The position numbers were made by a program, and so were the translations under genes. The notes under the pieces were generated by a model that did no database searches, was not told where the DNA came from, and saw only the letters and a program-made list of their open reading frames with translations. A stretch of 64,000 nucleotides of DNA from Gammaproteobacteria bacterium (GTDB lineage Bacteria > Pseudomonadota > Gammaproteobacteria > Steroidobacterales > JACDCP01). Numbering within the stretch: position 1 is the stretch's first letter; every line of letters begins with the position of its first letter. Location: assembly GCA_050740235.1 (NCBI GenBank), contig JBOIDB010000072.1, positions 972 to 64,971 of the forward strand. Direction: 5' to 3'. Positions 1 to 64,000 of this stretch are shown piece by piece.

Positions 1-2
1 CG

Positions 3-254
3 GTTCTGGAATTCACCGGCCGGTCAAGCCTGGCCCGGCTGCCGGACGCCGGCAAGCTAAGGGCCCTGACGCTGCGCGAGCGTGAAACCTATGCGCTTTT
101 GTGCGAAGGCTGTACGAACGCGCAGATCGCCTGGCGGTTGCATATCTCGGAGAAGACGGTGCGCAATCATATCTCACGCATTTACGACAAGCTGGGCGTG
201 CGCAGCCGCGCCGAGGCGATCGTCTTCGCTCACGAGCACGCTCCGGGCCGCTGA
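3..254 (+). CDS. LuxR/FixJ-type HTH domain, C-terminal fragment (5' end cut by window edge)
   Basis: Frame 3 reads ...LTLRERETYALLCEGCTNAQIAWRLHISEKTVRNHISRIYDKLGVRSRAEAIVFA..., a canonical LuxR-type HTH. Stop TGA at 252-254. Absent from the ORF track because it has no start in the window. Confidence 0.8.
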   Translation, partial: VLEFTGRSSLARLPDAGKLRALTLRERETYALLCEGCTNAQIAWRLHISEKTVRNHISRIYDKLGVRSRAEAIVFAHEHAPGR

Positions 255-381
255 CCGGGACAAATGTCCCGCCCCGATCGCGAATCGGCGCCCGAACCGG
301 GACAAGCTTCCTATCGAAATGTCCCGGCCGCTCCCGCAAGCTGCCCGCCCTTGATACCTACAGAAGGCAGGAGATGCGGCA

Positions 382-1440
382 ATGGAATTGAACCAGGCCA
401 AGCTCGAGGAATTCGTACACCACGCTTTTACCGAACTGTCCGCCAACGCCGGCGGAGTCATGGTCTCCATCGGAGACAAGCTGGGGCTGTACCGCGCCAT
501 GGCCGGGGCCGGCCCGTTGACGGCGGAGGAGCTGGCGAAACGAGCCGGCTGCGCGGAACGTTACGTGCGTGAATGGCTGAACAGCCAGGCCGCGGGCGGC
601 TATGTTGAGTACCACCCCGAAAGCGCTACCTTCGAGCTGACGCCCGAGCAGGCAATGGTGCTGGCCGACGAGACGAGCCCGGTGTTCCTGCCCGCCGCCT
701 GGGAGCTGGCGGCTTCCATGTGGCTGGACGAAGAGAAGACGCTGGATGCGTTCCGGACCGGCAAGGGCGTCGCCTGGGACGCGCACAACGAGCGTCTGTT
801 CTGTGGCACCGCGGCGTTCTTCCGCAACGGCTACCAGGAAAACCTCGTGGCCAACTGGCTGCCGTCGCTCGAGGGCGTCACGAAGAAGCTGGAGAAAGGC
901 GCGCTCGTCGCCGATATCGGCTGCGGTTACGGGCATTCCAGCATCATCATGGCGAAGGCGTTTCCCAATTCGCGCTTCCGCGGTTACGACTATCACGAAG
1001 AGTCGATCGAGGCCGCGCGGAAGAACGCGAAAGCCGCCGGGCTCGGCGATCGCGTGCGATTCGACGTGGCCAAAGCCAAGGACTATCCGAACGCCGGCTA
1101 CGATCTGATCTGCTTCTTCGATTGTCTGCACGACATGGGCGATCCCGTCGGCGCGGCCAAGCACGCCCGCGTGGCACTGGCGAAAGACGGCACCGTCATG
1201 CTGGTGGAGCCTTTCGCCGGCGATCGGCTCGAGGAGAACCTGAATCCGATCGGGCGGATGTACTACTCGGCCTCCACGACGCTGTGCTGCGCCCACTCCC
1301 TGTCGGAGGAAGTCGGCGCCGCGCTGGGCGCCCAGGCCGGCGAGGAACGTCTGGCCAGCGTGTTCCGCCGCGCGGGCTTCACGCGCGTACGACGTGCGAC
1401 CGAGACGCCGTTCAACCTGATCCTGGAAGCGCGTCCCTGA
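382..1440 (+). CDS. Class I SAM-dependent methyltransferase with N-terminal winged-helix-like domain
   Basis: ATG at 382 preceded by AGGCAGGAG. SAM-binding motif VADIGCGYGHSS, and later FFDCLHDMGDP. Preferred over the 379-aa antisense ORF at 358-1497. Confidence 0.85.
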   Translation: MELNQAKLEEFVHHAFTELSANAGGVMVSIGDKLGLYRAMAGAGPLTAEELAKRAGCAERYVREWLNSQAAGGYVEYHPESATFELTPEQAMVLADETSPVFLPAAWELAASMWLDEEKTLDAFRTGKGVAWDAHNERLFCGTAAFFRNGYQENLVANWLPSLEGVTKKLEKGALVADIGCGYGHSSIIMAKAFPNSRFRGYDYHEESIEAARKNAKAAGLGDRVRFDVAKAKDYPNAGYDLICFFDCLHDMGDPVGAAKHARVALAKDGTVMLVEPFAGDRLEENLNPIGRMYYSASTTLCCAHSLSEEVGAALGAQAGEERLASVFRRAGFTRVRRATETPFNLILEARP

Positions 1441-1478
1441 CGGCGTAGCGGATATCGGGCCCGCCGAAAGCCGGGCGG

Positions 1479-1994
1479 ATGGCAATGTGGAAGTCATGGC
1501 GGGTGCCGGTACTTGCAGCCTGTCTGCTCGTGACCGGCGCCTCGCTCCTTCCTGTCGCGCGAGCAGTGGCGCAGGACGACAAGCTGGAATCGCCGCCGGC
1601 TCCGACCGCGGCGGAAACCCATGAACGTGTCCAGCGTTTGCTCGAGCAGGGCGATGCAGAGCTCGAGTTCGGCCTGATCAACGGAGCGCTTTTCTACTAC
1701 GACCAGGCGTGGCAGCTCGACGAACGATATCCGGGGGTATCGGAGCGCCTCCGGAAAGTGGCCGACCTGATGATCGAGAATGCGCCGCGCGCCGATGACG
1801 AGGACGGGCTGGAAGTCTATCTCCGCGATATCGACAACCTGATGGCGCGAGGGGCCTTGAAAAGCTACGACGGACTGATCGAGCAGCGCATGGCCGCCCA
1901 GCAGGCGTTCGCCGGCCTCGGGAAGCCGCCGAATGAGCGCGGGCTTTCTCCGCGCGCCGTATCTGACTTCACATCGCAGGGGATAGAGGAATGA
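1479..1994 (+). CDS. Hypothetical exported protein
   Basis: Signal-peptide-like N-terminus MAMWKSWRVPVLAACLLVTGASLLPVARAVAQ. The stop overlaps the next gene's start (ATGA at 1991-1994), suggesting co-translation. Confidence 0.55.
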   Translation: MAMWKSWRVPVLAACLLVTGASLLPVARAVAQDDKLESPPAPTAAETHERVQRLLEQGDAELEFGLINGALFYYDQAWQLDERYPGVSERLRKVADLMIENAPRADDEDGLEVYLRDIDNLMARGALKSYDGLIEQRMAAQQAFAGLGKPPNERGLSPRAVSDFTSQGIEE

Positions 1995-2758
1995 CCGTTT
2001 TACTGCTGATCTTCTTCGCCATGTTCGCGGTTTTCGCGCTGCTTGAGCTGCTACGCCCGCGGCAGGGCTATCCAAATGCAAGATTCTGGAGGCTGCGCGG
2101 CGCGCTGGCGTTTGTCGCTTACCTTGGCGTCGCCACCTTCTCGCCGCTACTGTGGGATGCCTTTCTCGGCGGCCACCGGCTGTTCGATCTGAGCGGCCTG
2201 CCGCTGTGGGCGCAGATCGCGATCGGGTTTGGCGCGGCCGAGCTGGTCGGCTACACCTGGCACCGCACGATGCACGCCACGCCGTTTTTATGGCGCTGGT
2301 TCCACCAGATGCACCACTCCGCCGAGCGCATGGACGTATGGGGCGCGTTCTGGTTCAGCCCGCTCGACACGGTCGGCTTCACCTTTGCCGGCAGCCTGGC
2401 GCTGGTGGGCATCGCCGGCGTCACCGCGCCGGCCGCAATCGTCATCAACATCGCGATGATGTTCCTGTCGATGTGGACGCATGCCAACATCAAGACCCCG
2501 CACTGGCTCGGCTACATCGTCGCGCGGCCGGAGTCGCACTCCGCGCATCACGCGCGCGGAGTGCATCGCTATAACTACTGCGACGTGCCGCTGATCGACA
2601 TGCTGTTCGGCACCTTCCGCAATCCGCGCACGCTGATCGCCGAAGCCGGCTTCTACGACGGCGCCTCGCTCAAGGTCGGCCAGATGCTGCTGGGCCGGGA
2701 CATCTACGATTACGGCCGGGATGACGAGGAGGCGGGAGCGCCAGGCGCCACGGCGTGA
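1991..2758 (+). CDS. Fatty acid hydroxylase / sterol desaturase superfamily membrane protein
   Basis: Three histidine boxes (HRTMH, HQMHH, HSAHH) and several hydrophobic segments. Confidence 0.85.
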   Translation: MTVLLLIFFAMFAVFALLELLRPRQGYPNARFWRLRGALAFVAYLGVATFSPLLWDAFLGGHRLFDLSGLPLWAQIAIGFGAAELVGYTWHRTMHATPFLWRWFHQMHHSAERMDVWGAFWFSPLDTVGFTFAGSLALVGIAGVTAPAAIVINIAMMFLSMWTHANIKTPHWLGYIVARPESHSAHHARGVHRYNYCDVPLIDMLFGTFRNPRTLIAEAGFYDGASLKVGQMLLGRDIYDYGRDDEEAGAPGATA

Positions 2759-2760
2759 TC

Positions 2761-4944
2761 TCAGCCGCAGCTGCCGAGCCCGGCGATCCAGTCGCTGATC
2801 AGTTGTGCGCCGGGTTCGTCGACGAGGTTCGTCGCGAGCGGCGGCATCGCCGCGGCATCGCGCCGGCTCATGCGTTCGAGGAGCACCGATCGCTCGGGCG
2901 AACCCGGCGCGATGATGCGCGCGTCGGCAATGCCGAGGTCGCCGTTCGAAGGCACGGTGTCACAGGCGCCCGTGTCGCGCAGGGAAGTATCGAAGCGCAG
3001 ATCCATGCCCGCCGGACCGTTCGGCCGATGACACTGCGCGCAGTTGGTGTGCAGATACGCCCGGGCCCGCGCATCGAGCATCAGTGAAGCATCGAACGGA
3101 TCGGCGAGTTGCGGCAAGGTGTCCGGCTCGCCGGCCAGCGGCGACTCGAACATCGCGATCGCGTCGAGCGTCGCGAGCTGATTCGCCGTGCGCCCGGTCG
3201 ACGGATAGTTGAAGTCCTGGTTGAGCTGCGCGATTTCGAGACCGAGGCTGAAGCCGGCCGCGGACGTGTGGCACTCGAGGCACTGCGCGCCACTGGGGTA
3301 GATCCACGTCTGATTCCCGAGGTCGACCATCTTGCCGCCTTCTACCAGTGTCGCGTCGCTCATGTCGCTTGCCCACTCATAGCTGTAGCCGGCCCAGTCG
3401 CCATCCGGATGGCGCATGAACAGGCGCGTTTCGATAAGCTGGCCGCCCAGTGAAAAGTGCTTCATCAGCACGCTGCCCGGTGGAAATACGAAATCGTCCT
3501 CGCCGTCGATCGCGATGGTCGTGCCGTCGGGAATCGCCAGCCAGCGCTGCTTGTCCGCGCCGTCGGAATGAAACGGCGCGCGAATCGCGTAGGGGATCAG
3601 GCCCGCCGCCGGCTGCAAAGGATCGGTGGCCGCGACGCAGCCCGTGGTCGAAAGCTGACTGGCCACCGGCTGGCCGGAAGGCGGCGCGGCCGGCATCAGC
3701 CGGTGGATGCCGCCGCCGCCGAAGTCCACGACATAGACCTCCCCGTTCGCATCCTGGCCGAACGCCGAGATCGCCAGATTGGTCCCTTCGGCCAGCACCT
3801 GCGCCTCGAGCCCGCCGTTGCCGTCGTCGACGAGTCCCCAGATCGTGCCGCTGCCGAAATCGCCGTAGATGAAGCTGCCGTCGAGCGCCGGGATATCGCT
3901 GCCGCGGTAGACGTAGCCGCCCGTGATCGAAACGCCTTCGGCATGCGAGTATTCGGCGACGGGATCGATCAGGCCCGTCGCGTCACAGGTCGCCGCGTTG
4001 AAACAGTGCATGCCCTCGCGCACGTTCCAGCCGTAGTTGCCGCCCAGGTCGACCCGGTCGACTTCCTCCCATTGGGCTTGCCCCACGTCGCCGAGCCAAA
4101 GCTCGCCCGTGGCCGTGTCGAAGCTCCAGCGCCAGGGATTGCGGAACCCCCAGGCGAAGATCTCCGGGCAGCCGCCGGCCGTGCAGCCGCCGCTCCCGGC
4201 GAACGGATTGCCCGGCGGAATCGCGTAGGGTGTCGCGCTGTCGACGTCGATGCGCAGCATGGCGCCGAGGCGGTTCGACGTGTCCTGGCCGTTGCCCTGC
4301 GGGTCGCCGCCGGAGCCGCCATCGCCGAAGCCTATGTACAGAAAGTCATCCGGCCCGAAATCGATATTGCCGCCATTGTGGTTGGCGAACGGCTGATTCT
4401 GCGTGAGGATCGTCTCCTCGGAAGCCGGGTCCAGCGTCTGACCGCCGTCGAAGCTCGTGAAGCGCGCTATGTGAGAAACGAGCGGCGAACCGGGCGCCGT
4501 GTACGACAGGAACACCTGGCCGTTCGAGGAGAAGTCGGGATGGAACGCGATGCCGAGCAAGCCCGCCTCGCTCGGGTCCGAATCGACGCTTCCGGTAAGA
4601 TCGAGGACGACGCCTGCGCTGGTGACAGCAGCGTCGTTCTCGAACACCCTCACCCTCCCGGCGCGCTCGAGCACGAACCAGCGCGAATCGTCGCCGGGCG
4701 CCTGGCGCAGCGCCACCGGCTGATCGAATGCCGGCAAGCTCGTGAAAACCGGCTCGACCGTGACCTCGAACGAGCCGCCGTTCCGTTCGGGTGCGATGCA
4801 ATCCGGATTCGAGGGACGCGCGTCGAGGCCGGAAACTTCCGGATCGGGTGGCGGCGGCCCGGGCGGCTGCGAAGAGCCGCTGCCGCCACCGCAGGCTGCC
4901 AGCCCGGCCAGCGCGAGTACGAGCCAACCCAGTTGCCTGGTCAT
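2761..4944 (-). CDS. PQQ-dependent sugar (glucose/sorbosone) dehydrogenase-like lipoprotein with C-terminal CxxCH motifs
   Basis: Lipobox LALAGLAACGG. Beta-propeller motifs HNGGNIDFGPDDFLYIGFGDGGSGGDPQGNGQ and GFRNPWRWSFD. Two CxxCH heme-c-type motifs (CLECH, CAQCH) in the C-terminal third. Confidence 0.85.
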   Translation of the reverse strand: MTRQLGWLVLALAGLAACGGGSGSSQPPGPPPPDPEVSGLDARPSNPDCIAPERNGGSFEVTVEPVFTSLPAFDQPVALRQAPGDDSRWFVLERAGRVRVFENDAAVTSAGVVLDLTGSVDSDPSEAGLLGIAFHPDFSSNGQVFLSYTAPGSPLVSHIARFTSFDGGQTLDPASEETILTQNQPFANHNGGNIDFGPDDFLYIGFGDGGSGGDPQGNGQDTSNRLGAMLRIDVDSATPYAIPPGNPFAGSGGCTAGGCPEIFAWGFRNPWRWSFDTATGELWLGDVGQAQWEEVDRVDLGGNYGWNVREGMHCFNAATCDATGLIDPVAEYSHAEGVSITGGYVYRGSDIPALDGSFIYGDFGSGTIWGLVDDGNGGLEAQVLAEGTNLAISAFGQDANGEVYVVDFGGGGIHRLMPAAPPSGQPVASQLSTTGCVAATDPLQPAAGLIPYAIRAPFHSDGADKQRWLAIPDGTTIAIDGEDDFVFPPGSVLMKHFSLGGQLIETRLFMRHPDGDWAGYSYEWASDMSDATLVEGGKMVDLGNQTWIYPSGAQCLECHTSAAGFSLGLEIAQLNQDFNYPSTGRTANQLATLDAIAMFESPLAGEPDTLPQLADPFDASLMLDARARAYLHTNCAQCHRPNGPAGMDLRFDTSLRDTGACDTVPSNGDLGIADARIIAPGSPERSVLLERMSRRDAAAMPPLATNLVDEPGAQLISDWIAGLGSCG

Positions 4945-5144
4945 GCGCCATTGTCTCCGTCCCTCTACCGTTTGTCAGTCTTTTCGGAAGGGCGTTCCCG
5001 GTGAGAACTTGTTTTACCGGGTCCCGGCTTTTGCCGGGAAGACGAGGGGAAGTGCGTGCGCCGGGACGACGGTGCAACGAGCCGCCCGGCGATTCGCATC
5101 CCGATCAGCGCCGCAGGCCGTTTCGCGTTAAAGTCCGCCTCTTC

Positions 5145-5915
5145 ATGCTCGAGAATCCGTCGAAAAGAAAACCCGAGCTGATCGCTCATCGCGGTTTCGC
5201 CCAGCGCTACCCGGAGAATACCCGTATCGCGCTGCGTGCTGCGCTCGAGGCCGGCGCGCGCTTCGTCGAGTTCGACGTGCAGCTCACTGCCGACGGCGTT
5301 CCGGTCCTGTTGCACGATGCGGAGCTGACACGCACGGCCGGCATCCAGGGCAACGTGCTCGACATGACGCTGCGCGAGCTGATCGGCGTGCGCGTGGCCG
5401 AGCCGAACCGGTTCGGGGACAGCTACCAGGAACCGGTCCCGCTGCTCGAGGACATCGTGCATCTGCTCGGCGCCTGGCCGGATGCAACTGCGTTCGTCGA
5501 GATCAAGCGCGCCAGCCTGCGCCGTTTCGGCATCGCTCAGGTGCTGGAGCGGGTCATGCGCTGTCTCGAGCCGATCATCGACCGGTGCGCCGTAATCTCA
5601 TTCGAGTATCACGCCGTCTTGAAGGCGCGCCAGCTCGGTGCCCGCGCCATCGGCTGGGTCATCGACACCTGGCACGATCGGGTGCGCGATGCTGCGGCGA
5701 AGCTGGCGCCGCAATACCTGTTCGTCGACCACGAGCTGCTGCCGCCGGCGCCGCAACCGCTCTGGGAGGGCCCGTGGCGCTGGGCAGTATACGAAGTCGT
5801 CGACCCCGCGCTCGCGCTCGAGCTTGCCCGGCGCGGCGTCGATTTCGTGGAGACCATGGCCATCGGACCGATGCTCGCCGACGAGCGCCTGCGCAACCCG
5901 TCTGTCGTTGCCTGA
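5145..5915 (+). CDS. Glycerophosphodiester phosphodiesterase (GDPD family)
   Basis: From ATG 5145 the protein reads MLENPSKRKPELIAHRGFAQRYPENTRIALRAALEAGARFVEFDVQLTADGVPVLLHD (the GDPD HRG...E.D motif). The track ORF from 4791 is an arginine-rich 5' over-extension. Confidence 0.85.
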   Translation: MLENPSKRKPELIAHRGFAQRYPENTRIALRAALEAGARFVEFDVQLTADGVPVLLHDAELTRTAGIQGNVLDMTLRELIGVRVAEPNRFGDSYQEPVPLLEDIVHLLGAWPDATAFVEIKRASLRRFGIAQVLERVMRCLEPIIDRCAVISFEYHAVLKARQLGARAIGWVIDTWHDRVRDAAAKLAPQYLFVDHELLPPAPQPLWEGPWRWAVYEVVDPALALELARRGVDFVETMAIGPMLADERLRNPSVVA

Positions 5916-7095
5916 TACCTACGACATTGTCGTCATCGGCGGCGGCATCAACGGCGTGGGCGTGGCGCAGGCGGCAGCAGCCGCCGGCCATTCCGTACTG
6001 CTCGTCGAGAAGCACTCGCTCGCCCACGGCTCGTCGAGCCGCTCGAGCAAGCTGATCCACGGCGGCCTGCGGTACCTCGAGAGCGGCAACTTCGGGCTCG
6101 TGCGCGAAGGGCTCGATCAACGCCGCGCTCTGTTGCGGCTGGCGCCCGAGCTGGTGCACCTGCGTCCGTTCCATATCCCGGTTTATCCGGAGACGCGGCG
6201 CCGGCCGATGCTGCTGCGCCTCGGCCTTTCCCTGTATGCCCTGCTCGGCAACCTGCGACCGGCGGCGCGCTTCGCCACGCTACCGCGCAGCCAATGGGAT
6301 ACGCTCGACGGCTTGCGCACCAATACGCTGCAGGCTGTGTTCCGCTACTTCGATGCGCAAACCGACGATGCGGCCCTGACGGCAGCGGTGATGCGTTCAG
6401 CCATGTCGCTGGGCGCCGAGCTCGCGCTGCCTGCAGAGTTCGTCGGGGGGCACCTCACCGATGACGGCTGCCGCATCGACCTCCGCACGGAGCGCGGCGA
6501 GCGAACCGTCGCCGCGACCGTGATGGTCAACGCGGCCGGCGCCTGGGTACGGGAAGTGCTGAAGGCTTTGCGGCCTTCCGTGCCGCCGCGCGACATCGTA
6601 CTGGTTCAAGGCACGCACCTGATCGTCCGCGGCGAGCTGCGCAAGGGCCTGTACTACGTGGAGAGCCCGCGCGACGGCCGGGCGGTGTTCGTCATGCCGT
6701 GGCACGCCGGCGAAATGCTGATCGGCACCACCGAGACGAGATTCCGGGGCGATCCGGATCACGTGCGGCCGCTCGCCGCGGAAATCCATTACCTGACATC
6801 CGTGCTGCGGCACTACTTTCCCCGCTTCGGCGACGCCGGCCAGCCGGAAGTGCTCGACACGTTCGCCGGGTTGCGCGTGCTGCCGGCGGGCGAAGGCCAC
6901 ATTTTTCATCGCACGCGCGAAACCCTGCTCGACGTCGACCGCACGTATCGGCCACGCGTCCTGACGATCAACGGCGGCAAGCTGACCAGCTTCCGCGCAA
7001 CGGCCGAAGCGGTCATGAATCGTATCGGCGCATCGCTGCCTTCGCGCAGCCGGCGTGCTCGGACCGGCGAGCTCGCGCTCGCACCGGCACGATGA
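5908..7095 (+). CDS. FAD-dependent glycerol-3-phosphate dehydrogenase/oxidase-like oxidoreductase
   Basis: Dinucleotide-binding motif YDIVVIGGGINGVGVA, then SSRSSKLIHGGLRYLE. The start is uncertain: TTG 5908 is the nearest in-frame start upstream of the GxGxxG motif and overlaps the GDPD stop. The protein is shorter than classical GlpD. Confidence 0.75.
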   Translation: MPDTYDIVVIGGGINGVGVAQAAAAAGHSVLLVEKHSLAHGSSSRSSKLIHGGLRYLESGNFGLVREGLDQRRALLRLAPELVHLRPFHIPVYPETRRRPMLLRLGLSLYALLGNLRPAARFATLPRSQWDTLDGLRTNTLQAVFRYFDAQTDDAALTAAVMRSAMSLGAELALPAEFVGGHLTDDGCRIDLRTERGERTVAATVMVNAAGAWVREVLKALRPSVPPRDIVLVQGTHLIVRGELRKGLYYVESPRDGRAVFVMPWHAGEMLIGTTETRFRGDPDHVRPLAAEIHYLTSVLRHYFPRFGDAGQPEVLDTFAGLRVLPAGEGHIFHRTRETLLDVDRTYRPRVLTINGGKLTSFRATAEAVMNRIGASLPSRSRRARTGELALAPAR

Positions 7096-8537
7096 GCAAT
7101 CGCTCCGACGCCCTGTATCTGGCCATCGACCAGGGCGGACACGCCAGCCGCGCCCTGCTGTTCGACGTCTCCGGCCAAGTCGTCGCGTCCGCATTCGCGC
7201 CGCTCGACACGCGGCATCCGCGTGAGGGTTGGGTGGAGCATGACGCGAAATCGATGATCGAATCCGTCCAGCTCGCCATACGCGATGTGCTGAGCGAAGT
7301 GGAGGACGTCGCCCGCATCCGCGCCGCCGGGCTGGCGACCCAGCGCTCCAGCATCGTGTGCTGGGACCGGCGCACGGGCGAACCTTTGTCGCCGGTCCTC
7401 TCGTGGCAGGACCGGCGCAATGCGGCGTGGCTCGAGCGCCAGCGCCTCGAACCGGACGAGTTGCGTAACATCACAGGCCTCGTGCCTTCGCCGCATTACG
7501 GCGCGAGCAAGCTGCGCTGGTGCCTCGATCATCTCGAAGCCGTGCGCCTCGCGAGCGAGCGAAAAACGCTCGCACTCGGCCCGGTGGCCGGCTTTCTCCT
7601 GTTCCGGCTGCTTGCCGGGCGACCATTCGTCATCGATCCGGCCAACGCGTCCCGCACGCTGCTGTGGGACTACCGATCGCGCGACTGGTCGGCATCTCTG
7701 CTCGAACAGTTCGGCTTACCGCGCCCGATTCTGCCGGACTGCGTCGGCAGCCGGCATGCGTTCGGCCATTTGCCGGTTGCCGGCGCGAGCATTCCGTTGA
7801 CGGTTTGCACCGGTGATCAATCCGCCGTGCCCTTTGCGTTCGGTCCGCCAGGCGCCGGAGCGGCGTATATCAACATCGGCACCGGCGCATTCGTGCAGCG
7901 CCTTATCGGTCGCGCGCCGCCGGCGACGCGGGGGCTGCTCGTCAGCGTGGCCTGGCAGCACGCGGCCGAGGCCATTTACGTCCTCGAAGGAACGGTCAAC
8001 GGTGCCGGCAGCGCGCTGGACGCGATCGGCTGCGCGCAGCCCGCTTCGGCATCCAAAGCGCGCGACGATACAGAGCTGCTGTTTCTCAACGGCGTCGGCG
8101 GCCTGGGCTCTCCGTTCTGGCTGCCGGAGTTCGAGTCGCGATTCATCGGTGACGGCGACGCGACTGCTCGGCAGGGCGCCGTCCTTGAAAGCATCGCCTT
8201 TCTCCTGCGGGAGAACCTCGATTTGATGCAGGAATTGTCCGGACGGCTCGAATGGCTCATCGTGACCGGCGGCATCGCGTCGCGCGACGAGTTGTGCCGG
8301 GCGATCGCCGGGCTCAGCGGAGTGAGTGTGCGGCGGCCGGAGTTGCGCGAAGCCACGGCGCGCGGACTGGCGTGGCTGGTCGCAGACCGGCCGTCCGGCT
8401 GGGAGGTGCCGATGGAGGAATTCGCGCCGGCGCGGGACGCGGGACTGCGATCGCGATTCGCGCGATGGCGCAAAGCTATGCGGAGCGCGATTCGGAAGTC
8501 AGGGCATCGAGTATCCGGGCGTCGATCCAGCTCGTGA
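7092..8537 (+). CDS. FGGY-family carbohydrate kinase (glycerol kinase-like)
   Basis: ATG 7092 overlaps the upstream stop (ATGA). N-terminus LYLAIDQGGHASRALLFD..GWVEHD matches FGGY kinases. The track ORF from 6699 is an over-extension. Confidence 0.8.
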   Translation: MSNRSDALYLAIDQGGHASRALLFDVSGQVVASAFAPLDTRHPREGWVEHDAKSMIESVQLAIRDVLSEVEDVARIRAAGLATQRSSIVCWDRRTGEPLSPVLSWQDRRNAAWLERQRLEPDELRNITGLVPSPHYGASKLRWCLDHLEAVRLASERKTLALGPVAGFLLFRLLAGRPFVIDPANASRTLLWDYRSRDWSASLLEQFGLPRPILPDCVGSRHAFGHLPVAGASIPLTVCTGDQSAVPFAFGPPGAGAAYINIGTGAFVQRLIGRAPPATRGLLVSVAWQHAAEAIYVLEGTVNGAGSALDAIGCAQPASASKARDDTELLFLNGVGGLGSPFWLPEFESRFIGDGDATARQGAVLESIAFLLRENLDLMQELSGRLEWLIVTGGIASRDELCRAIAGLSGVSVRRPELREATARGLAWLVADRPSGWEVPMEEFAPARDAGLRSRFARWRKAMRSAIRKSGHRVSGRRSSS

Positions 8538-9513
8538 GGCCGTAGCCCTGCAGAAAACCGCAGTGGCCGCCGAAGGTCGTGGTTTCGATGGTCAGACACT
8601 GCGGCGCCTTCAGCCGCCCCGCGTCCGCGAAAGGGATGATCGGATCGTCGATGGCGAGAATGACATGCGACGGCACCGACAGCTCGTCGAGCGCCCCGTC
8701 GACGATGCCGTAGCCTTTCAGATAGGCGGCAAGATCCGCAAACTCCGAATGGTGGCGCACCAGATAGTCCGTCATTTCCGTCAATGTCTTCAGCGCCAGC
8801 AGCTCGCGAAAGTCATAGATACCGGGATGACAGGACTGCTTGAGCTTGAGCGAGCGCTTCCACTTGCCGACGAAATGCAGCCGGTAGCCGAGCCAGCCGG
8901 ATTCGAGCGCCTCGAGCGTGTGCTCGGGATCGAGCACCGGGCAGACCGCGACTACGCGTTCGATGGCGAGATTCGCCTTGCGGGCTCGCGCGGCCACGCG
9001 AAGCGCGAAGTTTCCGCCAAGCGAGAAGCCGGCGAGATAAAGCCGATGCTGCGGAAGCCTGCGGGCGATTGCCTGCACGGCGCCGACGACTTCGTCGAGG
9101 CGGCAGGAATGGAAGACCTCGACGTTCAGGTGATGGCTTGCGCCGTGATCGCGAAGATTCAGCCGGAAGACGTCGAAACCGCGCGCATACAGATGCGCGG
9201 CCGCGGAAAGCTGGTAGGTCGAATCGGCGCTGCCCTCCCAGCCGTGAATGAGCACGACGATGCGAGGGGACATGCCCGACTTCGCGTCTGCGAAATCAGG
9301 CATGTCCCCTTTTGCCTGCGACGCTCCGTGCGAAGGCCCCGCGTAATAACCCTGCAAGCGCACGCCGGCGCCGCAATCGAGCACCAGGGGCCGCGAGGCT
9401 TCGAGGAGCTTGCGCGCTCGACGCATGACGAACGGGCGGCGCAGCCGCATGCTCGCGAGCACCGCCTGCACGTGCGGATTGCGCAGCGCGCGGTTGGGAA
9501 CGAATGGGCTCAA
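8476..9513 (-). CDS. Alpha/beta hydrolase, YheT/ABHD-type
   Basis: VVLIHGWEGSADS, nucleophile elbow GFSLGG, N-terminal F.P.R.L.NPH.Q. TTG start at 9513. The 3' end overlaps the convergent FGGY kinase gene by 62 bp. Confidence 0.8.
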   Translation of the reverse strand: MSPFVPNRALRNPHVQAVLASMRLRRPFVMRRARKLLEASRPLVLDCGAGVRLQGYYAGPSHGASQAKGDMPDFADAKSGMSPRIVVLIHGWEGSADSTYQLSAAAHLYARGFDVFRLNLRDHGASHHLNVEVFHSCRLDEVVGAVQAIARRLPQHRLYLAGFSLGGNFALRVAARARKANLAIERVVAVCPVLDPEHTLEALESGWLGYRLHFVGKWKRSLKLKQSCHPGIYDFRELLALKTLTEMTDYLVRHHSEFADLAAYLKGYGIVDGALDELSVPSHVILAIDDPIIPFADAGRLKAPQCLTIETTTFGGHCGFLQGYGLTSWIDARILDALTSESRSA

Positions 9514-9529
9514 TCAGCGAAAAAGAAGA

Positions 9530-9615
9530 GGAAAATCGGGGTCAGACCGAGATTTCGCGAATGACACCCAAAGAATTTCGTGGGCTGCGAAATCCCGGTC
9601 TGAGCCCGATTTTCC
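9530..9615. repeat. Family-A inverted-repeat element (copy A1)
   Basis: Left arm GGAAAATCGGGGTCAGACCGAGATTTCGC (9530-9558) matches the reverse complement of right arm 9587-9615 at 27/29 positions, with a ~28-nt spacer. The core AATCGGGGTCAGACCGRGATTT recurs at 49865-49952. Confidence 0.85.
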
Positions 9616-9635
9616 CGGCCATCCCACGGCGACCG

Positions 9636-10967
9636 TCATCGATCCTCCGACAACTCGAATCTGACCCGGTTGTTGAGGCTCGCGATCCGGTTCCACTCGC
9701 CCGCCGTCACGCCGGTGGCCGGCTGCGGGTACTCGACCAGCGGCGCCTCGACGCCGAACGGGACGACTTCGATCGCGATCTCGCCGCCCGTGAGCTCGTC
9801 GGTGCCGGCGAGAAAGTTCGCGAACGCAATGGAGCTGCGCTCGCCGGTTTCCATGCCAGGATTGCCCTGCACATCGCAGCTCGCGGCGGGCAGGTCGGCC
9901 GGCGGAAGGGCGTAACCGTCGGCGGCATTGCCGACCAGGCAGAAGCGCCCGGCATGCGTCTCGAGCCGCACCACTCCGCTGAACCCGACGGCGAGCAGAC
10001 GTTCGACGAGTCCCTGCAGAAGGTCGAGCCGCTGGTCGTTCAATGCGATTTCGTCGGGGCCGACGGCGCCGGCCTGATTGACGCTCCATTCGATCGCTTC
10101 GAGCATCCGGGCATCGGCGTTGCCGGTCAGGTCGCGCTGCTCGCGCAGCGAGCCTTCCAGCGCGATCGACTCCGTGGTGGCGGCGATCTGCTGGTCCTCG
10201 AGCGCCGCGGCGAGCTCGGCGTTCTGCTCGCGCAGATTCATCCAGCGCTGCTCCGATTCGAAGTACAAACCGAAGAACAGCAACGACAGGAACACCAGCG
10301 CACCGATCGCGATCAACGTGGCGACCGGCCGGATGGTTCGATCGGGCGGCGGCAGCAGCTCGGCCCGTACCGGCGGCGGCTCGCCATTCTGCGCGTCCTC
10401 TTCCTTGATTTCCTCGGCGACACGCCGCGCCACGGCCTCGTAGCCGTCGAGCAGCTCGCGCTTGAAGGTTTCCGTCTGCTGCTCGAACAGCCGTTCGAGA
10501 AACGCGCGCAGATTGGCGTCCACCTCGCTGACCTCCCGTGCATCCGGTGCCGACGCGGCTTCGCCGCCGGCCGCTGCCGCGGCGCGGCCCGCCGCCGGCA
10601 CGAGGTGCAGCGATTCGAGCACCCTGGAGACCTCGACCGGCTGGATTTCCTTGGGCAGAACGCCCACCGCGCCCAGCGCGCGCGCCTGACCCACGTAGAG
10701 CTCGCCGCGCTGGGAGGTGTACATCATGATCGGGATCGTAGCCGTGCGCGGGTTGTCCTTGATGACGCGCACCGCCTGAAACCCGTCCATGCCGGGCATC
10801 AGATGATCCATGAAAATCACGTCCGGCCGGTGCGCGCTCAGGTACTCGAGCGCTTCCTCCGCGGACTCGGCGGCGTCGACTTCGAGGTCGTGCGCCTTGA
10901 GCATGCGGCTCAGGAAGAATCGGGCGGATTTCGAGTCATCGACGATGAGAGCACGCTTGGCCGGCAT
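9636..10967 (-). CDS. Response regulator receiver domain fused to a transmembrane segment and a C-terminal domain of unknown function
   Basis: ATG 10967 with GGGGAGAGGGG upstream. CheY-like MPAKRALIVDDSKSARFFL...VIFMDHLMPGMDG...PKEI. One predicted TM helix (VATLIAIGALVFLSLLFFGLYF), then coiled-coil-like sequence and an unassigned ~190-aa domain. The track ORF start at 11147 is an over-extension. Confidence 0.8.
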   Translation of the reverse strand: MPAKRALIVDDSKSARFFLSRMLKAHDLEVDAAESAEEALEYLSAHRPDVIFMDHLMPGMDGFQAVRVIKDNPRTATIPIMMYTSQRGELYVGQARALGAVGVLPKEIQPVEVSRVLESLHLVPAAGRAAAAAGGEAASAPDAREVSEVDANLRAFLERLFEQQTETFKRELLDGYEAVARRVAEEIKEEDAQNGEPPPVRAELLPPPDRTIRPVATLIAIGALVFLSLLFFGLYFESEQRWMNLREQNAELAAALEDQQIAATTESIALEGSLREQRDLTGNADARMLEAIEWSVNQAGAVGPDEIALNDQRLDLLQGLVERLLAVGFSGVVRLETHAGRFCLVGNAADGYALPPADLPAASCDVQGNPGMETGERSSIAFANFLAGTDELTGGEIAIEVVPFGVEAPLVEYPQPATGVTAGEWNRIASLNNRVRFELSEDR

Positions 10968-11131
10968 GTCCCCTCTCCCCTTGCAAGACGCATCCGTGCA
11001 TCGCCGAGCACCCTCTCGGCATCCGGTTGGCTGTCGCAGTAGCCACGGCGACGCTGCCATTTTACACACGGGCGGCTCGACGGCCACGATAATCTGCGAA
11101 GCTGGCCCATCCGGAGACCGAACGGGAAATA

Positions 11132-13249
11132 ATGTCGCCGTTTTCACGCCCCAGACGGCCGCGTTGGCCGGGAAGGCCGGGCGCGCGGGCCGCGCGGCTG
11201 CTGCTTCTGGCCGTTATCGGCCTGCGGGCGGTGAATGCATTCGGCATCGATCGGCTCTGGCTGGAGATCGGCGATCTGGAGGCTTCGTTCGGCTCGGCGG
11301 AAGGCGTCCGGCTCGCGCTCGAGCCGGACCGCAACGGCGGCGCGCCGGCCGTCTCGCTGCATGCGCGCGCGGTGCTGCTCCCGGCGCCGCTCGGACCCCT
11401 GACCGACGTTCGCATTGCCTGTCCGGCGCTCGTCAGCAGCGGCGGACGCTTTGCCTGTCGCGACGCGAAAGTCGTGGTGGGCGGCGCTCCGGTCGTGGGC
11501 GCACAGGAACTGCGCGCGGACGTCACATACGACACGGCCAGCGGCAAAGTCGAGATTCACGCGCGCGGCCTCGACTTCGCGCGGGCAAATGTCGACGTCG
11601 ATCTGCTCGGTATGCGGAATGACTGGACCGTCTTTGCTCGCGGGAACGGCCTGGATGCCGCGTCGCTCGGCGAGCTGGCGCATGAAACGGGTCTGCTCGA
11701 AAATCCGCCTGAAATCGCCGGGCAGGTCGATGTCGAAGTGCGCGCACGCGGTGACGGCAACGGGCTCGACGGCGCGAACTCGCAAATCGGTGCCGCCGCC
11801 TTGAGCGGCAGCGATGAGAGCGGTCGGCTGGCCGTCGAGGGTCTGGGGTTGTCGCTCGATCTCGGGCTGCAGGCGGAAAACGACGGCTGGGCGTTCGAGC
11901 TCGAGGCGAAATCCGACAGCGGGCAGCTCTACGTCGAGCCGTGGTTCGTCGAGCCCGGTGAAGCCGCCCTGGAGGTTTCCGCGCGCGGTGAGTACACCGC
12001 ATCCGCAGTTGCATTAGAAGAGTGGTCTTTTCGTCAAGACGGCGTGCTCGCCGCGTCGGGCTCCGCGAGCATCGCCCCGTTGCCCGAAGCAAGGGTCCAA
12101 CGCGCGCGCGTTCACATCGCCGAGGCGCGTTTCCCCGAGGCGTATCGAATCTGGCTGCAACCTTATCTCTATGGCGGCGCGCTGGACGCGCTCGCGACCT
12201 CGGGCCGGATGGAAGGCGAGATCGTGCTCGCGGAGCAAGGCGCGCAACGCATCGCGCTCACGGCGCACGACCTGAGCATCGACGATACGGGAAGGCGCTT
12301 TGCCGTCTACGGTCTGAACGGGTCGCTGCATTGGGACGACGGGGGGGCGGCGGTGAATGTCTCGCGTCTTTCATGGGACGGTGGCTTCGTGTTCGGCATC
12401 GGCTTCGGCGCGGCCGGGCTCGCGGCCGAAACCGGCGGGCGGGCATTCCGGCTGCTCGAGCCCCTGGCGCTTCCCGTGCTCGACGGCAGCCTGCTAGTTC
12501 GCGAGCTTGCCGTCAGCCGGTTCGGCCTGCCGGAGCTCGAGATCGCCTTCGACGCCGAGCTCGAGCCGCTCGACATGCGCGCGCTGACGGCGGCGCTCGA
12601 CTGGCCGTCGTTGTCGGGGCAGCTTTCCGGTCGGATACCCGACCTTAGCTATGCGGACGGCGCGGTTACCCTGGGCGGCGACCTGACGGCCGACGTGTTC
12701 GGCGGCACGATCACGGTCGGCAATCTGCGGTTGCGCGATCCGTTCGGCACGCTGCCCCGGCTCGCCGCGGACGTCCGGCTGCGCGGACTGAACCTCGAGT
12801 CCGTGACGAATACCTTCGAGATCGGCCGCATCGAAGGCGGCCTCGATGGCGATATCGAGAATCTGCGCCTTTTCCGCTGGACGCCCATCGCTTTCGACGC
12901 GCGCCTGTACACGCCGCCGGACGACGAGCTGCGGCACCGCATCAGCCAGCGCGCGGTGGAAAGCATCTCGAGCCTGGGCGGCGGCGGCGCGACGGCGGCC
13001 CTGTCGAGCGGCTTCCTGCAGTTCTTCGAGAATTTCGCCTATGCGCGTCTCGGCCTCGGCTGCCGGCTCCGAAACGGCGTGTGCCACATGCAGGGCGTCG
13101 GTCCGGCGCCGACGGGCGGCTACTACATCGTCGAAGGCAAATGGTTGCCGCGCATCGACGTCATAGGCCACGCGGAGCTTGTCGACTGGCCGGTGTTGCT
13201 CGAGCAGCTCTCGAGTCTCGCGGAAGCCGACGCAGTCGTCGTTCGCTAG
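11132..13249 (+). CDS. YdbH-like (AsmA-like/DctA-YdbH domain) large envelope protein
   Basis: N-terminal anchor RLLLLAVIGLRAV. C-terminal ...FRWTPIAFDARLYTPPDDELRHRISQRAVESISSLGGGG...GYYIVEGKWLPRIDVIGH resembles YdbH C-termini. It is followed by a YdbL-like gene, as in the enterobacterial ydbH-ynbE-ydbL operon. Confidence 0.6.
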   Translation: MSPFSRPRRPRWPGRPGARAARLLLLAVIGLRAVNAFGIDRLWLEIGDLEASFGSAEGVRLALEPDRNGGAPAVSLHARAVLLPAPLGPLTDVRIACPALVSSGGRFACRDAKVVVGGAPVVGAQELRADVTYDTASGKVEIHARGLDFARANVDVDLLGMRNDWTVFARGNGLDAASLGELAHETGLLENPPEIAGQVDVEVRARGDGNGLDGANSQIGAAALSGSDESGRLAVEGLGLSLDLGLQAENDGWAFELEAKSDSGQLYVEPWFVEPGEAALEVSARGEYTASAVALEEWSFRQDGVLAASGSASIAPLPEARVQRARVHIAEARFPEAYRIWLQPYLYGGALDALATSGRMEGEIVLAEQGAQRIALTAHDLSIDDTGRRFAVYGLNGSLHWDDGGAAVNVSRLSWDGGFVFGIGFGAAGLAAETGGRAFRLLEPLALPVLDGSLLVRELAVSRFGLPELEIAFDAELEPLDMRALTAALDWPSLSGQLSGRIPDLSYADGAVTLGGDLTADVFGGTITVGNLRLRDPFGTLPRLAADVRLRGLNLESVTNTFEIGRIEGGLDGDIENLRLFRWTPIAFDARLYTPPDDELRHRISQRAVESISSLGGGGATAALSSGFLQFFENFAYARLGLGCRLRNGVCHMQGVGPAPTGGYYIVEGKWLPRIDVIGHAELVDWPVLLEQLSSLAEADAVVVR

Positions 13250-13350
13250 AAACCGCGGAGTGGTCTCAGTGACGAACCGAAATGGCCGGCCGGGGGAATT
13301 CGCCGCGCCTATTGGCTACAATCACCATCATAAATCCGCGGAGACGAAGC

Positions 13351-13965
13351 ATGGGGCGCAAAACTCTCGTCCGGCTGAGCCTTGCCGGGCTGTTCCTCGC
13401 AGCCTGCGTAACCATCAATGTGTACTTCCCGGAGGCGGCGGCCGAACGCGCGGCCGACAGGGTCATCGACAATGTGTGGGGCGAGCAGCCACCGGCGCAG
13501 CCGCGTGCCGTCGAACCGCCGACCACGGGCATCGTGCCGAAGCCCGCGACGAATCTTTTCGCACACGCCGTCTCGACGGCGCTCGCAATGGCGGTGCCGG
13601 CCGCTCATGCACAGGCGGATTTCGATATATCCACCCCGGCAATCGATGCTCTGGTCTCCTCGATGGCGCAACGCTTCCCTGCTTTGGAGCCATATTTCGA
13701 ATCGGGCGCGATCGGCCTTTCCGCCGATGCCACGATCGACTTCCGCGATCGGAATCTGGTGCCGCTGCCGGAGCGCAATCGCGTACGCCAGCTCGTTGCC
13801 GACGAGAACGCGGATCGCAACAACCTCTATCGAGAGATTGCGCAGGCCAACGGGCACCCGGAGTGGGAAAGCCGCGTTCGGGCGACGTTCGCGGAACGGT
13901 GGATCGCCCGCGCGCGCAAAGGGTGGTTCTATCGGAACGAAGGCGGTGAGTGGGCACAGAAGTAG
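13351..13965 (+). CDS. YdbL-like (DUF1318) lipoprotein
   Basis: ATG 13351 preceded by GGAGACGAAGC. Lipobox LAGLFLAAC. C-terminal ...RNRVRQLVADENADRNNLYREIAQANGHPEW... is typical of DUF1318/YdbL. Confidence 0.7.
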   Translation: MGRKTLVRLSLAGLFLAACVTINVYFPEAAAERAADRVIDNVWGEQPPAQPRAVEPPTTGIVPKPATNLFAHAVSTALAMAVPAAHAQADFDISTPAIDALVSSMAQRFPALEPYFESGAIGLSADATIDFRDRNLVPLPERNRVRQLVADENADRNNLYREIAQANGHPEWESRVRATFAERWIARARKGWFYRNEGGEWAQK

Positions 13966-13966
13966 T

Positions 13967-13988
13967 GGGCCGGCGGCCCGTATTATTG
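13967..13988 (+). terminator. Possible intrinsic terminator after the ydbL-like gene
   Basis: GGGCC-GGC-GGCCC stem-loop (13967-13979) followed by the T-rich GTATTATTG, 1 nt after stop codon TAG 13963-13965. Confidence 0.4.
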
Positions 13989-14250
13989 CTGCAACGCGTT
14001 CCTTCGCACGGGGTCCAAACAAAACAAGGTAATCGAGCCCGCGTGAATTCCGGGTTTTTATCCGGAAATGGCCGTTTTATGTTAAAAAGACTGGCGCGCC
14101 GACCGCCAACTGTGGTCTGCTGCCCCGGAGTGCCGGGAACAATAAGAACAAACAGGCAGGCGTGCGTCCGCGCGCAGACGGACCGGTACGGATCATGAAA
14201 CGATATTCGGACTACACACGGCTCGATGGCATGGAGACGGGAGCCGCCGC

Positions 14251-16719
14251 GTGAAGCTGCAGCGTCTGCAGCTCAAGCAACTCCTGCTCGCGGTCGGGCT
14301 GACGGCCGGAACGGCGATCATCCTGTCCGCCATCCTGCTGACCGATTTTCGCGTTTTTACCGACGAGCTGCGGCGGCTCGCCGTCAGCAGCAACGAAACG
14401 ACACTGCGCGACGGCCTGTTGTCGCGCGCGCAGCTCACTGCCCTCGACACGGCGGACCGGCTTGCGGCGCCGCTTGCGGCCGAAGATCCCGCTTCCATCT
14501 TTGCCATCGCGGACATCGCGCTCGCGCGCGATGACGTAAGACGGCTGGTAATCACGGACAGCGCCGGCGCAGTAGTTCTCGATACGGCCGCGGAGGAACC
14601 GAATGCCGCGCCGATCGATCCTGCGCTCGAAGAGCCGCTGTGGACCGACGATACGCTGCTCGTGAGCGCGCCGGTGCGCGCGGCAGGCAGCGAGCTCGGC
14701 CGCGTTCAACTGACGCTTTCGCTGGATTCGCTGAACGGCGCGCTCGGCAACGTCGGCCGGGATATCCGCGAGGTCGACCGCCGTCAGTTGAAGCGAAGCC
14801 TCGTGCTCATCGTGATCACCAGCGGCATCCTGACGATCATCGGCATGCTGTTCGCCCGCCACGGCGCGCAACGCATCATAGTTCCCCTGCGCGAGCTGAC
14901 GCGCCGCGCGGCGCTGCTCAGCCAGGCGCCGCCGGAGGAGCGCCTGCAAATGCGGCGCAAGGACGAGCTCAGCGAGCTGGCGCAGGCCCTCGACGCCATC
15001 ATCCGCGAGCTCAAGAAGACGAGCAGCTCGCGCGACTATCTGGACAAGCTGCTGGCGAGCATGAACGATGCGGTCATAGTCATCTCGCCCGACGGCATCA
15101 TCAAGCGCGTGAACCAGAGCACGATGACGATGTTCGGCTACAGCGAGCCGGAGCTGCTCGGCCAGCCGTTGCAGTCCCTGCTGCCCGAGGACCGGCAACT
15201 CGATCTTTCGGTCAGCCAGATGTCCGTCGACGTGCTCGAATCCACCTTCGTCACACGCACCGGCCGGCACATCCCCGTTTCGCTGTCGAGCTCGCCGATC
15301 AGCACCGACGATCCGCAGTTCGAGGGCAAGATCCTCGTGGCCCGCGACATCACCGAGCGCAAGAAGGCCGAGAAGCGCATTCGTTTCCTGGCTCACTACG
15401 ATCCGCTCACCAAGGTACCGAATCGCATGCAGTTCCAGCATCTGCTGCAGCAGGCGATTGCCCGGGCGCGGCGCCAACGCCATGGCGTCGCGCTGCTCTA
15501 CATCGATCTCGACCGCTTCAAGGACATCAACGATACGTTCGGCCATCTCGCGGGAGACACGAGCCTGGAAACGGCCACGGCGCGGCTTCTGGCCGCCGTG
15601 CCCAAGGGCGCGATCGTCGGCCGGCTCGCCGGCGACGAGTTCGCAGTCATTCTCGACCGGCTGAACGCCGAGCGGAACGTCTCCACCGAGGTCGCGCAAG
15701 TGGCGCACGCGCTGCTCCGTTCGCTCGGCCATCCGTTCCGCGTGCAGGACAGCGAGGTGTTCCTGACCGCCAGCATAGGTATCGCGACGTACCCCGCGGA
15801 TGCGGACAATGTCATCGACCTGATCCGCAACGCCGACGCGGCGATGTACCACGCCAAGCAGATCGGCGGCAACAACTTCGAATGCTATACGCCGGAGATG
15901 AATGCGCAGGCGGTCGACCGGCTGATGATGAAGAGCAAGCTGCGCCGCGCGTTCGAGCGCAACGAGCTGATGCTGCAGTATCAGCCGAAGTACGACCTGA
16001 GCAATGGCGTCGTGGTCGGCGCCGAGGCATTGCTGCGCTGGGAGCTGCCGGGACACGGCACCATCGGTCCGTCGGAGTTCATCCCGCTCGCCGAGGAGAC
16101 CAACATGATCCTCGACATCGGCGAATGGGTGCTCGATCGGGTCTGCTCCGATTACAAGCTCTGGCAGAGCTCGATCCCGTCACCCGGGCGCGTGGCCGTC
16201 AATTTCTCGTTGAAGCAGCTCCGGCAGACGAACATCCGGCAGCGCATCGCGACGATCCTCGGCCGCCATGGCGTGGCGCCGCAGCGGCTCGAGCTCGAGA
16301 TCACGGAGACGACGCTCATGCAGGATGCCGAGCGGACCGTCGGCATCCTGCGCGAGCTGTTCGCCATGGGCTTGCACCTGTCGATCGACGACTTCGGCAC
16401 CGGCTACTCGTCGCTCAGCTCCCTGCAGCAGTTCCCGATCGGCACGCTCAAGATCGACCGGTCGTTCGTGCGGGACGCCGCCACGGACCCCGACGACGCG
16501 ACCATCGTGTCGATGATCATCGACATGGGCCGCAGCCTCAACATGGAGGTCGTCGCGGAGGGCGTGGAGAACGAAGAGCAGTTGTCGTTCCTGCGCAAGC
16601 GGCGGTGCAACTACGCGCAGGGACATCTGTTCGGCGACCCCATGAGCGCCGATGACTACCTCGAGCTGCTGCTGCAACAGCAGCAGGGCACCGACCGCTA
16701 CCTGGCTTTGTTCGCATAG
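14251..16719 (+). CDS. Membrane sensor protein with HAMP-PAS-GGDEF(degenerate)-EAL architecture
   Basis: GTG start. Two TM segments flank a periplasmic-type region. PAS-like region (MNDAVIVISPDGIIKRVNQS). The GGDEF site reads RLAGDEFAV (AGDEF). The EAL domain is intact (GAEALLRW, DDFGTGYSSL, KIDRSF). Confidence 0.9.
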   Translation: MKLQRLQLKQLLLAVGLTAGTAIILSAILLTDFRVFTDELRRLAVSSNETTLRDGLLSRAQLTALDTADRLAAPLAAEDPASIFAIADIALARDDVRRLVITDSAGAVVLDTAAEEPNAAPIDPALEEPLWTDDTLLVSAPVRAAGSELGRVQLTLSLDSLNGALGNVGRDIREVDRRQLKRSLVLIVITSGILTIIGMLFARHGAQRIIVPLRELTRRAALLSQAPPEERLQMRRKDELSELAQALDAIIRELKKTSSSRDYLDKLLASMNDAVIVISPDGIIKRVNQSTMTMFGYSEPELLGQPLQSLLPEDRQLDLSVSQMSVDVLESTFVTRTGRHIPVSLSSSPISTDDPQFEGKILVARDITERKKAEKRIRFLAHYDPLTKVPNRMQFQHLLQQAIARARRQRHGVALLYIDLDRFKDINDTFGHLAGDTSLETATARLLAAVPKGAIVGRLAGDEFAVILDRLNAERNVSTEVAQVAHALLRSLGHPFRVQDSEVFLTASIGIATYPADADNVIDLIRNADAAMYHAKQIGGNNFECYTPEMNAQAVDRLMMKSKLRRAFERNELMLQYQPKYDLSNGVVVGAEALLRWELPGHGTIGPSEFIPLAEETNMILDIGEWVLDRVCSDYKLWQSSIPSPGRVAVNFSLKQLRQTNIRQRIATILGRHGVAPQRLELEITETTLMQDAERTVGILRELFAMGLHLSIDDFGTGYSSLSSLQQFPIGTLKIDRSFVRDAATDPDDATIVSMIIDMGRSLNMEVVAEGVENEEQLSFLRKRRCNYAQGHLFGDPMSADDYLELLLQQQQGTDRYLALFA

Positions 16720-16727
16720 GGACATTC

Positions 16728-17903
16728 CTATCTTCCCAGGCCTGCCGCTTCTTCCTCGCCGTACCCGGCCAGCTCGACATAGCCTTCGCCCGTCGCGGCT
16801 TTTCCTCCATTGCCTCCTGCCACGCGCACCGCGCCTTCCCAGTAACGCACGCTGAGATCCATTTCCTGCGCTTCGACGTACGGTTGCACGTCGAGGACGA
16901 TGCTTTCGTTCGGCAACCGGAGCCGCCAGCCCATCGGGTAGGTCACGCCGCTGTCGGGGCTGGTCCATGAGCCGCTGCTCTCGATGGTGACATCGTGGGC
17001 GCCGAGCGCGCGGCGTGAACCATCCGCCGCCACGAGCGAGCCGGCGCTGAACGGATCGACGTCGCCGTCCTTACGCCGCAACCGGTAGAACATGATGTCG
17101 GTGCCGTCATCGAGCTGCAGCGCGAACCAGTCCCAGCCCGACAGGTGCTCACCGAGCGCACCGCTGCTCCACTCGCGGTCCAACCAGGCGCGGCCTTCGA
17201 CATCGAAGCTTTCGCCGTCGACGGTTATCCCGCCTGAGGCCGCGAGGCGTGTGAACGAGTAATAATAGGATGCGTCGCCGGGCGCCGGGCCCTTGCGGCT
17301 CAGGCCCGCGTCACCGTTGAGCACGACGGGCTTCGAGGTTGTCAGCGTCAAATCCAGTGCCATCGACTTGTCGCGCGCGTTCAGCCGCAGCGGGAGAAAC
17401 TCTTTACCCGCGCTCGCGGCGGACCAGTCGCCTAGCCAGACGCGAAACGGCTCCACCTTCGCACCGGCAAGGCCGAGCGCTGCGCGGTCGAATCGCTCCG
17501 CGGCGATATGCCGGCGGCCGGCCGTGTCCGTCACGGCGAAATGCGCCATGTAAACCTGGTCGGCGGCCCATGCGGAGTCACGCTCCGGCGCTTCCACCGC
17601 GAGCGCGAAGCGGAAGAACGTGATCTGGAAGCCGAAGTGTCGGCCCGCCGCATTTCGCAGATTGCCGGTGACATACCACCATTCGGTGCGGTAGTCCGGA
17701 TGCGGGCCGTGATCGGCCGGAAAGCGGATCGCACCGGGCTCAGTCGCCTGGGCGAATTCGCCGGACGGCGAATCGCCCAGCAGTCGCGCGACGCCGGGCG
17801 AGTCATCCCGACCGCCATCCGGCGGCAGCATCAGCCACGCGACGACCAGCGCGAAGGTGATCGCGCCGAGTGTCAGTGCCAGTGCACGGCCGTTCACGTT
17901 CAC
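16728..17903 (-). CDS. AttH-like lipocalin/CrtC-hydratase-fold protein
   Basis: GTG 17903 overlaps the permease stop (GTGA). FPADHGPHPDYRTEWWYVTGNL....FGFQITFFR is the AttH/hydroxyneurosporene-synthase-like signature. The track ORF to 18662 is an over-extension. Confidence 0.8.
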   Translation of the reverse strand: MNVNGRALALTLGAITFALVVAWLMLPPDGGRDDSPGVARLLGDSPSGEFAQATEPGAIRFPADHGPHPDYRTEWWYVTGNLRNAAGRHFGFQITFFRFALAVEAPERDSAWAADQVYMAHFAVTDTAGRRHIAAERFDRAALGLAGAKVEPFRVWLGDWSAASAGKEFLPLRLNARDKSMALDLTLTTSKPVVLNGDAGLSRKGPAPGDASYYYSFTRLAASGGITVDGESFDVEGRAWLDREWSSGALGEHLSGWDWFALQLDDGTDIMFYRLRRKDGDVDPFSAGSLVAADGSRRALGAHDVTIESSGSWTSPDSGVTYPMGWRLRLPNESIVLDVQPYVEAQEMDLSVRYWEGAVRVAGGNGGKAATGEGYVELAGYGEEEAAGLGR

Positions 17904-20413
17904 TCCGTCCGCAAATGCTCGGCCGGCGGGCCCTGCGCGAGAACGAAGGCGGGGCGCAGGCCGGCGAGCAACGCGGCGGCGAGCGCCAGCGCAGCGCCCT
18001 GCCAGATCGGCGCGGGCGACAGCTCGAATGCCATGCTCCAGCCGAAGGCGCGCTCGTTGATGACGCGTACGAGAATCCACGCGAGCGCGATGCCGAGCGG
18101 CAGCGCGACAGCCGCAGCCGACAGGCCGAGCAGCGCGGTCTGCGCGAGGACATGCCGGCGCACCTCGGCGGGCGTGAAGCCGACGGCTCTGAGCACGGCA
18201 ACTTCGGGACGGCGCTCGAGCGAGAGCGCCTGCAGCGCACTGTAAATGCCGAGCAACGCGATGCAGCCGGCGAGCAGTCGCAGCACGCCGGTCACCGTGA
18301 ACGTGCGCTCGAAAATCTCCAGCGACGCGGCGCGGATTTCCCGGTTCGAAGCCAGGCGTAAGCCCGGCATTTGCGATTGCACGTTCGCCAGCGCCGAGCG
18401 CACCTCCGCCGCCGCTGCATTCGGCGCCAGATACACGGCGATGCCCGACAGCGCCCGATCGGAAAAATGGGCGCGATAGGTATCGAGCGCCAGCGCAACG
18501 ACACCTTGATCCGTGGTGTAGTCGACGAACACGCCTGCAACCGGCCAGGCACGCGCACCGTCGATTCCGGGCAGCGTCAGCCGATCGCCCACCGCAGTGC
18601 CGTGGCGCCGCGCGAAAGGCTCCGACACGAGCACCCCGTCGCCCGCCTCGAATCGCGCCCACGCCGATGCGGCATCTCCGGCAATGATTCGCGGCTGCCA
18701 GCCGGTCGTTCCCGCATCGATGCCCCAGACGCGCAGCTCGCCCCCGTCGGTCGGAACGCGCGTCCGGCGCGTCCGGCTCACGCTTCGCACTCCGGGCAGC
18801 GATGCGACGCGCGCGGCAAGCGAATCATCAAGTGCCTTGCGCGAGCCCTCTTCGGCGCTGATATAAAAATCCGCGCGCAAGGTCGTCTCCAGCCATTCGG
18901 ACACGCTCGCGCGAAAACTCTCGATCATGACACCGATGCCGATCACCGTCGCCACGGCCACGGCGAGCGCGGCCGTCGCCACGCCGGTGCGGCTCAATCC
19001 GGAAACGACGCTGCGCGCTGCGAAACGGCCCGTCAAGCCGATCCGCCGGCCGAAGAGCCGAACGATGCCGGCCATGAGCAGCATCGTCGCGGCGGGTGTC
19101 GCCAGAGCAACAGCCGCGATGACGCAGAACAATCCGAAAAACGCACCGGTCAGCGACCGGCCGGAGAACTGGAACGCGGCCAGTGCGGACAACCCGAACG
19201 CGGCCGAAAGCAGCAATAGCCGCGGCAAACGCGCCCGCGCGCTTGCTTCCGACGCGACGCGACTCCACACGGCGCGGGGCGGTGAGGCGGCCGCTTCGCG
19301 CGCCGGCGCGAATGCGGCGAGCAGCGAAATGCCGAGGCCGAGGGCGCAGCCTGTTGCCAGCACGCCGGCATCCAGCCAGAGCGGTGCATAGCCCACTTCG
19401 AAGTAAAGATCCTCGATGGTGCGCGTCACGAGCGCGACCAGGCCGCTGCCGAGCAGCGTGCCGAGCGCGAGCCCGGCCAGCGTGCCGGCCAACGCGATGA
19501 CGGCTGTCTCGCTCAACACGAGGCGAAACAGCTCGCCGCGGCTGACGCCGATCGCACGGAGCAGACCGAACAGGCGACGCCGCTGCACCACGAGAAACGA
19601 CATCGTGCTGTAGATCAGGAATGCGCCGACCAGAAGCGCGAGCAGCGACAAAGCCGTCAGGTTGGTGCGGAACGCGCGTGTCATTTCCACCAGCGCGCGA
19701 CTGCGCGCGGGCGACGACACGAGCGACGCACTGCCGAGGTTCACATCGGCGAGCGTCTCGGCCTCGCGCGCGCCGAGGATGAGATCGATGCGGCTGAGCT
19801 GGCCTGCCAGTCCCAGCAGCTCCTGCACGGTGGTGATGTCGGCGAGCACGAGATCGCCCGCCAGTCGCGCGCGCGCGGGATCGGGTGTGACGATGCCGAC
19901 GACTGTCACGGCAACCGTCTCGCCGCCGATGCGCAGGTGCAGCTTGTCACCGAACGCCGCCGAAAGACGTTCCGCCAGCGGCCGGGGAAGAAGGACGGTG
20001 CGCGGCTCGACGAGCAGGCGAATCATCGACGCACGGTCATCCGTGCCCGGCGCCATGAGATCCCGAAACGGCGCCTCGGCGAATGGATCGAGGCCGAGCA
20101 AAGTCACCGGCGCGTCGGGCAACTCTGCGATTCGGACCTGGCCTTCGACGACGGGCGCGGCTCGATCGATTCCGAGGTCGATGCTCAGACGCGTGTACAG
20201 CGCCTCCGGAATCCGGCCGCCCGTGCCGACGATCTCATGCGTCGCGTTGCCCGCGACGAGCGCTACCGAGTGCGTGAAGGCGCGTTCGGCGCTGACGCCG
20301 GCCAGCTCGACACCGACCACGACCGCCACGCCGGCAGCGATGCCCGCGAGCGCCAGCCCGAGCTGCCCGGGATGACGCAGCAGAAAGCGCCGGCTGGACC
20401 GCGCGATCAGCAC
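17900..20413 (-). CDS. ABC transporter permease, double FtsX-domain type
   Basis: 837 aa with two blocks of TM helices, as in MacB/FtsX-like permeases. GTG 20413 overlaps the ATPase stop (GTGCTGA). The track ORF to 20704 is an over-extension. Confidence 0.8.
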   Translation of the reverse strand: MLIARSSRRFLLRHPGQLGLALAGIAAGVAVVVGVELAGVSAERAFTHSVALVAGNATHEIVGTGGRIPEALYTRLSIDLGIDRAAPVVEGQVRIAELPDAPVTLLGLDPFAEAPFRDLMAPGTDDRASMIRLLVEPRTVLLPRPLAERLSAAFGDKLHLRIGGETVAVTVVGIVTPDPARARLAGDLVLADITTVQELLGLAGQLSRIDLILGAREAETLADVNLGSASLVSSPARSRALVEMTRAFRTNLTALSLLALLVGAFLIYSTMSFLVVQRRRLFGLLRAIGVSRGELFRLVLSETAVIALAGTLAGLALGTLLGSGLVALVTRTIEDLYFEVGYAPLWLDAGVLATGCALGLGISLLAAFAPAREAAASPPRAVWSRVASEASARARLPRLLLLSAAFGLSALAAFQFSGRSLTGAFFGLFCVIAAVALATPAATMLLMAGIVRLFGRRIGLTGRFAARSVVSGLSRTGVATAALAVAVATVIGIGVMIESFRASVSEWLETTLRADFYISAEEGSRKALDDSLAARVASLPGVRSVSRTRRTRVPTDGGELRVWGIDAGTTGWQPRIIAGDAASAWARFEAGDGVLVSEPFARRHGTAVGDRLTLPGIDGARAWPVAGVFVDYTTDQGVVALALDTYRAHFSDRALSGIAVYLAPNAAAAEVRSALANVQSQMPGLRLASNREIRAASLEIFERTFTVTGVLRLLAGCIALLGIYSALQALSLERRPEVAVLRAVGFTPAEVRRHVLAQTALLGLSAAAVALPLGIALAWILVRVINERAFGWSMAFELSPAPIWQGAALALAAALLAGLRPAFVLAQGPPAEHLRTE

Positions 20414-21072
20414 GCGGTCAGGCGCCCCTGGTCGATTCGATATCGCCGATCGAACCGCGCCGCCTGTTCCAGGCTGTGCGTCGCGATGATCAACGTGCTG
20501 CCCGAATCGCGGCACATGCGCGCGATCAGATTCAGCACGATCTCGGCGGTATCGGCATCCAGATTGCCGGTCGGCTCGTCTGCGAGCAGCAAAGCCGGCC
20601 CATGAACGAGCGCGCGCGCCACGGCCACTCGCTGCTGCTCGCCGCCGGAAAGCATTTCGGGAAAACTCGCCGCGCGATCTCCGAGACCGATTGCGTCCAG
20701 CCATTTCCCTGCGCGGTCGCCCGCGTTTTCAACGCCGGCATTGCCGAGCTCGAGCGGCAGGCGCAGGTTTTCCTCGATCGTCAAGGTCGGTATGAGGTTG
20801 AAGAACTGGAACACGAAGCCGATGCGTTCGCGTCTGAGCAGCGCGCGGCCGGTCTCGTCGAGCCCGCGCAGACTGGTGCCGGAGATGACGATGTCTCCGG
20901 CGCTCGGCTCGTCCAGCGCGCCGATGAGATTGAGCAGCGTGGACTTGCCCGAGCCGCTGCGGCCGACAATCGCGACCGCCTCGCCGGCATCGACCCGCAG
21001 GTCGATCCCCGAGAGGACCGGATGCCGCTGCCCGGACTCTTCATAGTGCTTGTGAACGCCGCGCAACTCCAC
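20407..21072 (-). CDS. ABC transporter ATP-binding protein (LolD/MacB-type)
   Basis: Walker A GRSGSGKST, signature LSGGEQQR, Walker B LLLADEPT. GTG start. Confidence 0.9.
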   Translation of the reverse strand: MELRGVHKHYEESGQRHPVLSGIDLRVDAGEAVAIVGRSGSGKSTLLNLIGALDEPSAGDIVISGTSLRGLDETGRALLRRERIGFVFQFFNLIPTLTIEENLRLPLELGNAGVENAGDRAGKWLDAIGLGDRAASFPEMLSGGEQQRVAVARALVHGPALLLADEPTGNLDADTAEIVLNLIARMCRDSGSTLIIATHSLEQAARFDRRYRIDQGRLTAC

Positions 21073-21230
21073 AGCCGCGGCGCGGGACGCAGCTCTCAGA
21101 ATCGCCTCACTGCCGCGAGGCGCGTGAAATCCCGTTCATCCGGCCATTGCAGCAGACCCGGCAGGGCACGGCAAATCCGTCAACCTGGTGCCCTGTAACA
21201 GCCGGTCGCGTCTTCCGAAGGCGCCCGATA

Positions 21231-22556
21231 TTACGGTGACCCGTTCTGCCGGCCGATCCAGTCGAAGAGGAGCTCGAAGTAGCCTTCGACGGTGCGGCCT
21301 GCGAGATGCCCTGCCCCTTCGTCCGTCCCGACGGCGATCATGCCGTGCTCGGCGTCCGGGAACACGGAGATGTCGATCGGCAGACCCCGCTCTTCGAGCT
21401 TGCGCAACCGGCCGAGCGTCGACTCGTGCGGCGCTTCGGTGTCGCGGCCCGCGAGTATCCAGAGCTGCGGCACCGTTAGCCCGGCGATCACCGGCAACGG
21501 GTCGTAAGCAAGGTCATACGGGAAATCGAACAACGCCCGCGCTTCGTCCATGCGCTCCGCAGGCGTCGAAGCCAGCACGCTCGTGAAATCGCCCCCCAGA
21601 TGCTCGAACCACGGTTCGTCCCGCCAGGCGGCCTTCAGGCTTTCGAGCTCCCGCAGCCCGTCGTCGAAGCGCGAGAGCATGACGCGCGCGGCCGCCCGGT
21701 GGATTTCGTCGCCGATTGCGAGCACGTCCGCGCCGCAGCCGTGTGCGCGCAGGCTTTGCGCGACCTCCTGGCGGTCCTCCTCCAGCATGCTGATCGCGAG
21801 ACCATAGCTCACCACGACGAAATCGACCGGCTCGTCCGCGACGGCAAGTTTCCTGGCGGCCAGGGGCGCCACCCATCCGCCCTGGCTCTCGCCCATCAGC
21901 CCCAGGGGCATGCGGGTCGCTTCGGTTTGCGCGCGCACGGCGCGAACGGCCGCCACCATGTCATCGGCGAGCGTGCCGATATCGATGGTGTAGCCGCCGG
22001 ACGAACGGCCCGTGCCGCGCTTGTCGAAGACGAAGACGGCGATGTCCTTCAAGGGCAGGAGGTATTGGACGTAGTTGTTGACGACCGCCGATTCCCGACC
22101 GCTGCCGTATTGCAACACGACGACGGCGCGAGGCTCTCGCCGGACGGGCATCACGAGCTCACCGTAGAACGTCGAGCCGCCGCTTTCGAATTCGATCGGC
22201 CGAATCGGTAGCGGGACCTTGCCGCCTTCGAGCCCGGGCGAACCTTCGCGGCTGAAGCGAACGGCGCCTTCGTCGCAGGCGCCGAACCTGACACGGACGG
22301 TCATCGGCTCGCGCACCGACCAGCCTTCGCCGGATTCATATCGGCCGGGCGCGACGGGAAAGAGCTTGCCGGAGCGTCCGTTCAGGAAGCGATAGCGCAG
22401 GTTGGGCGCGTCGCTCGGCTCAATCAGCAGGTGCGAGCCGTCCGACATGGTGTAGGCGCCCGCATGGCATGCGCCGGGCGGCGCCGGTTCATGAGCGAAC
22501 GCGTGCAGCGGGAATGCGGCGAGGGTGAGCAGCAGCGGAATATAGCGAGTCATCAA
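21231..22556 (-). CDS. Secreted alpha/beta hydrolase (peptidase S9 / dienelactone-hydrolase-like)
   Basis: Signal peptide MMTRYIPLLLTLAAFPLHAFA. Nucleophile elbow GESQGGW. Confidence 0.75.
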   Translation of the reverse strand: MMTRYIPLLLTLAAFPLHAFAHEPAPPGACHAGAYTMSDGSHLLIEPSDAPNLRYRFLNGRSGKLFPVAPGRYESGEGWSVREPMTVRVRFGACDEGAVRFSREGSPGLEGGKVPLPIRPIEFESGGSTFYGELVMPVRREPRAVVVLQYGSGRESAVVNNYVQYLLPLKDIAVFVFDKRGTGRSSGGYTIDIGTLADDMVAAVRAVRAQTEATRMPLGLMGESQGGWVAPLAARKLAVADEPVDFVVVSYGLAISMLEEDRQEVAQSLRAHGCGADVLAIGDEIHRAAARVMLSRFDDGLRELESLKAAWRDEPWFEHLGGDFTSVLASTPAERMDEARALFDFPYDLAYDPLPVIAGLTVPQLWILAGRDTEAPHESTLGRLRKLEERGLPIDISVFPDAEHGMIAVGTDEGAGHLAGRTVEGYFELLFDWIGRQNGSP

Positions 22557-22709
22557 CCTGTTCCGTTCGGTGAATGCAATGGGCGGCCGTGGCAGCGTCC
22601 CGATCGCCCGTGGGAGGGTTCAAGCCGGGAGGAAAAGTGGTGTGCGCCGGCGAGATTCGGCCCTGGAGCGATTTCGCCGGTAGCCGGTCCGGAAGCCGGA
22701 CCGGCCCGA

Positions 22710-22937
22710 TCAGCCGCGCTCGAGATCCTCGAACTGGCGCTTCAGATCGAAGTTGCGATCGGTGACGATCCTTTCCAGCACCTGGATGCGGTGCTCGAGG
22801 TCGTCGATGCGTCTGAGGTTCGCATCGGTCTCGGGCGTGGCCTTGCGCGAATGGGCTCTCTGCCGGTCACGGTGCTTGATGAGGCTGGCCACGGTGATGA
22901 TGAATACCAGTATCAGTACGAACTCGAATGCATTCAC
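22710..22937 (-). CDS. Small single-TM protein with a PspC-C-terminus-like / PspB-like coiled coil
   Basis: GTG start. TM FEFVLILVFIITVASLI. RRIDDLEHRIQVLERIVTDRNFDLKRQFEDLE closely parallels the C-terminus of the neighbouring PspC (FRDMEARLRRMERYVTSPRYKLDEEFRDLE). Confidence 0.6.
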   Translation of the reverse strand: MNAFEFVLILVFIITVASLIKHRDRQRAHSRKATPETDANLRRIDDLEHRIQVLERIVTDRNFDLKRQFEDLERG

Positions 22938-22949
22938 TGTCAGCGCTCC

Positions 22950-23360
22950 TCAAGGCCGGTCTTCGAGATCTCTGAACTCCTCGTCGAGCTTGTAGCGCGG
23001 CGAGGTGACATAGCGTTCCATGCGGCGCAGGCGGGCTTCCATGTCGCGGAATTTATAGCGCACATTGGAGAGCGTGTCCTGCGGCGAGAAGCGGACCGAC
23101 TGTGCAAAACGCGCATCCCGATCCGGATGCTCGAGCACTTCAGGCTTGCGAGGCAGAATCACGCACAGGCCGAAGTAGATGAGCAACACGCCGGGCATGA
23201 AAAAGATCAGCGCCACCGCGGCCGCAATACGCGTGATGCTCCGGTCGAAGCCGAAGTACTCGGCGATGCCGGCGCAGACGCCGCAGATCATGCCGTTTTT
23301 CGAATCCCGATACAGCCGGCGCGGCAACAGCGCCTCGTCGTACTCGTCTCGCATGCTCAT
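22950..23360 (-). CDS. pspC: Envelope stress response membrane protein PspC (full length)
   Basis: PspC domain LYRDSKNGMICGVCAGIAEYFG plus the C-terminal leucine-zipper-like MERYVTS motif. The start overlaps the upstream stop (ATGA). Confidence 0.85.
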   Translation of the reverse strand: MSMRDEYDEALLPRRLYRDSKNGMICGVCAGIAEYFGFDRSITRIAAAVALIFFMPGVLLIYFGLCVILPRKPEVLEHPDRDARFAQSVRFSPQDTLSNVRYKFRDMEARLRRMERYVTSPRYKLDEEFRDLEDRP

Positions 23361-23647
23361 CTCCCGCTCGCCTGGCGGCTGTCGTGCCGCCAGAACTCGT
23401 ACTCATCCGTCGACCCACGGTACCGAAGCGGCCGATCCCTCAGCAACAACCCGGCGGTAATGTATACGACGAGCGTCGGCAGGAACCAGAAGATCAACAG
23501 GGCACCCGCCGCCACTCGCACGGCGATAATGGGCCACTCGAAGTAATCGGCGAGTCCGGCGCACACGCCCATCAGGATTCCGTTCTCCTGATCGCGGTAC
23601 AGGCGCTTCAGGAATTCGCTGATGCGGTACCACGGTTCGGTGCTCAT
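23357..23647 (-). CDS. PspC-domain membrane protein (N-terminal domain only)
   Basis: LYRDQENGILMGVCAGLADYFEW plus a TM helix. ATG 23647 overlaps the pspB stop (ATGA). It lacks the C-terminal MERYVTS region. Confidence 0.8.
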   Translation of the reverse strand: MSTEPWYRISEFLKRLYRDQENGILMGVCAGLADYFEWPIIAVRVAAGALLIFWFLPTLVVYITAGLLLRDRPLRYRGSTDEYEFWRHDSRQASGR

Positions 23648-23862
23648 GTCTTCTTCCTCCAGTCGGGCACTTTGTCGTCGAGAATCGTCTCCAGCGTGTT
23701 GATCCGGCTCTCCATCCGCTGCGCGCTTTCCCAGATATCCTCCAGCATCTTCTCGTCTTCGCTGGTGAACGAGCGGGTCGCCTTCCATTTGGTGACGTAA
23801 TGCAGGATGACGGCCAGCGGCAGGACGAGGCTTACAAAAACGATACCGATGACTTCACTCAT
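23644..23862 (-). CDS. pspB: Phage shock protein B
   Basis: 72 aa. An N-terminal TM helix, then ...SEDEKMLEDIWESAQRMESRINTLETILDDKVPDWR, the classic PspB layout. Confidence 0.85.
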   Translation of the reverse strand: MSEVIGIVFVSLVLPLAVILHYVTKWKATRSFTSEDEKMLEDIWESAQRMESRINTLETILDDKVPDWRKKT

Positions 23863-23886
23863 TGTTGTTCCCCGTCCGCGTGAAGT

Positions 23887-24564
23887 TTACTGGGCTGCAG
23901 AAGTCTTCTTGGCAACCCTCGCCTTCAGCGCCGACAGCTCCTTCTCGACGGCTTCCTCGGACTCGAGGCTCACGAACTGCTGGCGCAGGTCCTTCTTGAG
24001 TCCGAGGTCGTAGGCTTCCACGCGGCCTTCCACGTCCTCCATCTTGCGCTCGAACTGCTCGAAGCGGACCAGCGCGTCCTCGATCTTGTAGTCGTGGATC
24101 TTCTTGCGCACTTCCAGGCGGTGGTTCGCCGTGCGATGACGTGCGAGCAGCGCCTTCTGCCGCGACTTCGCGTCGGCCAGCTTCTCCTCGAGACGGGCGA
24201 TGTCGTCATTGAGCTTGCTCAAGCCGTCGTCGATCGACTCGTACTGGCTGCGCAGCGATTCGGCGTGCGCGGCGACCCGCCCTTTCTCGATCAGCGCCGA
24301 CTTGGCCAGGTCGTCCCGACCCTTGCCGATCGCAAGCTCGGCCTTCCGCTGCCAGTCGGACTCCTCGCGCTCGACGGCGCCGAGCCGGCGATTGAGCTCC
24401 TTCTTGTCGGCGATCGCCCGCGCGGCGGTCGAGCGGACCTCGACCAGCGTGTCCTCCATCTCCTGGATCATGAGCCGGACGATCTTCTCCGGGTCCTCGG
24501 CCTTGTCGAGAATGGCGTTGATGTTCGAGTTCACGATGTCGCTGAATCTGGAAAAAATGCCCAT
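23887..24564 (-). CDS. pspA: Phage shock protein A (PspA/IM30 family)
   Basis: ATG 24564 preceded by GCAGGAG. MGIFSRFSDIVNSNINAILDKAEDPEKIVRLMIQEMEDTLVEVR is the PspA N-terminus. The track ORF to 24663 is an over-extension. Confidence 0.95.
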   Translation of the reverse strand: MGIFSRFSDIVNSNINAILDKAEDPEKIVRLMIQEMEDTLVEVRSTAARAIADKKELNRRLGAVEREESDWQRKAELAIGKGRDDLAKSALIEKGRVAAHAESLRSQYESIDDGLSKLNDDIARLEEKLADAKSRQKALLARHRTANHRLEVRKKIHDYKIEDALVRFEQFERKMEDVEGRVEAYDLGLKKDLRQQFVSLESEEAVEKELSALKARVAKKTSAAQ

Positions 24565-24646
24565 GCTCCTGCACCTCGTTCGGATAACACATGACAGATG
24601 ACGACAACTCAATTGCGGTGGTCTGCATCGGTCCTGGCTCCCTGAT

Positions 24647-24662
24647 AGCAGCTTTTGTGCCA
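24647..24662 (-). promoter_or_regulatory. Sigma-54 (-24/-12) promoter of the psp operon
   Basis: The minus strand reads TGGCACAAAAGCTGCT, matching TGGCAC-N5-TTGCW at GG/GC spacing. It lies ~85 nt upstream of the pspA ATG. The divergent gene is the sigma-54 activator PspF. Confidence 0.75.
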
Positions 24663-24795
24663 AGCGCTGGTCGCTTCAATAAGCTATTGAATGTAAAAGA
24701 TTTATCGGTATCGCGCCGAAATTCCTGGTACCAAAATCTCGGCTTCTCTGGTCAATTATTGACTGTTTACACTACTTTATAGTTACAATTCTCAA

Positions 24796-25890
24796 ATGGA
24801 AGCGCAACGCCCCGAGGCCACGCCGATCATCGGTCAGGCACCCGCCTTTCTGGAGGCGCTCGAGCACGTTTCGCGCGCCGCGCCACTTGCCAAGCCCGTG
24901 CTCGTCATCGGCGAGCGCGGCACCGGCAAGGAACTCTTTTCCGCTCGCCTGCACTACCTGTCCACGCGGTGGGAACAGCCGCTGGTGAAGCTGAACTGCG
25001 CCGCACTCACCGAGAGCATTCTCGAATCGGAACTGTTCGGTCACGAAGCCGGCGCATTCACCGGCGCGACGCGCGACCACGTCGGTCGCTTCGAGCGCGC
25101 CGACGGCGGCACGCTGATCCTCGACGAGCTGGCGACCGTTCCGCTGCGCATGCAGGAGAAGATTCTGCGCGTCATCGAGTACGGTGAGTTCGAGCGTGTC
25201 GGCGGCAGCAAGACGATTCGCGTGGACGTGCGCATAGTCGGCTCGACCAATGCCGATTTGCCTTCGCTGGCGGACGAAGGCGCGTTCCGCGAGGACTTGC
25301 TCGACCGGCTCGCGTTCGACGTCATCGTCGCGCCGCCGTTGCGCGCGCGCCGGGATGACATTCTCGAGCTGGCGCAGCATTTCGCCGTCAACATGACCAG
25401 CGAGCTGCAGCGCTCGTACTTTCCGGGATTCACGCTGCGCGCGGCCTCGACGCTGCTGAGCTATCACTGGCCCGGCAACGTGCGCGAGCTCAAGAACGCG
25501 GTCGAGCGTTCCGTCTACCGCCTGACGAAGCCCGACGTGCGCATCGACCGCATCCACTTCGATCCGTTCGATTCGCCGTTCATACCGAAACGCAAGCCGT
25601 CTGCCGCGCCGGCGTCTGAAACTCCGGCGGGTCCCGCGAGATCGCCCACTTTTGACGGCGACCTTCCCGCAGCTTCAGATCCGCTGTTGCCGTGCGATCT
25701 GAAGCAGGAGCTGGCGGACCTCGAGATCGAGTACATCCGTCACGCGATGGACGAATGCCGCTTCAACCAGCGCGTGGCGGCGGAAGCGCTGGGTCTCACC
25801 TATCATCAGCTGCGCGCGTGCCTGCGCAAGCACAATCTGCTCGCCGAAGTAGGGCGGGCGCGCAACAGCCCGGACGCCCCGGCCGCTTGA
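24796..25890 (+). CDS. pspF: Sigma-54-dependent transcriptional activator PspF (no receiver domain)
   Basis: AAA+ domain starts near the N-terminus (VLVIGERGTGKELFA-like GERGTGKELFS). GAFTGA loop (HEAGAFTGA). C-terminal HTH (FNQRVAAEALGLTYHQLR). Divergent from pspA. Confidence 0.9.
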   Translation: MEAQRPEATPIIGQAPAFLEALEHVSRAAPLAKPVLVIGERGTGKELFSARLHYLSTRWEQPLVKLNCAALTESILESELFGHEAGAFTGATRDHVGRFERADGGTLILDELATVPLRMQEKILRVIEYGEFERVGGSKTIRVDVRIVGSTNADLPSLADEGAFREDLLDRLAFDVIVAPPLRARRDDILELAQHFAVNMTSELQRSYFPGFTLRAASTLLSYHWPGNVRELKNAVERSVYRLTKPDVRIDRIHFDPFDSPFIPKRKPSAAPASETPAGPARSPTFDGDLPAASDPLLPCDLKQELADLEIEYIRHAMDECRFNQRVAAEALGLTYHQLRACLRKHNLLAEVGRARNSPDAPAA

Positions 25891-25918
25891 TCCGGTGAGC
25901 GACCGAAACCGGCGGGGC

Positions 25919-26575
25919 TCAGGCCGGTTCGTCGGATTCGTCGTTCACGCGGGTGTCTATCGCGATCCAGTTGACTTCCCAGGTCTTGCCGCCGTCATCC
26001 GAGAATGCCTGTTCGAATCGGGCAGAAGTCGGCGTGATGTCGGAGATGATGAATCGAACGAGGATCGCTCGACCGTTGAGCATTTCCTGCCCGTAGAATT
26101 CGCCGCGTCCATCCTCGAACGCGCCGATCACAGGAGGGCTCAAGGTACCGGTCCTGAGGCTCGAGAAATTGAGGCTCCACTGGCGGGCTTCGGGATTGTA
26201 AAGACGCAGGCTCAGCCCTTCGATGCGGCCTGACGGGCCTTCGACATCGAGCTCGACCAGATTGGCGCGGCCGTTCAACACCTTTCGGACGACGGACGTG
26301 CCTTCGTATTCGACCCACGTCCTGGAGCCGGTCAGGGGATTCTGGAGGCGCTTCAGGTGAGTCTTCCAGGTACCGAACTCGAAATCGAAATCGTGTTGCC
26401 CGTCGCGAGCCTCGGAAGCTTGCGATGGAGAGGATTTCGACGTGTCCGAATTCGTCTGAGCGGGCCCCGGAACGGGTAGCAAGGTGACGATCAGGCTGCA
26501 TAGCAGGCGGCAAATTCTCGAATGTTCGAGCACGTCCATCACGGGTTCCTCACGATTCGTCTGAACGCCTGTCAA
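25919..26575 (-). CDS. Hypothetical exported protein
   Basis: Hydrophobic N-terminus (CRLLCSLIVTLLPVPGPAQT); the start may be the internal ATG at 26539. The rest looks beta-rich (FDFEFGTWKTHLKRL...). No family recognised with confidence. Confidence 0.55.
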   Translation of the reverse strand: MTGVQTNREEPVMDVLEHSRICRLLCSLIVTLLPVPGPAQTNSDTSKSSPSQASEARDGQHDFDFEFGTWKTHLKRLQNPLTGSRTWVEYEGTSVVRKVLNGRANLVELDVEGPSGRIEGLSLRLYNPEARQWSLNFSSLRTGTLSPPVIGAFEDGRGEFYGQEMLNGRAILVRFIISDITPTSARFEQAFSDDGGKTWEVNWIAIDTRVNDESDEPA

Positions 26576-26624
26576 TATCAGAGCAACCGGTCATGTAGCC
26601 ATCGCCAATTGGTATATTGGTGCA

Positions 26625-28064
26625 ATGACCACTTTGCACCTGCTCGTCGACCGGTCCGCCGGCATCTCCCTCCACCGCCAGATCTACGACGGGCTCCGGC
26701 GAGCCATCCTCGATGGCCTGCTCCGCCCCGGCCAGCGTGTTCCCTCGACCCGTACCCTGGCCTTGGAGCTCCAAGTGTCGCGCCTGCCGGTGCTCACGGC
26801 ATATGACCAATTGCTGCACGAGGGCTACCTCGACGGCCGGGTCGGGTCCGGCACCTTCGTCAGCGCCGCGCTCCCCGACGACCTCCTGCATTCCCCTGCG
26901 CTCCAGGCCCCCGCAGCTCGCCGGAGCGCGGCTCGCCGGGTGCCCCGATTGCCGCCCCGGGCCCGCGACGAAGGCAGGTTGGGCCCATTCCGGATGAGTC
27001 TTCCGGCGCTGGACGAGTTTCCCCATGCCGCGTGGGCCCGGTTGGTGGCGCGCCACGCGCACACGCTGACGCACGAGCAAATGGCCTACGGCGATCCGGC
27101 CGGGCTGGTTCCCCTGCGCGAGGCCATTGCAGAGCATTTACGCGCGGCGCGCGCCGTCCGGTGCGAGGCCGGGCAGATCCTCATCGTTTCCGGTTCCCAG
27201 GCGGCCCTCCGCCTGGCCATGGCGGTGCTGCTGGCACGCGGCGACCGCGTTGCGCTGGAGGAGCCTGGCTATCCCGGAGCGAGGTCGGCGCTGCTTGCAG
27301 CCGGAGCAGAGCTGGTGCCGATACCGGTGGACGAGGAAGGCATGAGCGTGACCTCGCTTCGAAAGCGCGGCGGACGGGTGCGCGCGGCGTATGTCACACC
27401 GTCACATCAGTATCCCCTGGGAACGTCGATGACCGCCGCCCGCCGCCTTGCGCTGCTGGACTGGGCCGTGCGCCGGGGGGCATGGGTGCTGGAGGACGAC
27501 TACGACAGCGAGTATCGCTACGTCAGCCGGCCGCTCGGCGCGCTCCAGGGGATGGACGCGCACGAGAGGGTGATCTATATCGGCACGTTCAGCAAAGTGC
27601 TTTTTCCCGCCGTGCGCGTCGGTTACATCGTCGTGCCGCCGTCGCTCTGGCAGCGTTTCGTGGACGCGCGGGAAGCGTTCGATCTCTTATCCCCCTCGCT
27701 GTACCAGCTGGCGCTCGCGCAGTTTCTGCGCGAGGGTCGCTTCGCCCGACATCTTCGCCGCATGCGCGGGCTGTACCTTGAACGGCGCGACGCGTTGCTC
27801 ACCGGTCTGGCTCGGCACTGCGGGGACCGGCTTACGGTTCACAACGCCGACGCCGGGCTCCACGTGGCGGCGCTGCTGTCAGAAGGGCTCGACGATAATG
27901 ACGTCGTCCGGCGCATGGCCGGGCGCGGCTTGACGGCGACGGCGCTCTCCACGTGTTATGCGGGACCGGCCCGTCGGAAGGGATTGCTGCTGGGCTTCGG
28001 CGGTTCGACCGAACGGCGCCTGCTCGAGGCCACTCGCGTCCTGGGCGAGGTATTGCGGAATTAG
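26625..28064 (+). CDS. MocR/PdxR-type regulator (GntR HTH fused to aminotransferase-like PLP domain)
   Basis: N-terminal GntR wHTH (LHRQIYDGLRRAILDGLLRPGQRVPSTRTLALELQVSR) followed by a ~350-aa fold-type-I aminotransferase-like domain (GTFSKVLFPAVRVGY). Confidence 0.9.
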   Translation: MTTLHLLVDRSAGISLHRQIYDGLRRAILDGLLRPGQRVPSTRTLALELQVSRLPVLTAYDQLLHEGYLDGRVGSGTFVSAALPDDLLHSPALQAPAARRSAARRVPRLPPRARDEGRLGPFRMSLPALDEFPHAAWARLVARHAHTLTHEQMAYGDPAGLVPLREAIAEHLRAARAVRCEAGQILIVSGSQAALRLAMAVLLARGDRVALEEPGYPGARSALLAAGAELVPIPVDEEGMSVTSLRKRGGRVRAAYVTPSHQYPLGTSMTAARRLALLDWAVRRGAWVLEDDYDSEYRYVSRPLGALQGMDAHERVIYIGTFSKVLFPAVRVGYIVVPPSLWQRFVDAREAFDLLSPSLYQLALAQFLREGRFARHLRRMRGLYLERRDALLTGLARHCGDRLTVHNADAGLHVAALLSEGLDDNDVVRRMAGRGLTATALSTCYAGPARRKGLLLGFGGSTERRLLEATRVLGEVLRN

Positions 28065-28097
28065 GTCACTTGCGTTGTCGAGCTGATCGACGCCCGT

Positions 28098-28808
28098 TCA
28101 ACGTCCGGGAATCGCAATCCCGGTGGCGACCGCGGGCCGCGCCATAAAGGCATCGAGCGTCCGCGCAATGTTCGCAAATTCGCTGATGCCGACCAGATCG
28201 CCAGCCTTGTAGTAACCGATCAGATTACGAACCATCGGGAATATGGAGATGTCCACGATGGTGTATTCATCGCCCATCATCCATGGGCGATCCTGAAGCC
28301 GCTGATCGAGCACGCCGAGCAGGCGCCGCGATTCCTCGACATAGTGGTCACGCGGCCGCTTGTCCTCGTATTCCCGGCCGCCGAACTTGTGGAAGAAACC
28401 GACCTGACCGAACATCGGACCTACGGCGCTCATCTGAAACATGAGCCATTGGATTGATTCATAGCGACGCGCTGCGTCCTCCGGAATGAACCGGCCGGTT
28501 TTTTCGGCGAGATACAGCAGGATCGCGCCGGATTCGAAGAGCGGCATGGGTTCGTCGTTCGGGCCGTGCGGATCGATGATGGACGGGATCTTGCCGTTGG
28601 GATTGAGCGACAGGTACTCCGGGCTGAGTTGATCTTTGGCTTCGAACCGAACGAGATGCGGCTCGTAGGCGAGACCCGTCTCCTCGAGCATGATCGAAGC
28701 CTTGACGCCGTTCGGCGTCGGCACCGAATAAAGCTGAATCCGGTCGGGATATCTTGCCGGCCATTTGCGGGCGACCGGAAAGGCGGACAGATCGGTCATG
28801 ATCGTCAT
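28098..28808 (-). CDS. Nu-class glutathione S-transferase (YfcG/YghU-like)
   Basis: IQLYSVPTPNGVKASIMLEETGLAYEPHLVRF....QLSPEYLSLNPNGKIPSIID is the typical N-terminal thioredoxin-like GST domain of this class. Confidence 0.85.
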   Translation of the reverse strand: MTIMTDLSAFPVARKWPARYPDRIQLYSVPTPNGVKASIMLEETGLAYEPHLVRFEAKDQLSPEYLSLNPNGKIPSIIDPHGPNDEPMPLFESGAILLYLAEKTGRFIPEDAARRYESIQWLMFQMSAVGPMFGQVGFFHKFGGREYEDKRPRDHYVEESRRLLGVLDQRLQDRPWMMGDEYTIVDISIFPMVRNLIGYYKAGDLVGISEFANIARTLDAFMARPAVATGIAIPGR

Positions 28809-30289
28809 CGTTGTCTGACCACCGTCACTTTTCGCGTGTATATTACCGGCTGTCTGCCGGACCGTCCGGGGTCGGTCCGCAGCGAATGCGTCGCGCCGGT
28901 CCGCTGCGAATCCGTGCGCGCGTGGACCGGTCGGAGACTATTCTCCCAGACGTAATTCCCGATGCGTTCGCCGAGCCGGGTGCCCTCCGTCGAGTCGTAA
29001 CGGAAATGGATGCCGAGATAGACGCGTGACAGGGCACATTCGCGCGCCGCTGCCGAGAAACTCTCGAAAGAGCGGGTCGGCGGATCCATCTTCATCTTCG
29101 GCGACATGGGACCGGCGCTGTCTACAACTTCCGTAGTCATGGTGAACGGATAGCCGTCTCCGAACGTCTTTGTAAAGATCGTCAATGCAGCGGCACAGAC
29201 GGTGCCGTGCGCGGAAGGATAGGACGGAAAGGCGTACGTGTGTCCATGCGTGTTGTTCCAGTCGGGATCGGCGACGGTATCGGGATTGCCGTCGTGCTCA
29301 GCCCAGCGAATCGCCGTGTACGGTCGCCAATGGTTGTAGAAGTACTTGTTCTCGAACACGCTCACGTAGCCGTCGTAGATGGCGGCATTGATCAGAGCGA
29401 ACAGGCGCGAAGCCGTCCAGAGGTCCATCGTCTCGGCATTCGTCAGCTCCCGGGCCAGCTTATTCATCGAGTTCTCGGCAAAGTCCTTCCACCATAAAGC
29501 CAGGTGTGTCTGGTCGGCGCTTCGCGTGCGGCTCTCGATCCGTCCTGTTGTCTTGACTTCGTTGTAGGCATCGAGGTACTCGCGACTGTCGATCTCCGGC
29601 GGCGGCGGGGCGCGGAACTGATCCGCCGAAGTCAGCACGAACGGTCTGGCCTTCGCCCAGCCGGCGCCGAAGACGAAGCCCTGCGGTGTGCCGCTGTGTT
29701 CCCGGAATTCGGCATAGACTCCCGGACCCATCGGATGAAACTCGTAGGCCACCTCGGTGTTCCAGCCGTCGTTATTGCGCCTCTCGAGGATCGCCGCCGC
29801 GCAGGCCTTGCCGAGGGCGATGCCCGCGGCACGTCCTGCGCCGTCGGAGATCGTCAGCAGCTGCTTTTCGCGCATTCGGTCCAGTTCCGGCCGTCGATCC
29901 GGATATTGGCTGACGACGACCTCGAACGCGGCCTGAACGGCCGCAATCACGGGATCGGCATCCGCGGCCGCGGTATCGCAGGCATACGAGGCATAGACAG
30001 GACGAACGGCATTGAGCGCATCGTGCATCGCCAGATGGGCCATGACCGCTGTGCGCACCCCCTTGAGCGTGAGCAACCCGTCCTCCGCCTTCGCCAGCTT
30101 GATGATCTCGCGGTTCCATTCAATCGCGGGATCGGCATCCACCTGATCGGAGCCTGCTTCGGCATCGCCGCTCGCCTGCAGCGTGTGCCCGGACTCGCGC
30201 GGCTCTGCGTTTTCGGCGCTCGAGCAGCCGACGAGGCCCAGCACCAGGCAGGCAACGATCCCCCGGCTATTGCGGCACATCGCTTGCAT
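28805..30289 (-). CDS. PAP2-superfamily / vanadium-haloperoxidase-like lipoprotein
   Basis: ATG 30289 preceded by GGAGCGGAGAA. Lipobox LVLGLVGCSS. Acid-phosphatase motifs YPSAHGT and SRVYLGIHFRYD. The stop overlaps the GST start. Confidence 0.8.
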   Translation of the reverse strand: MQAMCRNSRGIVACLVLGLVGCSSAENAEPRESGHTLQASGDAEAGSDQVDADPAIEWNREIIKLAKAEDGLLTLKGVRTAVMAHLAMHDALNAVRPVYASYACDTAAADADPVIAAVQAAFEVVVSQYPDRRPELDRMREKQLLTISDGAGRAAGIALGKACAAAILERRNNDGWNTEVAYEFHPMGPGVYAEFREHSGTPQGFVFGAGWAKARPFVLTSADQFRAPPPPEIDSREYLDAYNEVKTTGRIESRTRSADQTHLALWWKDFAENSMNKLARELTNAETMDLWTASRLFALINAAIYDGYVSVFENKYFYNHWRPYTAIRWAEHDGNPDTVADPDWNNTHGHTYAFPSYPSAHGTVCAAALTIFTKTFGDGYPFTMTTEVVDSAGPMSPKMKMDPPTRSFESFSAAARECALSRVYLGIHFRYDSTEGTRLGERIGNYVWENSLRPVHARTDSQRTGATHSLRTDPGRSGRQPVIYTRKVTVVRQR

Positions 30290-30405
30290 CGAGGTTCTCC
30301 GCTCCTGTGTCTTGGAATGCCCGACTATCCTGAGCACGGCCGGCGCGAAAAACTACTACTGATTCTGTAGTTGCAAGTCGGGGCCTCCGGTTCGAAAATC
30401 GGGGC

Positions 30406-31173
30406 ATGTCCAGCACTTACGGACAATATTGCCCACTGGCGCTGGCCGCCGAGGTGCTGTGTGAGCGGTGGACGCTCCTGGTGATCAGCCGGATCGTGGA
30501 CGGCAACCGGCGATTCAACGAAATACACCGCGGTCTGCCGCGGATGTCAGCGACGCTGCTGTCGCAACGGCTGAGTCAGCTCGAACGCAGCGGGATCGTC
30601 CGGCGCCGGCCGTTGGCGAACGGTTCGGGTCATGAATACGTGCCCACGCCGGCCGGCGAGGCGTTGGAAACCATCATCACGGATATCGCCGTGTGGGGTC
30701 AGCAGTGGGCCCGCGACATGACGAACGATGATCTCGATCCGGGCTTTCTTCTCTGGAGCATGCACTTGCGTCTGAACACCGCCGCCATGCCGTCCGGGCG
30801 CACCGTCATCGAGTTCGAGTTCACCGGCGCGCCGAAGGATTGCCGTCGATTCTGGCTGGTCAACACGGACGGAGTGGTCGATATGTGCCTGAAGCGCCCG
30901 GGTTTCGAGATCGACGTCTGCGTGAGATCGGATCTGCGCCGATTCATCGAGGCATGGCGGGGCTTCCGCGATCTGCGCACGGAAATTCGCGCCGACAGGA
31001 TCCTCGTGCAGGGTCCACCACGTCTCGTCCGGCGCTTTCCCGACTGGCTGGATCTGAGCATGTTCGCTCCGTACTCCAGACTGCGTGCCGGTCGCGAAAA
31101 TCGACTGTCGCTGGCAACGCGGCGGCGTGAAGGTTCGACCGTGCGGCTTGCGACTCACGCGCAGGATCGGTAA
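30406..31173 (+). CDS. HxlR-family winged-helix regulator with C-terminal SCP2-like extension
   Basis: CPLALAAEVLCERWTLLVISRIVDGNRRFNEIHRGLPRMSATLLSQRLSQLERSGIV is the HxlR signature. The last ~30 aa look like read-through low-complexity tail. Confidence 0.85.
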   Translation: MSSTYGQYCPLALAAEVLCERWTLLVISRIVDGNRRFNEIHRGLPRMSATLLSQRLSQLERSGIVRRRPLANGSGHEYVPTPAGEALETIITDIAVWGQQWARDMTNDDLDPGFLLWSMHLRLNTAAMPSGRTVIEFEFTGAPKDCRRFWLVNTDGVVDMCLKRPGFEIDVCVRSDLRRFIEAWRGFRDLRTEIRADRILVQGPPRLVRRFPDWLDLSMFAPYSRLRAGRENRLSLATRRREGSTVRLATHAQDR

Positions 31174-31523
31174 GCGGGGACACCCTTGCCCTGATCGTCG
31201 CGACGTCGAGCCCCGAAGTGTCGACTTCGATCCCGACGACCTGTCGCCGGCGCCGCAGCCTGGAATGATCTCCTTCCGCGGGCACATTGCCCGAGTTCTC
31301 GAATTCACGCATCGGGCTGACCGAAACATTGTGGCTTGCCTGAGCGGCCGCTGCGAGGAGCAGCGTCGCGGCGCACGGAAGCACGACGTATCTCATTGCT
31401 GTTCTCCCGGCATTTGAGGCGATGCCGTCACCGGCGGCGAACCATTCGCCGCGGGTCAGTAATATACGGAGCACGAGATCGTGCCCCAGTCCGATTTTTG
31501 TAGTAGCGAGGTTTTACAACGCC

Positions 31524-32861
31524 TCAGCGGGGGCCCGGTGTCCTGTACGCAGGCGGGAGCGGATTGTCGCGGTCGAGGTAACGATCGCGCAGCAGCGTGG
31601 AGCGGCTGACCATCGGCATTTCCTCGCCGCGAATGAAGACCTTCTCCGCGAACGTCGTCACCTCCAGCGGATCGCCGTCCCAGATCACGACGTCGGCGTC
31701 CATGCCCGGTTCCAGCGTGCCGTAGCTGTCCTCGACGCCGTAGATCCGTGCGGGATTGACCGTCATCGCAGCCAATGCCGCCTCGTACGGCATGCCATAA
31801 GCGACCGCATTGCCGGCAGCCTGCTTCAGATTGCGCGCATTGTGCGAGTCGCTTGACGAGAAAGCCACGGTGACACCGGCGCGATGCAGGCGTGCGGCAT
31901 TCTCGAGCGTCGCGGCGATCGTTTCGAACCGCGTGGGCAGATTCGCGTACGGATCGAGGATGACCGGCACCTCGGCCTCCGCGAGGTCATCGGCAACGAG
32001 CCAGCCTTCGGCGCCGCCGAGCACGACGACGTCGATCGCGAAGTTGTCCTTGAGCTCGATGACGCGTTTGATGTCGCTCGCTCGGTTGACTGCGAGCACC
32101 AGCGGACTCTCCCGGTTGAGCACGTCCTGCAGTGCCTCGAGGTCCAGCCGCCCGATGGCATAGTCGCGCCGCTCGTTCGATTCGTAGCTGGCGCGATTCC
32201 CCGCGAAGTCTCGCGCGTCCTCGAGCGCCTCGCGCAGCCGCAGGATCGCCGCGGCGCGCGAGCCGCCCGCGAGCAGTTGTCCTGCCTCGCCCAGCACCGC
32301 GAACGTCGCGGCGCCGCGCCTGACCAGGTAATCGTCGCCGCCGCCGAGATGAATGACGGCGCCGCGCCCGGCGATGACCTTGCCCTGCGCGAAGCTGCCG
32401 GGCGGCGGCGCGATCGACACGGGCGCCGTCGCGGCCCGCGTGACGCCTTCGATACGATTGACGGGAATCAGGCTCGAGCGCGGATTGATCGCATCCGCCA
32501 CGTCGAACGCGGCGGCGAAATCGTTGCCGATCTGCGCCGAGTCGTTGGTTTCCTGCACCAGGCTGATCTCGACGATGCCGATGTAGCTGTGAGCGTCGAA
32601 AATGCCCGGTGTGACGGTCTTACCGGCCGCATCGATGCGCCGCGTATCCTCGGACACGCTTACGTCGCTGCCGGCGGCGACGATCCTGCCGTCCTCGATG
32701 ATGACAGTGCCGTTCTCGACCGTTCCGGCATCGCCCATCGTGTAAACCTTGCCGCCGACGATCGCTATCGCCTCGGCCCGGGCGACTGCACATGCGGAAT
32801 TGAGCACGATCAGCACCGCGAGCGATGCGACGCCGTTGCGAACACGAAGACGCGCGCTCAT
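31524..32861 (-). CDS. Secreted amidohydrolase-family protein
   Basis: ATG 32861 overlaps the upstream stop (ATGA). Signal peptide MSARLRVRNGVASLAVLIVLNSACAVARA. Metal-binding region ...TPGIFDAHSYIG. The track ORF to 33431 is an over-extension. Confidence 0.8.
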   Translation of the reverse strand: MSARLRVRNGVASLAVLIVLNSACAVARAEAIAIVGGKVYTMGDAGTVENGTVIIEDGRIVAAGSDVSVSEDTRRIDAAGKTVTPGIFDAHSYIGIVEISLVQETNDSAQIGNDFAAAFDVADAINPRSSLIPVNRIEGVTRAATAPVSIAPPPGSFAQGKVIAGRGAVIHLGGGDDYLVRRGAATFAVLGEAGQLLAGGSRAAAILRLREALEDARDFAGNRASYESNERRDYAIGRLDLEALQDVLNRESPLVLAVNRASDIKRVIELKDNFAIDVVVLGGAEGWLVADDLAEAEVPVILDPYANLPTRFETIAATLENAARLHRAGVTVAFSSSDSHNARNLKQAAGNAVAYGMPYEAALAAMTVNPARIYGVEDSYGTLEPGMDADVVIWDGDPLEVTTFAEKVFIRGEEMPMVSRSTLLRDRYLDRDNPLPPAYRTPGPR

Positions 32862-34306
32862 CGGCCTTCTCCGTTCAGGCTGACCAGCCCGAGCTCGAAA
32901 TCCGAGACCGGTTGCATCGCCGGATCGTTGCGATCGTAGACCAGCGCACCGTCGATGTAGACCTGCTCGGCTTTCGTATACACGCTGAACGGATCTCCGT
33001 CCCAGATCACCACGTCGCCCATCTTGCCCGCCTCGAGCGAACCGGTCCGCTCGTCGATGCCGAGGGACTTCGCCGGGTTGAGCGACAGCCAGCGCATGGC
33101 ATCCGCGCGATCGACCTCGATGCCGGCACGCTGCGCAGCGGCGATCACTTTGGCCGCCTCCTGGTTGAGCCGCTGGATGCCGACGTCCGAGTCCGAATGG
33201 ACGATCGCGCAGCCTCCGGCCGCGTCGACCATGGCGATGTTCTCGCGCACGGCGTCGAAGGCTTCCAGCTTGAAGCCCCACCAGTCGGCCCACATGGACG
33301 CGCAGGTGCCGCTCTCGGCGAGCAGGTCGGCGATCTTGTACGCCTCGACGGCGTGATGGAACGACGCGATGTGATAGCCGAACTCTTTTGCGACGTCGAG
33401 CATCACGGCCATCTCGTCGGCGCGATAGCAATGATTGTGCACGCGTATCTCGCCGCGCAGCACGCCGGCCAGCGTCTCGAGCTGCAGATCGGTTTCGGGC
33501 GCTTCCTCCGTCGTACCGCTCTCGTAGGCATCCTGCTTCTTCATGTAGTCCTGCGCCTTGGCCCAGGCCTGACGGTAACCCGCGACGTTACCCATGCGCG
33601 AGCTCGGCGCCACCAAGCGATCGACGCCGTAAACGCGCTTCGGATTCTCGCCGCAGGCCATCTTGAGGCCCTGGGGCGCCGCGGGGAATTTCATTTCCTG
33701 CACCGTCCGCGCGGGCACGTTCTTGAGGACCACCGATCGCCCGCCGAACAGGTTGGCCGAGCCCGGCAGAATTTGCAGCGTGGTCACGCCGCCTGCGAGC
33801 GCCGCCGCGAAGCCCGGATCTTGCGGCCAGACGGCGTGCTCGGCCCAGACCTGCGCCGTGTTCGGATCGGAGATTTCGTTGCCGTCGGAAACGGCCTGAA
33901 CGGCCGGCGACGGATAGACGCCGAGGTGCGAGTGATTGTCGATGATGCCCGGCGTCACCCACTTGCCCTCGGCGTCGATGCGCGCCAGGTCCGCGGGCGC
34001 TTCGAGGCCGGCGCCGACCGCCTCGATCTTGCCGTCGCGCATGATCAACATGCCGTCATCGATGCGCTCTCCGGTTCCCGTGAGGATCGTCGCATGCTCG
34101 ATCACGGTCGCCTCGCGCGGCAGCGGGGCGTATGTGGACACGAACTTCGGGGCGTCGGCCTCGTCGCGCGCCGGGTCTTCGGCGCCTTCCCCGCAACCGA
34201 TCAGGCCGAAGGCAGCGAGCGTGAGGGCGATGGATATCGATTGCCGGGTTTTCGACACGGTGACCTCCGGGCATCGAACTGGAAAGTCCGCGCATCCTAT
34301 CAGCAA
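32858..34306 (-). CDS. Amidohydrolase-family lipoprotein
   Basis: Lipobox LAAFGLIGCG. Motifs PGIIDNHSHLG, HNHCYRADE, IVHSDSD. The start could be a few codons downstream of 34306. Confidence 0.8.
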   Translation of the reverse strand: MLIGCADFPVRCPEVTVSKTRQSISIALTLAAFGLIGCGEGAEDPARDEADAPKFVSTYAPLPREATVIEHATILTGTGERIDDGMLIMRDGKIEAVGAGLEAPADLARIDAEGKWVTPGIIDNHSHLGVYPSPAVQAVSDGNEISDPNTAQVWAEHAVWPQDPGFAAALAGGVTTLQILPGSANLFGGRSVVLKNVPARTVQEMKFPAAPQGLKMACGENPKRVYGVDRLVAPSSRMGNVAGYRQAWAKAQDYMKKQDAYESGTTEEAPETDLQLETLAGVLRGEIRVHNHCYRADEMAVMLDVAKEFGYHIASFHHAVEAYKIADLLAESGTCASMWADWWGFKLEAFDAVRENIAMVDAAGGCAIVHSDSDVGIQRLNQEAAKVIAAAQRAGIEVDRADAMRWLSLNPAKSLGIDERTGSLEAGKMGDVVIWDGDPFSVYTKAEQVYIDGALVYDRNDPAMQPVSDFELGLVSLNGEGR

Positions 34307-34385
34307 CGGTCGCGCTTCGCTTCCCGTGGCGACAACGCTAGCTTCGCTCGCGCACCGGCAAATCCCATCGCAAGGGCGGGGATCA

Positions 34386-34419
34386 TGAAAAAGCCATGGA
34401 TGGCTTTTTCGACATCCTG
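34386..34419. repeat. 34-nt hairpin element (copy 1)
   Basis: TGAAAAAGCCATGGATGGCTTTTTCGACATCCTG matches the reverse complement of 55583-55616 at 33/34 positions. It lies 14 nt upstream of the kef-type gene ATG, inside a divergent intergenic region. Confidence 0.85.
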
Positions 34420-34432
34420 ATAATCTTTCGCG

Positions 34433-36448
34433 ATGCCTTACGGTGTCCTCGCGCAGATTCTCGTCCTGCTGGCGGCCTCGGTGCTGGTCGTCACGCTCTT
34501 CCGGCGCATGCTCCTGCCGCCGATCCTCGGTTATCTGCTGGTCGGCGTGCTGCTCGGCCCGTATGCGGCCGGCTGGATTCCGAATACCGAGGATGTCCGG
34601 TTCCTCGCCGAGATCGGCGTCGTGTTCCTGCTGTTCACGCTCGGGCTCGAGTTCTCGCTGCCGCGCATGATCGCCATGCGCTGGGAGGTTCTCGGGCTGG
34701 GCACCGCGCAGGTCGTCGTGACCACGCTGTTCGCTTCGCTCATCGCCTGGTGGCTCGGCGCGCAGCCGGCCAGCGCCGTCGTCGTCGGCGGCGCCGTCGC
34801 GATGTCATCCACGGCTATCGTCATCAAGCAGCTCGGCGAACAGCTCGAGCTCAGCGGCGTCCACGGCCGGCATGCCGTGGGCATCCTGCTGTTCCAGGAT
34901 ATCGCCGTCGTGCTCTTCCTGGCCCTGATCCCGGTGCTTGCCGCGCGCATCGCTCCCGACGTCGAGACCGGCCCGTCGATCTGGCGGGCGCTGGCGCAGG
35001 CGGCGATCGCGCTGGTCATCGTGCTGGCGGCCGGTCACTGGCTGCTGCGGCCGCTGTTCCACGAGATCGCGCACCGGCGCACGGCCGAGCTGTTCACGCT
35101 CACAGTGCTGCTGGTCGCCCTCGCAGCCGCCTGGGCCACGCACGCCGCGGGCCTGTCGCTCGCGCTGGGCGCTTTCCTGGCGGGCATGATGCTCGGCGAG
35201 ACCGAATACCGGCATCAGATCGAGGCCGATATCCGGCCGTTCCGCGACATCCTCCTGGGCCTGTTCTTCATCACGATGGGCATGATGCTCGACCTCGAGC
35301 TGCTCGCCGACCGCGCCGGCGTCATTACGCTGCTCGTCGTCACGCTGATCTTCCTCAAGGCCGGTGTGGTGATGCTGGTGTCGCGTCGCATGTCCGATAC
35401 CTGGAATCAGGCGGCGCGCACTGGCCTGGTCCTCGCGCAGGGCAGCGAGTTCGGCTTCGCGCTGCTCACGCTCGGCCTGCAGGACCGTCTCATCGCGCCC
35501 GCCGTCGCCCAGCCGCTGCTGGCCGCGATCGTAGTCAGCATGGCCTTCAGCCCGCTGATCATCCGCTACAACGGCCGCATTGCGCGCCTGTTCTTCGGCA
35601 AGCCGGATATCGACGTCGCCGACCTGCTGCGCGAAGAGGCCGCGACCGATGCGGTCGCGCACCGGGAGCACGTGATCATCTGCGGTTATGGCCGCGTCGG
35701 CCAGAACCTGGCGCGCATCCTCGAGCAGGAAGGCTTTGAGTTCATCGGCCTCGACCTCGACCCGTTCCGCGTACGCGCCGCGCGCCAGGGTGGCGATCCG
35801 GTCGTTTACGGCGACGCCTCGCAAGGGGGGATGCTCGAGACCGTCGGCCTCGAGCATGCCAGCGTTGTCGTCATCAGCTTTGCCGATCACGGCGCGGCGC
35901 TCCGAATCCTGTCCAAAGTCAGACAGCGGCGTCCCGACGTGCCCGTGCTCGTGAGGACGCAGGACGACACCAATCTCGACCGGCTGAAGGCCGCCGGCGC
36001 GACGGAAGTCATCCCGGAAACGCTCGAAGCGAGCCTCAGCCTGGTCTCACACGTGCTCTTGCTGTTGCACGTTCCGGTATCGCACGTCGTGCGCCGGATC
36101 GGCGACATCCGCAATCACCGCTACCGCATGTTCCGCAATATCTTTCGCAAACAGAACGCGCGCGTGCTCGACATCTCGCACGCGTTCCGCGAGCAGCTCC
36201 ACGCGATCACGCTGCCGCCCGGCGCCCGCGCCGTCGGCCATACGCTGGCCGAGCTCGAGCTGGAGGGCGCCGAGATCGCGGTCACGGCGATCCGCCGGGA
36301 TGGCATCGTTGGCCGGCAACCGCTGCCGGAAACGGTCCTGAAGGAAGACGACGTGCTGGTCCTGTACGGGACGCCCGAGGCGCTCGAGCACGGCGAGGCG
36401 ATCCTGCTGACGGGACGGTGGCGCGGGCAGCCGGTCGAAGGACATTAG
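34433..36448 (+). CDS. CPA2-family monovalent cation:proton antiporter / K+ efflux protein with TrkA-N and TrkA-C domains
   Basis: About 12 TM helices (Kef/YbaL-like), then the Rossmann motif VIICGYGRVGQNLA and a C-terminal TrkA-C-like region. Confidence 0.9.
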   Translation: MPYGVLAQILVLLAASVLVVTLFRRMLLPPILGYLLVGVLLGPYAAGWIPNTEDVRFLAEIGVVFLLFTLGLEFSLPRMIAMRWEVLGLGTAQVVVTTLFASLIAWWLGAQPASAVVVGGAVAMSSTAIVIKQLGEQLELSGVHGRHAVGILLFQDIAVVLFLALIPVLAARIAPDVETGPSIWRALAQAAIALVIVLAAGHWLLRPLFHEIAHRRTAELFTLTVLLVALAAAWATHAAGLSLALGAFLAGMMLGETEYRHQIEADIRPFRDILLGLFFITMGMMLDLELLADRAGVITLLVVTLIFLKAGVVMLVSRRMSDTWNQAARTGLVLAQGSEFGFALLTLGLQDRLIAPAVAQPLLAAIVVSMAFSPLIIRYNGRIARLFFGKPDIDVADLLREEAATDAVAHREHVIICGYGRVGQNLARILEQEGFEFIGLDLDPFRVRAARQGGDPVVYGDASQGGMLETVGLEHASVVVISFADHGAALRILSKVRQRRPDVPVLVRTQDDTNLDRLKAAGATEVIPETLEASLSLVSHVLLLLHVPVSHVVRRIGDIRNHRYRMFRNIFRKQNARVLDISHAFREQLHAITLPPGARAVGHTLAELELEGAEIAVTAIRRDGIVGRQPLPETVLKEDDVLVLYGTPEALEHGEAILLTGRWRGQPVEGH

Positions 36449-36477
36449 TTACCGCCCGGGCGGGCTCTCAAGCCAGG

Positions 36478-36580
36478 CTGAATGACCGGAGCCTTCTCGA
36501 AAACGCCGTAAATCCATCCTTGGAGGCTCCGGGGGCGACATCCTGTCGCCCACGGTTTCGAGAAGGCTCCGGTCATTCAG
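36478..36580. repeat. 103-bp nested hairpin downstream of the antiporter gene
   Basis: Perfect 25-bp arms CTGAATGACCGGAGCCTTCTCGAAA (36478-36502) and 36556-36580 enclose a 53-nt loop. The loop contains a perfect 8-bp hairpin, GGGCGACA-TCC-TGTCGCCC (36533-36551). Confidence 0.85.
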
Positions 36581-36648
36581 GGATTGCCGGTAACGCGGCG
36601 CCTGTCCCGGACTACGCGTCAACTTGCGCCCCGGTCACCTGTGTCGGC

Positions 36649-37242
36649 TTACGGCGCGGCTTCCTCCGACATGCCCGGCGGGAACTGCTCGAGCATCTGG
36701 TCGACCGCCTGGCCGGACTTGCGCAGGGCATCACGGGGCGAAACGGCTGTGCCGGCCGCTATGCCCTGCCAGATGAGCCGTTTGCTGTCCGGCTCGAGGA
36801 AAAACACGATCAGCGTGCCCTTGCGTATGATCCCTTCGTTGATGCGCAGGTCCTCGCGATAGATCTTGAAGGTATCGCCGGAGCCGATATCCGTCGTCTC
36901 GAAGACATTGGCGCGCTCTTCGTAAAGTCGCGGATCCTCCTCCTCGGTCAGCACGACGTGATAGCTCACCAGAAAATCCGGCTCACTTTCGGAGACTTGC
37001 CGGTACCCTTTGGCGGCCAGATTCTCGTCGACGTTGCTGCGTATAATGCTGTCCACGCGCCGTACGATGTCCGGGTCGTACTCGCGGGTCGCCGAGACGG
37101 CCGAATCCTGCCAGGCGAATGTGTGCAGAGCGGAAAAATCCGCGGCGCGGTTGTAGTCCGTCTGAATCTCTATGTGCGGCGCGCAGCCGCCGAGAAGAGC
37201 CAGAACGGCAACCGGCAGGCAGATCGCGCGCATACCTTCCAT
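36649..37242 (-). CDS. DUF4136-like lipoprotein
   Basis: Lipobox VLALLGGC. Sequence resembles the second DUF4136-like protein at 48006-48551 (...DYNRAADFSALHTFAW / ...DPDANLVEYESYSW; ...WQG / ...WRG near the C-terminus). Confidence 0.7.
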   Translation of the reverse strand: MEGMRAICLPVAVLALLGGCAPHIEIQTDYNRAADFSALHTFAWQDSAVSATREYDPDIVRRVDSIIRSNVDENLAAKGYRQVSESEPDFLVSYHVVLTEEEDPRLYEERANVFETTDIGSGDTFKIYREDLRINEGIIRKGTLIVFFLEPDSKRLIWQGIAAGTAVSPRDALRKSGQAVDQMLEQFPPGMSEEAAP

Positions 37243-37294
37243 GCCCCCGCCGAAGTCGGCGATTGATCGGGAAAAGGATACGCGAAGCGATCGC

Positions 37295-38503
37295 TTATTG
37301 CATGCGCAGACTGATGCTGCCGCTGCCGGTGTCGATGACTCCGTTGCCCTCTCCGTCGCCGATGTCGCCCTCGAAATGGTGCTTGCCGCCGCGCACGCGG
37401 GAGAGCGCCGGCAGGTCGATAGTCACCTGGCCCGAGCCGGCCGATGCTTCCAGATGCAGCGACGGGAGTTGCACCGTCTGAAGGCGCACTGCGCCGCTGC
37501 CGGTATCGATGAGCAGGTGCCGAACTTCCGCCAGGTTGCCGTCCAGATCGACCGTACCGCTGCCGGTGTCCACCTCGACGCTTTCGCCGGCGAAGAAATT
37601 CTCCGCGCGCACGCTGCCCGAGCCCGTGTCGGCGAGCAGCGAACCGGTCGCGTCCCGCAACGACACGCTGCCCGATCCCGTATCGGCGTGAATGCGCCCG
37701 GCATTGACGTTCTCGAACTCGACGCTGCCCGATCCGGTGTCGGCGTGCACGTCGCCGTCGATGCGGCGCATGGTCACGCTGCCCGAGCCCGTATCTGCGC
37801 TGACGTTGCCGACGATGTCCTCGATGAGCACTTGTCCCGAGCCGGTGTCCGCCGTCACGTCGCCGCGGTGATCGCGCACGCGCACTGGCGCGCTGCCCGT
37901 ATCGAGCCAGGCCTTGCCGGTGACGCCGGACACGTCGATCGCGCCGGCGCCCGTATCGAGAAACAGGTCCGCGCTCAGGTCCGCGGCTTCGATGCGCCCG
38001 GCCCGGTTTTCGATCTTCACGCGGGCGCGCTCCGGCACTTTCAGGACGAAATCCGTGTGCAGCCTGACACCGCCCCGCTCACTCTCGCTGGTCACCATGA
38101 CGTCGCGCTCATGGTACCGTGTGCGGTTCGAATAGCGGCCCACTCCCTCCGGTCGATAGATGTAGACATCGTGGTCGGCGAGGGGATAACGCGTCCGTAC
38201 GGTAATCTGCCGGCTGCTCTCGTCGACGTCGAATCGAATCGAGCGCGCTAGCGACTCCGCGTCTTCGTCCGAGTCGGCTTCCGCCACGGCGCGCGCCTCG
38301 AGCTCGATGGCATCGCCGGCGGCGGCCTCGATGACGATCGATCCTGCGAGGTTCTCGAGCAGGAAGCGCGTCCCTTCGGGCGCATCGAAACGGTGGCTCG
38401 ACATTTCCTCGTGAACGGCCGCATTCGCGGCGGCGCTGAAGAAGGCGCTGGCCAGACTCAGCGCGGCGAGCAGAAGCAAGGCGCGCCGACAGATCGTGCG
38501 CAT
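37295..38503 (-). CDS. DUF4097-like beta-solenoid repeat protein (putative adhesin fold), secreted
   Basis: ATG 38503 preceded by AAGGAGG. Signal peptide MRTICRRALLLLAALSLASA. At least 7 copies of a ~20-aa repeat centred on DTGSG(S/Q/T/A)V. The track ORF to 38797 is an over-extension. Confidence 0.8.
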   Translation of the reverse strand: MRTICRRALLLLAALSLASAFFSAAANAAVHEEMSSHRFDAPEGTRFLLENLAGSIVIEAAAGDAIELEARAVAEADSDEDAESLARSIRFDVDESSRQITVRTRYPLADHDVYIYRPEGVGRYSNRTRYHERDVMVTSESERGGVRLHTDFVLKVPERARVKIENRAGRIEAADLSADLFLDTGAGAIDVSGVTGKAWLDTGSAPVRVRDHRGDVTADTGSGQVLIEDIVGNVSADTGSGSVTMRRIDGDVHADTGSGSVEFENVNAGRIHADTGSGSVSLRDATGSLLADTGSGSVRAENFFAGESVEVDTGSGTVDLDGNLAEVRHLLIDTGSGAVRLQTVQLPSLHLEASAGSGQVTIDLPALSRVRGGKHHFEGDIGDGEGNGVIDTGSGSISLRMQ

Positions 38504-38529
38504 GTCCGGTCCTCCTTTGGTTCGGGCGT

Positions 38530-38907
38530 TCATGACTTGTGGACCTCCACGGTCAGGCGCGACTCGACGACCGATACGCCCTCCGTTCCGAGCGCGAGCT
38601 CGACGGCGCGGTCGAAATGCGCCCGGCTGGGCACACGGCCGTGCAGGGTCACCACGCCTTCGCGGGCGGTCACGCGAATATCCGCATCGCGCAGCATGTC
38701 GTCCGTGCCGTAACTGCGTGCAACCCGCTCCGCGAGTCCGGGGACGGCCGACTGCGGCGAGTACGCGCGCTGCCAGGACGACTCGTCGGATTCCCATTCC
38801 GACTGCCAGGCTTCGTCCCCATAGCCCTCCTCGGGATTGACGACGAACACGCAGCCCGCCGTCGATGCCGACAGCGCCAGGACGAGAGTCATTACCTTTC
38901 CGTTCAC
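38530..38907 (-). CDS. BON-domain lipoprotein
   Basis: Lipobox LSASTAGC. C-terminal DIRVTAREGVVTLHGRVPSRAHFDRAVELALGTEGVSVVESRLTV is a BON domain. Confidence 0.8.
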   Translation of the reverse strand: MNGKVMTLVLALSASTAGCVFVVNPEEGYGDEAWQSEWESDESSWQRAYSPQSAVPGLAERVARSYGTDDMLRDADIRVTAREGVVTLHGRVPSRAHFDRAVELALGTEGVSVVESRLTVEVHKS

Positions 38908-38967
38908 GTTATGCTCCTTATTCGACGGCTCGCGGCGCGATATGGTTTGACCGGCGGCCGAAATCGG

Positions 38968-39855
38968 CTACGAGTCGTCGCGATAGCGTCTCAGTGCGAT
39001 CGCGCCGGCAACGAACGCCGCAGCGAGCGCGAGTCCGCTCCACAACCCGACGCTCGTAAACAGCTCGGCCGGATTCATGAGCTCGGCGACATTGGGCGTC
39101 TGCTCGAAGAACGCCCCGTCCGGCTGATCGCCGCTGATCCAGGACGGCACCCGGAAACCGGAGGAGAAGACGCCGCTGAAGCGATCGCCGATCCATTCGG
39201 CGAAATGCCGCGAGCGCAGGATTTCCGCCTCCAGCACGATCAGTGCAACGGGTACCAGCGTGGCCCAGAGAAACGGCACGCGTTTCGCCCATGCCGACAC
39301 GAGCAGCAGCCACCCGTAAATCGGCGCGTACCACAGCGACACGGCGAACAGCGCATACAACAGCACGGCCTGCGCCTGAATGAAGGCGCGAGCCTCCTGC
39401 ATCGGGCTGGGGATTGCGTCGCTGGTCATCACAATGGCCAGATTGCCGACCGACAGGCCGAGCATTTGCGTGACGGTGGCGACGACGTAAACGATGAGCG
39501 GCGCGGCAATCATCGCGACCGCCAGCTTCGACAGCACGGTCACCGCATCCGATACTGGCATGGACTTCCAGAACAGGATGCTGCGGTCCTTGCGCTCCGC
39601 ATACAGGCAATCGAGCAGGTACAGCGGGATCACCACCAGCAGGACCATGAGGAATGGCACGACGAAGCCGGCAGTGCCCAGATGAAGCGCTGCGGATACC
39701 TGCTCCGCACCGTGCTGCGCTACCACCGTGCCGACAAAACGCATCTTGCCGACGACGCCGACGAGGGCCAGCGCCAGTACCACGAGCGGCGCGATATACA
39801 GCGCCGGATGCTCCCAAAGCTCGCGGCGCAACAAGGTCACTGCCGTGCGAGTCAT
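38968..39855 (-). CDS. Polytopic membrane protein, putative ABC-2-type permease partner
   Basis: Six or more hydrophobic helices. The start overlaps the upstream ATPase stop, giving YtrA-ABC operon context. Confidence 0.65.
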   Translation of the reverse strand: MTRTAVTLLRRELWEHPALYIAPLVVLALALVGVVGKMRFVGTVVAQHGAEQVSAALHLGTAGFVVPFLMVLLVVIPLYLLDCLYAERKDRSILFWKSMPVSDAVTVLSKLAVAMIAAPLIVYVVATVTQMLGLSVGNLAIVMTSDAIPSPMQEARAFIQAQAVLLYALFAVSLWYAPIYGWLLLVSAWAKRVPFLWATLVPVALIVLEAEILRSRHFAEWIGDRFSGVFSSGFRVPSWISGDQPDGAFFEQTPNVAELMNPAELFTSVGLWSGLALAAAFVAGAIALRRYRDDS

Positions 39856-40709
39856 GCCGCTTCTCCCTTGACGGTGGCGAAGAACAGGTCCGCGATGCTC
39901 GGTGTGCGCGGCTCGCCGAGCCCGGCCAGGCGCTCACGCTCGACGCCCGAGAACAGGAACACCGGACGGCCGAACATCTGCCGCTCGAAGACGGGTTGCA
40001 GCTCGCGCGCGGCAGCCGCGTGCTCCGGGCGCGCGACGACCTCCACGTATTTCTCGGCCATTGCTTCGACCGTTTCGCTGAGCACCACCCGGCCGTGATT
40101 GATGAACACCACGTCGGTGAGGATGTGCTCGACTTCCTCGACCTGATGCGTGGTCAACAGAATCGTGCGCTCGCCGTCGTAATAGTCGCCGAGCAGCGTC
40201 GTGTAGAACTGCTTGCGGTAGATGATGTCCAGGCCGAGCGTCGGCTCGTCGAGCACCAGCAGCTTTGCATCCACCGCCATCACGAGCGCCAGATGGAGCT
40301 GCGTGATCATGCCTTTCGACAGCGATTTCACCCGTGACCGTTGCCGGATCTCGGTCTGCGCGAGGAAGGTCTCGGCACGCGCGCGATCGAACTTCGGATG
40401 CACGCCCGCGACGTAATCGAGGACCTGGCGCACGCGGATCCAGCGCGGCAGCACCGCCGTGTCGGTGATGAAGCAGATGTCCTGCATGAGGGCATGCCGC
40501 TCGCGGCGCGGATCCCGCCCGAGTACCTCCAGCGAACCGCGGAAGGGAGTGAGGCCGAGGATCGCCTTGAGCGCGGTAGTCTTGCCGGCGCCGTTCGGCC
40601 CGATCAGCCCGACGATACGCCCGGCACCGATCTCCAGGTCGACACCGTCGAGCGCCTGGGTCGAGCCATAGCGCTTGCTGAGACCGCGCGCCGAGATGAC
40701 GCTGCTCAT
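39852..40709 (-). CDS. ABC transporter ATP-binding protein
   Basis: ATG 40709 preceded by GAGGAAA. Walker A GPNGAGKTT, signature LSKGM, Walker B LLVLDEPT. It overlaps the GntR stop (ATGA). Confidence 0.9.
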   Translation of the reverse strand: MSSVISARGLSKRYGSTQALDGVDLEIGAGRIVGLIGPNGAGKTTALKAILGLTPFRGSLEVLGRDPRRERHALMQDICFITDTAVLPRWIRVRQVLDYVAGVHPKFDRARAETFLAQTEIRQRSRVKSLSKGMITQLHLALVMAVDAKLLVLDEPTLGLDIIYRKQFYTTLLGDYYDGERTILLTTHQVEEVEHILTDVVFINHGRVVLSETVEAMAEKYVEVVARPEHAAAARELQPVFERQMFGRPVFLFSGVERERLAGLGEPRTPSIADLFFATVKGEAA

Positions 40710-41095
40710 TGAGGTTTCCTCTTGTCCTTGCCGTTGCCGCCGGTCCGCACCTGCTCGAGCAGCTCGCGGGGCTCGAGCCCGAGACGCTCGATGGTGGCGA
40801 CCGTTTTCGGCCACTCGTCCTGCAGAAAGCGTTTGCGCTCGTCCTTGCGCAGCGCATCGCTCGCTCCGTCGGTAACGTACATGCCGAGCCCTCGCTTCTT
40901 CTCCACCAGCCCTTCGTCGACCAGCGCCTGGTAACCTTTGAGGACCGTCAGCGGGTTCAGGCGGTATTCGGCGGCGACGTTGCGCACGGACGGCAGGGCA
41001 TCGCCGTCCACGAGCACGCCCTCGAGGATCATCGCCACCACGCGGTCGCGGAGCTGGCGGTAAATCGGCTGATTGTCGTCCCAGTTCGGTTCCAT
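40706..41095 (-). CDS. GntR-family regulator, YtrA subfamily
   Basis: 129 aa. QPIYRQLRDRVVAMILEGVLVDGDALPSVRNVAAEYRLNPLTVLKGYQALVDEGLVEKKRGLGMYV. Short C-terminal domain typical of YtrA. The track ORF to 41323 is an over-extension. Confidence 0.85.
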   Translation of the reverse strand: MEPNWDDNQPIYRQLRDRVVAMILEGVLVDGDALPSVRNVAAEYRLNPLTVLKGYQALVDEGLVEKKRGLGMYVTDGASDALRKDERKRFLQDEWPKTVATIERLGLEPRELLEQVRTGGNGKDKRKPQ

Positions 41096-41142
41096 GGCCC
41101 TTGTCCGTCGCCGGAAGGCGCGCCTGGCGCCGCTTTCGATCC

Positions 41143-41166
41143 GGTGTTGTACTGTACTATAACACC
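41143..41166. promoter_or_regulatory. Near-palindromic candidate operator in the GntR / ECF-sigma divergent region
   Basis: GGTGTTGTACTGTACTATAACACC. The outer 6 bp are perfectly symmetric and 18/24 positions overall are symmetric. It contains the direct repeat GTACTGTACT and lies 48 bp upstream of the YtrA-type gene start. Confidence 0.3.
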
Positions 41167-41316
41167 AACTAGCCCTTTTGCAAGCCCCGGTCGAAATCCC
41201 CGGCCGCCGACCCCCGAACGCATGCCGCCGGCGTTTATATGTCGGCAGGAGCGAGATGGGCGGGCGCCCGCGCCGCGGATGGCTTTTACGGCGGTTCGTT
41301 GAGTATCCTGCCGCGC

Positions 41317-41901
41317 ATGGCATCGGAGATCGACGACACCGGGCTCATGCTTCGTTATCAGGCCGGCGACGCCGGCGCTTTCGAGGCGCTTTATGGCCGT
41401 TACAAGGGCTCGCTTTACAGGTATCTGCTCCGTCAATGCCGGGATGCCGAAGCCGCTTCGGACCTGTTTCAGGAAGTCTGGGGCCGCGTGGTCAGGGCGC
41501 GGGACAGATACCGGCCGACGGCGCAGTTCAATACCTATCTCTTCCGAATCGCGCACAACTGCTGCGTCGATCACTACCGCCGGGAACAGCGCCGGCCGGG
41601 AGGCCCCGTGGATATCGACGCCAGCGAATGCATGGCCGATCCGGAGGCCGGGCCAGAAGCCATGGCGCGCAATTACGAGCGTGCCGGCAGGCTGCTTGCC
41701 GCGCTCGGCGAGTTGCCGGCCGAGCAGCGCGAAGCCTTTCTGCTGCGCGAGGAGACCGGCATGAGCCTCGAGGAGATCGGCGAGGCGACCGGCGTCGGCC
41801 GGGAAACCGCCAAGAGCCGCCTGCGCTATGCCGTGCAGCGACTGCGCCGGGCGCTGACGGAGCCGAACCAGCCGGGGATCCATCGTGAAGCATCTCTCTG
41901 A
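41317..41901 (+). CDS. ECF (sigma-70 group IV) RNA polymerase sigma factor
   Basis: Region 2 (FEALYGRYKGSLYRYLLR...DLFQEVW) and region 4 (LPAEQREAFLLREETGMSLEEIGEATGVGRETAKSRLRYA). Confidence 0.9.
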   Translation: MASEIDDTGLMLRYQAGDAGAFEALYGRYKGSLYRYLLRQCRDAEAASDLFQEVWGRVVRARDRYRPTAQFNTYLFRIAHNCCVDHYRREQRRPGGPVDIDASECMADPEAGPEAMARNYERAGRLLAALGELPAEQREAFLLREETGMSLEEIGEATGVGRETAKSRLRYAVQRLRRALTEPNQPGIHREASL

Positions 41902-42577
41902 CGAAGCGGCACTTGCGGAATACCTGCGCGGCGGGTCCGCGCTGTCGCGGGCGTATGCCGCGCTCGGCAACCAGCAGCCCGACAAGCGCGTCGACGACGC
42001 CATCCTGCACGCGGCGCGCGATGCCTTGCAGGCCGGGTCGGTCGTGCGAGCGACGAACGACTCATCGCACCGGCGCGAAGCGGTCCCTGGACCCCGCCCC
42101 GGAATCGACGCACAGCACGCCGAGCCTGGAAGACAGCGCTGGTACGTGCCGCTGTCCGCGGCCGCAATCGTGCTGCTTTCATTCGGCCTGGTAATGCGCC
42201 TGGCCATCGATCCCGCCGGCACCGGATCGCGCGATGCCGCGTTCGAGACCGGTCAACCGGCTGACGAAGCGGAACCGCGCCGCCTTCCGGCCGAAGTGCG
42301 CGGCGAGAAAGCGCGCGCGCTCGGCTCCGCCGGCAGCGCAAAGGTGACGGCCGCGCAAGTGCCGGCCAGCGACCGGTGCGCGGACCCGGCGAGCACGACC
42401 GAGCCGGCAACGGCCGATCGCGCGGGCGCGCTGCGGTTGGATTACATTCGCTGCCTGCGCGACTCGGGCGACCAGGCAGCCGCGCGGCGCGAGATCGCAC
42501 GCCTTCAGGAGCAATTCCCGATGCAACGCATTCCGGCGGATCTGCGCGAGCTGACGCCTGCCAGCCCGGCGCAATAG
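41885..42577 (+). CDS. Putative anti-sigma factor (single TM)
   Basis: GTG start overlapping the sigma gene's 3' end. Central TM helix WYVPLSAAAIVLLSFGLVMRLAI. The position is typical of a cognate anti-sigma factor. Confidence 0.6.
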   Translation: MKHLSDEAALAEYLRGGSALSRAYAALGNQQPDKRVDDAILHAARDALQAGSVVRATNDSSHRREAVPGPRPGIDAQHAEPGRQRWYVPLSAAAIVLLSFGLVMRLAIDPAGTGSRDAAFETGQPADEAEPRRLPAEVRGEKARALGSAGSAKVTAAQVPASDRCADPASTTEPATADRAGALRLDYIRCLRDSGDQAAARREIARLQEQFPMQRIPADLRELTPASPAQ

Positions 42578-42731
42578 CGCGATCCTCGCCGGCCTGATCG
42601 GCGTCGACGCGTCCATTGCCGACGATACCGATGACGTATCGTCCCTGCGCGGCCCGACGCTCCACCTCAATTCCGCGCCTCTCTCAGATAATCCGGGCTA
42701 GAATGCGGGCTTTTCGTTTCCCGGGCCCGTC

Positions 42732-43706
42732 ATGAAACCCCAGCACATCGCCATCACCGGCGCGGCCGGTCAGATCGGCTATCAGCTCGCGTTCCGCATC
42801 GCCTCGGGGCAGCTGCTCGGCCCCGATCAGCCCGTCGTGCTGCATCTGCTCGAGATCCCGCAGGCGCTCGGCGCGCTCGAAGGCGTGGTCATGGAACTGC
42901 GCGACTGCGCATTCCTGACGCTGCACGACGTCGTAGCGACCGATAACCCCGACGTTGCGTTCGAGGATGTGGGCTTCGCGCTGCTGGTCGGCGCCAGGCC
43001 TCGCACCGCCGGCATGGAACGCAGCGATCTGCTGCTCGGCAACGCCAGGATCTTTTCCGTGCAGGGCCGCGCGCTCAACCAGCACGCGAATCCGGACGTC
43101 CGCGTGCTCGTGGTCGGCAATCCCGCCAATACGAATGCGCTCATCACGAGCGCGAATGCGCCCGACCTGGATCCACGCCAGATCACCGCCATGACGCGCC
43201 TCGATCACAACCGGGCGCTCGGGCAGCTCGCCGGGAAAACCGCCTCGCACGTCAGCGCGATCCGCCGCATGACGATCTGGGGCAACCATTCCGCCACGCA
43301 GTATCCGGACATCAGTCACGTCAGGGTCAACGGCCGGACCGCCAGAGACCTCGTCGACGAAAGCTGGGTGCGCGATACGTTCATACCGACCGTGCAACAG
43401 CGCGGCGCGGCCATCATCAAGGCGCGGGGTGCCTCATCCGCAGCCTCGGCCGCATCCGCCGCCATCGATCATGTGCGCGACTGGGTGCAAGGAACGTCGG
43501 ACGGCGATTGGGTCAGCATGGCCGTGCCGTCCGACGGCAGCTACGGTATCGACGAAGGCGTCGTCTACTCGTTTCCGGTCACCTGCCGCGACGGCGATTA
43601 CGAAATCGTTCCCGGCCTCGACATCGACGCGTTCAGCCGCGAGCGCATGGATGCCACCGAAAAGGAGCTGCGCGAAGAGCGCGAAGCGGTACGCGAGCTC
43701 CTCTGA
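42732..43706 (+). CDS. mdh: Malate dehydrogenase (LDH-like type 2 family)
   Basis: [30 protein letters not shown]...VLHLLEI..A...L.GV.MEL.DCAF, and the catalytic region [12 protein letters not shown]. Confidence 0.95.
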
Positions 43707-43724
43707 CTTTGCCGTCCACGCACG

Positions 43725-43797
43725 AAGGGGTTCCCGGTACCCTTTCTCAGTCGCTCCCCGATATGAGCTTGGTGAGAAAGGGTACCGGGAACCCCTT
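43725..43797 (+). repeat. Family-C hairpin, copy 1 (conserved loop, perfect 24-bp stem)
   Basis: Arms AAGGGGTTCCCGGTACCCTTTCTC (43725-43748) and its exact complement (43774-43797). Loop AGTCGCTCCCCGATATGAGCTTGGT (43749-43773). Starts 19 nt after the mdh stop. Confidence 0.9.
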
Positions 43798-43855
43798 GCC
43801 GGGCGTGATCACCTGCTGATCGTCACGTGGCGGTCGGCAAACGCTCACGCTGGCG

Positions 43856-43927
43856 GAGGAGATGCCTGTGTCCTTTTTCAGTCGCTCCCCGATATGAGCT
43901 TGGTGAAAAGGACACAGGCATCTCCTC
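43856..43927 (+). repeat. Family-C hairpin, copy 2 (same loop, unrelated perfect 22-bp stem)
   Basis: Arms GAGGAGATGCCTGTGTCCTTTT (43856-43877) and its exact complement (43906-43927). The loop (43878-43905) contains the identical core TCAGTCGCTCCCCGATATGAGCTTGGTGA. Confidence 0.9.
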
Positions 43928-43995
43928 GTTTGCATGCGCCTTTTCACCAGGCAAGTATCGGGGAGCGACTGCGAAAGGGTGCAGGGAACCCCTCG
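43924..43995 (-). repeat. Family-C hairpin, copy 3 (inverted, decayed stem)
   Basis: The reverse complement of 43944-43974 gives TCGCAGTCGCTCCCCGATACTTGCCTGGTGA, with the core 21/25 identical to copy 1. The right flank (43973-43995) is 20/23 identical to the copy-1 right arm. The two flanks pair at only ~14/22 positions. Confidence 0.8.
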
Positions 43996-44089
43996 TTCTT
44001 GAACGTTTCAGGTGCCGAAGCTGCGCTATAGTAGCCGCATCACGCATCTCGACGCCGGCGCCCGCCGCGCGGCCTAAAGCGAGGTAATC

Positions 44090-46627
44090 ATGGCGGAGAG
44101 TCTTTTCTGGCTGGCGCTTTTCCTCGGCGGCATCATCGCGCTCGCGTACCATCGCGTCGACTACAAGACCTCCACCATCGCCATCGGCATCGCGCTCGTC
44201 GCCTACACGATCTTCGGCGACGGCAACTTCTTCTGGCTGCTCCTGCTCTGGCTCGTCTTCGCCGGGCTGGCCGCGCTCAATTTCGAGGACCTGCGCCGCG
44301 ACCGTATCTCGCGCCCGCTGTTGCGCATGGCGCGCGAGCTGTTGCCGCCGATGTCACGCACCGAGCGCGAAGCGCTCGAAGCCGGCAGCGTCTGGTGGGA
44401 AGGCGAGCTGTTCGGGGGCCTGCCCGACTGGGACAAGCTCGTGTCGATGCCCGCGCCGAAGCTCAGCGAGGAGGAGCACGCCTTCCTCGACGGGCCTTGC
44501 GAGGAGCTGTGCCGCATGCTCGACGACTGGAAGATCACGCACGAGCAGGGCGACATGAGCCCGGAGGTCTGGCGGTTCATCAAGGACCGCGGATTCTTCG
44601 CGATGATCATCCCGAAACGCTACGGCGGACTCGAGTTTTCCGCGCTCGCGCATTCGGCCGTCCTCGCCAAGGTGGCCAGCCGCAGCGCGACCGCCGCCTC
44701 GACCATCGCCGTGCCGAACTCGCTGGGGCCGGCAGAGCTGCTGCTCCATTACGGCACGGAGGCGCAGAAAGAGCGGTATCTGCCGGGGCTCGCCAATGGC
44801 ACGGAAGTGCCCTGCTTCGCGCTGACCGGCCCTCGCGCGGGCTCGGATGCCGCATCCATTCCCGATACCGGCATCGTGTGCAAGGGCGAGCTCGACGGCG
44901 AGGAGATCGTCGGCATACGGCTGAACTGGGACAAGCGCTACATCACGCTCGCGCCGATCGCCACCGTACTCGGCCTCGCGTTCAAGCTGTACGACCCCGA
45001 ACACCTGATCGGCGATCAGGACGACCTCGGCATCACCGCGGCGCTGATTCCGACCGACACGCCCGGCGTCACGATCGGCCGGCGGCACTATCCGATCAAC
45101 ATCCCGTTCCAGAACGGGCCGACGCAGGGCAAGGACGTCTTCATGCCGCTCGACTGCATCATCGGCGGTGTCGAGATGGCCGGCGAGGGCTGGCGCATGC
45201 TGATGGAGCAGCTCGCGGTCGGCCGCTGCATCTCCCTGCCGTCGAACGCGACGGGCGGCGCGAAGGCCGCCACCCGGGCGAGCGGCGCCTATGCACGCAT
45301 CCGCCGCCAGTTCGACCTGCCGATCGCCGAGTTCGAAGGTGTCGGCGAAGCGCTCGCGCGCATGGCCGGCCGCACCTACACCATGAATGCCGGGCGCACG
45401 GTGACAGCCGGCGCCGTGGATCAGGGCGAAAAGCCGGCCGTGCCCTCTGCGATCCTCAAGTATCACACGACGGAAATGGGCCGCCTGGTCGCCAACGACG
45501 CCATGGATGTGCACGGCGGCAAGGGCATCTGTCTCGGGCCGAACAACTATCTCGCGCGCAGCTACGAATCCGTGCCGATCGCCATCACCGTCGAGGGCGC
45601 CAACATTCTGTCGCGCAGCCTCATCATCTTCGGCCAGGGGGCCATCCGCTGTCATCCGTACGTGCTGCGCGAAATGCATGCGGCGCAGGACGAGGACCAC
45701 GAGCGCGGGCTCGACGAGTTCGATCGCGTGGTGTTCGACCACGTCGGCAATGCGATCGGCAACGCGGCACGCTCGCTCGTGCTCGCCCTGACGAATGCCA
45801 GGTTCACCGGCGTGCCCGTGCACGGCGCGGTGCGGCGTTACTACCAGCACATCAACCGCTTCAGCGCGTCCTTCGCCCTGGCCGCCGACGTGGCCATGCT
45901 GACCCTCGGCGGCAGCCTCAAGAAGCGCGAGCTGCTGTCCGCCCGGCTTGGCGACGTGCTGAGCGCCATGTATCTCGCCTCGATGGTCCTCAAGCATTAC
46001 GAAAACGAAGGCCGGCCCGCGGAGGATCTGCCGCTGGTGGAATGGGCCTGCCGCGATCTGCTCTACGACGCGCAGGAAAAGCTGCACAGCTTTCTGCGCA
46101 ATTTCCCGAACGGACTCGTCGCGACGGTGCTGCGCCTGCTCGTGTTCCCCCGCGGCCTGACGTATTCCGCGCCGGGTGATGCCCTGGGCCGCGCGGTCGT
46201 CGAGCTGGTCACGCATCCGACCACGGCGCGCGAACGGCTCTGCGCCGGTACGTACAACGCCCGTGCGCATGACAACCCGCTCGGCCTGCTCGATGAGGCG
46301 CTCGAGCTGGCCCTCGAGGCCGAGCCGCTCCTGAAGCGCCTGCACGCAGCCGTTCGCGCGGGCAAGCTCAGCGCGCCGGACCTGCCCCGCGAAATCGACG
46401 CTGCCGAAAAGCAGTCGATTCTGAGTCCGGAGGAAGCCAACAAGCTGCGCGAGCTCGACCGCAAAGTCATGCGCATCATCGCCGTCGACGACTTCCCGCC
46501 GGGCGCATTCGGCGTGAAAGCCGCCCAGGCCACAAAAGCGCGCAAGGAAAGCCGGCCGCCGAAGGCGGAGCGGCAAACGGCGACTGCGGAACAGACCGAA
46601 CAGCCGGCCCGCGAAGAACGAATCTAG
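44090..46627 (+). CDS. fadE: Large (FadE-type) acyl-CoA dehydrogenase
   Basis: 845 aa. N-terminal membrane-anchor-like helices, then ACAD domains (...FFAMIIPKRYGGLEFS..., ...GEGWRMLMEQLAVGR..., ...VHGGKG...). Size and layout match E. coli-type FadE. Confidence 0.9.
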   Translation: MAESLFWLALFLGGIIALAYHRVDYKTSTIAIGIALVAYTIFGDGNFFWLLLLWLVFAGLAALNFEDLRRDRISRPLLRMARELLPPMSRTEREALEAGSVWWEGELFGGLPDWDKLVSMPAPKLSEEEHAFLDGPCEELCRMLDDWKITHEQGDMSPEVWRFIKDRGFFAMIIPKRYGGLEFSALAHSAVLAKVASRSATAASTIAVPNSLGPAELLLHYGTEAQKERYLPGLANGTEVPCFALTGPRAGSDAASIPDTGIVCKGELDGEEIVGIRLNWDKRYITLAPIATVLGLAFKLYDPEHLIGDQDDLGITAALIPTDTPGVTIGRRHYPINIPFQNGPTQGKDVFMPLDCIIGGVEMAGEGWRMLMEQLAVGRCISLPSNATGGAKAATRASGAYARIRRQFDLPIAEFEGVGEALARMAGRTYTMNAGRTVTAGAVDQGEKPAVPSAILKYHTTEMGRLVANDAMDVHGGKGICLGPNNYLARSYESVPIAITVEGANILSRSLIIFGQGAIRCHPYVLREMHAAQDEDHERGLDEFDRVVFDHVGNAIGNAARSLVLALTNARFTGVPVHGAVRRYYQHINRFSASFALAADVAMLTLGGSLKKRELLSARLGDVLSAMYLASMVLKHYENEGRPAEDLPLVEWACRDLLYDAQEKLHSFLRNFPNGLVATVLRLLVFPRGLTYSAPGDALGRAVVELVTHPTTARERLCAGTYNARAHDNPLGLLDEALELALEAEPLLKRLHAAVRAGKLSAPDLPREIDAAEKQSILSPEEANKLRELDRKVMRIIAVDDFPPGAFGVKAAQATKARKESRPPKAERQTATAEQTEQPAREERI

Positions 46628-46635
46628 CCCGGTGC

Positions 46636-47943
46636 ATGCCGCCGACCGAGCTCATCTATGAAGTGACGCTCGACATCGAGCCGGCCATCGAGGCCGAGTT
46701 CGATGAATGGCTCGAGCGCCACGTCGCGGAAATGCTCGAGCTGCCCGGCTTCGAGCGCGCCGAGCTCGAGACGGAAGCCGCGTCCGACAATGCATCCGGG
46801 TTGCGCCGCACGGTGCGCTATGCGATGCGGGACCGCGACGCGCTCGACGACTATCTCAAACAGCATGCCGATCGCATGCGTCAGGCGGGCACAGACCGCT
46901 TCGGCGGGCGCTTCAAGGCCACCCGCCGCATTCTGGAGCTGACGCCGCTCGGCGATCACGAGCATCCCGTGCTGCCGCATTGCGCGAATTGCGGCAATCG
47001 ACTGAGGGGACAGTATTGCGCGCGATGCGGCCAGCGCGCGCGGCGGCGAATGATCACGCTCTGGGAGCTGTTCCGCGACGTCGCGGAAGAGCTCTTCCAG
47101 CACGACTCTCGCGTCTGGCGCAGCTTCTTCCCGCTGCTGTTCCGGCCGGGATTCCTCACCAGCGAGTATCTGGCCGGTCGTCAGATGCGCTACGTGCCGC
47201 CTGTGCGCATGTACCTGTTCCTGAGCATCGTGTTTTTCCTGCTCGCGTTCGTCGCCGGGCCCGAAGGAGAGTTGTCCCTGTCGCCAGATGGCGTGCGGTT
47301 CGAAAAGTCTCCCGACGCCACCGGCGAGACGTCCGCAGAAGCGCCCGATGCAGGGCAGGAACAACCCGGGAACCCGGAGGAAGCATTGGAGCAAGCCTTC
47401 GAGACAGGCGAGGGCTTCGAGGAATTCGATTGCGCAGAGATAGATGGTGGGGTCAGGACCGGCTGGCCGATGCTCGATAGCCGTCTCTCGCGCGAGAGGA
47501 TCATCAGCAGCTGTGAGCGACTCGCCGCGGACCCGCGCGCGTTCGGTCGGGCGGTGCTCTCCAACCTGCCGAAGATGATGTTCCTCTTCCTGCCGCTGCT
47601 CGCCCTGGTGCTCAAGTTCCTCTACATCGGCTCGCGGCGGTACTACAGCGAGCACCTGCTGTTCGCCGTGCATTTCCATGCGTTCTTCTTCCTGATAGTG
47701 ATCCTCGACATCCTCCTCGGCATGGTCGTGCAGGGCATAGGCGCCGGCAATCGCCTGGCGTCGATCACGACGACAGTGATCGTCTTCTATATCCCGTGGT
47801 ACCTGTACCGTGCCATCCGCAATGTCTACGATCAGCATCTGCTGATACGGATGGTCAAGTATTTCTTCCTGGTGATCGCCTACTTCGTGAGCCTGGTGAT
47901 CATGCTCCTGATCACGTTGGCGTTCACCGCGCTGACGCTATAG
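46636..47943 (+). CDS. DUF3667-like zinc-ribbon membrane protein with N-terminal DUF4286-like domain
   Basis: N-terminal ~100 aa (LIYEVTLDIEPAIEAEFDEWLERHVAEML..). Zinc ribbon CANCGNRLRGQYCARCGQ, then FRPGFLTSEYLAGRQMRYVPPVRMYLF and several TM helices. Confidence 0.7.
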   Translation: MPPTELIYEVTLDIEPAIEAEFDEWLERHVAEMLELPGFERAELETEAASDNASGLRRTVRYAMRDRDALDDYLKQHADRMRQAGTDRFGGRFKATRRILELTPLGDHEHPVLPHCANCGNRLRGQYCARCGQRARRRMITLWELFRDVAEELFQHDSRVWRSFFPLLFRPGFLTSEYLAGRQMRYVPPVRMYLFLSIVFFLLAFVAGPEGELSLSPDGVRFEKSPDATGETSAEAPDAGQEQPGNPEEALEQAFETGEGFEEFDCAEIDGGVRTGWPMLDSRLSRERIISSCERLAADPRAFGRAVLSNLPKMMFLFLPLLALVLKFLYIGSRRYYSEHLLFAVHFHAFFFLIVILDILLGMVVQGIGAGNRLASITTTVIVFYIPWYLYRAIRNVYDQHLLIRMVKYFFLVIAYFVSLVIMLLITLAFTALTL

Positions 47944-48005
47944 AGGCTCGAGCGCGGCGCCGGGCTGCTAAAATGAAGACAACCGAAGTCCATCGGAGGA
48001 CTCCC

Positions 48006-48551
48006 ATGCCCACCAGACTCACCCTCGGGATCCTCGGCGCGGCGCTCATGCTGTGCGCCTGCGGCGGCCCGAATATTCAGGTCGAAAGGGATCCGGACGC
48101 GAACCTCGTGGAGTACGAGAGCTATTCCTGGGTTGCGCCGGAGCAGCAGGACGTCGAGGACCCCATCCTGGACAGCGCGCTGCTGTCGAAGAAGGTCGAA
48201 CGCGCCATTCGCGCGACGCTCGACGAGCGCGGATTCGAGGCGACCGAGACCAATCCCGACTTCTACGTCACGTATCACACCGCGAGCAAGGAGAAACTCC
48301 GCACGACCGGCTTCAACGTCGGCATCGGCTACAGCCGCTTCGATCCGCGTTGGGGTTATGCGGCCGTGTTCGGTCCACCCGAAGTCCGGTCTTACGAGGA
48401 GGCCGTTCTGATCATCGACGTCGTGGACGCCGAGACCGACACGCTCGTCTGGCGCGGCTGGGAGACGGGGCGTCTGAGCCGCGAGCGGTTCTCTGCGGAG
48501 GCGGTCGACGTGGCGGTAGAGCAGATCCTGTCGCGCTTCCCGATCGGGTGA
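48006..48551 (+). CDS. DUF4136-like lipoprotein
   Basis: ATG 48006 with GGAGGA 5 nt upstream. Lipobox AALMLCACGG. A paralog-like relative of 36649-37242. The track ORF from 47796 is an over-extension. Confidence 0.7.
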   Translation: MPTRLTLGILGAALMLCACGGPNIQVERDPDANLVEYESYSWVAPEQQDVEDPILDSALLSKKVERAIRATLDERGFEATETNPDFYVTYHTASKEKLRTTGFNVGIGYSRFDPRWGYAAVFGPPEVRSYEEAVLIIDVVDAETDTLVWRGWETGRLSRERFSAEAVDVAVEQILSRFPIG

Positions 48552-48670
48552 GGGGAACGGGGACATTCCTGATTCTCCGGGGGAAATGGGGACATCCCTG
48601 ATTTCCTTGGAAAGGTTCCGGAAATCAGAAAACACTGCATTCTTCGGAAATCAGGAATGTCCCCATTTCC
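48552..48670. repeat. Family-B repeat cluster B1 (two forward units, one partial unit, one reverse unit)
   Basis: Forward units are 48552-48578 (GGGGAACGGGGACATTCCTGATTCTCC) and 48579-48606 (GGGGGAAATGGGGACATCCCTGATTTCC). A partial unit, CCGGAAATCAG, lies at 48618-48628. The reverse unit CGGAAATCAGGAATGTCCCCATTTCC lies at 48645-48670. Consensus GGAAATGGGGACATTCCTGATTTYC. Confidence 0.9.
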
Positions 48671-49826
48671 TCCACGCGCGATCCTGCATGTCGACATGGA
48701 CGCGTTCTACGCGTCCGTCGAGCAGCGCGATGAGCCGTCGCTGCGCGGCAAGCCGGTGCTGGTCGGGGGCGCCGGGCCGCGAGGCGTCGTCGCCGCGGCG
48801 AGCTACGAGTCGCGCGTCTACGGCATCCGATCGGCGATGCCCATGCGCGAAGCGCTGACACGCTGCCCGCACGCGGTCTGCGTGCCGCCACGCTTCGATA
48901 GCTACCGGCGGGAATCGGCGTGCATCTTCGCGATCTTTCACGGCTTCTCGCCCCTGGTAGAGTCGCTCTCGCTCGACGAGGCGTTCATCGACGTCACGGC
49001 GAGTCGCTCGTTGTTCGGAGATGCGGCGGCGATCGGCCGGGCGATCAAGGACAGAATTCGCGATGCGACCCGTCTGAGCGCCTCCGTCGGAATCGGTCCC
49101 AACAAGCTCGTTGCCAAAATTGCGTCGGATCTCGACAAGCCGGACGGCCTGCGCCTCGTCGATGACGACAGCTTGCAGTCGACGCTGGATCCGTTGCCGG
49201 CGCGCGTCCTGCCCGGGGTCGGCCCGCGAGCCGCCGGGCATCTCCGCCGCATCGGGCTGACGACCCTCGGCGAGCTGCGCCGCGCTCCGGCCTCGCGCCT
49301 GCAGCCGATCTTCGGCCGTTACAGCGAGCAGATACGCCAGCGCGCTGCGGGGGTCGACGACCGGCCGGTAGTTCCGGACGCCGCGCGCAAGTCGATCAGC
49401 GCCGAGGAAACCTTCGATGCCGACCTGCCGCAGGGTCCCGAGCTGTCGCGCGAGCTGGCGCGGCTCGCCGATCGCACCGCTGCACGTTTGCGCGCGAGCG
49501 GCCTCGTCGCGGGCTGCGTCTGCGTCAAGATCCGCCGCCCGGATTTCGCCACGTTCACGCGGCGGCGGAGCCTCCATCCTCCGGCCAGCGGATCGCGCCT
49601 CATTCACGGCGCGGCCCGCGAGTTGCTCGGGCAATGGTTCGCTGCCGCGCCAGACGCGAAGCTGAGGCTGCTCGGAGTCGGGGTCGAGGATCTCGAGCCT
49701 GCCGGCCAGGCCGATCTGCTGGCCGCTCTCGGCACGGCCGGGAATGACGCGATAGACGATGCCGTCGACCGGATCCGCGCCCGTTTCGGCGAGGCCGCCC
49801 TCGGCAGCGCCCGCACGCTGCGGTGA
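48657..49826 (+). CDS. dinB: DNA polymerase IV (Y-family)
   Basis: ILHVDMDAFYASVEQRDEPSLRGKPVLVGG...GVVAAASYESRVYGIRSAMP. The only canonical in-frame start upstream of the catalytic HVDMD motif is ATG 48657, which lies inside repeat unit B1c. Confidence 0.9.
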   Translation: MSPFPPRAILHVDMDAFYASVEQRDEPSLRGKPVLVGGAGPRGVVAAASYESRVYGIRSAMPMREALTRCPHAVCVPPRFDSYRRESACIFAIFHGFSPLVESLSLDEAFIDVTASRSLFGDAAAIGRAIKDRIRDATRLSASVGIGPNKLVAKIASDLDKPDGLRLVDDDSLQSTLDPLPARVLPGVGPRAAGHLRRIGLTTLGELRRAPASRLQPIFGRYSEQIRQRAAGVDDRPVVPDAARKSISAEETFDADLPQGPELSRELARLADRTAARLRASGLVAGCVCVKIRRPDFATFTRRRSLHPPASGSRLIHGAARELLGQWFAAAPDAKLRLLGVGVEDLEPAGQADLLAALGTAGNDAIDDAVDRIRARFGEAALGSARTLR

Positions 49827-49864
49827 GCGGTCCGGACCCCTTTTGAGGTCCCCGCGCGTTAAGT

Positions 49865-49952
49865 GAGAATCGGGGTCAGACCGGATTTTTCCGAACGGCA
49901 TTCTACGGAGACCAGACGCAGATGGAGAAAATCCGGTCTGACCGCGGTTCTT
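49865..49952. repeat. Family-A inverted-repeat element (copy A2)
   Basis: GAGAATCGGGGTCAGACCGGATTTTTCC (49865-49892) faces GGAGAAAATCCGGTCTGACCGCGGTTCTT (49924-49952). It shares the core AATCGGGGTCAGACCGRGATTT with copy A1 and lies between dinB and exeA. Confidence 0.85.
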
Positions 49953-49989
49953 CGGCGGTAGAATACGCTGACCTGTTAGCCGGCTGACG

Positions 49990-51636
49990 ATGTACACGAG
50001 TTTTTTCGGCCTGAAAGAACGGCCGTTCGCCATCACGCCGAATCCGCGATACCTGTTCATGAGCGAGCGGCATGCGGACGCGCTCGCGCACCTGCTCTAT
50101 GGCGTAACCGAGAGCGACGGCTTCATTCAGCTCACCGGCGAGGTCGGCACCGGCAAGACGACGCTGATCCGCAGCCTGCTGGAGCAGCTGCCCGAGCACG
50201 TCGAGGCCGCGCTGATCCTCAACTCGCGGCTCTCGCCGAACGAGTTCCTGGTGGCGATCTGCGAAGAGTTGCGCATCCCCGTGCCCGCCGACCCGAACAG
50301 CGTCAAGGCGCTGGTCGACGCGCTCAACGCGCACCTTCTGGAAGCGCACGCGCAGGGACGGCGAGTCGTGCTCATCGTCGACGAGGCGCAGAACCTCGGC
50401 GCCGACGTCCTCGAGCAGGTCCGTCTGCTCACGAATCTCGAAACCGACCGGCAGAAGCTCCTGCAGATCATCCTCATCGGCCAGCCCGAGCTCAGGCAGG
50501 TGCTGGACCGCACCGATCTCCGGCAGCTCGCGCAGCGGATCACCGGCCGCTTTCATCTCGAGCCGCTGACGCGCGAGGAAAGCCGCGGCTACGTGGCGCA
50601 TCGTCTGCGAGTCGCCGGAGCGACCTCGGATATCTTCACGCCGCAGGCCCTCAACGAAGTGCACAGGCTGTCCGGCGGCGTGCCCCGGATCGTCAACGTC
50701 ATCTGCGACCGCGCGCTGCTCGGCGCGTATTCCCGCGAACAGCGTACGGTATCGCCGAAGCTCGCCCGCATTGCCGCGGCGGAGGTCTACGGCCGCGACA
50801 TGAGTCCCGTGTGGCACCGCTGGCTGACCAGCGGCGGCATCGTGGCGGCGGTCGGACTCGTCGCCCTCGGCCTGTGGCGCATCGGCGAGAGCGTCGGCAG
50901 CCGACAGGCCGGAGCGCGCGCCGACACTGAAACCATGGCGGAGGCGCCCGCCGCCGAAGCCAGGCCCGGGGCCGGCCAGCCTGCCGCGAGCACTTCAGAG
51001 CCGGCCGGCGAGCAGTCGTTTCAGACGCTCCTCGAAGATCACATCGCCACGACCGGCAACGATGCCGCCTTCACGACGCTGTTCGGCCTCTGGAGCGCCG
51101 AGTACCGGCCGGACGGGGGTCGGGCTTGTGCCCAGGCGGCCGATTTCGGGCTGCGTTGCGTCGTATCGCGCGGCTCGTGGGCCGATCTGTATCGCCTGCG
51201 CCGCCCGGCGATTCTCACCCTGACGGACGATGCGGGTGTTCAATACCAGGTCGTGCTGACCGGCCTCGGCGATGAGTCGGCGCGGCTGGATTTCGGCGGC
51301 GCCTCGCACGAGGTGCGCATCGGCACGCTGTCGCGTTACTGGTTCGGCGACTATCTGCTGGTCTGGCAGCCGCAGACCGGACAGGTGCGGCCGCTGACGG
51401 TCGGCATGCGCGGCGAGGACGTGCTCTGGCTGCGCGACAGCCTCGCCGCGCTGCAGGGGGAACCGGCAGACTCCGCGCGCCCGGAGGTCTTCGACGAGGC
51501 GCTCGCGGCACGCGTGCGCGAATTTCAGCGCAGCCGCCGGATCAGGGTCGACGGGATCGCCGGCGAGCGCACCTTGATCCTGGTCAATGCCGAGCTCTAT
51601 CCCGAGGGCACGCCATTGCTGGCGGAAACGGGTTAG
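49990..51636 (+). CDS. exeA: ExeA/GspA-family AAA ATPase with C-terminal peptidoglycan-binding domain
   Basis: MYTSFFGLKERPFAITPNPRYLFMSERHADALAHLLYG...LTGEVGTGKTTL. A TM helix, then a C-terminal PG-binding-like region (RVREFQRSRRIRVDGIAGERTL). Confidence 0.9.
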   Translation: MYTSFFGLKERPFAITPNPRYLFMSERHADALAHLLYGVTESDGFIQLTGEVGTGKTTLIRSLLEQLPEHVEAALILNSRLSPNEFLVAICEELRIPVPADPNSVKALVDALNAHLLEAHAQGRRVVLIVDEAQNLGADVLEQVRLLTNLETDRQKLLQIILIGQPELRQVLDRTDLRQLAQRITGRFHLEPLTREESRGYVAHRLRVAGATSDIFTPQALNEVHRLSGGVPRIVNVICDRALLGAYSREQRTVSPKLARIAAAEVYGRDMSPVWHRWLTSGGIVAAVGLVALGLWRIGESVGSRQAGARADTETMAEAPAAEARPGAGQPAASTSEPAGEQSFQTLLEDHIATTGNDAAFTTLFGLWSAEYRPDGGRACAQAADFGLRCVVSRGSWADLYRLRRPAILTLTDDAGVQYQVVLTGLGDESARLDFGGASHEVRIGTLSRYWFGDYLLVWQPQTGQVRPLTVGMRGEDVLWLRDSLAALQGEPADSARPEVFDEALAARVREFQRSRRIRVDGIAGERTLILVNAELYPEGTPLLAETG

Positions 51637-51641
51637 CCTGC

Positions 51642-52322
51642 ATGTCGTTCATTCTCGACGCCCTGAAGAAGTCCGAGATCGAGCGCCAGGAGCAGGCCGG
51701 CCCGAGCGTCGCGCACGTGCGCGAAGGTCAGCCGGACTCCCGCCGGCCGCTGTGGATCGCCGGCATCGCGGGCCTGCTGGCCGTCAATCTCATCGTCCTG
51801 CTGTTCTTCGCGTTCCGTTCGCCGGCCGCTCCCGAGCCGGCAGCACCGGAGACCGAGGCGCCTGCGTCGGCCTCCGGAAATGCTCCGACTGTCTCCAAGC
51901 AGCCGGCTCGCAGGTCCGTCGCGCGCCCGGCCGCGTCGCCGGATCGTGAGGTGCGACCGCTCGTGGCGGAGGCCGAGCCGCAGCCGGCGCCGCGTGTTGC
52001 CGCCTCCTCCCCTGCTCCCGCCGAGCCGTCTCGCCAGGCGCCGTCACGCGCAGCGTCGTCGATCGGACCCGCCGTCCCGGACGAAACCGCAACTTTGCCG
52101 ACCTTCAACGATCTCGTGGTCGACGGTCGCCTGTCCCTGCCGCCGCTGCATCTCGACATCCATGTCTACAGCGATGTCCCCGCATCCCGTTTCGTGTTCA
52201 TCGACGGGCGCAAGTACCACGAGGGCGAACGCCTTACTGCCGGCCCGCAGGTCGAGCGCATCACCGAGACGGGTGTCGTGTTGAGCCACGAGGGCGAGCA
52301 ATTCCTGCTGCCGCGCATGTAG
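51642..52322 (+). CDS. gspB: General secretion pathway protein B (ExeB/GspB-like)
   Basis: MSFILDALKKSEIERQ N-terminus, a TM helix, a Pro/Ala-rich linker, and C-terminal LHLDIHVYSDVPASRFVFIDGRKYHEGERL. It follows exeA. Confidence 0.8.
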   Translation: MSFILDALKKSEIERQEQAGPSVAHVREGQPDSRRPLWIAGIAGLLAVNLIVLLFFAFRSPAAPEPAAPETEAPASASGNAPTVSKQPARRSVARPAASPDREVRPLVAEAEPQPAPRVAASSPAPAEPSRQAPSRAASSIGPAVPDETATLPTFNDLVVDGRLSLPPLHLDIHVYSDVPASRFVFIDGRKYHEGERLTAGPQVERITETGVVLSHEGEQFLLPRM

Positions 52323-52327
52323 GCGCG

Positions 52328-52849
52328 ATGAAACTGCAAGGCTCCTGCCACTGCGCGTCCGTGCGCTTCGAGCTCGAATCCGCGCATCCGTATCCGTTCA
52401 TGCGCTGCTACTGCTCGATCTGTCGGAAAACCGCCGGCGCCGGCGGTTACGCCATCAATCTGGCGGGCGACAACCGCACCCTGAAAGTCACCGGCAAAAA
52501 GCATGTCGGCGTCTACCGCGCGAGAATGGCCGAGGAGAAAAGTGGCAAAACCACGTACAGCTCGGCCCGCAGGCACTTCTGCAAGCAATGCGGCAGCCCG
52601 CTGTGGCTTTGGGATCCGAACTGGCCGGATCTCGTGCACCCGCACGCTTCCGCAATCGACACCGAGCTGCCGGTGCCGCCCGAGCACACACACATGATGC
52701 TGGGATCCAAAGCGATGTGGGTGGAGGTGGAGGTGGAGGCGAAGCCGCGTGACCGGAGGTTCGACGAGTATCCGGAGGAGTCGATCGCCGATTGGCATCA
52801 GCGGCTGGGCCTGGAGAGAAGGAATCAGGACGATAAAGCCGACAACTGA
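52328..52849 (+). CDS. GFA (glutathione-dependent formaldehyde-activating / CENP-V) family protein
   Basis: Cysteine pattern GSCHCASVRF ... CYCSICRK ... CKQCGSPLW. Confidence 0.8.
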   Translation: MKLQGSCHCASVRFELESAHPYPFMRCYCSICRKTAGAGGYAINLAGDNRTLKVTGKKHVGVYRARMAEEKSGKTTYSSARRHFCKQCGSPLWLWDPNWPDLVHPHASAIDTELPVPPEHTHMMLGSKAMWVEVEVEAKPRDRRFDEYPEESIADWHQRLGLERRNQDDKADN

Positions 52850-52931
52850 GGCCTCATCGCAAGACTGAATCCTTGCCGGCCGAATCGGTCGGAGTTCGTG
52901 ACCGGCCTGTAGTGACGCAAGGAAAGCCTTT

Positions 52932-54386
52932 TTGCGATCGACTGTCATTTCATTCGCTGTTCTTGCGGCTTGCGCGTGCGGGCCGCTCGAGCCTGCGGCT
53001 GCGGCCACGCTTCATCGCTACACGGCGAGCGTCGATCCGAAGCTCGAATCGATCGAGGTCCGCGCCTGTTTCGACGGCCCTGCACCTTCTCGGCTCGTGG
53101 CTTCTCGTGCCGCCACAGGAGCGCTCGCGCGCATTCCCCGAGTTGACGGCAGCGCCGGCGCGGTGCGCCGGCTCCACGGAGAGTTGCGGCTCGAGGATCT
53201 GTCGGACGATGCGTGCATCCTCTATGCGACACGGCTTCGGGACGTCATCGAGCGCGAAGGCCGATGGCGAACGGCCGGCGGAGAGATCATCACGAGCGCG
53301 GACGATTGGCTATGGCGGCCGCGGGAGCTGCCTGAGGACGCGGATATCGAGATTGCCTTTGTGACGGCAGAAGGCATGTCCGTCTCGGCACCATGGCCAT
53401 TGATCGAGCGAGTGTCAGGTCGCAGCGTATACCGGGTCGGTCATACGTCTCGCTACTGGCCCGCGCGCGTGGCGTTCGGCGATTTCGATATCGACACGAT
53501 CGAGGTGCCCGGGGCTCGCCTGCACCTGGCGCTGTTGCGCGGCATCGGGCAGGCCGATCACGATGCAGTCCGGCGCTGGCTCGGCGAAGCGGCGACGGCC
53601 GTCAGTACTTTGTACGGCCGGTTTCCGCTCGACTCGGCACAGATTCTCGTATTGCCCGCGAGCCGCAGCGGCGAGCCGGTGCCGTGGGCCCAGGTGCTGC
53701 GTGGCGGCGGGGCGTCCGCCCACTTCTTCATCAATGCCGTCGCCAGCGAAGCGGAACTGCGCAGCGACTGGACCGCGGCGCACGAGCTAAGTCATATGCT
53801 GATGCCGTACATCGACCGCGACGACGCCTGGCTTTCGGAAGGCTTTGCCAGCTATTTCCAGAACGTGTTGCGCGCCCGCGCCGGCCTTTTGAGTGCGGCC
53901 GAAGCATGGCAGAAGCTGGATCAGGGGTTTCAACGCGGCATCGACGGCACGGTGGAAGGCCGGTCATTGCGCGAGGCGAGCGGCAGCATGAACCGGGATC
54001 ACGCCTATATGCGTGTGTACTGGAGCGGAGCCGCAATCGCGCTCATGGCCGACGTTCGCCTGCGGCAGCAGTCGGACAACCGGCAGTCGCTCGGCACGGC
54101 GCTCGAGGCGCTGGGCACGTGCTGCCTTCCCGGCACCCGCACCTGGAGCGCTCACGAGCTGTTCCTCGAGCTGGACGAGCTGACCGGCACCGACGTCTTC
54201 AGCGACCTGTACGCCAGGTACGCCGATGCGCGGAAGTTTCCGGACCTGCGCGCCGTCTACGCGCAGCTCGGGCTCGTCGGCAGCGCCGATCGGTTGCGGC
54301 TCGAACCGGACGCGCCGATGGCAGGCGTGCGCGATGCGATCATGAGCGCGCCGCAGAAACTGGCGAACGGCAAACACCCGCAATAA
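52932..54386 (+). CDS. Secreted zinc metallopeptidase (gluzincin, HEXXH...E)
   Basis: TTG start preceded by AAGGAAAG. Signal peptide RSTVISFAVLAACACG. AAHELSHMLMPYIDRDDAWLSEGFASYF gives HELSH with a glutamate at the spacing expected for the third zinc ligand of M1/M61-like peptidases. Confidence 0.7.
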   Translation: MRSTVISFAVLAACACGPLEPAAAATLHRYTASVDPKLESIEVRACFDGPAPSRLVASRAATGALARIPRVDGSAGAVRRLHGELRLEDLSDDACILYATRLRDVIEREGRWRTAGGEIITSADDWLWRPRELPEDADIEIAFVTAEGMSVSAPWPLIERVSGRSVYRVGHTSRYWPARVAFGDFDIDTIEVPGARLHLALLRGIGQADHDAVRRWLGEAATAVSTLYGRFPLDSAQILVLPASRSGEPVPWAQVLRGGGASAHFFINAVASEAELRSDWTAAHELSHMLMPYIDRDDAWLSEGFASYFQNVLRARAGLLSAAEAWQKLDQGFQRGIDGTVEGRSLREASGSMNRDHAYMRVYWSGAAIALMADVRLRQQSDNRQSLGTALEALGTCCLPGTRTWSAHELFLELDELTGTDVFSDLYARYADARKFPDLRAVYAQLGLVGSADRLRLEPDAPMAGVRDAIMSAPQKLANGKHPQ

Positions 54387-54433
54387 AGCCGCCTTCATGC
54401 CATCCGGCGCGACGTGCGACAATCGCGTCCGCC

Positions 54434-55582
54434 ATGGGCAGCCAACGACACTTGAAACCGGAAACGCTCGCGATACACGCCGGCCGCAGGCCGGGCGCGG
54501 AATCCGGCGCCGTCACCCCGCCGATCCACCTGTCGACGACTTACGTGCGCGCGGCCGACGGCAGCCTGCTGCACGGACACAACTACAGCCGCGAATCCAA
54601 TCCGACGCGCGACGCGCTCGAAGCCGGCCTCAGCGCCCTGGAAGGCGGCCGCGCCGCCGCGGCCTTCGCTTCAGGCTCTGCAGCGGCTCTGGCCGTCTTC
54701 AACACGGTGGACCCGGGCGGGCACATTGTCGCCTCCGCGGACGCCTATCACGGCATCGTCCGGCAACTCCGTGAGATCGTCGCCCGCTGGGGCACAGTGG
54801 TCTCGCTCGCCGATGCCAGCGATCCGGAGGCGGTGCGCGCGGCGATGCGCAAGGACACGCGCCTGGTCTGGATCGAAACGCCGTCCAACCCGCTGCTCAA
54901 GATCACGGACATCGGCGCCCTTGCGGAAATTGCGCATTCCGGCGGGGGCGTCCTGGCCTGCGACAACACGTTCGCGACCCCGATCCTGCAGCAACCGCTC
55001 GCGCTCGGCGCGGATCTCGTCGTGCACAGCACGACGAAATACATCGGCGGGCACAGCGATATCGTCGGCGGTGTGGTCGTCGCCCGCGAGAACGACGAGC
55101 GCTTTGCGCGAATCCGGCACTTTCAGGCGATCGGGGGCGCGGCGCCTTCGCCGTTCGATTGCTGGCTGCTCCAGCGCAGTATTGCCACATTGCCGTGTCG
55201 AGTCCGCACCCAATCCGAGTCGGCGGCAACCATTGCGCAGTTCCTGATGCGACGCACGGACGTCGAGAGCACGCTCTATCCCGGACTCTCGACCCATGCC
55301 GGGCACGCGCTGGCGGCGCGTCAGATGAAAGCGTTCGGCGGCATGTTGTCCTTCTGCGTTCGGGGCGGCGCTGCGGAAGCACTGCGCGTCGCAGCCGGCG
55401 TTCGCCTGTTCACGCGCGCAACCAGTCTCGGCGGCATCGAGAGCCTGATCGAGCACCGCGCTTCCTCTGAAGGACCGCACACACGCGCGCCCGCCAATCT
55501 GCTGCGCCTGTCCATCGGGCTCGAGCATGCCGACGACCTGAAAGCTGATCTCGAGAACGCGCTCGACGCGGCCGCGCTCTAA
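54434..55582 (+). CDS. Cys/Met-metabolism PLP-dependent enzyme (cystathionine gamma-synthase / beta- or gamma-lyase family)
   Basis: From ATG 54434: ...ETLAIHAGR....GAV.PPIHLSTTY...SR..NPTR.ALE, then STTKYIGGHSD (PLP lysine region). The track ORF from 53393 is an over-extension. Confidence 0.85.
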   Translation: MGSQRHLKPETLAIHAGRRPGAESGAVTPPIHLSTTYVRAADGSLLHGHNYSRESNPTRDALEAGLSALEGGRAAAAFASGSAAALAVFNTVDPGGHIVASADAYHGIVRQLREIVARWGTVVSLADASDPEAVRAAMRKDTRLVWIETPSNPLLKITDIGALAEIAHSGGGVLACDNTFATPILQQPLALGADLVVHSTTKYIGGHSDIVGGVVVARENDERFARIRHFQAIGGAAPSPFDCWLLQRSIATLPCRVRTQSESAATIAQFLMRRTDVESTLYPGLSTHAGHALAARQMKAFGGMLSFCVRGGAAEALRVAAGVRLFTRATSLGGIESLIEHRASSEGPHTRAPANLLRLSIGLEHADDLKADLENALDAAAL

Positions 55583-55590
55583 CAGGATGT

Positions 55591-55748
55591 TGAAAAAGCC
55601 ATCCATGGCTTTTTCACCTTTGCGATCCGAAAAGTGTGATTTTCGGATCGCAAGCATTTTCAAGAACTTGCAGTTCTCGAAAATGGCGATGCATCCATGC
55701 ATCGCTTAGCAGGCTGCCAAAAAACAGAGTACTACAACAGCCTGCTAA
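55591..55748. repeat. Five contiguous hairpins in a convergent intergenic region
   Basis: H1 55591-55616 (11 bp, loop TCCA). H2 55621-55652 (13 bp). H3 55655-55685 (14 bp with 1 mismatch). H4 55686-55705 (8 bp, loop TCCA). H5 55706-55748 (11 bp, 21-nt loop). Gaps between hairpins are 0-4 nt. Confidence 0.9.
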
Positions 55749-55799
55749 ACGCCGGTATGTCTTGATCCCGAATCCGGCACCGTGGACGGCGACATTCGC

Positions 55800-56579
55800 C
55801 TAATCGCGAATTCCCACGCCGCGATTCATCAGGAACAGGCTGAAACCGAACAGCCCGACGACGAAACCGACGATGATCGCGTAGGCGGTGCCGAGGTTCA
55901 CGTCGGAGACGCCCAGCACGCCGTAGCGGAACGCGTTCACCATGTAGAGGATCGGGTTGGCCTTCGACAAGTCCTGCCAGAACTCCGGCAACAGCGAGAT
56001 CGAGTAGAACACACCGCCGAGGTAGGTGAGCGGCGTGAGAATGAACGTGGGCACGATGGTGACGTCATCGAATTTGCGCGCGAATATGGCGTTGATGAAG
56101 CCGCCGAGCGAAAACACGACCGCGGTCAAAAGGACCACCGACAGCGTGATGAGCGGATGCTCGAGCTCGAGATCGGTGAACAGCAACGCGATCGCGGTCA
56201 CGACGAGGCCGACGAGAAATCCGCGGGCGACGCCGCCGGCCACGTGGCCGAGGATGATCATCGAATTGGGCAGTGGAGAAACCAGCAGCTCCTCGATGTG
56301 CTTGCCGAACTTGGCGCCGAAGAACGACGAGACGACGTTGCCGTACGAGTTGGTGATGATCGACATCATGATCAGCCCGGGCGCTATAAACTGCATGTAA
56401 TCGAAGCCGCCCATCTCGCCTATGCGTGTGCCGATGAGGCTGCCGAAGATGACGAAGTACAGCGTCATGGTAATCGCCGGCGGCACGATGGTCTGCACCC
56501 AGATGCGCAGCACGCGCACGACCTCCTTGCGCAGGATCGTGTAGAGACCAATGAGGTCTTCCCTGATGCGCATGCTCAT
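55800..56579 (-). CDS. ABC-2-type transporter permease (YadH-like)
   Basis: 259 aa with six TM helices, typical of ABC-2 permeases. The start overlaps the ATPase stop. Confidence 0.85.
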   Translation of the reverse strand: MSMRIREDLIGLYTILRKEVVRVLRIWVQTIVPPAITMTLYFVIFGSLIGTRIGEMGGFDYMQFIAPGLIMMSIITNSYGNVVSSFFGAKFGKHIEELLVSPLPNSMIILGHVAGGVARGFLVGLVVTAIALLFTDLELEHPLITLSVVLLTAVVFSLGGFINAIFARKFDDVTIVPTFILTPLTYLGGVFYSISLLPEFWQDLSKANPILYMVNAFRYGVLGVSDVNLGTAYAIIVGFVVGLFGFSLFLMNRGVGIRD

Positions 56580-57502
56580 GGCGCGACGGCACCCTTCGCT
56601 TCCACGAGGCGCATAAACAGTTCCTCGAGGCGATTCGTCTTGTTGCGCATGCTGAGCACATGCAGGTTTTGCTCGGTGAGCATCGCGAACAGGCTATTGA
56701 TGCTGCGCTCGCGGGAGACGTCCACCTCGAGGCTCGTCTCGTCGATCATACGCACTTCATAGCCGTCGAGCCTGGGCGGCGTCTGCACGTGCTCACGCAG
56801 GTTGAGCACGAAGGTTTCCATCGTGAGCTTGCGCAGCACGTTCGCCATGCGGTCGTGCTCGATGATTCGCCCGCCGTCGATGATCGCGATGTTGCGGCAG
56901 AGATTCTCGGCCTCCTCGAGATAATGCGTCGTCAGGATGATCGTCGTGCCTTCGCGGTTGATCTTGCGCATGAACCGCCACATGGAGCGACGGATCTCGA
57001 TGTCGACGCCGGCCGTCGGCTCGTCGAGGATCAGCAGCCGCGGCTCGTGCACCAGCGCGCGAGCGATCATCAGGCGCCGCTTCATGCCGCCGGAGAGATT
57101 GCGGGAGATGTCGCCGCGTCTTTCCCATAGATACAGCTCTTTCAGATACTTCTCGGCGCGCTTCTTCGCGGCGCTGCGGGGTATGCCGTAATAGCCGGCC
57201 TGGTTGAGGACGATGTCGCCGACCTTCTCGAACTGGTTGAAGTTGATCTCCTGCGGCACGAGGCCGATGCAGGCCTTGGCCGCCTCCAGCTCGCGGTCGA
57301 TGTCGTGATCGAACACCTGCACACTGCCGCCGGTCTTGTTCACGAGCGAGGTGACGATGCCGATGGCGGTGGTCTTGCCCGCGCCGTTCGGCCCGAGCAG
57401 GGCGAAGAAATCGCCCTCGGCTACTTCCAGGTCGATCCCTTTGAGGGCCTGAACACCATTGCGATACGTCTTGGAGAGGTTTGCGAGCCTGAGAGCCGAC
57501 AT
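56576..57502 (-). CDS. ABC transporter ATP-binding protein (YadG-like)
   Basis: Walker A GPNGAGKTT, signature LSGGMKRR, Walker B LLILDEPT. Confidence 0.9.
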   Translation of the reverse strand: MSALRLANLSKTYRNGVQALKGIDLEVAEGDFFALLGPNGAGKTTAIGIVTSLVNKTGGSVQVFDHDIDRELEAAKACIGLVPQEINFNQFEKVGDIVLNQAGYYGIPRSAAKKRAEKYLKELYLWERRGDISRNLSGGMKRRLMIARALVHEPRLLILDEPTAGVDIEIRRSMWRFMRKINREGTTIILTTHYLEEAENLCRNIAIIDGGRIIEHDRMANVLRKLTMETFVLNLREHVQTPPRLDGYEVRMIDETSLEVDVSRERSINSLFAMLTEQNLHVLSMRNKTNRLEELFMRLVEAKGAVAP

Positions 57503-57547
57503 GGGGTCGGAATTATAGAGCCTCTCGCCCGCCTCTCCCCCGACTTC

Positions 57548-58198
57548 TCAGATCGACGTGTCCGCCGGCCGCCGGCGCGCCGCGATGCGGCGAATGCGGC
57601 CGGTGCGCTCGGCACAATGCGCGCCCAGCAGCTGGGTGCCGAGCACTCGCGCGGCGCCGAGCCGTGCCCGATCGCCGCTTTCGACGATTTCCATCAGATC
57701 CGTCCAGAAACTCGGATTGTCGTCGAACTGGGCGTGCAGCAAACCTGGCGACTGAGCGGCCACGCGCAGGAGCTCCGCCACCGGCAGCGAGCGGAAAATG
57801 CGTGCAGCCGCCGGCGGCAGGCCGAAGCAGAGGCGCGCCGCGATCGGATTGGTGGAGGTCAGATGCCACGCGTAAAAGAGGGCGAGCAGCGTGAATGCCT
57901 GCTGCCTCGGCTCGACTCGTACCGTCGATGGCCGCACCGCATACTTGTAGGAAGGCCGCGCCTCGCGCACGGCGTTCCAGAACTCGAGGTCGTCGAATCG
58001 CAGGCCGAACAGCGGGAACGGGCAAGCGCAGAGATCCTCCAGCAGATGGCGCGGCAGTCGCGCGATCCGCGCGCCGAGCGTCGCCGCAAGGCTCGCGCCG
58101 GCACCACTTTCCTGCAGGTGCTTGAGGAGCTGCATGAACGCCAGGTTGAGATCGAAGACTTCGGCCAGCAGGCGGCGGGTGAGGACCGGCTCGTACAT
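57548..58198 (-). CDS. Protein with two tandem FlhD-like repeats
   Basis: From ATG 58198, repeat 1 has LLAEVFDLNLAFMQLL...FPLFGLRFDD. Repeat 2 has IAARLCFGLPPAAARIFRSLPVAELLRVAAQSPGLLHAQFDD. Both resemble E. coli FlhD (LLKHIYDINLSYLLLA...MFRLGI...LVCHFRFD, recalled from memory). An alternative GTG start is at 58243. Confidence 0.6.
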   Translation of the reverse strand: MYEPVLTRRLLAEVFDLNLAFMQLLKHLQESGAGASLAATLGARIARLPRHLLEDLCACPFPLFGLRFDDLEFWNAVREARPSYKYAVRPSTVRVEPRQQAFTLLALFYAWHLTSTNPIAARLCFGLPPAAARIFRSLPVAELLRVAAQSPGLLHAQFDDNPSFWTDLMEIVESGDRARLGAARVLGTQLLGAHCAERTGRIRRIAARRRPADTSI

Positions 58199-58308
58199 CG
58201 TGCGAAAACTCCAGAGATGCTTGGGGTGGTCTGAAAATACCACTATACTTGACCAATATCAACATATGTGATAAAACGCCCACCGACATAACAAAAGGAA
58301 AAGCCGCC

Positions 58309-58884
58309 ATGCGCCTCACCGACGATCGGTATGCCCGCGAGCGCGCCCAGTTCGAGCTGGCCCTGAGGATGATCCGGCACGAGGCACGAACCATGACGAT
58401 CCGGGCCTGTACGGGGCTCTCGGATGACCGGATCCGCAAGCTGTACGCCACCTACTTCAAGCCGAATGCGCAATTCAAGGTGAAACGGCGCCGCGGCAAG
58501 TCGCCGCGACAGACCGCCTTTCTGGTGCGCAGCGCGCAGAACCAGCTCGAATCGACGACGCTGGTCATCCTGTTCGCGCTCTGCGCGCTCGTACGGGTCG
58601 GTCGCGACGGCCAGACGCTGGAAATCTCGAGCGACCGCGGGCTCGAAACCGGGCTACGCTTCTGCCGCGCCTATGAGACCTACGCGCGCTTGCACAGCCC
58701 GCCCCGGCTCTCATTCGAGTGGGCCTGGAACCTGCTCGGCGCGATCACGCGGCCGCACGAGCTGTATCTGTCGAGCTGCGGGCGCTGCGAGAATGTCTAC
58801 GTGCAGGATGCGCTCGCGCTCGATCCGCATATCTGCCCGTGCTGCCGCATCAAGTCCGCGGCCCGGCCGCCCGTCGCGATATAA
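58309..58884 (+). CDS. FlhC-family transcriptional regulator homolog
   Basis: ELALRMIRHEARTMTIRACTGLSDDRIRKLYATY parallels FlhC [34 protein letters not shown]. The four-Cys zinc site is preserved (SSCGRC...x16...CPCC). ATG 58309 is preceded by AAAAGGAAAAG. Confidence 0.75.
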   Translation: MRLTDDRYARERAQFELALRMIRHEARTMTIRACTGLSDDRIRKLYATYFKPNAQFKVKRRRGKSPRQTAFLVRSAQNQLESTTLVILFALCALVRVGRDGQTLEISSDRGLETGLRFCRAYETYARLHSPPRLSFEWAWNLLGAITRPHELYLSSCGRCENVYVQDALALDPHICPCCRIKSAARPPVAI

Positions 58885-58888
58885 TTCA

Positions 58889-58978
58889 GGGGAAATGGGG
58901 ACATTCCTGATTTTCTGAGCGAAACCAGCACCTCGGCTGTCGAACGATCCCGAAAATCAGGAATGTCCCCAATTTCCC
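58889..58978. repeat. Family-B inverted-repeat element B2
   Basis: GGGGAAATGGGGACATTCCTGATTTTC (58889-58915) faces GAAAATCAGGAATGTCCCCAATTTCCC (58952-58978) across a 36-nt spacer. It starts 5 nt after the FlhC-like stop codon. Confidence 0.9.
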
Positions 58979-59874
58979 GGAAAGCCCCGCCCCTGCCGAA
59001 CGTATTTTCCGGCCTGCACGTCGACCGCGTCGCGCACCGGCGACGGGATTCGGCGTGGATCGAGCGCGCGCTGGTCTCCTCACGCACGCGCTTCGTGCCG
59101 GTACAGGACAAGCTGAGCCTCGTAAAGAACGGCGAGCCGCCTCGCCCGGTCCTTCTCGATCACGATCAGATTGCGCGAGCCGGCCTGCAGGCGGGCTCGC
59201 CGATCTATCTCGGCCGATTCGGCGGGCACGACTGTTTTGCCTGCGCTCTGACCGCCGACGCAGCACCCGCAGCCGACCTCGGTGGCGAGTTTCAGGATCT
59301 GCATCGGGTCGGCGCGCTGCTCGAAACCGCCGACGCCACGCTGCTCGCTTATGCGCGCGCCATGGTGCTTTGGCACCGGAATCACCGGCACTGCGGGCGC
59401 TGCGGCGCGCCGATCGCCATCACCGAAGCCGGCCACGTGCTGGTCTGCTCGGATGAGCAATGCGGCACACAGCAGTTTCCGCGCCTCGACCCTGCGATCA
59501 TCGTGCTGGTCGCGGACGAGGAGCGCTGCCTGCTCGGACGCCAGGCCGGCTGGCCGGCCGGCCGCTACTCGACGATCGCCGGCTTCGTCGAGCCCGGTGA
59601 AAGCCTCGAGGATGCGGTCACGCGTGAAGTTCACGAAGAGACCGGCGTCGAAGTGCGCGACGTGCAATATCATTCATCGCAACCGTGGCCTTTTCCGGCA
59701 TCGTTGATGCTCGGCTTCTCGGCGCGTCCTGCCAGCACGGCCATCGAGCTTCACGACCGCGAGCTCGAGGACGCGCGCTGGTTCACCCGCGAGGAAATCG
59801 CCGCGGGCCGGGCGGGCTTCCCGCCCAAAGTCTCGATCTCGTTTCGCCTGGTCGAGGATTGGCTCTCGTCATAA
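58963..59874 (+). CDS. nudC: NAD(+) diphosphatase / NADH pyrophosphatase (Nudix)
   Basis: Zinc ribbon HCGRCGAPIAITEAGHVLVCSDEQCGTQQFPR. Nudix box GFVEPGESLEDAVTREVHEETGV, then SQPWPFP. ATG 58963 lies inside repeat unit B2b. Confidence 0.9.
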   Translation: MSPISRKAPPLPNVFSGLHVDRVAHRRRDSAWIERALVSSRTRFVPVQDKLSLVKNGEPPRPVLLDHDQIARAGLQAGSPIYLGRFGGHDCFACALTADAAPAADLGGEFQDLHRVGALLETADATLLAYARAMVLWHRNHRHCGRCGAPIAITEAGHVLVCSDEQCGTQQFPRLDPAIIVLVADEERCLLGRQAGWPAGRYSTIAGFVEPGESLEDAVTREVHEETGVEVRDVQYHSSQPWPFPASLMLGFSARPASTAIELHDRELEDARWFTREEIAAGRAGFPPKVSISFRLVEDWLSS

Positions 59875-59914
59875 GTATTGCCGGTGCGGCGGTCGCGAGG
59901 CCGTATTGTCCTAC

Positions 59915-59955
59915 TTCCCTCGAGTCGCTCCCCGATACTCGCTTGGTCGAGGGAG
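59915..59955 (+). repeat. Family-C hairpin, copy 4 (short stem)
   Basis: Core AGTCGCTCCCCGATACTCGCTTGGT (59923-59947) is 22/25 identical to copy 1. It is flanked by TTCCCTCG / CGAGGGAG (8 bp including one G-T pair). Confidence 0.8.
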
Positions 59956-59985
59956 TGGGGGCAATCCGCGACGCCTCGGTGGCAG

Positions 59986-60054
59986 CCGCTTATCCTCATC
60001 TGTTCCGACCGAGCCGGTATCGGGCGGCGAATCGGGACAGATGAGAATAAGCGG
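59986..60054 (-). repeat. Family-C hairpin, copy 5 (inverted, diverged loop, 18-bp stem)
   Basis: Arms CCGCTTATCCTCATCTGT (59986-60003) and ACAGATGAGAATAAGCGG (60037-60054) pair at 17/18 positions. The loop's reverse complement, ...ATTCGCCGCCCGATACCGGCTCGGT..., is ~19/25 identical to the family core. Confidence 0.7.
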
Positions 60055-60091
60055 CCTGCGGCGGATGCAAAAAACTGAATGGAGGGAGGCC

Positions 60092-60865
60092 ATGTGTCTG
60101 CTCGTATTCGCCCTCGACGCACATCCGCGCTACCGGCTCGTCTTCGCCGGCAATCGCGACGAGTATCATTCGCGCCCGACGGATCCGGCCGGCTGGTGGC
60201 GCGATCAGCCGGACGTGCTTGGCGGCCGCGATCTCGAAGCCGGCGGGACGTGGCTTGCCGTGTCCCGCGGCGGCCGCTTTGGCGTCGTCACGAATTACCG
60301 CGAGCTCACCGATGCCGGACCCGCAGCGCGCTCGCGCGGCGCGCTGGTGGCGGATTTCGCCGGCAGCCGGGCGACACCGGCCGAGTTCGGCGCTGCGCTC
60401 GCCGTGAACGCGCACCTCTATGCCGGGTACAGCCTGATTCTCGGCGACCGGGACGGGCTGCATTATTTTTCCAATCGCGCGCCGTCCTTGAGCCCGCTCG
60501 ACCGCGGCGTTCATGGCCTCAGCAATGAGCGGCTGAATACGCCTTGGCCGAAGCTCGAGCGCACGCGCCGGCGTTTCGAGGATCTGCTGGCATCCGGCGA
60601 GCCCGAGCCCGACACGCTGCTCGGGATGCTGGCGGATCGGCAGCCTGCTGCCGATGGCGACCGGCCCGATACGGGCCTCGATCCGGCGCTCGAACGTCTG
60701 CTCTCCGCGCCCTTCGTCGTCAGTCCGAGCTACGGTACGCGCTCGAGCACCGTGGTGCTGGTGGATCGAGCAGACTCGGTGCGTTTCAAGGAACGCCGAT
60801 TCGGACCGGACGGTGAATCGATCGGCGCGAGCGAGTTCGAGTTCCGCAGCGGCGTACCGCAATGA
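60092..60865 (+). CDS. NRDE-family protein (DUF833 / TANGO2-like)
   Basis: ATG 60092 preceded by GGAGGGAGG. MCLLVFALDAHPRYRLVFAGNRDEYHSRPT contains the family's Cys2 and NRDE motif. The track ORF from 59906 is an over-extension through the hairpins. Confidence 0.85.
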   Translation: MCLLVFALDAHPRYRLVFAGNRDEYHSRPTDPAGWWRDQPDVLGGRDLEAGGTWLAVSRGGRFGVVTNYRELTDAGPAARSRGALVADFAGSRATPAEFGAALAVNAHLYAGYSLILGDRDGLHYFSNRAPSLSPLDRGVHGLSNERLNTPWPKLERTRRRFEDLLASGEPEPDTLLGMLADRQPAADGDRPDTGLDPALERLLSAPFVVSPSYGTRSSTVVLVDRADSVRFKERRFGPDGESIGASEFEFRSGVPQ

Positions 60866-62790
60866 CCGCGGCAAAGACGCCGTACGGGCGCTGGACATCG
60901 CCGATCACGAGCGAGTCGGTGGCGAGCGAGGCGCTGCGCTTCGCCCAGCCGTCCATGGGCGGCACTACCGCATTCTGGATCGAAACCCGGCCCGCGGAGG
61001 GAGGACGCAGTGTGCTGATGCGCCAGCGCGACGCCTCCGCCGCCGAGGATCTGACACCTCTCCCGATGAGCGTTCGCAGCCGCGCCAACGAATACGGCGG
61101 TGGAGCCTATGCCGTGCTCGGCGACAGCATCTGGTTCGTCAACGACGAGGATCAACAGGTTTACCACCTCGGTGCATCGGGCGCTCCGGTTCGCGTGACG
61201 GAATCAACGGATGCCCGCTGGGCCGATCTGCGCCCCGACCCTCACCGGCGGCGTCTGCTCGCGATTCGCGAACGGCACGGCGCCGGCGCGGAACCGGAAA
61301 ACGCCCTGGTCGCCATCGATTCGACTCGCAGCACTGTCGATGTGCTCGCCGAAGGGCACGATTTCTACGCCTCACCGCGGCTCTCGCCGGATGGCCGGCG
61401 TCTCGCCTGGCTCGCCTGGGACCATCCGCACTTGCCCTGGACCGGGACGCAGCTCTGGATCGCGTCGCTCAGCGTCGATGGTCGGGCCGAGTCGCGGCGG
61501 CAGATTCCGGCCGGTGCCCGGACGTCGATATTTCAGCCGGAGTTCGCGCCGGACGGCTCGCTCTGCTTCATGTCCGACGCATCCGGCTGGTGGAATCTCT
61601 GGCGCTGGGACGGCCATTCCGCGCAACAGATCGTACGCGAGCCGGCCGAGCTCGGCCTGCCGCAGTGGCAGTTCGGCATGTCGACTTACGGTTTCATCGA
61701 CGCGCGCGCGGCGCTTTGCGCCCGCGTACGCGACGGGCGATGGAGCGTGATTCGCGTCAGCCTCGACAGCGGGCGCGTCGATACGTTGAACTTGCCGTAC
61801 ACCGACATCGAGCATCTTTCGGTAGCCGGAAGGTTCGCCGTGCTGCAAGCCGGAACGCCCGACCGCGCTCTCGGCATCGTCCGGCTCGACACCGCGACCG
61901 GCGGATATTCGACGGTGCGTGCGGTCCAGCCTGCAGCGGTCGATTCCGCCGCCGTATCCGAGCCGCTGCCGATCGAGTTCGACACGGGCGAAGGCGCGAC
62001 TGCGCACGGCTTCTACTATCCGCCGCGCAACCCGGCTCATGTCGCCCCATGGGGGGAGCGCCCGCCGTTGCGCGTCAAGTGTCACGGCGGTCCGACCGGC
62101 GCGGCCTCGACTGCGCTGGATCCGCGCGTGCAGTACTGGACGAGCCGCGGCTGGGCGCTGCTCGATGTCGATTACCGCGGCAGCACGGGATACGGACGCG
62201 ATTATCGCGAACAGCTTTACGGCCGCTGGGGCGAGGCCGATGTCGAAGATTGCGCATCCGGCGTGCGTTTTCTGGCCGACGAGGGTCTTGCCGATGCGCG
62301 GCGTGCGACCATCAGCGGCAACAGCGCCGGTGGATACACGGTGCTCTGCGCGCTCGCTTTCACGGATGCCTTCAGCGCGGGCGCGAGCTATTACGGCGTC
62401 GCCGACCCGGCGACGCTGTTTGCGGCGACACACAAGTTCGAAGCGCATTACGATCGCTGGCTGTTCGGCGCCGAGCGCGAACGGCTCCTCGTGGAACGAT
62501 CGCCGCTGGCGCACGCGGACCGCATCCGCTGTCCGGTCATCTTCTTCCAGGGGTCGGCCGACAAGGTCGTGCCGCCGGAGCAGACCGCCCGTATGGTGGC
62601 CGCCATGCAGGCGGCCGGCACGGATGTTGCCTGCCTGACTTTCGACGGAGAGGGCCATGGGTTTCGCGGGGCGGACGCGATCCGCCGCGCGCTGGAGGCC
62701 GAACACGAGTTTCTGTCGCGCGTCCTGGAACCCGCCGCTATCCGGAGCATCTCACCCCGGGTCCGGTTTTCGCCGCCCGAGCCCGGCTGA
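60862..62790 (+). CDS. S9-family serine peptidase (prolyl oligopeptidase / dipeptidyl aminopeptidase-like)
   Basis: N-terminal beta-propeller-like region, then a catalytic domain with GNSAGGY. The start overlaps the NRDE gene stop (ATGA). Confidence 0.85.
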   Translation: MTAAKTPYGRWTSPITSESVASEALRFAQPSMGGTTAFWIETRPAEGGRSVLMRQRDASAAEDLTPLPMSVRSRANEYGGGAYAVLGDSIWFVNDEDQQVYHLGASGAPVRVTESTDARWADLRPDPHRRRLLAIRERHGAGAEPENALVAIDSTRSTVDVLAEGHDFYASPRLSPDGRRLAWLAWDHPHLPWTGTQLWIASLSVDGRAESRRQIPAGARTSIFQPEFAPDGSLCFMSDASGWWNLWRWDGHSAQQIVREPAELGLPQWQFGMSTYGFIDARAALCARVRDGRWSVIRVSLDSGRVDTLNLPYTDIEHLSVAGRFAVLQAGTPDRALGIVRLDTATGGYSTVRAVQPAAVDSAAVSEPLPIEFDTGEGATAHGFYYPPRNPAHVAPWGERPPLRVKCHGGPTGAASTALDPRVQYWTSRGWALLDVDYRGSTGYGRDYREQLYGRWGEADVEDCASGVRFLADEGLADARRATISGNSAGGYTVLCALAFTDAFSAGASYYGVADPATLFAATHKFEAHYDRWLFGAERERLLVERSPLAHADRIRCPVIFFQGSADKVVPPEQTARMVAAMQAAGTDVACLTFDGEGHGFRGADAIRRALEAEHEFLSRVLEPAAIRSISPRVRFSPPEPG

Positions 62791-62918
62791 AAGTTTCGGC
62801 GTCCCGCCGCGTGCTGCGCCGCCGTCTGCGCGGCCGCTCCGAACGGCCCGATGAGACTGTCATTTGCGCCGGCGTGAATCGCACGCCCGCGTCGGGCCGA
62901 AGTTCGCGAGGACGTTGA

Positions 62919-64000
62919 GTGCGTTCAGTTCTGCCTCGGATAATCATGCTGGCCGGCCTTCTCGTCTACAGCGGCGTCCGCGCCGCCGATACCGTCGACG
63001 TGCAGGTCGAGGGCCTCGAGACGGAGCTCGAGGAGAACGTGCGCGCGTTCCTCAGTATCGTCGAGCGTAGCGAGCCGCAGGACGAGGAAGACGAGGAGGC
63101 GGCGCCGCTCAACGAAGCGGCGATACGCCGCCTGCATCGGCGGGCGCCCGAGGAAATACGCAAGGCGCTGCAGCCCTTCGGCTACTACTCGCCGGCCATC
63201 GAAACGAACTTGGAAGGCGGCGACGGCTCGTGGCGGGCCACATACGCCGTGGATCCGGGCGCACCGACGCGGCTCGCGCAAGTCGAAATCCGGGTGGAGG
63301 GCGAAGCGCGAGACCTGCCGGACGTAAAATCCCTGCTCGCCGACGCAGATATCGAGCCCGGCGACGTTTTGAGTCACCCGGCTTACGAGCGCGTCAAGAA
63401 TGGCTTGCTCGAGGCCGTGTATTCCGCGGGCTATCTCGACGCCGCCTGGCGGCGCAGCGAGATGCTCGTCGAGCCCGACCGTCGGCGCGCCCGCATCTTT
63501 CTCGTGCTCGAGAGCGGCCGGCGCTATTACTTCGGCGACATCCGCATCGAGCAGGACATCCTCAACCAGGACTTCGTCGAGCGCTACAACGACATCGAGC
63601 CCGGCGAGCCGTTCGATACCGACCGGCTGATCGATCTGCAGCTCGACCTGAGCAGCAGCGACTACTTCAGCGCCGTGGACGTCCAGGCGCATCGCGACGA
63701 GGCGGCCGACTTCCGCGTGCCCGTCACGATCCGCACCGAGCCGCGCAAGCCACAGCACTACACGTTCGGCGTCGGCTACGGCACCGACACCGGCGCGCGC
63801 GTCAGTTTCGGCACGGAGTTTCGTCGCATCAACCGGCGCGGGCATCAGTTTCGCCTGGATGTGCAGCTCTCGGAAATCCGCAACGCTTTTACCGCGCAAT
63901 ATCACGTGCCGATCGAGAATGTCGTGACCGACCGCATGACGTACTTCTCCAGCCTGCAGCAGGTCGAGATCGGCGATGCCGACTCCGACCTGTTTAGCGT
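62919..64000 (+). CDS. tamA: Translocation and assembly module outer-membrane protein TamA (3' end beyond window)
   Basis: An open frame (not in the ORF track because it has no stop) reads (M)RSVLPRIIMLAGLLVYSGVRAADTVDVQVEGLETELEENVRAFLSIVE..., matching the E. coli TamA N-terminus ([21 protein letters not shown]). POTRA-like repeats follow. GTG 62919 follows an in-frame TGA; an alternative ATG is at 62946. Confidence 0.85.
   Translation, partial: MRSVLPRIIMLAGLLVYSGVRAADTVDVQVEGLETELEENVRAFLSIVERSEPQDEEDEEAAPLNEAAIRRLHRRAPEEIRKALQPFGYYSPAIETNLEGGDGSWRATYAVDPGAPTRLAQVEIRVEGEARDLPDVKSLLADADIEPGDVLSHPAYERVKNGLLEAVYSAGYLDAAWRRSEMLVEPDRRRARIFLVLESGRRYYFGDIRIEQDILNQDFVERYNDIEPGEPFDTDRLIDLQLDLSSSDYFSAVDVQAHRDEAADFRVPVTIRTEPRKPQHYTFGVGYGTDTGARVSFGTEFRRINRRGHQFRLDVQLSEIRNAFTAQYHVPIENVVTDRMTYFSSLQQVEIGDADSDLFS

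Follow-up and report, generated by a model that had tools for sequence, protein, structure and literature searches.

The 64,000-nucleotide stretch of DNA analysed here (hereafter the window), which belongs to an uncultured gammaproteobacterial MAG, carries closely spaced hairpins between the genes for malate dehydrogenase (mdh) and an acyl-CoA dehydrogenase (fadE), which hold nearly the same loop on stems that differ in sequence. This locus raises the question of whether such hairpins belong to a described family, which of their parts is constrained, and how they came to occupy their sites. The mdh-fadE site is flanked by the malate dehydrogenase gene at 42732-43706, whose homologues contain Ldh_1_N/C domains, and by the gene of an 845-aa acyl-CoA dehydrogenase starting at 44090, whose homologues contain Acyl-CoA_dh and ACDH_C domains.

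Five hairpins at two sites of the window

The initial annotation of this spacer had described three elements sharing a core, two exact and one inverted, and our analysis confirmed all three. The core AGTCGCTCCCCGATATGAGCTTGGT is found exactly at 43749-43773 and 43880-43904 and occurs a third time inverted, with four changes (21/25 identical); no match to it was obtained in 100 dinucleotide-preserving shuffles. The reverse complement of this core, with the loop ACCAAGCGAGUAUCGGGGAGCGACU, is referred to as the F strand, which we define as the strand with the loop ACCAAGCGAGTATCGGGGAGCGACT. A covariance-model scan of the 64 kb recovered exactly five copies, three at 43725-43993 and two at 59900-60055:

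43725-43797, minus strand (F strand): copy 1, intact hairpin, 80.2 bits with the covariance model
43725-43749 and 43773-43797: arms of the copy 1 stem, a perfect 25 bp around a 23-nt loop
43750-43772, minus strand: apical module of copy 1, with the internal loop CCAA/GAC, a 4-bp helix and the octaloop AUAUCGGG
43856-43927, minus strand: copy 2, intact hairpin, 69.8 bits, z -8.7
43856-43877 and 43906-43927: arms of copy 2, a perfect 22 bp with two further pairs past a 1-nt bulge
43935-43993, plus strand (F strand): copy 3, decayed, 33.3 bits, z -0.65
59900-59970, minus strand: copy 4, decayed, 55.1 bits, z -0.39
59985-60055, plus strand: copy 5, intact hairpin, 70.1 bits, z -7.2

Copy 1 begins 19 nt past the mdh stop codon and folds with a dG of -58.4 kcal/mol (z -9.9 versus shuffles). 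Its stem had been annotated as perfect and 24 bp long, which is correct as to the pairing and one pair short as to the length: the outermost bases of the core pair with each other, giving 25 bp and a loop of 23 nt. The inner helix of this copy is the GCUC/GAGC variant, and its octaloop is AUAUCGGG, compared with GUAUCGGG in the main type. Copy 2 carries, as annotated, the identical core on a perfect 22-bp stem, and its loop is the same as that of copy 1. The two stems had been considered unrelated, a view that our data contradict: 15 of 22 arm positions match in register with the changes compensated, a similarity that ranks among the highest 2% of background arm pairs and exceeds that to any of 102 foreign arms. 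Judged by this alignment, the arms of copies 1 and 2 look like diverged homologues in which every change has been compensated.

Copy 3 is inverted and has lost its stem, in agreement with the first description. Its core lies at 43946-43970, its loop reads ACCAGGCAAGTATCGGGGAGCGACT, its outer (3') arm at 43970-43993 shares 88% identity with a copy-1 arm, and its 5' arm is truncated, with about 10 nt left. Copies 2 and 3 together form an rcF..F doublet, as do copies 4 and 5. Copy 4 has a main-type loop (core at 59923-59947) and a decayed outer stem, pairing being left in the 10 loop-proximal bp only. Copy 5 has a 24-bp stem, 92% paired including one G.U on the F strand, and the loop CCGAGCCGGTATCGGGCGGCGAA, whose inner helix GCCG/CGGC represents a double compensatory change relative to the main type. 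Scans of both window sites found neither a promoter nor a terminator; an intrinsic terminator (G+C-rich hairpin plus T tract) is absent from both, and the element flanks examined contain no T runs.

All the mdh-fadE hairpins sit upstream of a motif at 44017-44042, GAAGCTGCG(C/T)TATAGTAGCCGCA, which precedes fadE in conserved form both in the window and in the relatives closest to it (L113 and L114); upstream of fadE in L115 and L116 only the GTTATAGT part is retained. This motif is a candidate promoter of fadE, TATAGT being its possible -10 box. Two other hairpin families in the window, with the arms GGGGAAATGGGGACATYCCTGATTTYC and AATCGGGGTCAGACCGRGATTT, form a contrast to the loop-conserved family, since their arms are conserved and their centres variable (4-39 nt); they are found at 48579-48673, 58885-58982 and 9265-9310, and also at 9535-9610 and 49866-49951.

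A constant folded tip on a stem constrained only to pair

Scanning a collection of one genome per species with the pattern AGTCGCTCCCCGATAYNNGCYYGGT revealed at least 111 loci with the core in Proteobacteria. Carriers among the matches listed include Luteimonas, Thermomonas, Lysobacter, Arenimonas, Burkholderiaceae and Alcanivoracaceae, as well as Chromatiaceae, Steroidobacteraceae, Halioglobus and one Rhodospirillaceae MAG. The same loop is present in several orders and is not lineage-specific, and this spread contradicts the alternative, named in the initial annotation, of nothing but a local segmental duplication. The search of the core beyond the window, which that annotation had proposed together with a tabulation of the flanks, also gave a clear answer regarding pairing: among the matches listed, the core is nearly always flanked by self-complementary arms of 22-28 bp. 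The 131 elements analysed have a median ungapped stem of 24 bp with 93.5% Watson-Crick pairs, compared with a median of 0 and a maximum of 19 at random positions in the same loci, and 104 distinct arms are on average 37% identical to each other.

The whole element is about 70-80 nt long, with a 23-nt tip that is almost invariant. In a gap-free alignment of 70 sequences, 23 of the 24 stem pairs covary, a score reached in none of 500 shuffles. These results uphold the earlier proposal that the family is organised in the opposite way to REP and attC elements, with a conserved centre on a free stem. The dominant core is AGTCGCTCCCCGATACTCGCTTGGT, and the five free positions of the pattern AGTCGCTCCCCGATAYNNGCYYGGT are occupied nearly always by the same base among the matches listed; as most loci were ascertained via an intact loop, part of the apparent loop conservation stems from the sampling itself, and the evidence independent of this ascertainment comes from these free positions, from the partner copies in doublets, whose loops differ by 0-4 changes, from the locus L115 and from the pairing of the arms.

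The strand that folds can be read from the mismatches in the stem. On the F strand (ACCAAGCGAG...), G.U outnumbers A.C by 47 to 14 across 59 independent arm clusters (p = 3e-5), the raw counts being 86 and 10; split by context, this wobble asymmetry gave counts too small to use. For copy 1 the functional strand is probably the minus strand, and the strand in which the core was originally written is probably not the functional one.

The tip itself is a structured module. The first and last bases of the loop pair with each other, and the module reads 5'-A-CCAA-GCNN-GUAUCGGG-N'N'GC-GAC-U-3', in which a 4x3 internal loop (CCAA/GAC) leads into a helix of 4 bp capped by the octaloop GUAUCGGG. This inner helix is composed of G6 C7 N8 N9 and N18 N19 G20 C21. 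Main-type elements have GA/GA at N8N9/N18N19, a tandem sheared G.A that is possible on the F strand only; in the window, Watson-Crick pairs take its place (UC/GA for copies 1 and 2, CG/CG for copy 5). The inner hairpin GCTC/GAGC pointed out in the initial annotation is accordingly present in copies 1 and 2 and does not extend to the family, whose dominant type has the tandem G.A. When metagenomes were scanned with position 8 forced to be non-G and positions 18-19 left free, all 22 arm-paired matches were compensatory (18 CG..CG and 4 TG..CA), and the lone armless match was non-compensatory. This covariation indicates that the tip of the loop is a folded module and not a linear site. The element thus folds as a single strand with a defined functional strand; its structured tip is constrained in sequence, and its stem is constrained only to pair.

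In the alignment of all elements (A1), the 5' arm is G-rich and the 3' arm C-rich on both DNA strands. G-C exceeds C-G at most stem positions of this alignment, for instance 45 versus 12 at column 12, and a weak arm consensus, ..GGG..C...TCA, adjoins the loop.

Database searches were consistent with the initial view that the core lies outside the named RNA and repeat families. Rfam 15, scanned with the window and main-type copies under gathering and E-value thresholds, gave no family match; only generic long-hairpin (miRNA precursor) models appeared, on both strands and far below threshold. Viral contigs contained no exact core match, plasmid and phage databases returned only partial matches at chance level, and 5,426 E. 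coli genomes contained no match. No paper with the sequence was retrieved by literature searches with both strands as DNA and RNA, and concept searches led to REP/RAYT work only. The loop was no more complementary or identical to E. coli rRNAs (16S, 23S and 5S) and tRNAs than shuffled loops were. Readings of the loop as a K-turn, a GNRA receptor, SRP domain IV, boxA, an IHF or dif site or a small-ribozyme loop were considered by eye, without a fit.

A search for a partner encoded near the elements was likewise negative. All-against-all clustering of ORFs at the at least 111 loci revealed no recurring neighbour protein family, only orthologous contexts, and regular-expression searches of 1.06 Mb around about 150 copies found no HUH/Y1-like ORF (HUH...Y motif, RAYT-like). 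At the foot of the hairpin, within a 12-nt window in 55 independent elements, GTAG occurred 0 times, GTGG twice and CGTC six times; no 4-mer was enriched and no conserved motif was present.

Genomic organisation and turnover

Copies of the hairpin are present in some and absent from other orthologous spacers and occur in both orientations relative to genes. Doublets follow one polarity, the reverse-complement hairpin first and the F hairpin second on either DNA strand: 16 distinct cases are rcF..F, two are F..rcF and one has both hairpins in the same orientation, and both doublets of the window fit the prevailing form. Singletons show no orientation bias relative to co-directional flanking genes (13 sense, 12 antisense). 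Nor is there a bias relative to GC skew (42 versus 49), although a lagging-strand, IS200/IS605-like mechanism acting on single-stranded DNA would predict a bias in replication orientation.

The repeated unit differs between genomes. In the MAG KLAP199 the repeated unit is the hairpin of about 80 nt alone, arms included; these hairpin-only copies have no flanking target-site duplication and sit among ordinary GTAG-type REPs. In the MAG MFD05684 the hairpin is internal cargo of a MITE of about 235 bp with its own terminal inverted repeats, and in Luteimonas two hairpins with different stems make up a unit of about 300 bp that is tandemly duplicated in one locus. The genes lying between two copies are leuB and those for a pyrophosphatase and UvrA, and include no transposases.

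Several further arrangements were noted. The MITE of about 235 bp has the terminal inverted repeats TGTACCCCGCCAGAAA.../...TTTGACGGGGTACA with CTAG at both ends, and at least 11 near-identical copies of it occur in the one MAG MFD05684 (L007, L016, L035, L045, L063, L066, L072, L086, L093, L096 and L101), with another at L070. In Luteimonas salinisoli a 324-bp unit upstream of an EttA-like gene (L006:1501-2135) is duplicated in tandem with 98% identity and contains two oppositely oriented hairpins, an arrangement similar to a BIME cluster. GTAG-type REPs (e.g., TGTAGGAGCGGCTTCAGCCGCGAT and GTCGGGGCTTGCGCCCCTCCCACAG) adjoin loop-conserved hairpins at L005, L011, L017, L083 and L090, and the two kinds of repeat form common intergenic mosaics. 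A complete hairpin lies in frame, with the F strand sense, in the linker of a double-UvrA ORF of a Burkholderiales MAG (L039:2017-2087), where it translates as ...AGPAGPFDQASIGERLERPGRPG...; the linkers of the homologues are hypervariable and very different in length, and a clean insertion boundary could not be read in them. At L094:1610-1802 (the same pair as L060:7551-7744) a doublet lies exactly between two same-frame ORFs of 297 and 449 aa that together resemble one YgiQ-type radical SAM protein, and from this juxtaposition the YgiQ-like gene looks split, or disrupted by the doublet.

Orthologous spacers reveal how the two parts of the element evolve. The hslV-hslU spacer of six Thermomonas-like genomes retains a loop with an identity of 1.0 on arms with an identity of 0.68-0.70; the arms diverge faster than the flanking genes, whose third codon positions are 0.80-0.84 identical, and are nevertheless paired at 22/22 positions in every copy. 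Similar sets of orthologs are found upstream of mpl and downstream of purF, and the element has persisted for long at some loci. The mdh-fadE spacer is empty in three relatives (MDH identity 85%, 85% and 80%), and in a fourth (L115, 79% MDH identity), which was reached via the protein and not via the loop, it contains three copies on other stems. The initial annotation had proposed that spacers of relatives be compared for empty hairpins; none of the three empty spacers holds a corresponding core-less hairpin. In the purF-DUF455 spacer the loop is sense in four genomes and antisense in two, with the loop intact and the arms similar.

Among the purF-DUF455 loci, L044 and L049 have the loop in the opposite direction to L041, L047, L064, L074 and L081, and the loop-proximal arm ..TGCGTTTCA is common to both orientations. 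Such a pattern points either to repeated insertion or to a loop that has flipped in place between its arms.

Known hairpin elements and competing explanations

Described REPs have stems of 5-20 bp, loops of 2-20 nt and a GTAG/GTGG or CGTC foot tag, are species-specific and flank a RAYT gene (PMC3733652, PMC6006769). The present family resembles REP, BIME and REPIN elements in being composed of short, multicopy and mostly extragenic hairpins, with occasional copies in genes, in which one strand matters, and also in its inverted dimers of preferred polarity, its alternating clusters and its persistence at orthologous sites. It differs from them in its stem of 22-28 bp of free sequence, with a 23-nt structured tip conserved instead, in the absence of a foot tag, in a tip common to several orders and in the absence of a RAYT from the 1.06 Mb around the copies. 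A REP or REPIN is a short imperfect palindrome with a stem sequence conserved within a species; here arm identity between copies averages 37% next to a nearly invariant loop. The suggestion of a lineage-specific REP class, made in the initial annotation, is retained as far as REP-like behaviour is concerned and abandoned with regard to lineage specificity and the features that define REPs.

Integron attC sites also act as folded single-strand hairpins that are recognised largely by structure and are highly variable in sequence. In attC, however, it is the stem base with its R/L boxes and extrahelical bases that stays constant and the centre that varies. Our hairpins show the reverse: no R''/R' boxes (RYYYAAC / GTTRRRY) were found in an outer stem without conserved bases, the centre is conserved, and a cassette array or integrase context is lacking. 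MITEs do not provide a match either, since hairpin-only copies have no flanking duplication and arms are not conserved between families. Elements of the IS200/IS605 type (PATE) have subterminal hairpins and a guide tetranucleotide; the 55 elements showed no conserved foot motif. Rickettsia palindromic elements (RPE) and Neisseria Correia elements are likewise dispersed palindromic repeats, the former able to sit in frame in ORFs and the latter giving long RNA hairpins when transcribed. Their arms or terminal inverted repeats are conserved and their sequences lineage-restricted, and neither is known to combine free stems with an invariant structured loop.

A conserved loop on a variable stem, with one strand being read, is also found in the origin hairpins of rolling-circle and CRESS-DNA replicons, in which the loop contains the nick site of the HUH Rep protein, the stem varies between replicons and the hairpin is read as single-stranded DNA. 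The octaloop region GAGTATCG loosely recalls their nonanucleotide NAGTATTAC, a weak resemblance in sequence. Such origins occur once per replicon beside a rep gene and have loops of 9-13 nt on short stems, whereas the hairpins studied here are present in many chromosomal copies with no rep gene.

The hairpins constitute a widespread family of dispersed, strand-specific elements for which no description was found in the literature or databases searched. We regard it as an even call that they are loop-defined, REP-like single-strand hairpin elements recognised through the tip by a putative factor. The element would fold as a single strand, either as single-stranded DNA or as RNA, and a putative trans-acting factor would recognise it through the apical module, the stem being required only as a helix of about two turns. 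It would spread in the manner of REPs and REPINs as a non-autonomous unit, found singly, in inverted doublets with a constant polarity or carried within larger repeats, and would be retained after insertion by selection or by correction of one arm against the other. The fold and its strand, the conserved tip, the compensated turnover of the stem, the presence/absence polymorphism and the REP-like organisation are observed; the reading of the loop by a protein, the movement as single-stranded nucleic acid and any benefit to the host are what we infer. Of the explanations offered in the initial annotation, the display of a binding loop on an arbitrary stem is the best supported, on the strength of the 23/24 covarying pairs, the strand-specific mismatches and the covarying helix within the loop. 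Since the loop is identical across orders, as it is not in species-specific REPs, the partner may instead be a conserved host factor. A bolder version of this reading, which we put forward tentatively and consider rather unlikely, is a new class of mobile or maintained element in which the apical module is the sole sequence determinant, a dedicated enzyme reads it on a single strand, the stem of about 24 bp serves as a ruler that would bring both ends of the element together at the foot of the hairpin, and the arms are corrected by templating on each other. A related idea is that the loop may be able to flip in place, with its own arms on either side.

Functional RNAs typically tolerate G.U pairs, contain tandem G.A and have compensated stems, and the hairpins could by these features be a cis-acting structured RNA module of host transcripts, i.e., an intercistronic or 3'-UTR hairpin with a protein-binding tip that would govern how the transcript is processed or how stable it is, for instance by letting RNase III cut the two-turn duplex or by protecting from exonucleases. 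Conserved sense copies in short operon spacers (hslV-hslU, upstream of mpl, purF-DUF455), which leave the next Shine-Dalgarno sequence free, and the clustering of stem lengths at 22-28 bp point in the same direction. We nevertheless judge this explanation unlikely, considering that orientation relative to co-directional genes is random (13 sense and 12 antisense singletons), that the loop in the purF spacer is antisense yet intact in two genomes, that there is no association with promoters or terminators and no Rfam match, and that the distribution among genera is patchy. The occurrence of both orientations at one locus and the independence of orientation from transcription imply that a role in host mRNA is not the whole story; copies lying sense in operon spacers may well influence the transcripts that contain them. 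Mobilisation by a RAYT (Y1 HUH), which would make the family ordinary REPs or REPINs with an unusually long stem and loop, appears quite doubtful. The extragenic, multicopy distribution with occasional copies inside genes, the inverted dimers with one dominant polarity, the alternating clusters and the GTAG-type REPs adjoining some copies would all be expected of it; it is opposed by the lack of GTAG (and only two GTGG) at the foot of 55 elements, by stems of 22-28 bp instead of 5-20 bp, by an invariant 23-nt loop that is conserved rather than the stem or foot and is shared by several orders rather than being species-specific, and by the absence of a RAYT-like ORF from the 1.06 Mb around 150 copies.

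Two further explanations fare worse. A duplex-DNA site for a regulator or nucleoid protein, with incidental inverted-repeat flanks, would agree with the constant 25-bp centre and with the lack of orientation bias relative to genes or GC skew, but it leaves the compensated arms of free sequence, the covarying inner helix and the one-strand excess of G.U over A.C unaccounted for, and the centre has no dyad symmetry; we consider it very improbable. Least probable of all, and hardly credible, is a miniature 25-nt element inserting into the loops of pre-existing hairpins, as the initial annotation had envisaged; a constant centre between arms that differ between most copies would fit it. Within a genome, loop and arms are duplicated as one, and in KLAP199 the whole hairpin of about 80 nt is the repeated unit; copies 1, 2 and 3 have related arms, and those of orthologs diverge gradually; other hairpins with 22-28 bp stems are very rare in the same loci; the empty mdh-fadE spacers hold no core-less hairpin, and no orthologous site with the same stem and a short unrelated loop was seen.

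Known dispersed hairpin repeats, such as REP, BIME, REPIN, attC and the ends of MITEs, are recognised via their stems, feet or ends. An invariant tip on a free stem implies instead a partner that reads the folded loop, be it a new enzyme or a repurposed conserved host machine. Loop-conserved elements would escape the REP finders now in use, which look for a GTAG tag and expect a short loop. The stems, which change faster than third codon positions and yet stay paired, are useful for studies of compensatory evolution and palindrome correction. Thermomonas fusca and several Luteimonas are cultured carriers in which transcription, binding partners and mobility are testable; with the partner identified, this hairpin family may turn out to be a new class.

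Follow-up and report, generated by a model that had tools for sequence, protein, structure and literature searches.

In the 64,000-nucleotide stretch of gammaproteobacterial DNA analyzed here (the window), the start codon of dinB, the gene for DNA polymerase IV (Pol IV), is supplied by a short palindromic interspersed repeat (family B). Donation of the start codon by the repeat is well supported by comparison of the region upstream of dinB with the same region in relatives. We consider it probable that a composite copy of the repeat was inserted between dinB and the preceding gene, that dinB survives on the start codon so donated, and that the long hairpin formed by the repeat acts as a passive and accidental attenuator of translation, with no dedicated gate on the polymerase.

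Layout of the repeat cluster and the start codon of dinB

The DNA between the upstream gene and dinB contains the following features.

48006..48551, forward strand: gene for a DUF4136 lipoprotein (Pfam DUF4136, E = 1.9e-31), likely start ATG 48006 (MPTRLTLGILGAALMLCACGG...)
48552-48578, forward strand: repeat unit 1, GGGGAACGGGGACATTCCTGATTCTCC (nhmmer match 48554-48574, E = 3.9e-6)
48579-48606, forward strand: repeat unit 2, GGGGGAAATGGGGACATCCCTGATTTCC (nhmmer match 48582-48607, E = 3e-8)
48607-48619, no strand: centre or loop of the composite palindrome, 13 nt, TTGGAAAGGTTCC
48620-48645, reverse strand: repeat unit 3, degenerate, GGAAATCAGAAAACACTGCATTCTTC (weak profile match 48619-48628)
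48646-48673, reverse strand: repeat unit 4, perfect, GGAAATCAGGAATGTCCCCATTTCCTCC, which is the 25-mer GGAAATCAGGAATGTCCCCATTTCC plus TCC
48657..49826, forward strand: dinB (DNA polymerase IV, 389 aa; Pfam IMS, E = 5.3e-53, and IMS_C, E = 1.9e-25)

The DUF4136 protein carries a lipobox-type signal peptide (MLCAC), and its gene ends with a TGA (48549-48551) that the repeat cluster adjoins without a gap. The two forward and two reverse units, one of them degenerate, take up the next 122 nt (48552-48673), a layout that bears out the statement in the initial annotation that repeats fill the entire spacer between the lipoprotein gene and dinB. The core of unit 1 is intact and its outer GGAAAT flank is replaced; the altered flank looks like a remnant of the ancestral spacer. 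In unit 3, which is degenerate, the initial 9 nt are exact and base-pair with unit 2 at its 3' end. Unit 4 has no mismatches to the 25-mer consensus (profile match 48646-48670, E = 2.9e-9). The arms at 48579-48606 and 48646-48673 are 28 nt each and 93% complementary.

The repeat profile was built from 181 units located outside the window and then run on the window, where it identified six significant units (48554-74, 48582-607, 48646-70, 58891-916, 58952-76 and 9291-9315). The 25-mer consensus, with up to 3 mismatches allowed, matches the window 4 times (0.00 expected, from 100 shuffles), and the 17-mer core matches 7 times (0.07 expected).

The dinB product has the features of a Y-family DNA polymerase IV. 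The IMS match spans residues 12-158, the HVDMD and SLDEA motifs are present in the translation, and the IMS_C match represents the little-finger domain. NCBI entry P0001, annotated as DNA polymerase IV, is the identical 389-aa protein, P0002 is 86% identical, and many search matches were named DNA polymerase IV by other sources. The gene is intact and, as judged from dN/dS values of 0.14 against L001 (averaged over both lineages) and 0.22 against L002, it is under purifying selection.

Unit 4 holds the dinB ATG (48657-48659, within GGA-ATG-TCCCC) along with codons 2-5 (S-P-F-P). The N-terminus MSPFP is repeat-derived, with ATG TCC CCA TTT CC leading into MSPFP-PRAILHVDMD. This ATG is the first ATG, GTG or TTG past the in-frame stop and the sole canonical in-frame start ahead of the catalytic HVDMD motif. 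No further in-frame start occurs before the M of HVDMD, and initiation at that codon would cost Pol IV its first catalytic Asp. An AGGA abuts the ATG with zero spacing, so that its distance is not that of a proper ribosome-binding site. A read-through fusion of the DUF4136 and DinB proteins, which are encoded in the same frame, was ruled out by the stops at 48549 and 48570.

The dinB junction in relatives and repeat-supplied starts at other genes

Comparison of dinB 5' regions in relatives, a check proposed in the initial annotation, favors start-codon donation. The adjacency of the DUF4136 gene and dinB is also present in L002 and L001. In L002 (DinB 71% identical), the DUF4136 TGA is followed by a 14-nt spacer (GCGGGAGCGTCCCG), which includes a GGGAG ribosome-binding site, and then by ATG GCG ACG CCC CGC. 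In L001 (DinB 86% identical), the spacer is filled by a different hairpin repeat (GGGGTCAGATCTCGTTTTATG ... CATAAAACGAGACGTGACCC), and the native ATG CAA CAG CCA CGC is kept immediately 3' of the hairpin. Homology of the window with both relatives starts only at ~48672, with CCACGCGC (CCA CGC GCG ATC CTG, encoding PRAIL), and everything in the window from the TGA to this point is repeat. One junction is seen in three states: empty, filled by this repeat family, and filled by another family. As a side observation, the gene caller overlooked the native start in L001 and took the internal Met (P0002 was called from the internal Met).

The comparison reveals an ancestral state with the 14-nt spacer, the GGGAG ribosome-binding site and a dinB ATG of its own, of which the site and the start codon were both replaced by the repeat. 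The repeat ATG lies two codons upstream of the ancestral ATG position, and the native first 2-3 codons are gone. All 58 of the readable N-termini among the first 60 homologues fit M/V-x(3-18)-ILHVDMD, and none starts with MSPFP. The insertion at dinB is specific to the window lineage; the other homologues examined all start ordinarily. A metagenome scan for closer dinB relatives returned a best match that was only 62% identical and did not refine the timing of the insertion. Thus, the earlier claim that the last unit gives dinB its only usable start is upheld, given that the native ribosome-binding site and ATG of the relatives are absent here.

We identified a similar arrangement elsewhere in the window, at a nudC-like gene.

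58885..58982, no strand: second hairpin of the repeat family, with arms at 58885-58915 and 58952-58982 (31 nt, 90%) and a 36-nt loop
58963..59874, forward strand: nudC-like NADH pyrophosphatase gene (NUDIX, NUDIX-like and Zn_ribbon_NUD), product beginning MSPISRK...

This hairpin occupies the gap from the TAA of the upstream gene (58882-58884) to nudC, and the ATG of its reverse unit is the sole start codon from -78 to +120 nt. L091 (MAG JACDCP, MGR_bin311) and the window are syntenic, with ~80% DNA identity, and the L091 nudC has a hairpin at the orthologous place. The arms of the two hairpins are near-identical (one 1-nt indel, in the 3' arm) despite a dS of 0.71 between the nudC genes, and the loops have diverged. 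The stretch from the ATG to the N(V/I)F(S/A)GLHVDRVAHRR block differs in net length by 18 nt between the window and L091, with the frame kept. The repeat ATG is therefore well supported as the working start of nudC.

Other genomes provide further cases. The genes hutU (L106; MSPFFTATRYRDVEL...) and trpF (L058; MSPFPLFIKICGL...) each start at a repeat ATG and have no other plausible start, and a repeat ATG is the only plausible start of a gene encoding an MFS transporter (L056). However, the genes reading away from a unit have no preference for the frame of its ATG (11:5:12). Given this lack of enrichment, donation looks like the survival of compatible insertions and not like a selected function. 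On the same counts, we abandoned the possibility that the element has been selected for donating start codons. A related proposal, which we regard as very improbable, is that the family is a mobile "start-codon cassette", a hairpin-locked outward AGGA-ATG repeatedly adopted by dinB, nudC, hutU, trpF and the transporter gene. Were this true, a dispersed set of genes would need one shared hairpin-opening or hairpin-cleaving factor for translation (for example RNase III, a helicase of the DEAD-box type, or an RNA- or DNA-binding protein specific to the unit), and the shared dependence would explain the invariance of the 20-nt core across species.

The conservation at nudC also bears on whether dinB is expressed at all. 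With its start region destroyed and its in-frame ATG accidental, dinB could be effectively dead, either as a young undegraded pseudogene or as a silent gene, although we consider this unlikely. Many bacteria can do without Pol IV, the insertion is confined to the window lineage, and an ATG would fall in frame by chance in ~1/3 of cases. The ribosome-binding site has been lost (the AGGA abuts the ATG), and the AUG lies in a 28-bp stem. Against a dead gene stand the intact 389-codon ORF with its HVDMD and SLDEA motifs and the dN/dS of 0.14 against L001 (again averaged over both lineages). In addition, nudC keeps a similar start across species with frame-preserving indels, and this retention indicates that repeat-embedded starts can work.

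Predicted burial of the dinB start and its possible consequences for translation

RNA from 48540-48700 is predicted to fold at -80.4 kcal/mol (z = -6.2). In the minimum-energy fold, the outer units (1 and 4) pair with each other, as do the inner units (2 and 3), which gives one long nested palindrome, and the AUG, the preceding 15 nt and codons 2-5 are all within its 3' arm. The initial annotation placed the start in a stem of ~25 bp; the folding predictions back this, and the predicted structure is even longer. We computed opening energies for positions -15 to +10 with the transcript entering from upstream. The value for dinB (27.8 kcal/mol) is the highest of the 29 window genes and that for nudC (24.6 kcal/mol) is the second, against a median of 9.7 and a maximum of 16.6 kcal/mol among ordinary starts. 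Both outliers are the two repeat-supplied starts. The corresponding values for the dinB start in relatives are 16.9 (L002) and 10.2 kcal/mol (L001). These models support burial of the dinB start in a hairpin. In the window, the value comes down to 8.5-11.7 kcal/mol only when the RNA begins at 48607-48632.

A promoter-prediction tool identified no promoter within the cluster, and a relaxed scan of 47850-48660 gave no sigma-70-like site even at 8 of 12 matches to the E. coli consensus (which may not be that of the host). The 105-nt spacer has zero TA dinucleotides, and thus no -10-like hexamer. A promoter inside the cluster that is non-sigma-70 or non-E. coli-like could free the AUG. The hairpin was rejected as an intrinsic terminator because no U-tract follows it (only a weak 5-bp mini-hairpin was flagged). 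It was also rejected as a CsrA/RsmA site (CA-GGA-UG), for which the likeness is imperfect and the GGA is base-paired and not in a loop.

We suggest that a composite nested (+ + - -) copy of the repeat arrived in the 14-nt DUF4136-dinB operon junction and erased the ancestral translation start (ribosome-binding site, ATG and the initial 2-3 codons). From then on, dinB would have been translatable only through the outward-facing terminal unit, which offers an in-frame ATG and an open frame. Because the cluster has no promoter-like sequence, the dinB mRNA would have to start upstream and include both arms, and the stem would form during transcription. With the AUG inside a long stem and no spaced ribosome-binding site, translation of Pol IV should be strongly reduced except where the stem is opened or cut, as RNase III (for which so long a stem would be a plausible substrate) or a helicase might do. 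The attenuator would be passive and accidental, made by a selfish or structural repeat. The retention of the nudC hairpin start across species suggests that such starts permit adequate expression, which weakens the inference of strong damping; on this evidence, repeat-embedded starts cannot be fully silent.

The initial annotation suggested that the repeat gates translation of an error-prone polymerase. A dedicated gate of this kind would be a selected hairpin that holds Pol IV off until a signal opens the stem; such a signal might come from ribosomes that translate the lipoprotein gene upstream, from cleavage by RNase III, from a helicase, or from stress or temperature. The extreme burial of the dinB start, at the top of the 29 genes, would suit such a device, as would the failure to detect an internal promoter and the conservation of the nudC hairpin arms (bar the 1-nt indel) over dS = 0.71. 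At dinB, no gap separates the upstream stop from the 5' base of the hairpin (at nudC there are 5-6 nt between them), so a terminating ribosome could melt just the outermost pairs. However, this ribosome would unwind only ~8-9 nt of unit 1, and unit 2 could still pair with unit 4. At ~28-55 bp, the stem is much more stable than a thermometer-type switch would allow.

No trigger for a gate is evident. A LexA box (CTGT-N8-ACAG, up to 1 mismatch) was not found in 43881-61112, and the count for the window is that expected by chance (the motif of this lineage may differ). Rfam gave no gathering-score matches in the whole window, and a sensitive local scan yielded only sub-threshold miRNA-hairpin noise. 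The architecture is generic to the repeat family, with the same ATG-in-hairpin at nudC, hutU, trpF and the MFS transporter gene, and is found at unrelated housekeeping genes. The downstream frames are unenriched (11:5:12), most copies are oriented toward gene 3' ends (69, versus 36 toward 5' ends), and the dinB insertion is confined to one lineage. The suggestion of a gate was thus not borne out. As the family does likewise at housekeeping genes, we conclude that a dedicated regulatory gate on mutagenesis is decidedly unlikely.

Passive attenuation by an inserted repeat, the reading that we prefer, predicts unusually low or processing-dependent translation of Pol IV and NudC in the window lineage. 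These genes may also serve as a natural system for how ribosomes handle start codons within stems of 25-55 bp. The dinB junction is a comparatively documented case in which a small palindromic repeat has replaced a whole translation start region and the gene survives on the donated start. The event recurs within the family, and at nudC the arrangement has been stable over evolutionary time. No new regulatory principle for mutagenesis is demonstrated. For annotation, N-termini such as MSPF and MSPI in these genomes are repeat-derived, and start callers can err near the repeats.

The repeat family and comparable elements

The 181 units share the consensus (G)GAAAT-GGGGACATTCCTGATTT-CC and vary in their outer flanks and interiors. 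The core is AAAT-GGGGACATTCCTGATTT, in which the AAAT flank is conserved over many species; a 20-nt core is invariant across many species, and flanks and loops vary. At least 111 stretches of the GTDB species genomes contain the 17-mer GGGGACATNCCTGATTT. Steroidobacteraceae and unclassified gammaproteobacterial MAGs make up the great majority of the hosts among the matches listed, with 8 to >20 repeat loci in single MAGs. The family occurs in >20 Steroidobacteraceae-like MAGs. There are 3 repeat loci in the 64 kb of the window, a density of ~1 locus per 20 kb, and flanking genes differ unrelatedly from locus to locus.

Head-to-head is the dominant arrangement of neighbouring exact units (56 "+-", 6 "++" and 3 "--") and tail-to-tail never occurs (0 "-+"); exact pairs account for 112 of 186 units. 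The gaps between paired units fall into discrete classes of 6, 16 and ~40 nt, with a maximum of 259 nt, and head-to-head pairs fold into hairpins of 25-55 bp. Tandem and nested unit clusters also occur. The pairs have arms of 25-40 nt and cores of 6-259 nt, and thus the form of terminal inverted repeats around a short non-coding core, as defined for MITEs. A longer form with ~38-nt terminal repeats (GGGGACATTCCTGATTTGCTAGCAAAAGGGGACG) is present in some genomes. A single 25-nt unit, with GGAAAT/ATTTCC and an inner 3-4-bp stem, is weakly palindromic, with a predicted fold of -4.7 kcal/mol (z = -2.2) that 11 of 200 shuffles equalled. Five of the six reading frames of the unit are open, as read from the sequence.

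Direct repeats of 3-5 nt at offsets of 0-9 from the arms, as expected of a target-site duplication, flank only 0-2 of the 56 pairs. Neither flank of the 181-unit consensus has a GTAG or CGTC tag. Clustering of the ORFs within 1.5 kb of repeats at 111 loci revealed no recurrent neighbour gene, and no RAYT or IS was seen. No pair encloses a transposase-sized ORF within the 8-kb segments around the loci, and a parent IS was not identified in them. Viral contigs gave 10 singleton matches to the 17-mer and no pairs, and thus no sign of a phage-borne element. A literature search on the repeat sequence found nothing relevant. A Tn3-derived miniature element (38-bp terminal repeats from GGGG) was rejected because the AAAT outside the GGGG belongs to the inverted repeat, and also because the 5-bp duplication is absent. 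The family fits an undescribed, "untagged" short palindromic interspersed repeat that is REPIN- or MITE-like. We infer its mobility only from its dispersed, lineage-variable distribution.

The invariance of the 20-nt core across many species, with varying flanks and loops, would also be expected if the units were not a mobile repeat and instead were binding sites for a host protein or for DNA uptake (operators, nucleoid-protein sites or uptake signal sequences), in which case the position at dinB would reflect regulation at the DNA level. The units are themselves weak, imperfect palindromes, the inverted pairs downstream of genes recall the uptake sequences of Neisseria, and the arms at the orthologous nudC loci are conserved, bar a 1-nt indel, despite dS = 0.71. 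However, the spacing of paired units ranges from 6 to 259 nt, clusters are nested or tandem, copies are inserted within coding sequences, and presence at orthologous sites varies between lineages. The unit length and the density of ~1 locus per 20 kb better fit interspersed repeats, and no recurrent class of neighbouring gene was found. We regard binding sites as extremely unlikely, and treat the family as an interspersed repeat in the comparisons below.

Correia/NEMIS and ERIC elements (Neisseria, Yersinia) are hairpins of 40-120 nt that are co-transcribed with flanking genes and alter their expression. A co-transcribed hairpin of the present family would likewise be expected to affect mRNA processing and translation, but there is no sequence similarity, and the family is without the TA target duplication.

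A likeness in arrangement also links the family to the REP doublets, or REPINs, of Pseudomonas and enterobacteria, which are mobilised by RAYTs. Both they and the present family consist of short head-to-head inverted doublets that form long hairpins and lie more often downstream of genes, with discrete size subfamilies per genome, multi-unit clusters and no target-site duplication; numerous dispersed and mostly extragenic copies per genome may be a further likeness (PMC3116915, PMC3733652). The GTAG (or CGTC) tetranucleotide at one end that defines a REP tag (PMC3733652) is lacking from the family. The family further differs in that a single unit is only a weak palindrome, where REP units are short imperfect palindromes of 20-40 nt, in that no unit-flanked RAYT (a single-copy gene in REP systems) was found at the 111 loci, and in that the 17-nt core GGGGACATTCCTGATTT and its AAAT flank recur across many species. 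REPs inside genes, including replication and repair genes, are known (PMC3733652).

REP2 of Neisseria and upstream repeats of Borrelia adjoin genes and have their own ATG fused to host ORFs (PMC3184786), much as the ATG of the present family is fused to dinB, nudC, hutU, trpF and the MFS transporter gene. However, REP2 carries a promoter and a ribosome-binding site together with an ATG, whereas the family has neither promoter-like sequence nor a spaced ribosome-binding site, its ATG is inside the 3' arm of a long hairpin, and most of its copies are away from gene 5' ends. RUP and BRE repeats are reported to extend gene 5' ends, and repeats inserted in frame, such as RPE, are documented (PMC3184786). 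Like RPE (Rickettsia), BRE (Bordetella) and RUP/BOX (pneumococcal), the family comprises palindromes that are tolerated in frame inside genes or at their ends. It differs from them in sequence and host group, and in that it replaces the native translation start region and does not merely extend the gene. Thus, repeat-supplied ATGs, 5' extensions and in-frame repeats are already known, and what is undescribed is this repeat family of uncultured Steroidobacteraceae-like bacteria.

In-frame copies within coding sequences were identified in the window and in another genome. That in the window is as follows.

9266..9309, reverse strand: degenerate hairpin of the family, GGGGACATGCCTGATTTCGCAGACGCGAAGTCGGGCATGTCCCC, in frame in an alpha/beta-hydrolase gene (8476..9513, reverse strand)

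This hairpin encodes GDMPDFADAKSGMSP within the hydrolase, and the ortholog in L048 is ~14 residues shorter at the hairpin point. A histidine kinase in L030 contains two tandem in-frame units, in which TTKSGMSPFSL occurs twice.

Repeats at the DUF4136-dinB junction

The spacer between the DUF4136 lipoprotein gene and dinB is filled in the window by units of the dispersed palindromic family-B repeat (48552-48673). At the corresponding locus of a relative with an 86% identical DinB (L001), positions 18-110 are occupied by a hairpin repeat that does not belong to family B (core GGGGTCAGA). As two different repeat families occur in this spacer, the dinB junction was struck independently by both. 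A hairpin similar to the L001 repeat is present in the window at 9530-9558/9587-9615, with arms of 29 nt that are 93% complementary.

In the closest DinB relative, the publicly annotated gene (P0002; L001 150-1280, 376 aa) is called from the Met within the catalytic HVDMD motif. This start, close to the hairpin repeat, was probably mis-called, because an in-frame ATG (ATG CAA CAG CCA CGC) lies 10 codons upstream of the HVDMD Met.

The DUF4136 ORF (47796-48551) and dinB (48657-49826) of the window share a common reading frame, with two stops between them:

48549, TGA
48570, TGA within family-B unit 1

A DUF4136-dinB read-through fusion is thus impossible unless both stops are suppressed.

The nudC start codon

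A second family-B hairpin provides the only start codon of a gene for a NudC-type NADH pyrophosphatase, and has an ortholog in a syntenic locus (L091) of the metagenome-assembled genome JACDCP (MGR_bin311):

Window 58885-58982, family-B hairpin; nudC at 58963-59874
L091 5463-5530, orthologous hairpin

The hairpin arms of the two are near-identical, with one 1-nt indel, despite a dS of 0.71, and the nudC reading frame is kept across a net length difference of 18 nt.

Family-B copies within coding sequences

The alpha/beta-hydrolase (YheT-like) gene on the minus strand (8476-9513) holds a degenerate family-B hairpin in-frame at 9266-9309. The encoded peptide, GDMPDFADAKSGMSP, comes just before the HGWEGS motif, and the ortholog in locus L048 is ~14 residues shorter at this site. 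A sensor histidine kinase in another locus (L030 4141-4190; DATLFD010000100.1) carries two tandem 33-nt family-B units, also in-frame, inserted shortly after the HisKA phospho-acceptor helix, from which the duplicated peptide TTKSGMSPFSL derives.

Other repeats in the window

A low-GC block of ~170 nt (55575-55750) is built of several hairpins, one of them terminator-like (AAAAAGCCATCCATGGCTTTTT), and part of it recurs in inverted orientation at 34386-34422. Four matches to the block in JACDCP (84-88% identity; L026 twice, L073 and L046) identify it as another interspersed repeat family.

Three copies of a ~55-nt unit (AGGGGTTCCCGGTACCCTTTCTCAGTCGCTCCCCGATATGAGCTTGGTGAGAA), two direct and one inverted, make long hairpins at 43723-43994, a short way upstream of an acyl-CoA dehydrogenase-like gene with its start at 44090. 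A strong, isolated inverted repeat (CTGAATGACCGGAGCCTTCTCGAAAACG ...) is found at 36478-36580, with 28-nt arms that are 96% complementary and a loop of 47 nt.

Follow-up and report, generated by a model that had tools for sequence, protein, structure and literature searches.

Why does the short spacer between two convergent genes carry five consecutive hairpins, which is more than termination requires? The locus lies within a 64-kb window, by which we mean the whole stretch of DNA that was analyzed, and all coordinates refer to it. The genes concerned are the following:

54434-55582, plus strand: gene of a trans-sulfuration PLP enzyme (Cys_Met_Meta_PP, PF01053), 382 aa, with its TAA stop codon at 55580-55582
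55800-56579, minus strand: gene of an ABC-2 type transporter permease, convergent with the PLP gene, with its stop codon at 55800-55802; the ortholog carries PF01061 (ABC2_membrane)
56576-57502: gene of the ATPase of the ABC-2 transporter

Five hairpins in a convergent spacer

The spacer from the PLP stop to the permease stop (55583-55799) measured 217 bp; a preliminary description of this DNA had correctly called it convergent and had given its length as 218 bp. The AT-richness mentioned there was also observed, with a GC content of 0.447 in 55575-55724 vs. 0.65-0.70 in the flanking genes (approximately 67%). Most of the spacer (55591-55751) is occupied by five stable hairpins, here named H1 to H5:

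55591-55602/55605-55616 (arms), plus strand: H1, 12 nt, perfect, with A5/T5 flanks; -13.7 kcal/mol
55620-55633/55640-55653 (arms), plus strand: H2, 14 nt, perfect; -22.1 kcal/mol
55655-55668/55672-55685 (arms), plus strand: H3, 14 nt, one mismatch; -12.3 kcal/mol on the plus strand and -15.5 kcal/mol on the minus strand
55686-55694/55697-55705 (arms), plus strand: H4, 8-9 bp, perfect
55703-55716/55738-55751 (arms), plus strand: H5, 14 nt, one mismatch, with a 21-nt loop

All five inverted repeats of the preliminary description were recovered at this place, including the start 9 nt past the PLP stop (H1 begins at 55591 and the stop ends at 55582) and the loop context CATCCATG common to H1 and H4. 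The stem lengths given there were approximately one pair off, a difference that comes from the counting of loop-closing pairs.

The fold lay far beyond that of shuffled sequences. The 226-nt region folded with -97.9 kcal/mol (z = -9.6) on the plus strand and with -103.9 kcal/mol (z = -8.4) on the minus strand, and in both cases none of 200 shuffles was as good. Hairpins folded separately gave z values from -3.9 to -8.4. The energy of H5 was -25.3 kcal/mol on the minus strand vs. -17.8 kcal/mol on the plus strand, and the H3 mismatch, an A.C on the plus strand, is a G.U pair on the minus strand.

A promoter and terminator scan of the region revealed no recognisable promoter and called none of H1-H5 a terminator, and a scan against Rfam 15 (E up to 10) yielded chance-level matches only (E 1.3-8.9, far under the gathering scores). 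H1 had previously been likened to a bidirectional intrinsic terminator. Its A5/T5 flanks are indeed present, but the T5 is itself base-paired to the A5 and the G+C core comprises only the 4 bp GCCA/UGGC; together with the negative scan, this does not uphold the terminator call, although weak or non-canonical termination may occur. A G+C-rich stem followed by a U tract, as in intrinsic terminators, was found in none of the five hairpins.

Among the relatives of the PLP enzyme, the three closest (77-86% identical) retain the same convergent PLP/ABC-2 gene pair. The two genes overlap by approximately 44 nt in L001 and L004 and are separated by 36 nt in L003, and no hairpin block was found at the junction in any of the three. 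The extra spacer DNA is therefore specific to the lineage of the window. A BLAST search of the spacer against the PLSDB plasmids gave no match; with the flanking genes as queries, the matches in this collection were limited to unrelated ABC-ATPases.

A dispersed element with terminal repeats and a target duplication

We scanned for the 22-nt core of H1, with one genome per species, which returned 90 stretches. At least 19 loci were found in the gammaproteobacterial MAG MGR_bin311, and at least 14 in the Magnetococcales MAG DC0425bin3, while three Woeseiaceae MAGs held several each. Additional loci came from SGMAG-18, IDS-8, Lysobacterales, Nevskia, Desulfobulbia/Desulfurivibrio, Desulfarculia and one Deltaproteobacteria MAG, while Planctomycetes held shorter variants. 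H1 had no match when viral contigs were scanned. In the great majority of the copies in multi-copy MAGs, H1 is followed by H2, H3, H4 and H5, and copies measure 153-169 nt from flanking TA to flanking TA. A separate search for each hairpin, as had been proposed, showed that the five travel jointly and in fixed order, with only H1 also occurring alone. Many copies are shortened at random points, and in L030 and L058 only a 40-48-nt palindrome is left, consisting of the two terminal repeats around GCCATCCATGGC.

The boundaries of the unit were set by a MAFFT alignment of 21 copies from MGR_bin311 with the copy of the window. Since the similarity starts exactly at CAGG and stops exactly at CCTG, the unit corresponds to 55583-55744, with the following parts:

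55579-55582: left target-site duplication CTAA, the TAA of which is the PLP stop codon
55583-55744, plus strand: body of the MITE (miniature inverted-repeat transposable element), CAGG...CCTG, 162 nt, aligned with the copies of a related MAG; family orientation H1 to H5
55583-55602, plus strand: left terminal inverted repeat CAGGATGTTGAAAAAGCCAT, which is also the 5' arm of H1
55725-55744, minus strand: right terminal inverted repeat, degraded, GTACTACAACAGCCTG (family GTTTTTCAACAGCCTG)
55745-55748: right target-site duplication CTAA
55749-55799: leftover spacer, 51 nt of non-repeat intergenic DNA predating the insertion, outside the family alignment

The window copy was detected by nhmmer with E = 5e-44 over 55581-55747. 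Its terminal inverted repeats are roughly 16-20 nt long (CAGGMTGTTGAAAAAGCCAT), and the family alignment ends in CAGGMTGTTGAAAAA(GCCAT) on the left and in its complement on the right. In H1, the left terminal repeat pairs with a partial inverted copy of itself within the element; in H5, the partner of the right terminal repeat is an internal repeat copy (TTAGCAGGCTG...). Both hairpins thus exist because each terminal repeat pairs with an internal inverted copy of itself. In gammaproteobacterial copies, the H5 consensus is a hairpin of 17-19 bp (...CAGGCTGTCGAAAAAC..GTTTTTCAACAGCCTG). The inner part of the right repeat of the window copy reads GTACTACAAC where the family has GTTTTTCAAC. The right repeat carries three substitutions, and its outer 10 nt are intact. 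In H5, the mutated part no longer forms the inner half of the stem, which accounts for the 21-nt loop. Overall, the window copy is 84-89% identical to the copies of MGR_bin311. It looks like a decaying fossil and is probably immobile. The only ORF over it is a 55-aa GTG ORF that runs out of the element, and the element encodes no protein.

The 64 kb of the source genome covered here contain a single full copy, along with a solo end and a remnant; H2-H5 have no second copy within the window. The two additional family traces are:

34380-34421, minus strand: solo left end/H1 palindrome, the second family member in the window (near-identical H1 copy at 34385-34421; nhmmer E = 1.9e-10, model positions 2-38)
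approximately 10980-11006, plus strand: probable remnant of an older copy, in which GCATCCGTGCATCGCC resembles H4; the orthologous site in MGR_bin311 holds an internally deleted copy

The solo palindrome is located in a divergent promoter region and precedes the ATG (34433) of a gene for a Kef-like antiporter by approximately 12-16 nt.

Filled and empty sites could be compared directly at a locus of MGR_bin311 (L029) that is orthologous to 9336-16729 of the window. Here, a copy at position 4087 (cgcTA|ACAGGATG...) corresponds to an empty site at window position 13245 (cgcTAGaaacc), the TAG of which is a stop codon. The second copy of this locus is internally deleted and sits at the site of the H4-like remnant of the window, and a third, degenerate one is absent from the window.

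The flanks of the copies indicated a duplication of 4 bp. A perfect 4/4 direct repeat was present at 19 of the 38 copies with both ends, and eight of these 19 duplications were non-palindromic (CTAT, ATAG, TTAC, TTAT, GTAT, and three cases of CTAA, one of them the window copy). The flanks fitted a direct repeat better in 13 copies and an inverted one in 2, and the consensus target is CTAG/YTAR. In approximately 12 of the 38 copies, a long, high-GC3 flanking ORF ends in a stop codon that falls within the duplicated tetranucleotide (left side in 6, right side in 6), and at L059 the duplication supplies the stops of both convergent genes. By crude GC3-based ORF calls, copies lie between tandem genes (11 in one orientation vs. 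9 in the other), convergent genes (9) and divergent genes (6); no orientation bias relative to the neighbouring genes was detected, either in the tandem contexts or in the sides on which the stop codons lie. As for the window, the site before insertion (ctcTAAacg) had a TAA stop that the left duplication rebuilt, so that the PLP protein is unchanged.

Taken as a whole, the block is one composite dispersed repeat, and its five hairpins do exceed the needs of termination, as had been noted. The earlier suggestion of a composite BIME-like repeat was right as to its composite and dispersed nature but not as to the BIME or REP kind, as a GTAG or CGTC head is missing and terminal repeats and a 4-bp duplication are present.

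Termini shared with IS5-family elements

The first 13-16 nt of the element ends (CAGGCTGTTGAAAAA...) match the termini of intact IS5-family elements that make the same 4-bp YTAR-type duplication. Three copies in the complete genome of Acidihalobacter yilgarnensis (CP017415) read CAGGCTGTTGAAAAAC...TTTCAACAGCCTG and are flanked by TTAA, CTAG and TTAA, respectively, and plasmid pTBH10 of Thiolapillus brandeum carries TTAG|CAGGGTGTTGAAAAAC...TTTTCAACGGCCTG|TTAG. Intact insertion sequences in MAGs have TTAG, TTAA or CTAA flanks, and the more distant ISRsp13 has TTAA flanks. The Thiolapillus transposase scored 271.8 bits on the NCBIfam model transpos_IS5_4 (cutoff 140) and contains the Pfam domains DUF772 and DDE_Tnp_1. 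Further, in a BLAST search of plasmids, the family consensus matched a defective element on pRR3-57 of Halioglobus pacificus at its right end. This element has a perfect 16-nt repeat (CAGCCTGTTGAAAAAG) with CTAG on both sides, is interrupted by an IS256-type element and retains an N-terminal transposase fragment, the homologs of which are annotated as IS5-family transposases. Approximately 106 Ralstonia megaplasmid matches to the consensus were rejected as a chance match of 31 nt, the copy in GMI1000 being without element structure.

The window element thus shares its terminal 13-16 nt and its 4-bp YTAR duplication with IS5-subgroup insertion sequences (Acidihalobacter, Thiolapillus, ISRsp13), from which it differs in size and content: they are 1.3 kb long and encode a transposase, whereas it is 162 bp long and non-coding. 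The inner inverted copies of the terminal repeat that form H1 and H5 are likewise present in the window element and absent from the insertion sequences examined, and an inspection by eye of the interiors of intact ones revealed no counterpart of H2-H4. Nor does the H2-H4 interior resemble the ends of these insertion sequences. A tblastn search with the IS5 transposase gave no homolog, either in the window (64 kb) or among the 90 element loci (approximately 600 kb), an absence that is expected given the fragmentation of the MAGs. A regex and inverted-repeat scan of the 90 loci for an autonomous element between repeat pairs returned only the 160-nt MITEs and noise.

Terminal repeats, target duplication, small size without a transposase (MITEs measure less than about 300-500 bp), many dispersed copies and filled/empty sites are all found in this family. 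Because the matching ends come with the same YTAR 4-bp duplication, the window element is, as judged from its sequence, an IS5-type MITE with ends matching those of IS5-subgroup insertion sequences.

Conservation of the fold and alternative explanations

The conservation of the hairpins was analyzed in an alignment of 28 copies from about 14 genomes, all recruited via an exact match to the H1 core. RNAalifold recovered all five helices, with compensatory changes in 33 of 46 pairs. In the extended structure, both sides had changed in 37 of 51 pairs, and 92.6% of the cells were paired. The corresponding values were 76.2% for shuffled alignments and 30-47% when the partners were slid, and none of 500 shuffles reached any of the pairing measures. 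Changes on both sides affected 10 of the 11 pairs of H2, 12 of the 13 of H3 and 7 of the 8 of H4, and the stems of these three hairpins showed complete turnover between lineages. H1, on the other hand, was invariant in 28/28 aligned copies, an invariance that partly reflects the recruitment by exact H1 match and the fact that H1 belongs to the terminal repeat. The loops of H2 and H3 vary freely, while the H4 loop motif C(A/G)TCCNTG (CRTCCNTG) was kept in 24 of the 28 copies. On the minus strand, the loops of H1 and H4 read CA-NGGA-UG. The binding consensus of CsrA/RsmA is RUACARGGAUGU, and 23 of the 28 copies match it at 9-12 of its 12 positions. RNAs bound by these proteins display GGA in hairpin loops, with two or more sites on each molecule. 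Mismatches were more often A.C than G.T on the plus strand (65 vs. 31), a strand asymmetry that is non-independent evidence since 25 of the 65 A.C cases derive from two inherited sites.

DDE cut-and-paste transposition needs no internal hairpins, and the covariation therefore goes beyond a transposition model alone. The pattern of substitutions suggests that some selection likely acts on the single-stranded fold of H2-H5.

The explanation that we favor, with a probability of roughly 0.88, is that of an old copy of an IS5-type MITE, inserted in trans at CTAA, with hairpins that probably act as barriers at 3' ends. An IS5-family DDE transposase acting in trans would have excised the element and then inserted it into the CTAA holding the PLP stop codon; the insertion would have duplicated CTAA and left the stop intact. 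H2, H3 and H4 would be internal hairpins maintained across genomes through compensatory substitutions. Both convergent transcripts would meet hairpins with individual energies of -12 to -25 kcal/mol, and these folding energies suggest that the hairpins probably insulate the two genes or form a barrier at their 3' ends, and do not work as a canonical terminator. The conservation of the fold in the family would be explained most economically by selection for hairpins of this kind, whether harmless or useful.

Other origins of the block were weighed against this explanation. A set of redundant intrinsic terminators that arose in situ would fit the position between convergent genes, the start just past the stop codon and the A5/T5 flanks of H1. 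This possibility has a next to negligible probability, given that the whole block is a dispersed repeat that is bounded by terminal repeats and flanked by a duplicated target, that the same spacer is empty in three relatives, that all intergenic contexts including divergent ones are occupied, and that the scan called no terminator, the G+C part of the H1 stem being 4 bp. We also regard as very improbable a REP/BIME-type or palindrome-associated element moved by a Y1 (HUH) RAYT or IS200/IS605 transposase via single-stranded DNA hairpins. Such an origin would be consistent with an extragenic palindrome cluster that has similar stems at both ends (H1 and H5), and conserved hairpins would suit single-strand transposition. 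However, Y1 transposition (IS200/IS605, REP/RAYT) makes no target duplication and a 4-bp direct one is present here; further, the first bases past the YTAR flank are CAGG, in place of a GTAG or CGTC head, and its termini match those of DDE elements of the IS5 family. Initially, we considered an IS630/Tc1-mariner-type MITE that inserts at CTAG and duplicates only its TA, in line with the near-invariant TA beside both ends and with the CAGG starts, as mariner-type element ends begin with CAGG. Flank positions 1 and 4 also match in non-palindromic cases, so that the duplication is 4 bp and not 2, and the elements with matching ends encode transposases of the IS5 family and not of the IS630 family. 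The 4-bp non-palindromic duplications ruled out the TA-duplication reading, which we now hold to be highly improbable, and they led us to drop the Y1-type readings (REP/BIME, IS200/IS605) as well.

The conserved fold is also open to a different interpretation, in which the block, like the multi-hairpin RNA of the preliminary description, is a structured non-coding RNA module, e.g., for protein binding or as a portable bidirectional terminator or stabiliser, and the transposon ends are a mere vehicle. This is where the pairs that change on both sides while staying paired and the excess of paired cells over shuffles would find a ready place, as would the H4 stem that turns over around a kept loop motif, the better folding of the minus strand (H5, H3), the plus-strand excess of A.C over G.T, and the resemblance of the minus-strand H1 and H4 loops to the CsrA/RsmA consensus. 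Several observations nevertheless make it unlikely. Neither the tandem contexts nor the stop-codon sides show an orientation bias, copies also occur in divergent promoter regions (e.g., at window position 34385), no promoter-like site and no Rfam match were found, the A.C excess owes much to two inherited sites, and many copies are shortened at random, as for decaying selfish DNA. A more far-reaching version, which we consider rather doubtful, would be a portable RNA-structure cassette under purifying selection, spread between classes by IS5-type ends and, once transcribed, either binding a regulatory protein or acting as a bidirectional 3' end or insulator. Transcription from the minus strand, with its CsrA/RsmA-like loops in H1 and H4, would be of particular relevance in this case. 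If it were true, each stop-codon insertion would rewire the decay or the regulation of the neighbouring mRNA.

With regard to known relatives of an IS5-type MITE, Correia/NEMIS of Neisseria, ERIC/IRU of enterobacteria and RUP, BOX and SPRITE of pneumococcus have terminal repeats and a target duplication and are often co-transcribed with their neighbours. They are likewise small, non-coding, dispersed intergenic MITEs, with RNAs that fold into hairpins, but belong to other sequence families, parent insertion sequences and hosts than the window element. They form one long stem from their two ends, in contrast with the five separate short hairpins observed here, a plan kept by covariation across several bacterial classes (according to the labels of the MAG records). 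SPRITE has been described as terminator-like (review PMC10969869).

REP/BIME elements and REPINs, which are associated with RAYTs, are also extragenic palindrome clusters that often lie between convergent genes, and mRNA stabilisation or transcription termination has been proposed for them; the window element differs from them in its DDE-type terminal repeats and 4-bp duplication. REPs have a GTAG/CGTC head on an imperfect palindrome of 20-40 nt, no target duplication and a tie to a Y1 transposase (in part PMC3733652). Among eukaryotes, the window element can be compared with IS5 relatives, from which it is set apart by its 4-bp duplication and conserved multi-hairpin interior. These are the Tourist-like MITEs (PIF/Harbinger), which are non-autonomous, use TA-containing targets and make a 3-bp TAA/TTA duplication.

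Literature searches with the H1 and terminal-repeat sequences and with IS701 plus YTAR retrieved no description of this MITE family, which is apparently undescribed, although MITEs as a kind are well known. Its unusual feature is the set of five separate short hairpins that covary across bacterial classes and include one conserved loop motif. Such a five-hairpin MITE is a good test case for the question of whether bacterial MITEs are selected for the action of their transcripts or for mobility only. Its exact boundaries also aid the annotation of MAGs, where blocks of this type may pass for terminators, small RNAs or riboswitch-like leaders. Finally, since in these G+C-rich genomes the YTAR target is often a TAG or TAA stop codon, stable hairpins are repeatedly laid onto 3' ends.

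Loop motif of H4 and H1

In the alignment of 28 copies of the MITE, drawn from about 14 genomes (A1), the loops of the first and fourth hairpins occupy the following positions.

Window 55600-55607, A1 columns 21-28: H1 loop
Window 55692-55699, A1 columns 122-129: H4 loop

The loop context C(A/G)TCCNTG, which corresponds to CA-NGGA-UG on the opposite strand, is kept in the H4 of 24 of the 28 copies, while the stem sequence of this hairpin turns over completely. The SELEX consensus of CsrA is RUACARGGAUGU, and the loop context of Lyso_L072, when read on the opposite strand, agrees with it at 12 of 12 positions.

Target duplication and stop codons of flanking genes

In about 12 of 38 copies (L059:368-534 and 11 others), the duplicated target tetranucleotide serves as a neighbouring gene's true stop codon; at L059:368-534, this applies to both convergent genes, which terminate within the two duplicated tetranucleotides. 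In genomes as G+C-rich as these, the YTAR preference of the family effectively amounts to a targeting of TAG/TAA stop codons.

Solo, minimal and apparently decaying forms

Several loci carry reduced forms of the element.

Window 34380-34421, - strand: solo left-end/H1 palindrome, a member of the MITE family
L030:91-136, L058:2627-2666, L054 and L057: mini-elements 40-48 nt in length
Window 10980-11006: H4-like remnant (GCATCCGTGCATCGCC), with nothing else of the MITE kept
L029:1720-1850, in the related MAG MGR_bin311: orthologous copy from which H3 and half of H4 are missing

The solo palindrome lies within a divergent promoter region. A gene for a Kef-like cation/proton antiporter begins about 12-16 nt downstream of it, with its ATG at 34433, and the mRNA strand of this gene would carry the GGA-loop version of the hairpin immediately 5' of the start codon. 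The mini-elements consist of the two terminal repeats only, forming one perfect palindrome (TAGCAGTCTGTCGAAAAAGCCATCCATGGCTTTTTCGACAGACTGCTA), and may represent the shortest version of the family that can still move. The remnant at 10980-11006 and its counterpart in L029 look like an old insertion common to both genomes, decaying via different deletions in each.

Related elements in other genomes

The remaining loci include shorter variants and an IS5-type element.

L041:4649-4773 and L056:1953-2077 (Planctomycetes MAGs), L024 and L043 (Woeseiaceae): variants of reduced length (about 118-125 nt)
L096:683-2531: defective IS5-type element on the Halioglobus pacificus plasmid pRR3-57, in a record without annotation

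The shorter variants share their ends and H1 with the MITE family and have a different interior. Three Treponema MAGs (L011, L022 and L025) contain the same AAAAAGCCATCCATGGCTTTTT hairpin, adjoining further hairpins that share its loop context (GCGCCATCCTTGGCGC, GCGCCATCCGTGGCGC) and without the H2-H5 architecture; these sets may represent a separate repeat family with a motif in common. Two MGR_bin311 contigs (L060:4947-5113 and L061:5988-6156) carry one and the same MITE copy, flanks included, and are probably one redundantly assembled locus. Finally, about 270 bp at the left end and about 250 bp at the right end are preserved in the plasmid-borne IS5-type element. An IS256-family (Transposase_mut) element interrupts it; this insertion is bordered by a repeated CCAATGTGAG, and its own transposase ORF appears to be frameshifted.

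Follow-up and report, generated by a model that had tools for sequence, protein, structure and literature searches.

Several families of short bacterial repeats bear on the locus described here, either through their anatomy or through what they do to the genes around them. REPINs are doublets of REP sequences that form hairpins (Bertels & Rainey 2011, PMC3116915). In the Neisseria REP2 repeats, as in similar repeats located upstream of genes in Borrelia, the ATG of the repeat is fused to chromosomal reading frames (Delihas 2011, PMC3184786), and RUP, BOX and BRE sequences extend the 5' ends of genes (PMC3184786). Mycobacterial MIRUs, as summarized in the same source, fill gaps within operons in such a way that their ends overlap the flanking stop and start codons (Supply et al. 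1997, in PMC3184786), and RPEs, again as summarized there, are palindromic repeats that the protein genes of Rickettsia tolerate as in-frame inserts (Ogata et al. 2000, in PMC3184786). Repeats fused to gene starts are documented already (PMC3184786), and the phenomenon is uncommon, not new. The repeat family that we analyzed, here called family B, is similar in outcome to REP2, MIRU, RUP, BOX and RPE sequences, while its anatomy is that of a REPIN-like palindrome that carries neither the promoter nor the ribosome-binding site of REP2.

We analyzed family B starting from a 64,000-nucleotide stretch of DNA from a Gammaproteobacteria bacterium (GCA_050740235.1 JBOIDB010000072.1:972-64971), referred to below as the window, which contains two intact elements of the family, one at nudC and one at dinB. 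At nudC, an FlhC-like gene (58249-58884, plus strand; taken from the ORF list, with a weak Pfam FlhC match at E 6e-6) ends in a TAA stop codon (58882-58884) that directly adjoins the left arm of the element, an F unit with core GGAAATGGGGACATTCCTGATTTTC (58885-58915, plus strand) and 2 mismatches to the unit. This arm is followed by a 36-nt spacer that forms the loop of the predicted hairpin (58916-58951, strand not assigned) and then by the right arm, the R unit GAAAATCAGGAATGTCCCCAATTTCCCGGAA (58952-58982, plus strand), which carries ATG 58963-58965 and encodes MSPI(S). An inverted-repeat search of the window gives the two arms a length of 31 nt each and a complementarity of 90%. Allowing up to 3 mismatches, the right-arm 27-mer occurs 2 times in the window vs. 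0 times in 100 shuffles, and GGAATGTCCCC, allowing up to 1 mismatch, has 9 matches in the window vs. 0.82 expected.

The reading frame of nudC (58963-59874, plus strand), which encodes an NAD+ diphosphatase of 303 aa with Pfam NUDIX-like, Zn_ribbon_NUD and NUDIX domains, begins at the ATG within GGAATGTCCCC of the outward-facing right arm, with residues 1-5 of NudC encoded by the repeat and homology to orthologues resuming at approximately CGG AAA (58978). Upstream of 58963, this frame contains zero ATG, GTG or TTG codons and meets no stop until the TAA at 58882-58884, and the next canonical in-frame start lies 132 nt downstream of 58963, beyond the conserved PNVFSGLHVDR...R block. In the window protein the conserved block, which follows the pattern PN(V/I)F(S/A)G..(D/E)R..(H)(R)R, starts at residue 12.

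A related element with three units and a decayed fourth (48552-48673) precedes dinB. Here the DUF4136 gene (47796-48551, plus strand; ORF and Pfam) ends in a TGA stop codon (48549-48551) that directly adjoins the outer left unit F1, GGGGAACGGGGACATTCCTGATTCTCC (48552-48578, plus strand), which was identified as a member of the direct-repeat family and pairs with R in the fold. It is followed by the inner left unit F2, GGGGGAAATGGGGACATCCCTGATTTCC (48579-48606, plus strand), recovered in both the direct- and the inverted-repeat search, by a decayed inner right unit recognized from sequence and folds, which consists of GGAAATCAG and then diverged sequence (48620-48628, plus strand), and by the right unit R (48646-48673, plus strand), which carries ATG 48657-48659 and encodes MSPFP. 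The decayed inner right unit pairs with F2 in the predicted fold, giving the element a nested structure, F1[F2..r2]R1. The frame of dinB (48657-49826, plus strand; DNA polymerase IV, 389 aa, Pfam IMS and IMS_C) begins within the outward-facing unit, at the GGAATGTCCCC ATG, and homology to orthologues resumes at CCACGCGC (Pro-Arg-Ala-Ile-Leu). The sole canonical alternative further downstream in the window is the Met of HVDMD, a conserved motif that lies ahead of the start in none of the listed orthologues.

These results bear out most of what the initial annotation, made from the sequence alone, had claimed: that an inverted family-B pair with a 36-nt spacer separates the FlhC-like gene from nudC (arms found at 58885-58915 and 58952-58982), that ATG 58963 and ATG 48657 occupy the same position of the repeat unit (as seen in the ORFs and the unit alignment), that the unrelated NudC and DinB proteins have a common repeat-encoded N-terminus (MSPI… and MSPF…), and that no other canonical nudC start precedes the conserved residues (as seen when the frame is scanned from the upstream TAA, with the next start 132 nt downstream). 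Like a MIRU, each of these family-B elements abuts the stop codon of the preceding gene and includes the start of the following one, whereas MIRUs, as far as PMC3184786 summarizes them, are direct tandem repeats with small translation-coupling ORFs, and family B is an inverted pair whose ATG is buried in a predicted helix.

A repeat-driven chimeric join in the MAG is one conceivable origin of such junctions, in that repeats of ~100 nt are generally known to be able to mislead short-read metagenome assemblers. The flhC-element-nudC junction is, however, reproduced exactly in the independent Logan assembly L001, and the nudC junction is therefore not an assembly artefact. The junctions in L002 and L081 come from two further independent assemblies, the gene order flhD-flhC-nudC-TANGO2 is conserved in L002-L006, and the order DUF4136-dinB is conserved in relatives. 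We accordingly regard a chimeric join as scarcely credible.

A comparison of nudC orthologues, which the initial annotation had also proposed, revealed that orthologues with an empty site keep native starts that have been displaced in the window. In L003, whose NudC is 84% identical and whose junction has no element, in-frame GTG and TTG codons lie 8-10 codons before PNVFSG, and the gene aligns with the window codon by codon from CGG AAA on, with the window sequence 5' of that point consisting of repeat tail. L004 (70% identity, element absent) has a GTG start, and L005 (71% identity, element absent) has a called GTG start as well as a downstream in-frame ATG that would give MSPDPNVFAG. In a second species, represented by L002 and L081 (NudC 80% identical), a family-B element is found at the same junction and the protein begins MSPFPPNIFAG. 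A protein-guided scan of JGI metagenomes provided 80 more distant nudC loci, with at most 58% identity plus one partial match at 76%, and none of these 80 has a family-B unit; in the 7 loci whose 5' ends were read, native starts lie a few codons before the conserved block. A metagenome scan with the nudC 5' pattern gave zero matches.

The dinB orthologues listed all start 3-8 residues before ILHVDMD. For instance, the L120 gene has its own ATG 14 nt after the DUF4136 stop, the L119 gene has its own start, ATG CAA CAG CCA CGC, and homology of the window dinB with both L119 and L120 resumes at CCACGC. Ahead of the conserved block, all sampled orthologues of nudC and dinB have an ATG, GTG or TTG start, and the gene calls P0002 and P0122 are 10-18 residues too short. 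Judging from these alignments, the ancestral start region is absent from nudC and dinB in the window, which leaves each gene with no canonical start other than the repeat ATG.

It could nonetheless be that the in-frame ATG is coincidental and unused, with translation beginning at a non-canonical codon (ATT or CTG in nudC, ATC or CTG in dinB) or with both genes silenced and decaying. One third of insertions would be in frame by chance, the R unit is free of stops, in-frame CTG and ATT codons are present between the ATG and the conserved block, and the ATG has no usable Shine-Dalgarno sequence and is sequestered in the predicted helix. Against this, dN/dS is 0.16 for nudC between the window and L002 (which both have the element), 0.18 for nudC between the window and L003, and 0.14 for dinB between the window and L119, and these ratios of 0.14-0.18 indicate that both proteins are still under purifying selection. 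Furthermore, the element-nudC arrangement has been retained in a second species at a dS of ~0.7, the sampled orthologues use ATG, GTG or TTG without exception, and rare start codons would be needed in two independent genes of one 64-kb window. That the ATG goes unused is in our estimation quite improbable.

The relationships among the nudC loci also bear on how the element may have arrived there. dS at nudC is 0.50 between the window and L003, 0.72 between the window and L002, and 0.67 between L002 and L003. The more distant L002 thus shares the element with the window and the closer L003 lacks it, a pattern that takes two insertions, or a single one that was later cleanly lost. Both junctions of the nudC element, left and right, differ between the window and L002, and from the sequences compared, the history may have been one of two independent insertions-with-replacement or of a single old insertion that then underwent deletions and a clean loss. 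The spacer of the nudC element is not common to other copies, except for a weak similarity to the nudC element of L002/L081 (local alignment score 9 for the window vs. L002, compared with 5.6 ± 1.2 in shuffles, p ~0.02). A derivation of the spacer from ancestral intergenic DNA was considered and rejected, as it has no similarity to the L003 intergenic sequence (p = 0.65 and 0.90). The dinB gap of L119 carries a different palindromic family (GGGGTCAGATCTCGTTTTATG...), and such junctions therefore seem to attract palindromic elements repeatedly.

We next consider family B as a whole. Scanning one genome per species with the exact 17-mer GGGGACATTCCTGATTT as query, we found it in at least 112 genome-contig stretches, with several per MAG, and the matches listed are almost all from Steroidobacteraceae or from related or unclassified gammaproteobacterial MAGs. 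The 8-kb loci around the matches listed, together with the window, make up a census of 223 units in ~0.9 Mb, among which a 21-nt core, AAATGGGGACATTCCTGATTT, is near-invariant and common to many species-level MAGs. Elements are built from two facing units of ~25 nt, GGAAAT-CA-GGA-ATG-TCC-CC-ATTTCC, separated by a spacer of 0 to ~130 nt, and at both ends of the element an ATG reads outward into an open tail, TCC CCA TTT CC. No stops are present in any of the three frames of the R unit. Arm lengths range from 25 to 31 nt and total element lengths from 60 to 190 nt. FR doublets (67) outnumber singlets (39), a few FFR, FRR and FFRR arrays occur, and RF adjacency is found only where separate elements neighbor each other.

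The distance from CAT to ATG falls into classes of 27, 37, ~60 (61 in nudC and 64 in dinB), 78 and ~100 nt, with the long classes enclosing a second palindrome of the GGGGAC type, AAA(A/T)GGGGACGCGCCTC...GAGGCGCGTCCCC(T/A)TTT. Spacers are mostly unrelated to one another, with some subfamilies alike (two L095 copies, and class-37 loops GTACTANTAC). The 4 nt just inside the core are variable between copies and complementary within a copy, with 2.70 of the 4 positions complementary vs. 1.44 ± 0.11 for shuffled partners, a level of 2.70 being reached in 0 of 500 shuffles.

Many of these properties are also those of REP sequences and REPINs: a short conserved unit, found mostly in inverted doublets with a predicted hairpin, singlets that resemble remnants of doublets, higher-order clusters, an extragenic location biased toward gene 3' ends, absent target duplications, persistence of the family across related species, and arm complementarity that is maintained in each copy. 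Family B differs from them in that the single unit amounts to no more than a weak and imperfect palindrome (folded as ssDNA, -3.6 to -4.7 kcal/mol, z -1.1 and -2.2), that its spacer is unusually variable (0-130 nt), that a noticeable minority of copies overlaps coding sequence, and that an associated RAYT gene was not found in a weak tblastn test, with a best E-value of 0.76 for an E. coli YafM query against the 0.9 Mb in 8-kb pieces and the window.

A competing classification would make family B a classical MITE, i.e., an internally deleted IS moved by a DDE transposase, with the same consequences for genes. Terminal inverted repeats of ~25-31 nt, a total length of 60-190 nt, the common spacers of some subfamilies (the two L095 copies and the class-37 loops) and the existence of filled and empty orthologous sites would all suit a MITE. 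Target-site duplications, in contrast, are absent, as the flanks of 81 doublets contain six 2-nt repeats vs. 4.3 expected and none of 3 nt or longer. Spacers also vary widely in length and sequence, down to abutting arms, the FFR and FFRR arrays and the nested second palindrome recall clusters of BIMEs or REPINs, REPs typically favor gene 3' ends as family B does, and an unsystematic look through the loci examined revealed no transposase. We consider a MITE unlikely. On its sequence features, family B fits the REP/REPIN type better than an IS-derived MITE and is a putative member of that type, with no RAYT partner found in the limited sequence covered.

Family B also resembles the Correia elements of Neisseria and the pneumococcal RUP/BOX/SPRITE elements, small inverted repeats that are transcribed along with their neighbors, fold as RNA into long hairpins and on occasion lengthen an ORF at its 5' or 3' end (PMC3184786). 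Correia elements differ in having a TA target duplication, an IHF site, outward promoters and RNase III processing, whereas family B has no target duplication among the 81 doublets. An Rfam search of the whole window returned nothing at gathering score, a match at a permissive threshold was dismissed as a chance miRNA hairpin (E 0.21), and our search of the literature found no description of such repeats in Steroidobacter. By Rfam and the literature, family B appears to be undescribed.

To describe the genomic context of the units, we called genes with our own gene finder, which uses a codon-usage model trained to separate sense from antisense frames; the census samples 8-kb pieces of many genomes rather than any complete genome. 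Called genes flank 106 clusters on either side; 91 of these clusters are intergenic, and the other 15 fall within the cores of called genes. The 91 intergenic clusters are divided among tandem (52), convergent (32) and divergent (7) gaps, with a significant depletion of divergent gaps (p = 2e-5), and 84 of the 91 are downstream of the 3' end of at least one gene.

A likely same-strand gene is associated with the outward ATG in a minority of the 223 units, with 25, 11 and 16 in frames 0, 1 and 2, respectively, and no gene for the other 171. After tandem units and one dubious ORF are collapsed, our own count becomes 21/9/15 (p = 0.043; chi-square over the three frames, p = 0.09), and without the two cases from the window, frame 0 accounts for 23 of 50 (p = 0.042). 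The frame-0 excess amounts to ~6-8 cases, with p = 0.02-0.04 across counts. The initial annotation had proposed a genome-wide census in which a bias of frame or orientation relative to downstream genes would be informative; as run here on a multi-genome sample, it yields a frame bias that is present but weak (23/50, p≈0.04), and an orientation bias is not meaningful as a test because the element is symmetric, with an outward ATG at both ends.

We assessed the frame-0 copies by ORF inspection, by Pfam domain positions and by N-termini recognized from general knowledge, and this assessment suggests that most of them keep a native start 9-45 nt downstream. Pfam domain position supports a downstream native start in L012 only. 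Three examples can be named: a protein reading MSPLQSR-MPTHPP, which we take from its N-terminus to be GuaB, a protein reading MSPFTSTRASSRR-MTKSELIE, which is presumably of IHF/HU type by the look of its N-terminus, and the YCII protein MSPIFHRFIQEGADD-MLFIV, the only one of the three with Pfam support. Other copies do need an element-borne start, namely those at TrpF in L053 (PRAI domain from residue 8), at an amino-acid permease in L114 (domain from residue 12) and at nudC in L081, and probably also the one at an MFS transporter in L052. The number of copies needing such a start roughly equals the frame-0 excess, a match that is expected if upstream insertions are frame-neutral and those that delete a start survive only in frame.

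These counts also bear on the idea that family B is a portable start and regulatory cassette comparable to Neisseria REP2, which would supply a start together with a switchable hairpin and place dinB and nudC under common translational control. Consistent with this idea, AGGA-ATG faces outward at both ends of the element, the R unit is open in three frames, both intact elements of the window donate a start, frame 0 shows its small excess (p = 0.02-0.04), a likely same-strand gene is open through 52 of the 223 units, with gene starts commonly 8-50 nt from the unit ATG, and the predicted hairpin buries the ATG. REP2 itself is an existing precedent and is like family B in that unrelated genes acquire a common repeat-encoded start. 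Yet REP2 is a 5' regulatory module with a promoter and a ribosome-binding site and without terminal inverted repeats, whereas family B is a symmetric palindrome, located mostly at gene 3' ends, with no detectable promoter or spaced Shine-Dalgarno sequence. The census likewise speaks against a cassette in several respects: 171 of the 223 units have no same-strand gene reading through them, 84 of the 91 classifiable clusters are at gene 3' ends, with avoidance of divergent gaps of the promoter type, a native start seems to survive in most frame-0 cases, and native starts are spread evenly from +8 to +50 of the unit ATG with no peak at Shine-Dalgarno spacing. Additionally, the spacing between AGGA and ATG is wrong, and the affected genes (nudC, dinB, trpF and a permease) are functionally unrelated. 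A portable cassette is, all told, rather unlikely. A separate candidate role, with AGGA acting as Shine-Dalgarno donor for native starts 8-12 nt downstream, was rejected because the start positions show no peak.

Collectively, start donation by the repeat at nudC and dinB is well supported by the comparison with empty sites, and a systematic start-donating property of the family is weakly supported by the frame counts. Start donation looks like an occasional, survivable by-product of insertion and not like a built-in function.

RNA folding was used to predict what the elements might do in a transcript. For the nudC element the predicted fold has -52.6 kcal/mol (z -6.6) and encloses the ATG in a perfect helix of 20 bp, the value for the dinB element is -73.2 kcal/mol (z ~-6.5 for both elements), and the right arm alone is predicted to be unstructured (-6.1 kcal/mol). 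If the left and right arms are co-transcribed, the hairpin would bury the nudC ATG, and co-transcription is likely given that nudC and dinB lie close behind the upstream gene in the ancestral layout. In both elements AGGA directly abuts the ATG, and with this spacing of 0 nt it is unusable as a Shine-Dalgarno sequence. We found no sigma-70-like promoter within the nudC and dinB elements, including the loop, and one weak terminator-like match within F2 of the dinB element. Leaderless mRNA, with GAAAAT/GGAAAT serving as a -10 box 5 nt before the ATG, was also considered and was rejected, given the absence of a conserved -35 and the variation at hexamer position 2 between copies.

The missing Shine-Dalgarno sequence and the stable predicted helix would argue against efficient initiation at the repeat ATG, and translation of nudC and dinB, if the arms are co-transcribed, would be expected to be weak or dependent on processing or unwinding. 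From geometry, we infer that a ribosome at the upstream stop codon would melt ~12-15 nt of the left arm and free 58968-58982, which does not include the ATG. By analogy, a hairpin near the upstream stop codon may also stabilize or down-tune the upstream message; E. coli REP sequences reportedly have effects on messages, in work by Newbury et al. from 1987 and by Liang, Rudd and Deutscher from 2015. The initial annotation had called a repeat that twice donates a start along with a potentially occluding hairpin unusual, and of this the donation and the placement of the ATG in a predicted helix stand, while the novelty gives way to the precedents in PMC3184786.

Beyond the two elements at gene starts, the window contains a diverged B-like inverted pair, GAGGGGACATGCCCGACTTCGC and GCGAAATCAGGCATGTCCCCTTTT (9264-9313, strand not assigned), identified by sequence comparison. 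Lying in frame within a yheT-like hydrolase gene (8476-9513, minus strand), this pair codes for GDMPDFADAKSGMSP in a variable loop, where most of the YheT-family orthologues aligned are ~15 residues shorter than the window protein. A solitary, decayed F-type remnant, GGGACATTCCTATCTTCC (16719-16737, plus strand), directly follows the TAG stop codon of its upstream gene. Units are likewise found inside the genes for Lhr in L020 and a histidine kinase in L030, with domains located downstream of the unit and the frame open for 804-891 nt upstream. These in-frame coding copies, in the yheT-like gene of the window, in Lhr and in the histidine kinase, are where family B is like the RPEs, and they are a minority of family-B copies; RPEs, in the summary given by PMC3184786, differ in being ~100-150 nt long and mostly intragenic, whereas family B is mostly intergenic.

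Taking all of this into account, we think it probable that family B is a non-autonomous, hairpin-forming repeat of REP/REPIN type, and that start donation at nudC and dinB arose as a by-product of insertion. According to this explanation, elements settle for the most part close behind a gene, where the gap to the next one is very short, and at nudC and dinB the element fills the whole gap, from the upstream stop codon to the first downstream codons. The ancestral start is gone there, and the repeat ATG would have become the start codon, with the first 4-5 residues encoded by the repeat. Copies that remove a native start would persist only when the repeat ATG is in frame, leaving a small frame-0 excess, and the left and right arms, once transcribed, would form a helix of ~20-30 bp over the ATG. 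A more ambitious proposal, which we hold to be something of a long shot, is that a gene-compatible family, with its outward ATGs and stop-free R unit, colonizes the tightest junctions within operons, and coding sequence as well, and that the hairpin acts as a post-transcriptional switch wherever the start has been replaced. If true, such a switch could work via RNase III, a helicase or ribosomes terminating at the abutting upstream stop, and the resulting repeat-borne regulon would include the stress genes dinB and nudC.

For annotation, our results mean that gene callers misplace starts near family-B repeats in Steroidobacteraceae MAGs, and that proteins beginning with MSPF are best read as repeat fusions. 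For evolution, they provide a natural example, with both filled and empty sites, of a selfish palindrome overwriting a start and supplying the replacement, and this replacement affects two unrelated housekeeping or stress genes, nudC and dinB. The two loci additionally offer a test case for how expression may still be sustained from a start that has no Shine-Dalgarno sequence and is predicted to sit within a helix of ~-50 kcal/mol. More broadly, family B may mark an uncharacterized REPIN-RAYT-like system in a poorly studied soil lineage.

The FlhC-like gene and nudC (window 58249-59874) share a reading frame, with one TAA and 26 open codons between them, these codons being formed by the intervening element of family B, the hairpin-forming dispersed repeat. 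A read-through fusion of the two genes is conceivable, and the shared frame is probably a coincidence. DUF4136 and dinB (window 47796-49826) likewise share a frame, interrupted by two stop codons at 48549 and 48570.

We also considered start calls in relatives that lack the element at these junctions, where the public proteins are automatic gene calls. Both starts are placed too far downstream: the NudC call P0002 (L003, position 622) begins MDRGAH..., with an in-frame GTG/TTG available upstream, and the DinB call P0122 (L119, position 150) begins MDAFYAS..., with an in-frame ATG available upstream. At another related locus, L005 (GCA_965610025.1, 3434-5848), the GspA-like AAA gene comes immediately after the DUF4136 gene, without the dinB gene that intervenes in the window (47796-51636), which indicates gain or loss of dinB at this site within the lineage.

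Family-B and B-like units also occur inside coding sequences, such as a diverged B-like inverted pair at window 9264-9313 that lies in frame within a YheT-family hydrolase gene (ORF 8476-9513, minus strand). This pair encodes GDMPDFADAKSGMSP within a variable loop of the protein, and most aligned orthologues have a loop some 15 residues shorter. In related genomes, in-frame family-B units were found within an Lhr-type helicase gene (L020, around 2625-2756) and a histidine-kinase gene (L030, around 4148-4181, minus strand), the latter carrying two tandem units that translate as ...TTKSGMSPFSLTTKSGMSPFSL...; these two genes may be either intact or split and restarted.

Further repeats are present in the window. 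A 53-56-nt unit is present three times at 43726-43994 (two direct copies and one inverted, 79-85% identical), in the gap between a gene ending at 43706 and the next beginning at about 44078. A 37-nt sequence with the hairpin AAAAAGCCATGGATGGCTTTTT occurs at 34386-34422 and, 21 kb away in inverted orientation, at 55580-55616 (95% identity), and looks like a shared terminator-type stem-loop. An inverted repeat at 36478-36580 (CTGAATGACCGGAGCCTTCTCGAAAACG...) consists of two 28-nt arms with 96% complementarity on either side of a 47-nt spacer. Additionally, ARAGORN predicts a minus-strand tRNA-Ala(CGC) at 222-319. At 98 nt this call is longer than bacterial tRNAs usually are; it may contain an insertion or an intron-like segment, or it may be an over-call.

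Finally, we observed palindromes other than family B, such as a member of a separate palindromic family at window 9530-9615 with 29-nt arms that are 93% complementary (GGAAAATCGGGGTCAGACCGAGATTTCGC). A relative of this palindrome (GGGGTCAGATCTCGTTTTATG...CATAAAACGAGACGTGACCC) fills the DUF4136-dinB gap of L119, whereas family B occupies that gap in the window. Another palindrome, AAA(A/T)GGGGACG(C/G)GCCTC...GAGGC(G/C)CGTCCCC(T/A)TTT, is nested exactly within the family-B loop, in the spacers of long family-B elements at L007, L008, L020, L023, L036, L044, L051, L054, L058, L067, L075, L079, L097, L101, L109 and L112. The module AAA(T/A)GGGGAC is common to family B and this nested palindrome, a sequence likeness that hints at one recognition motif shared by both.
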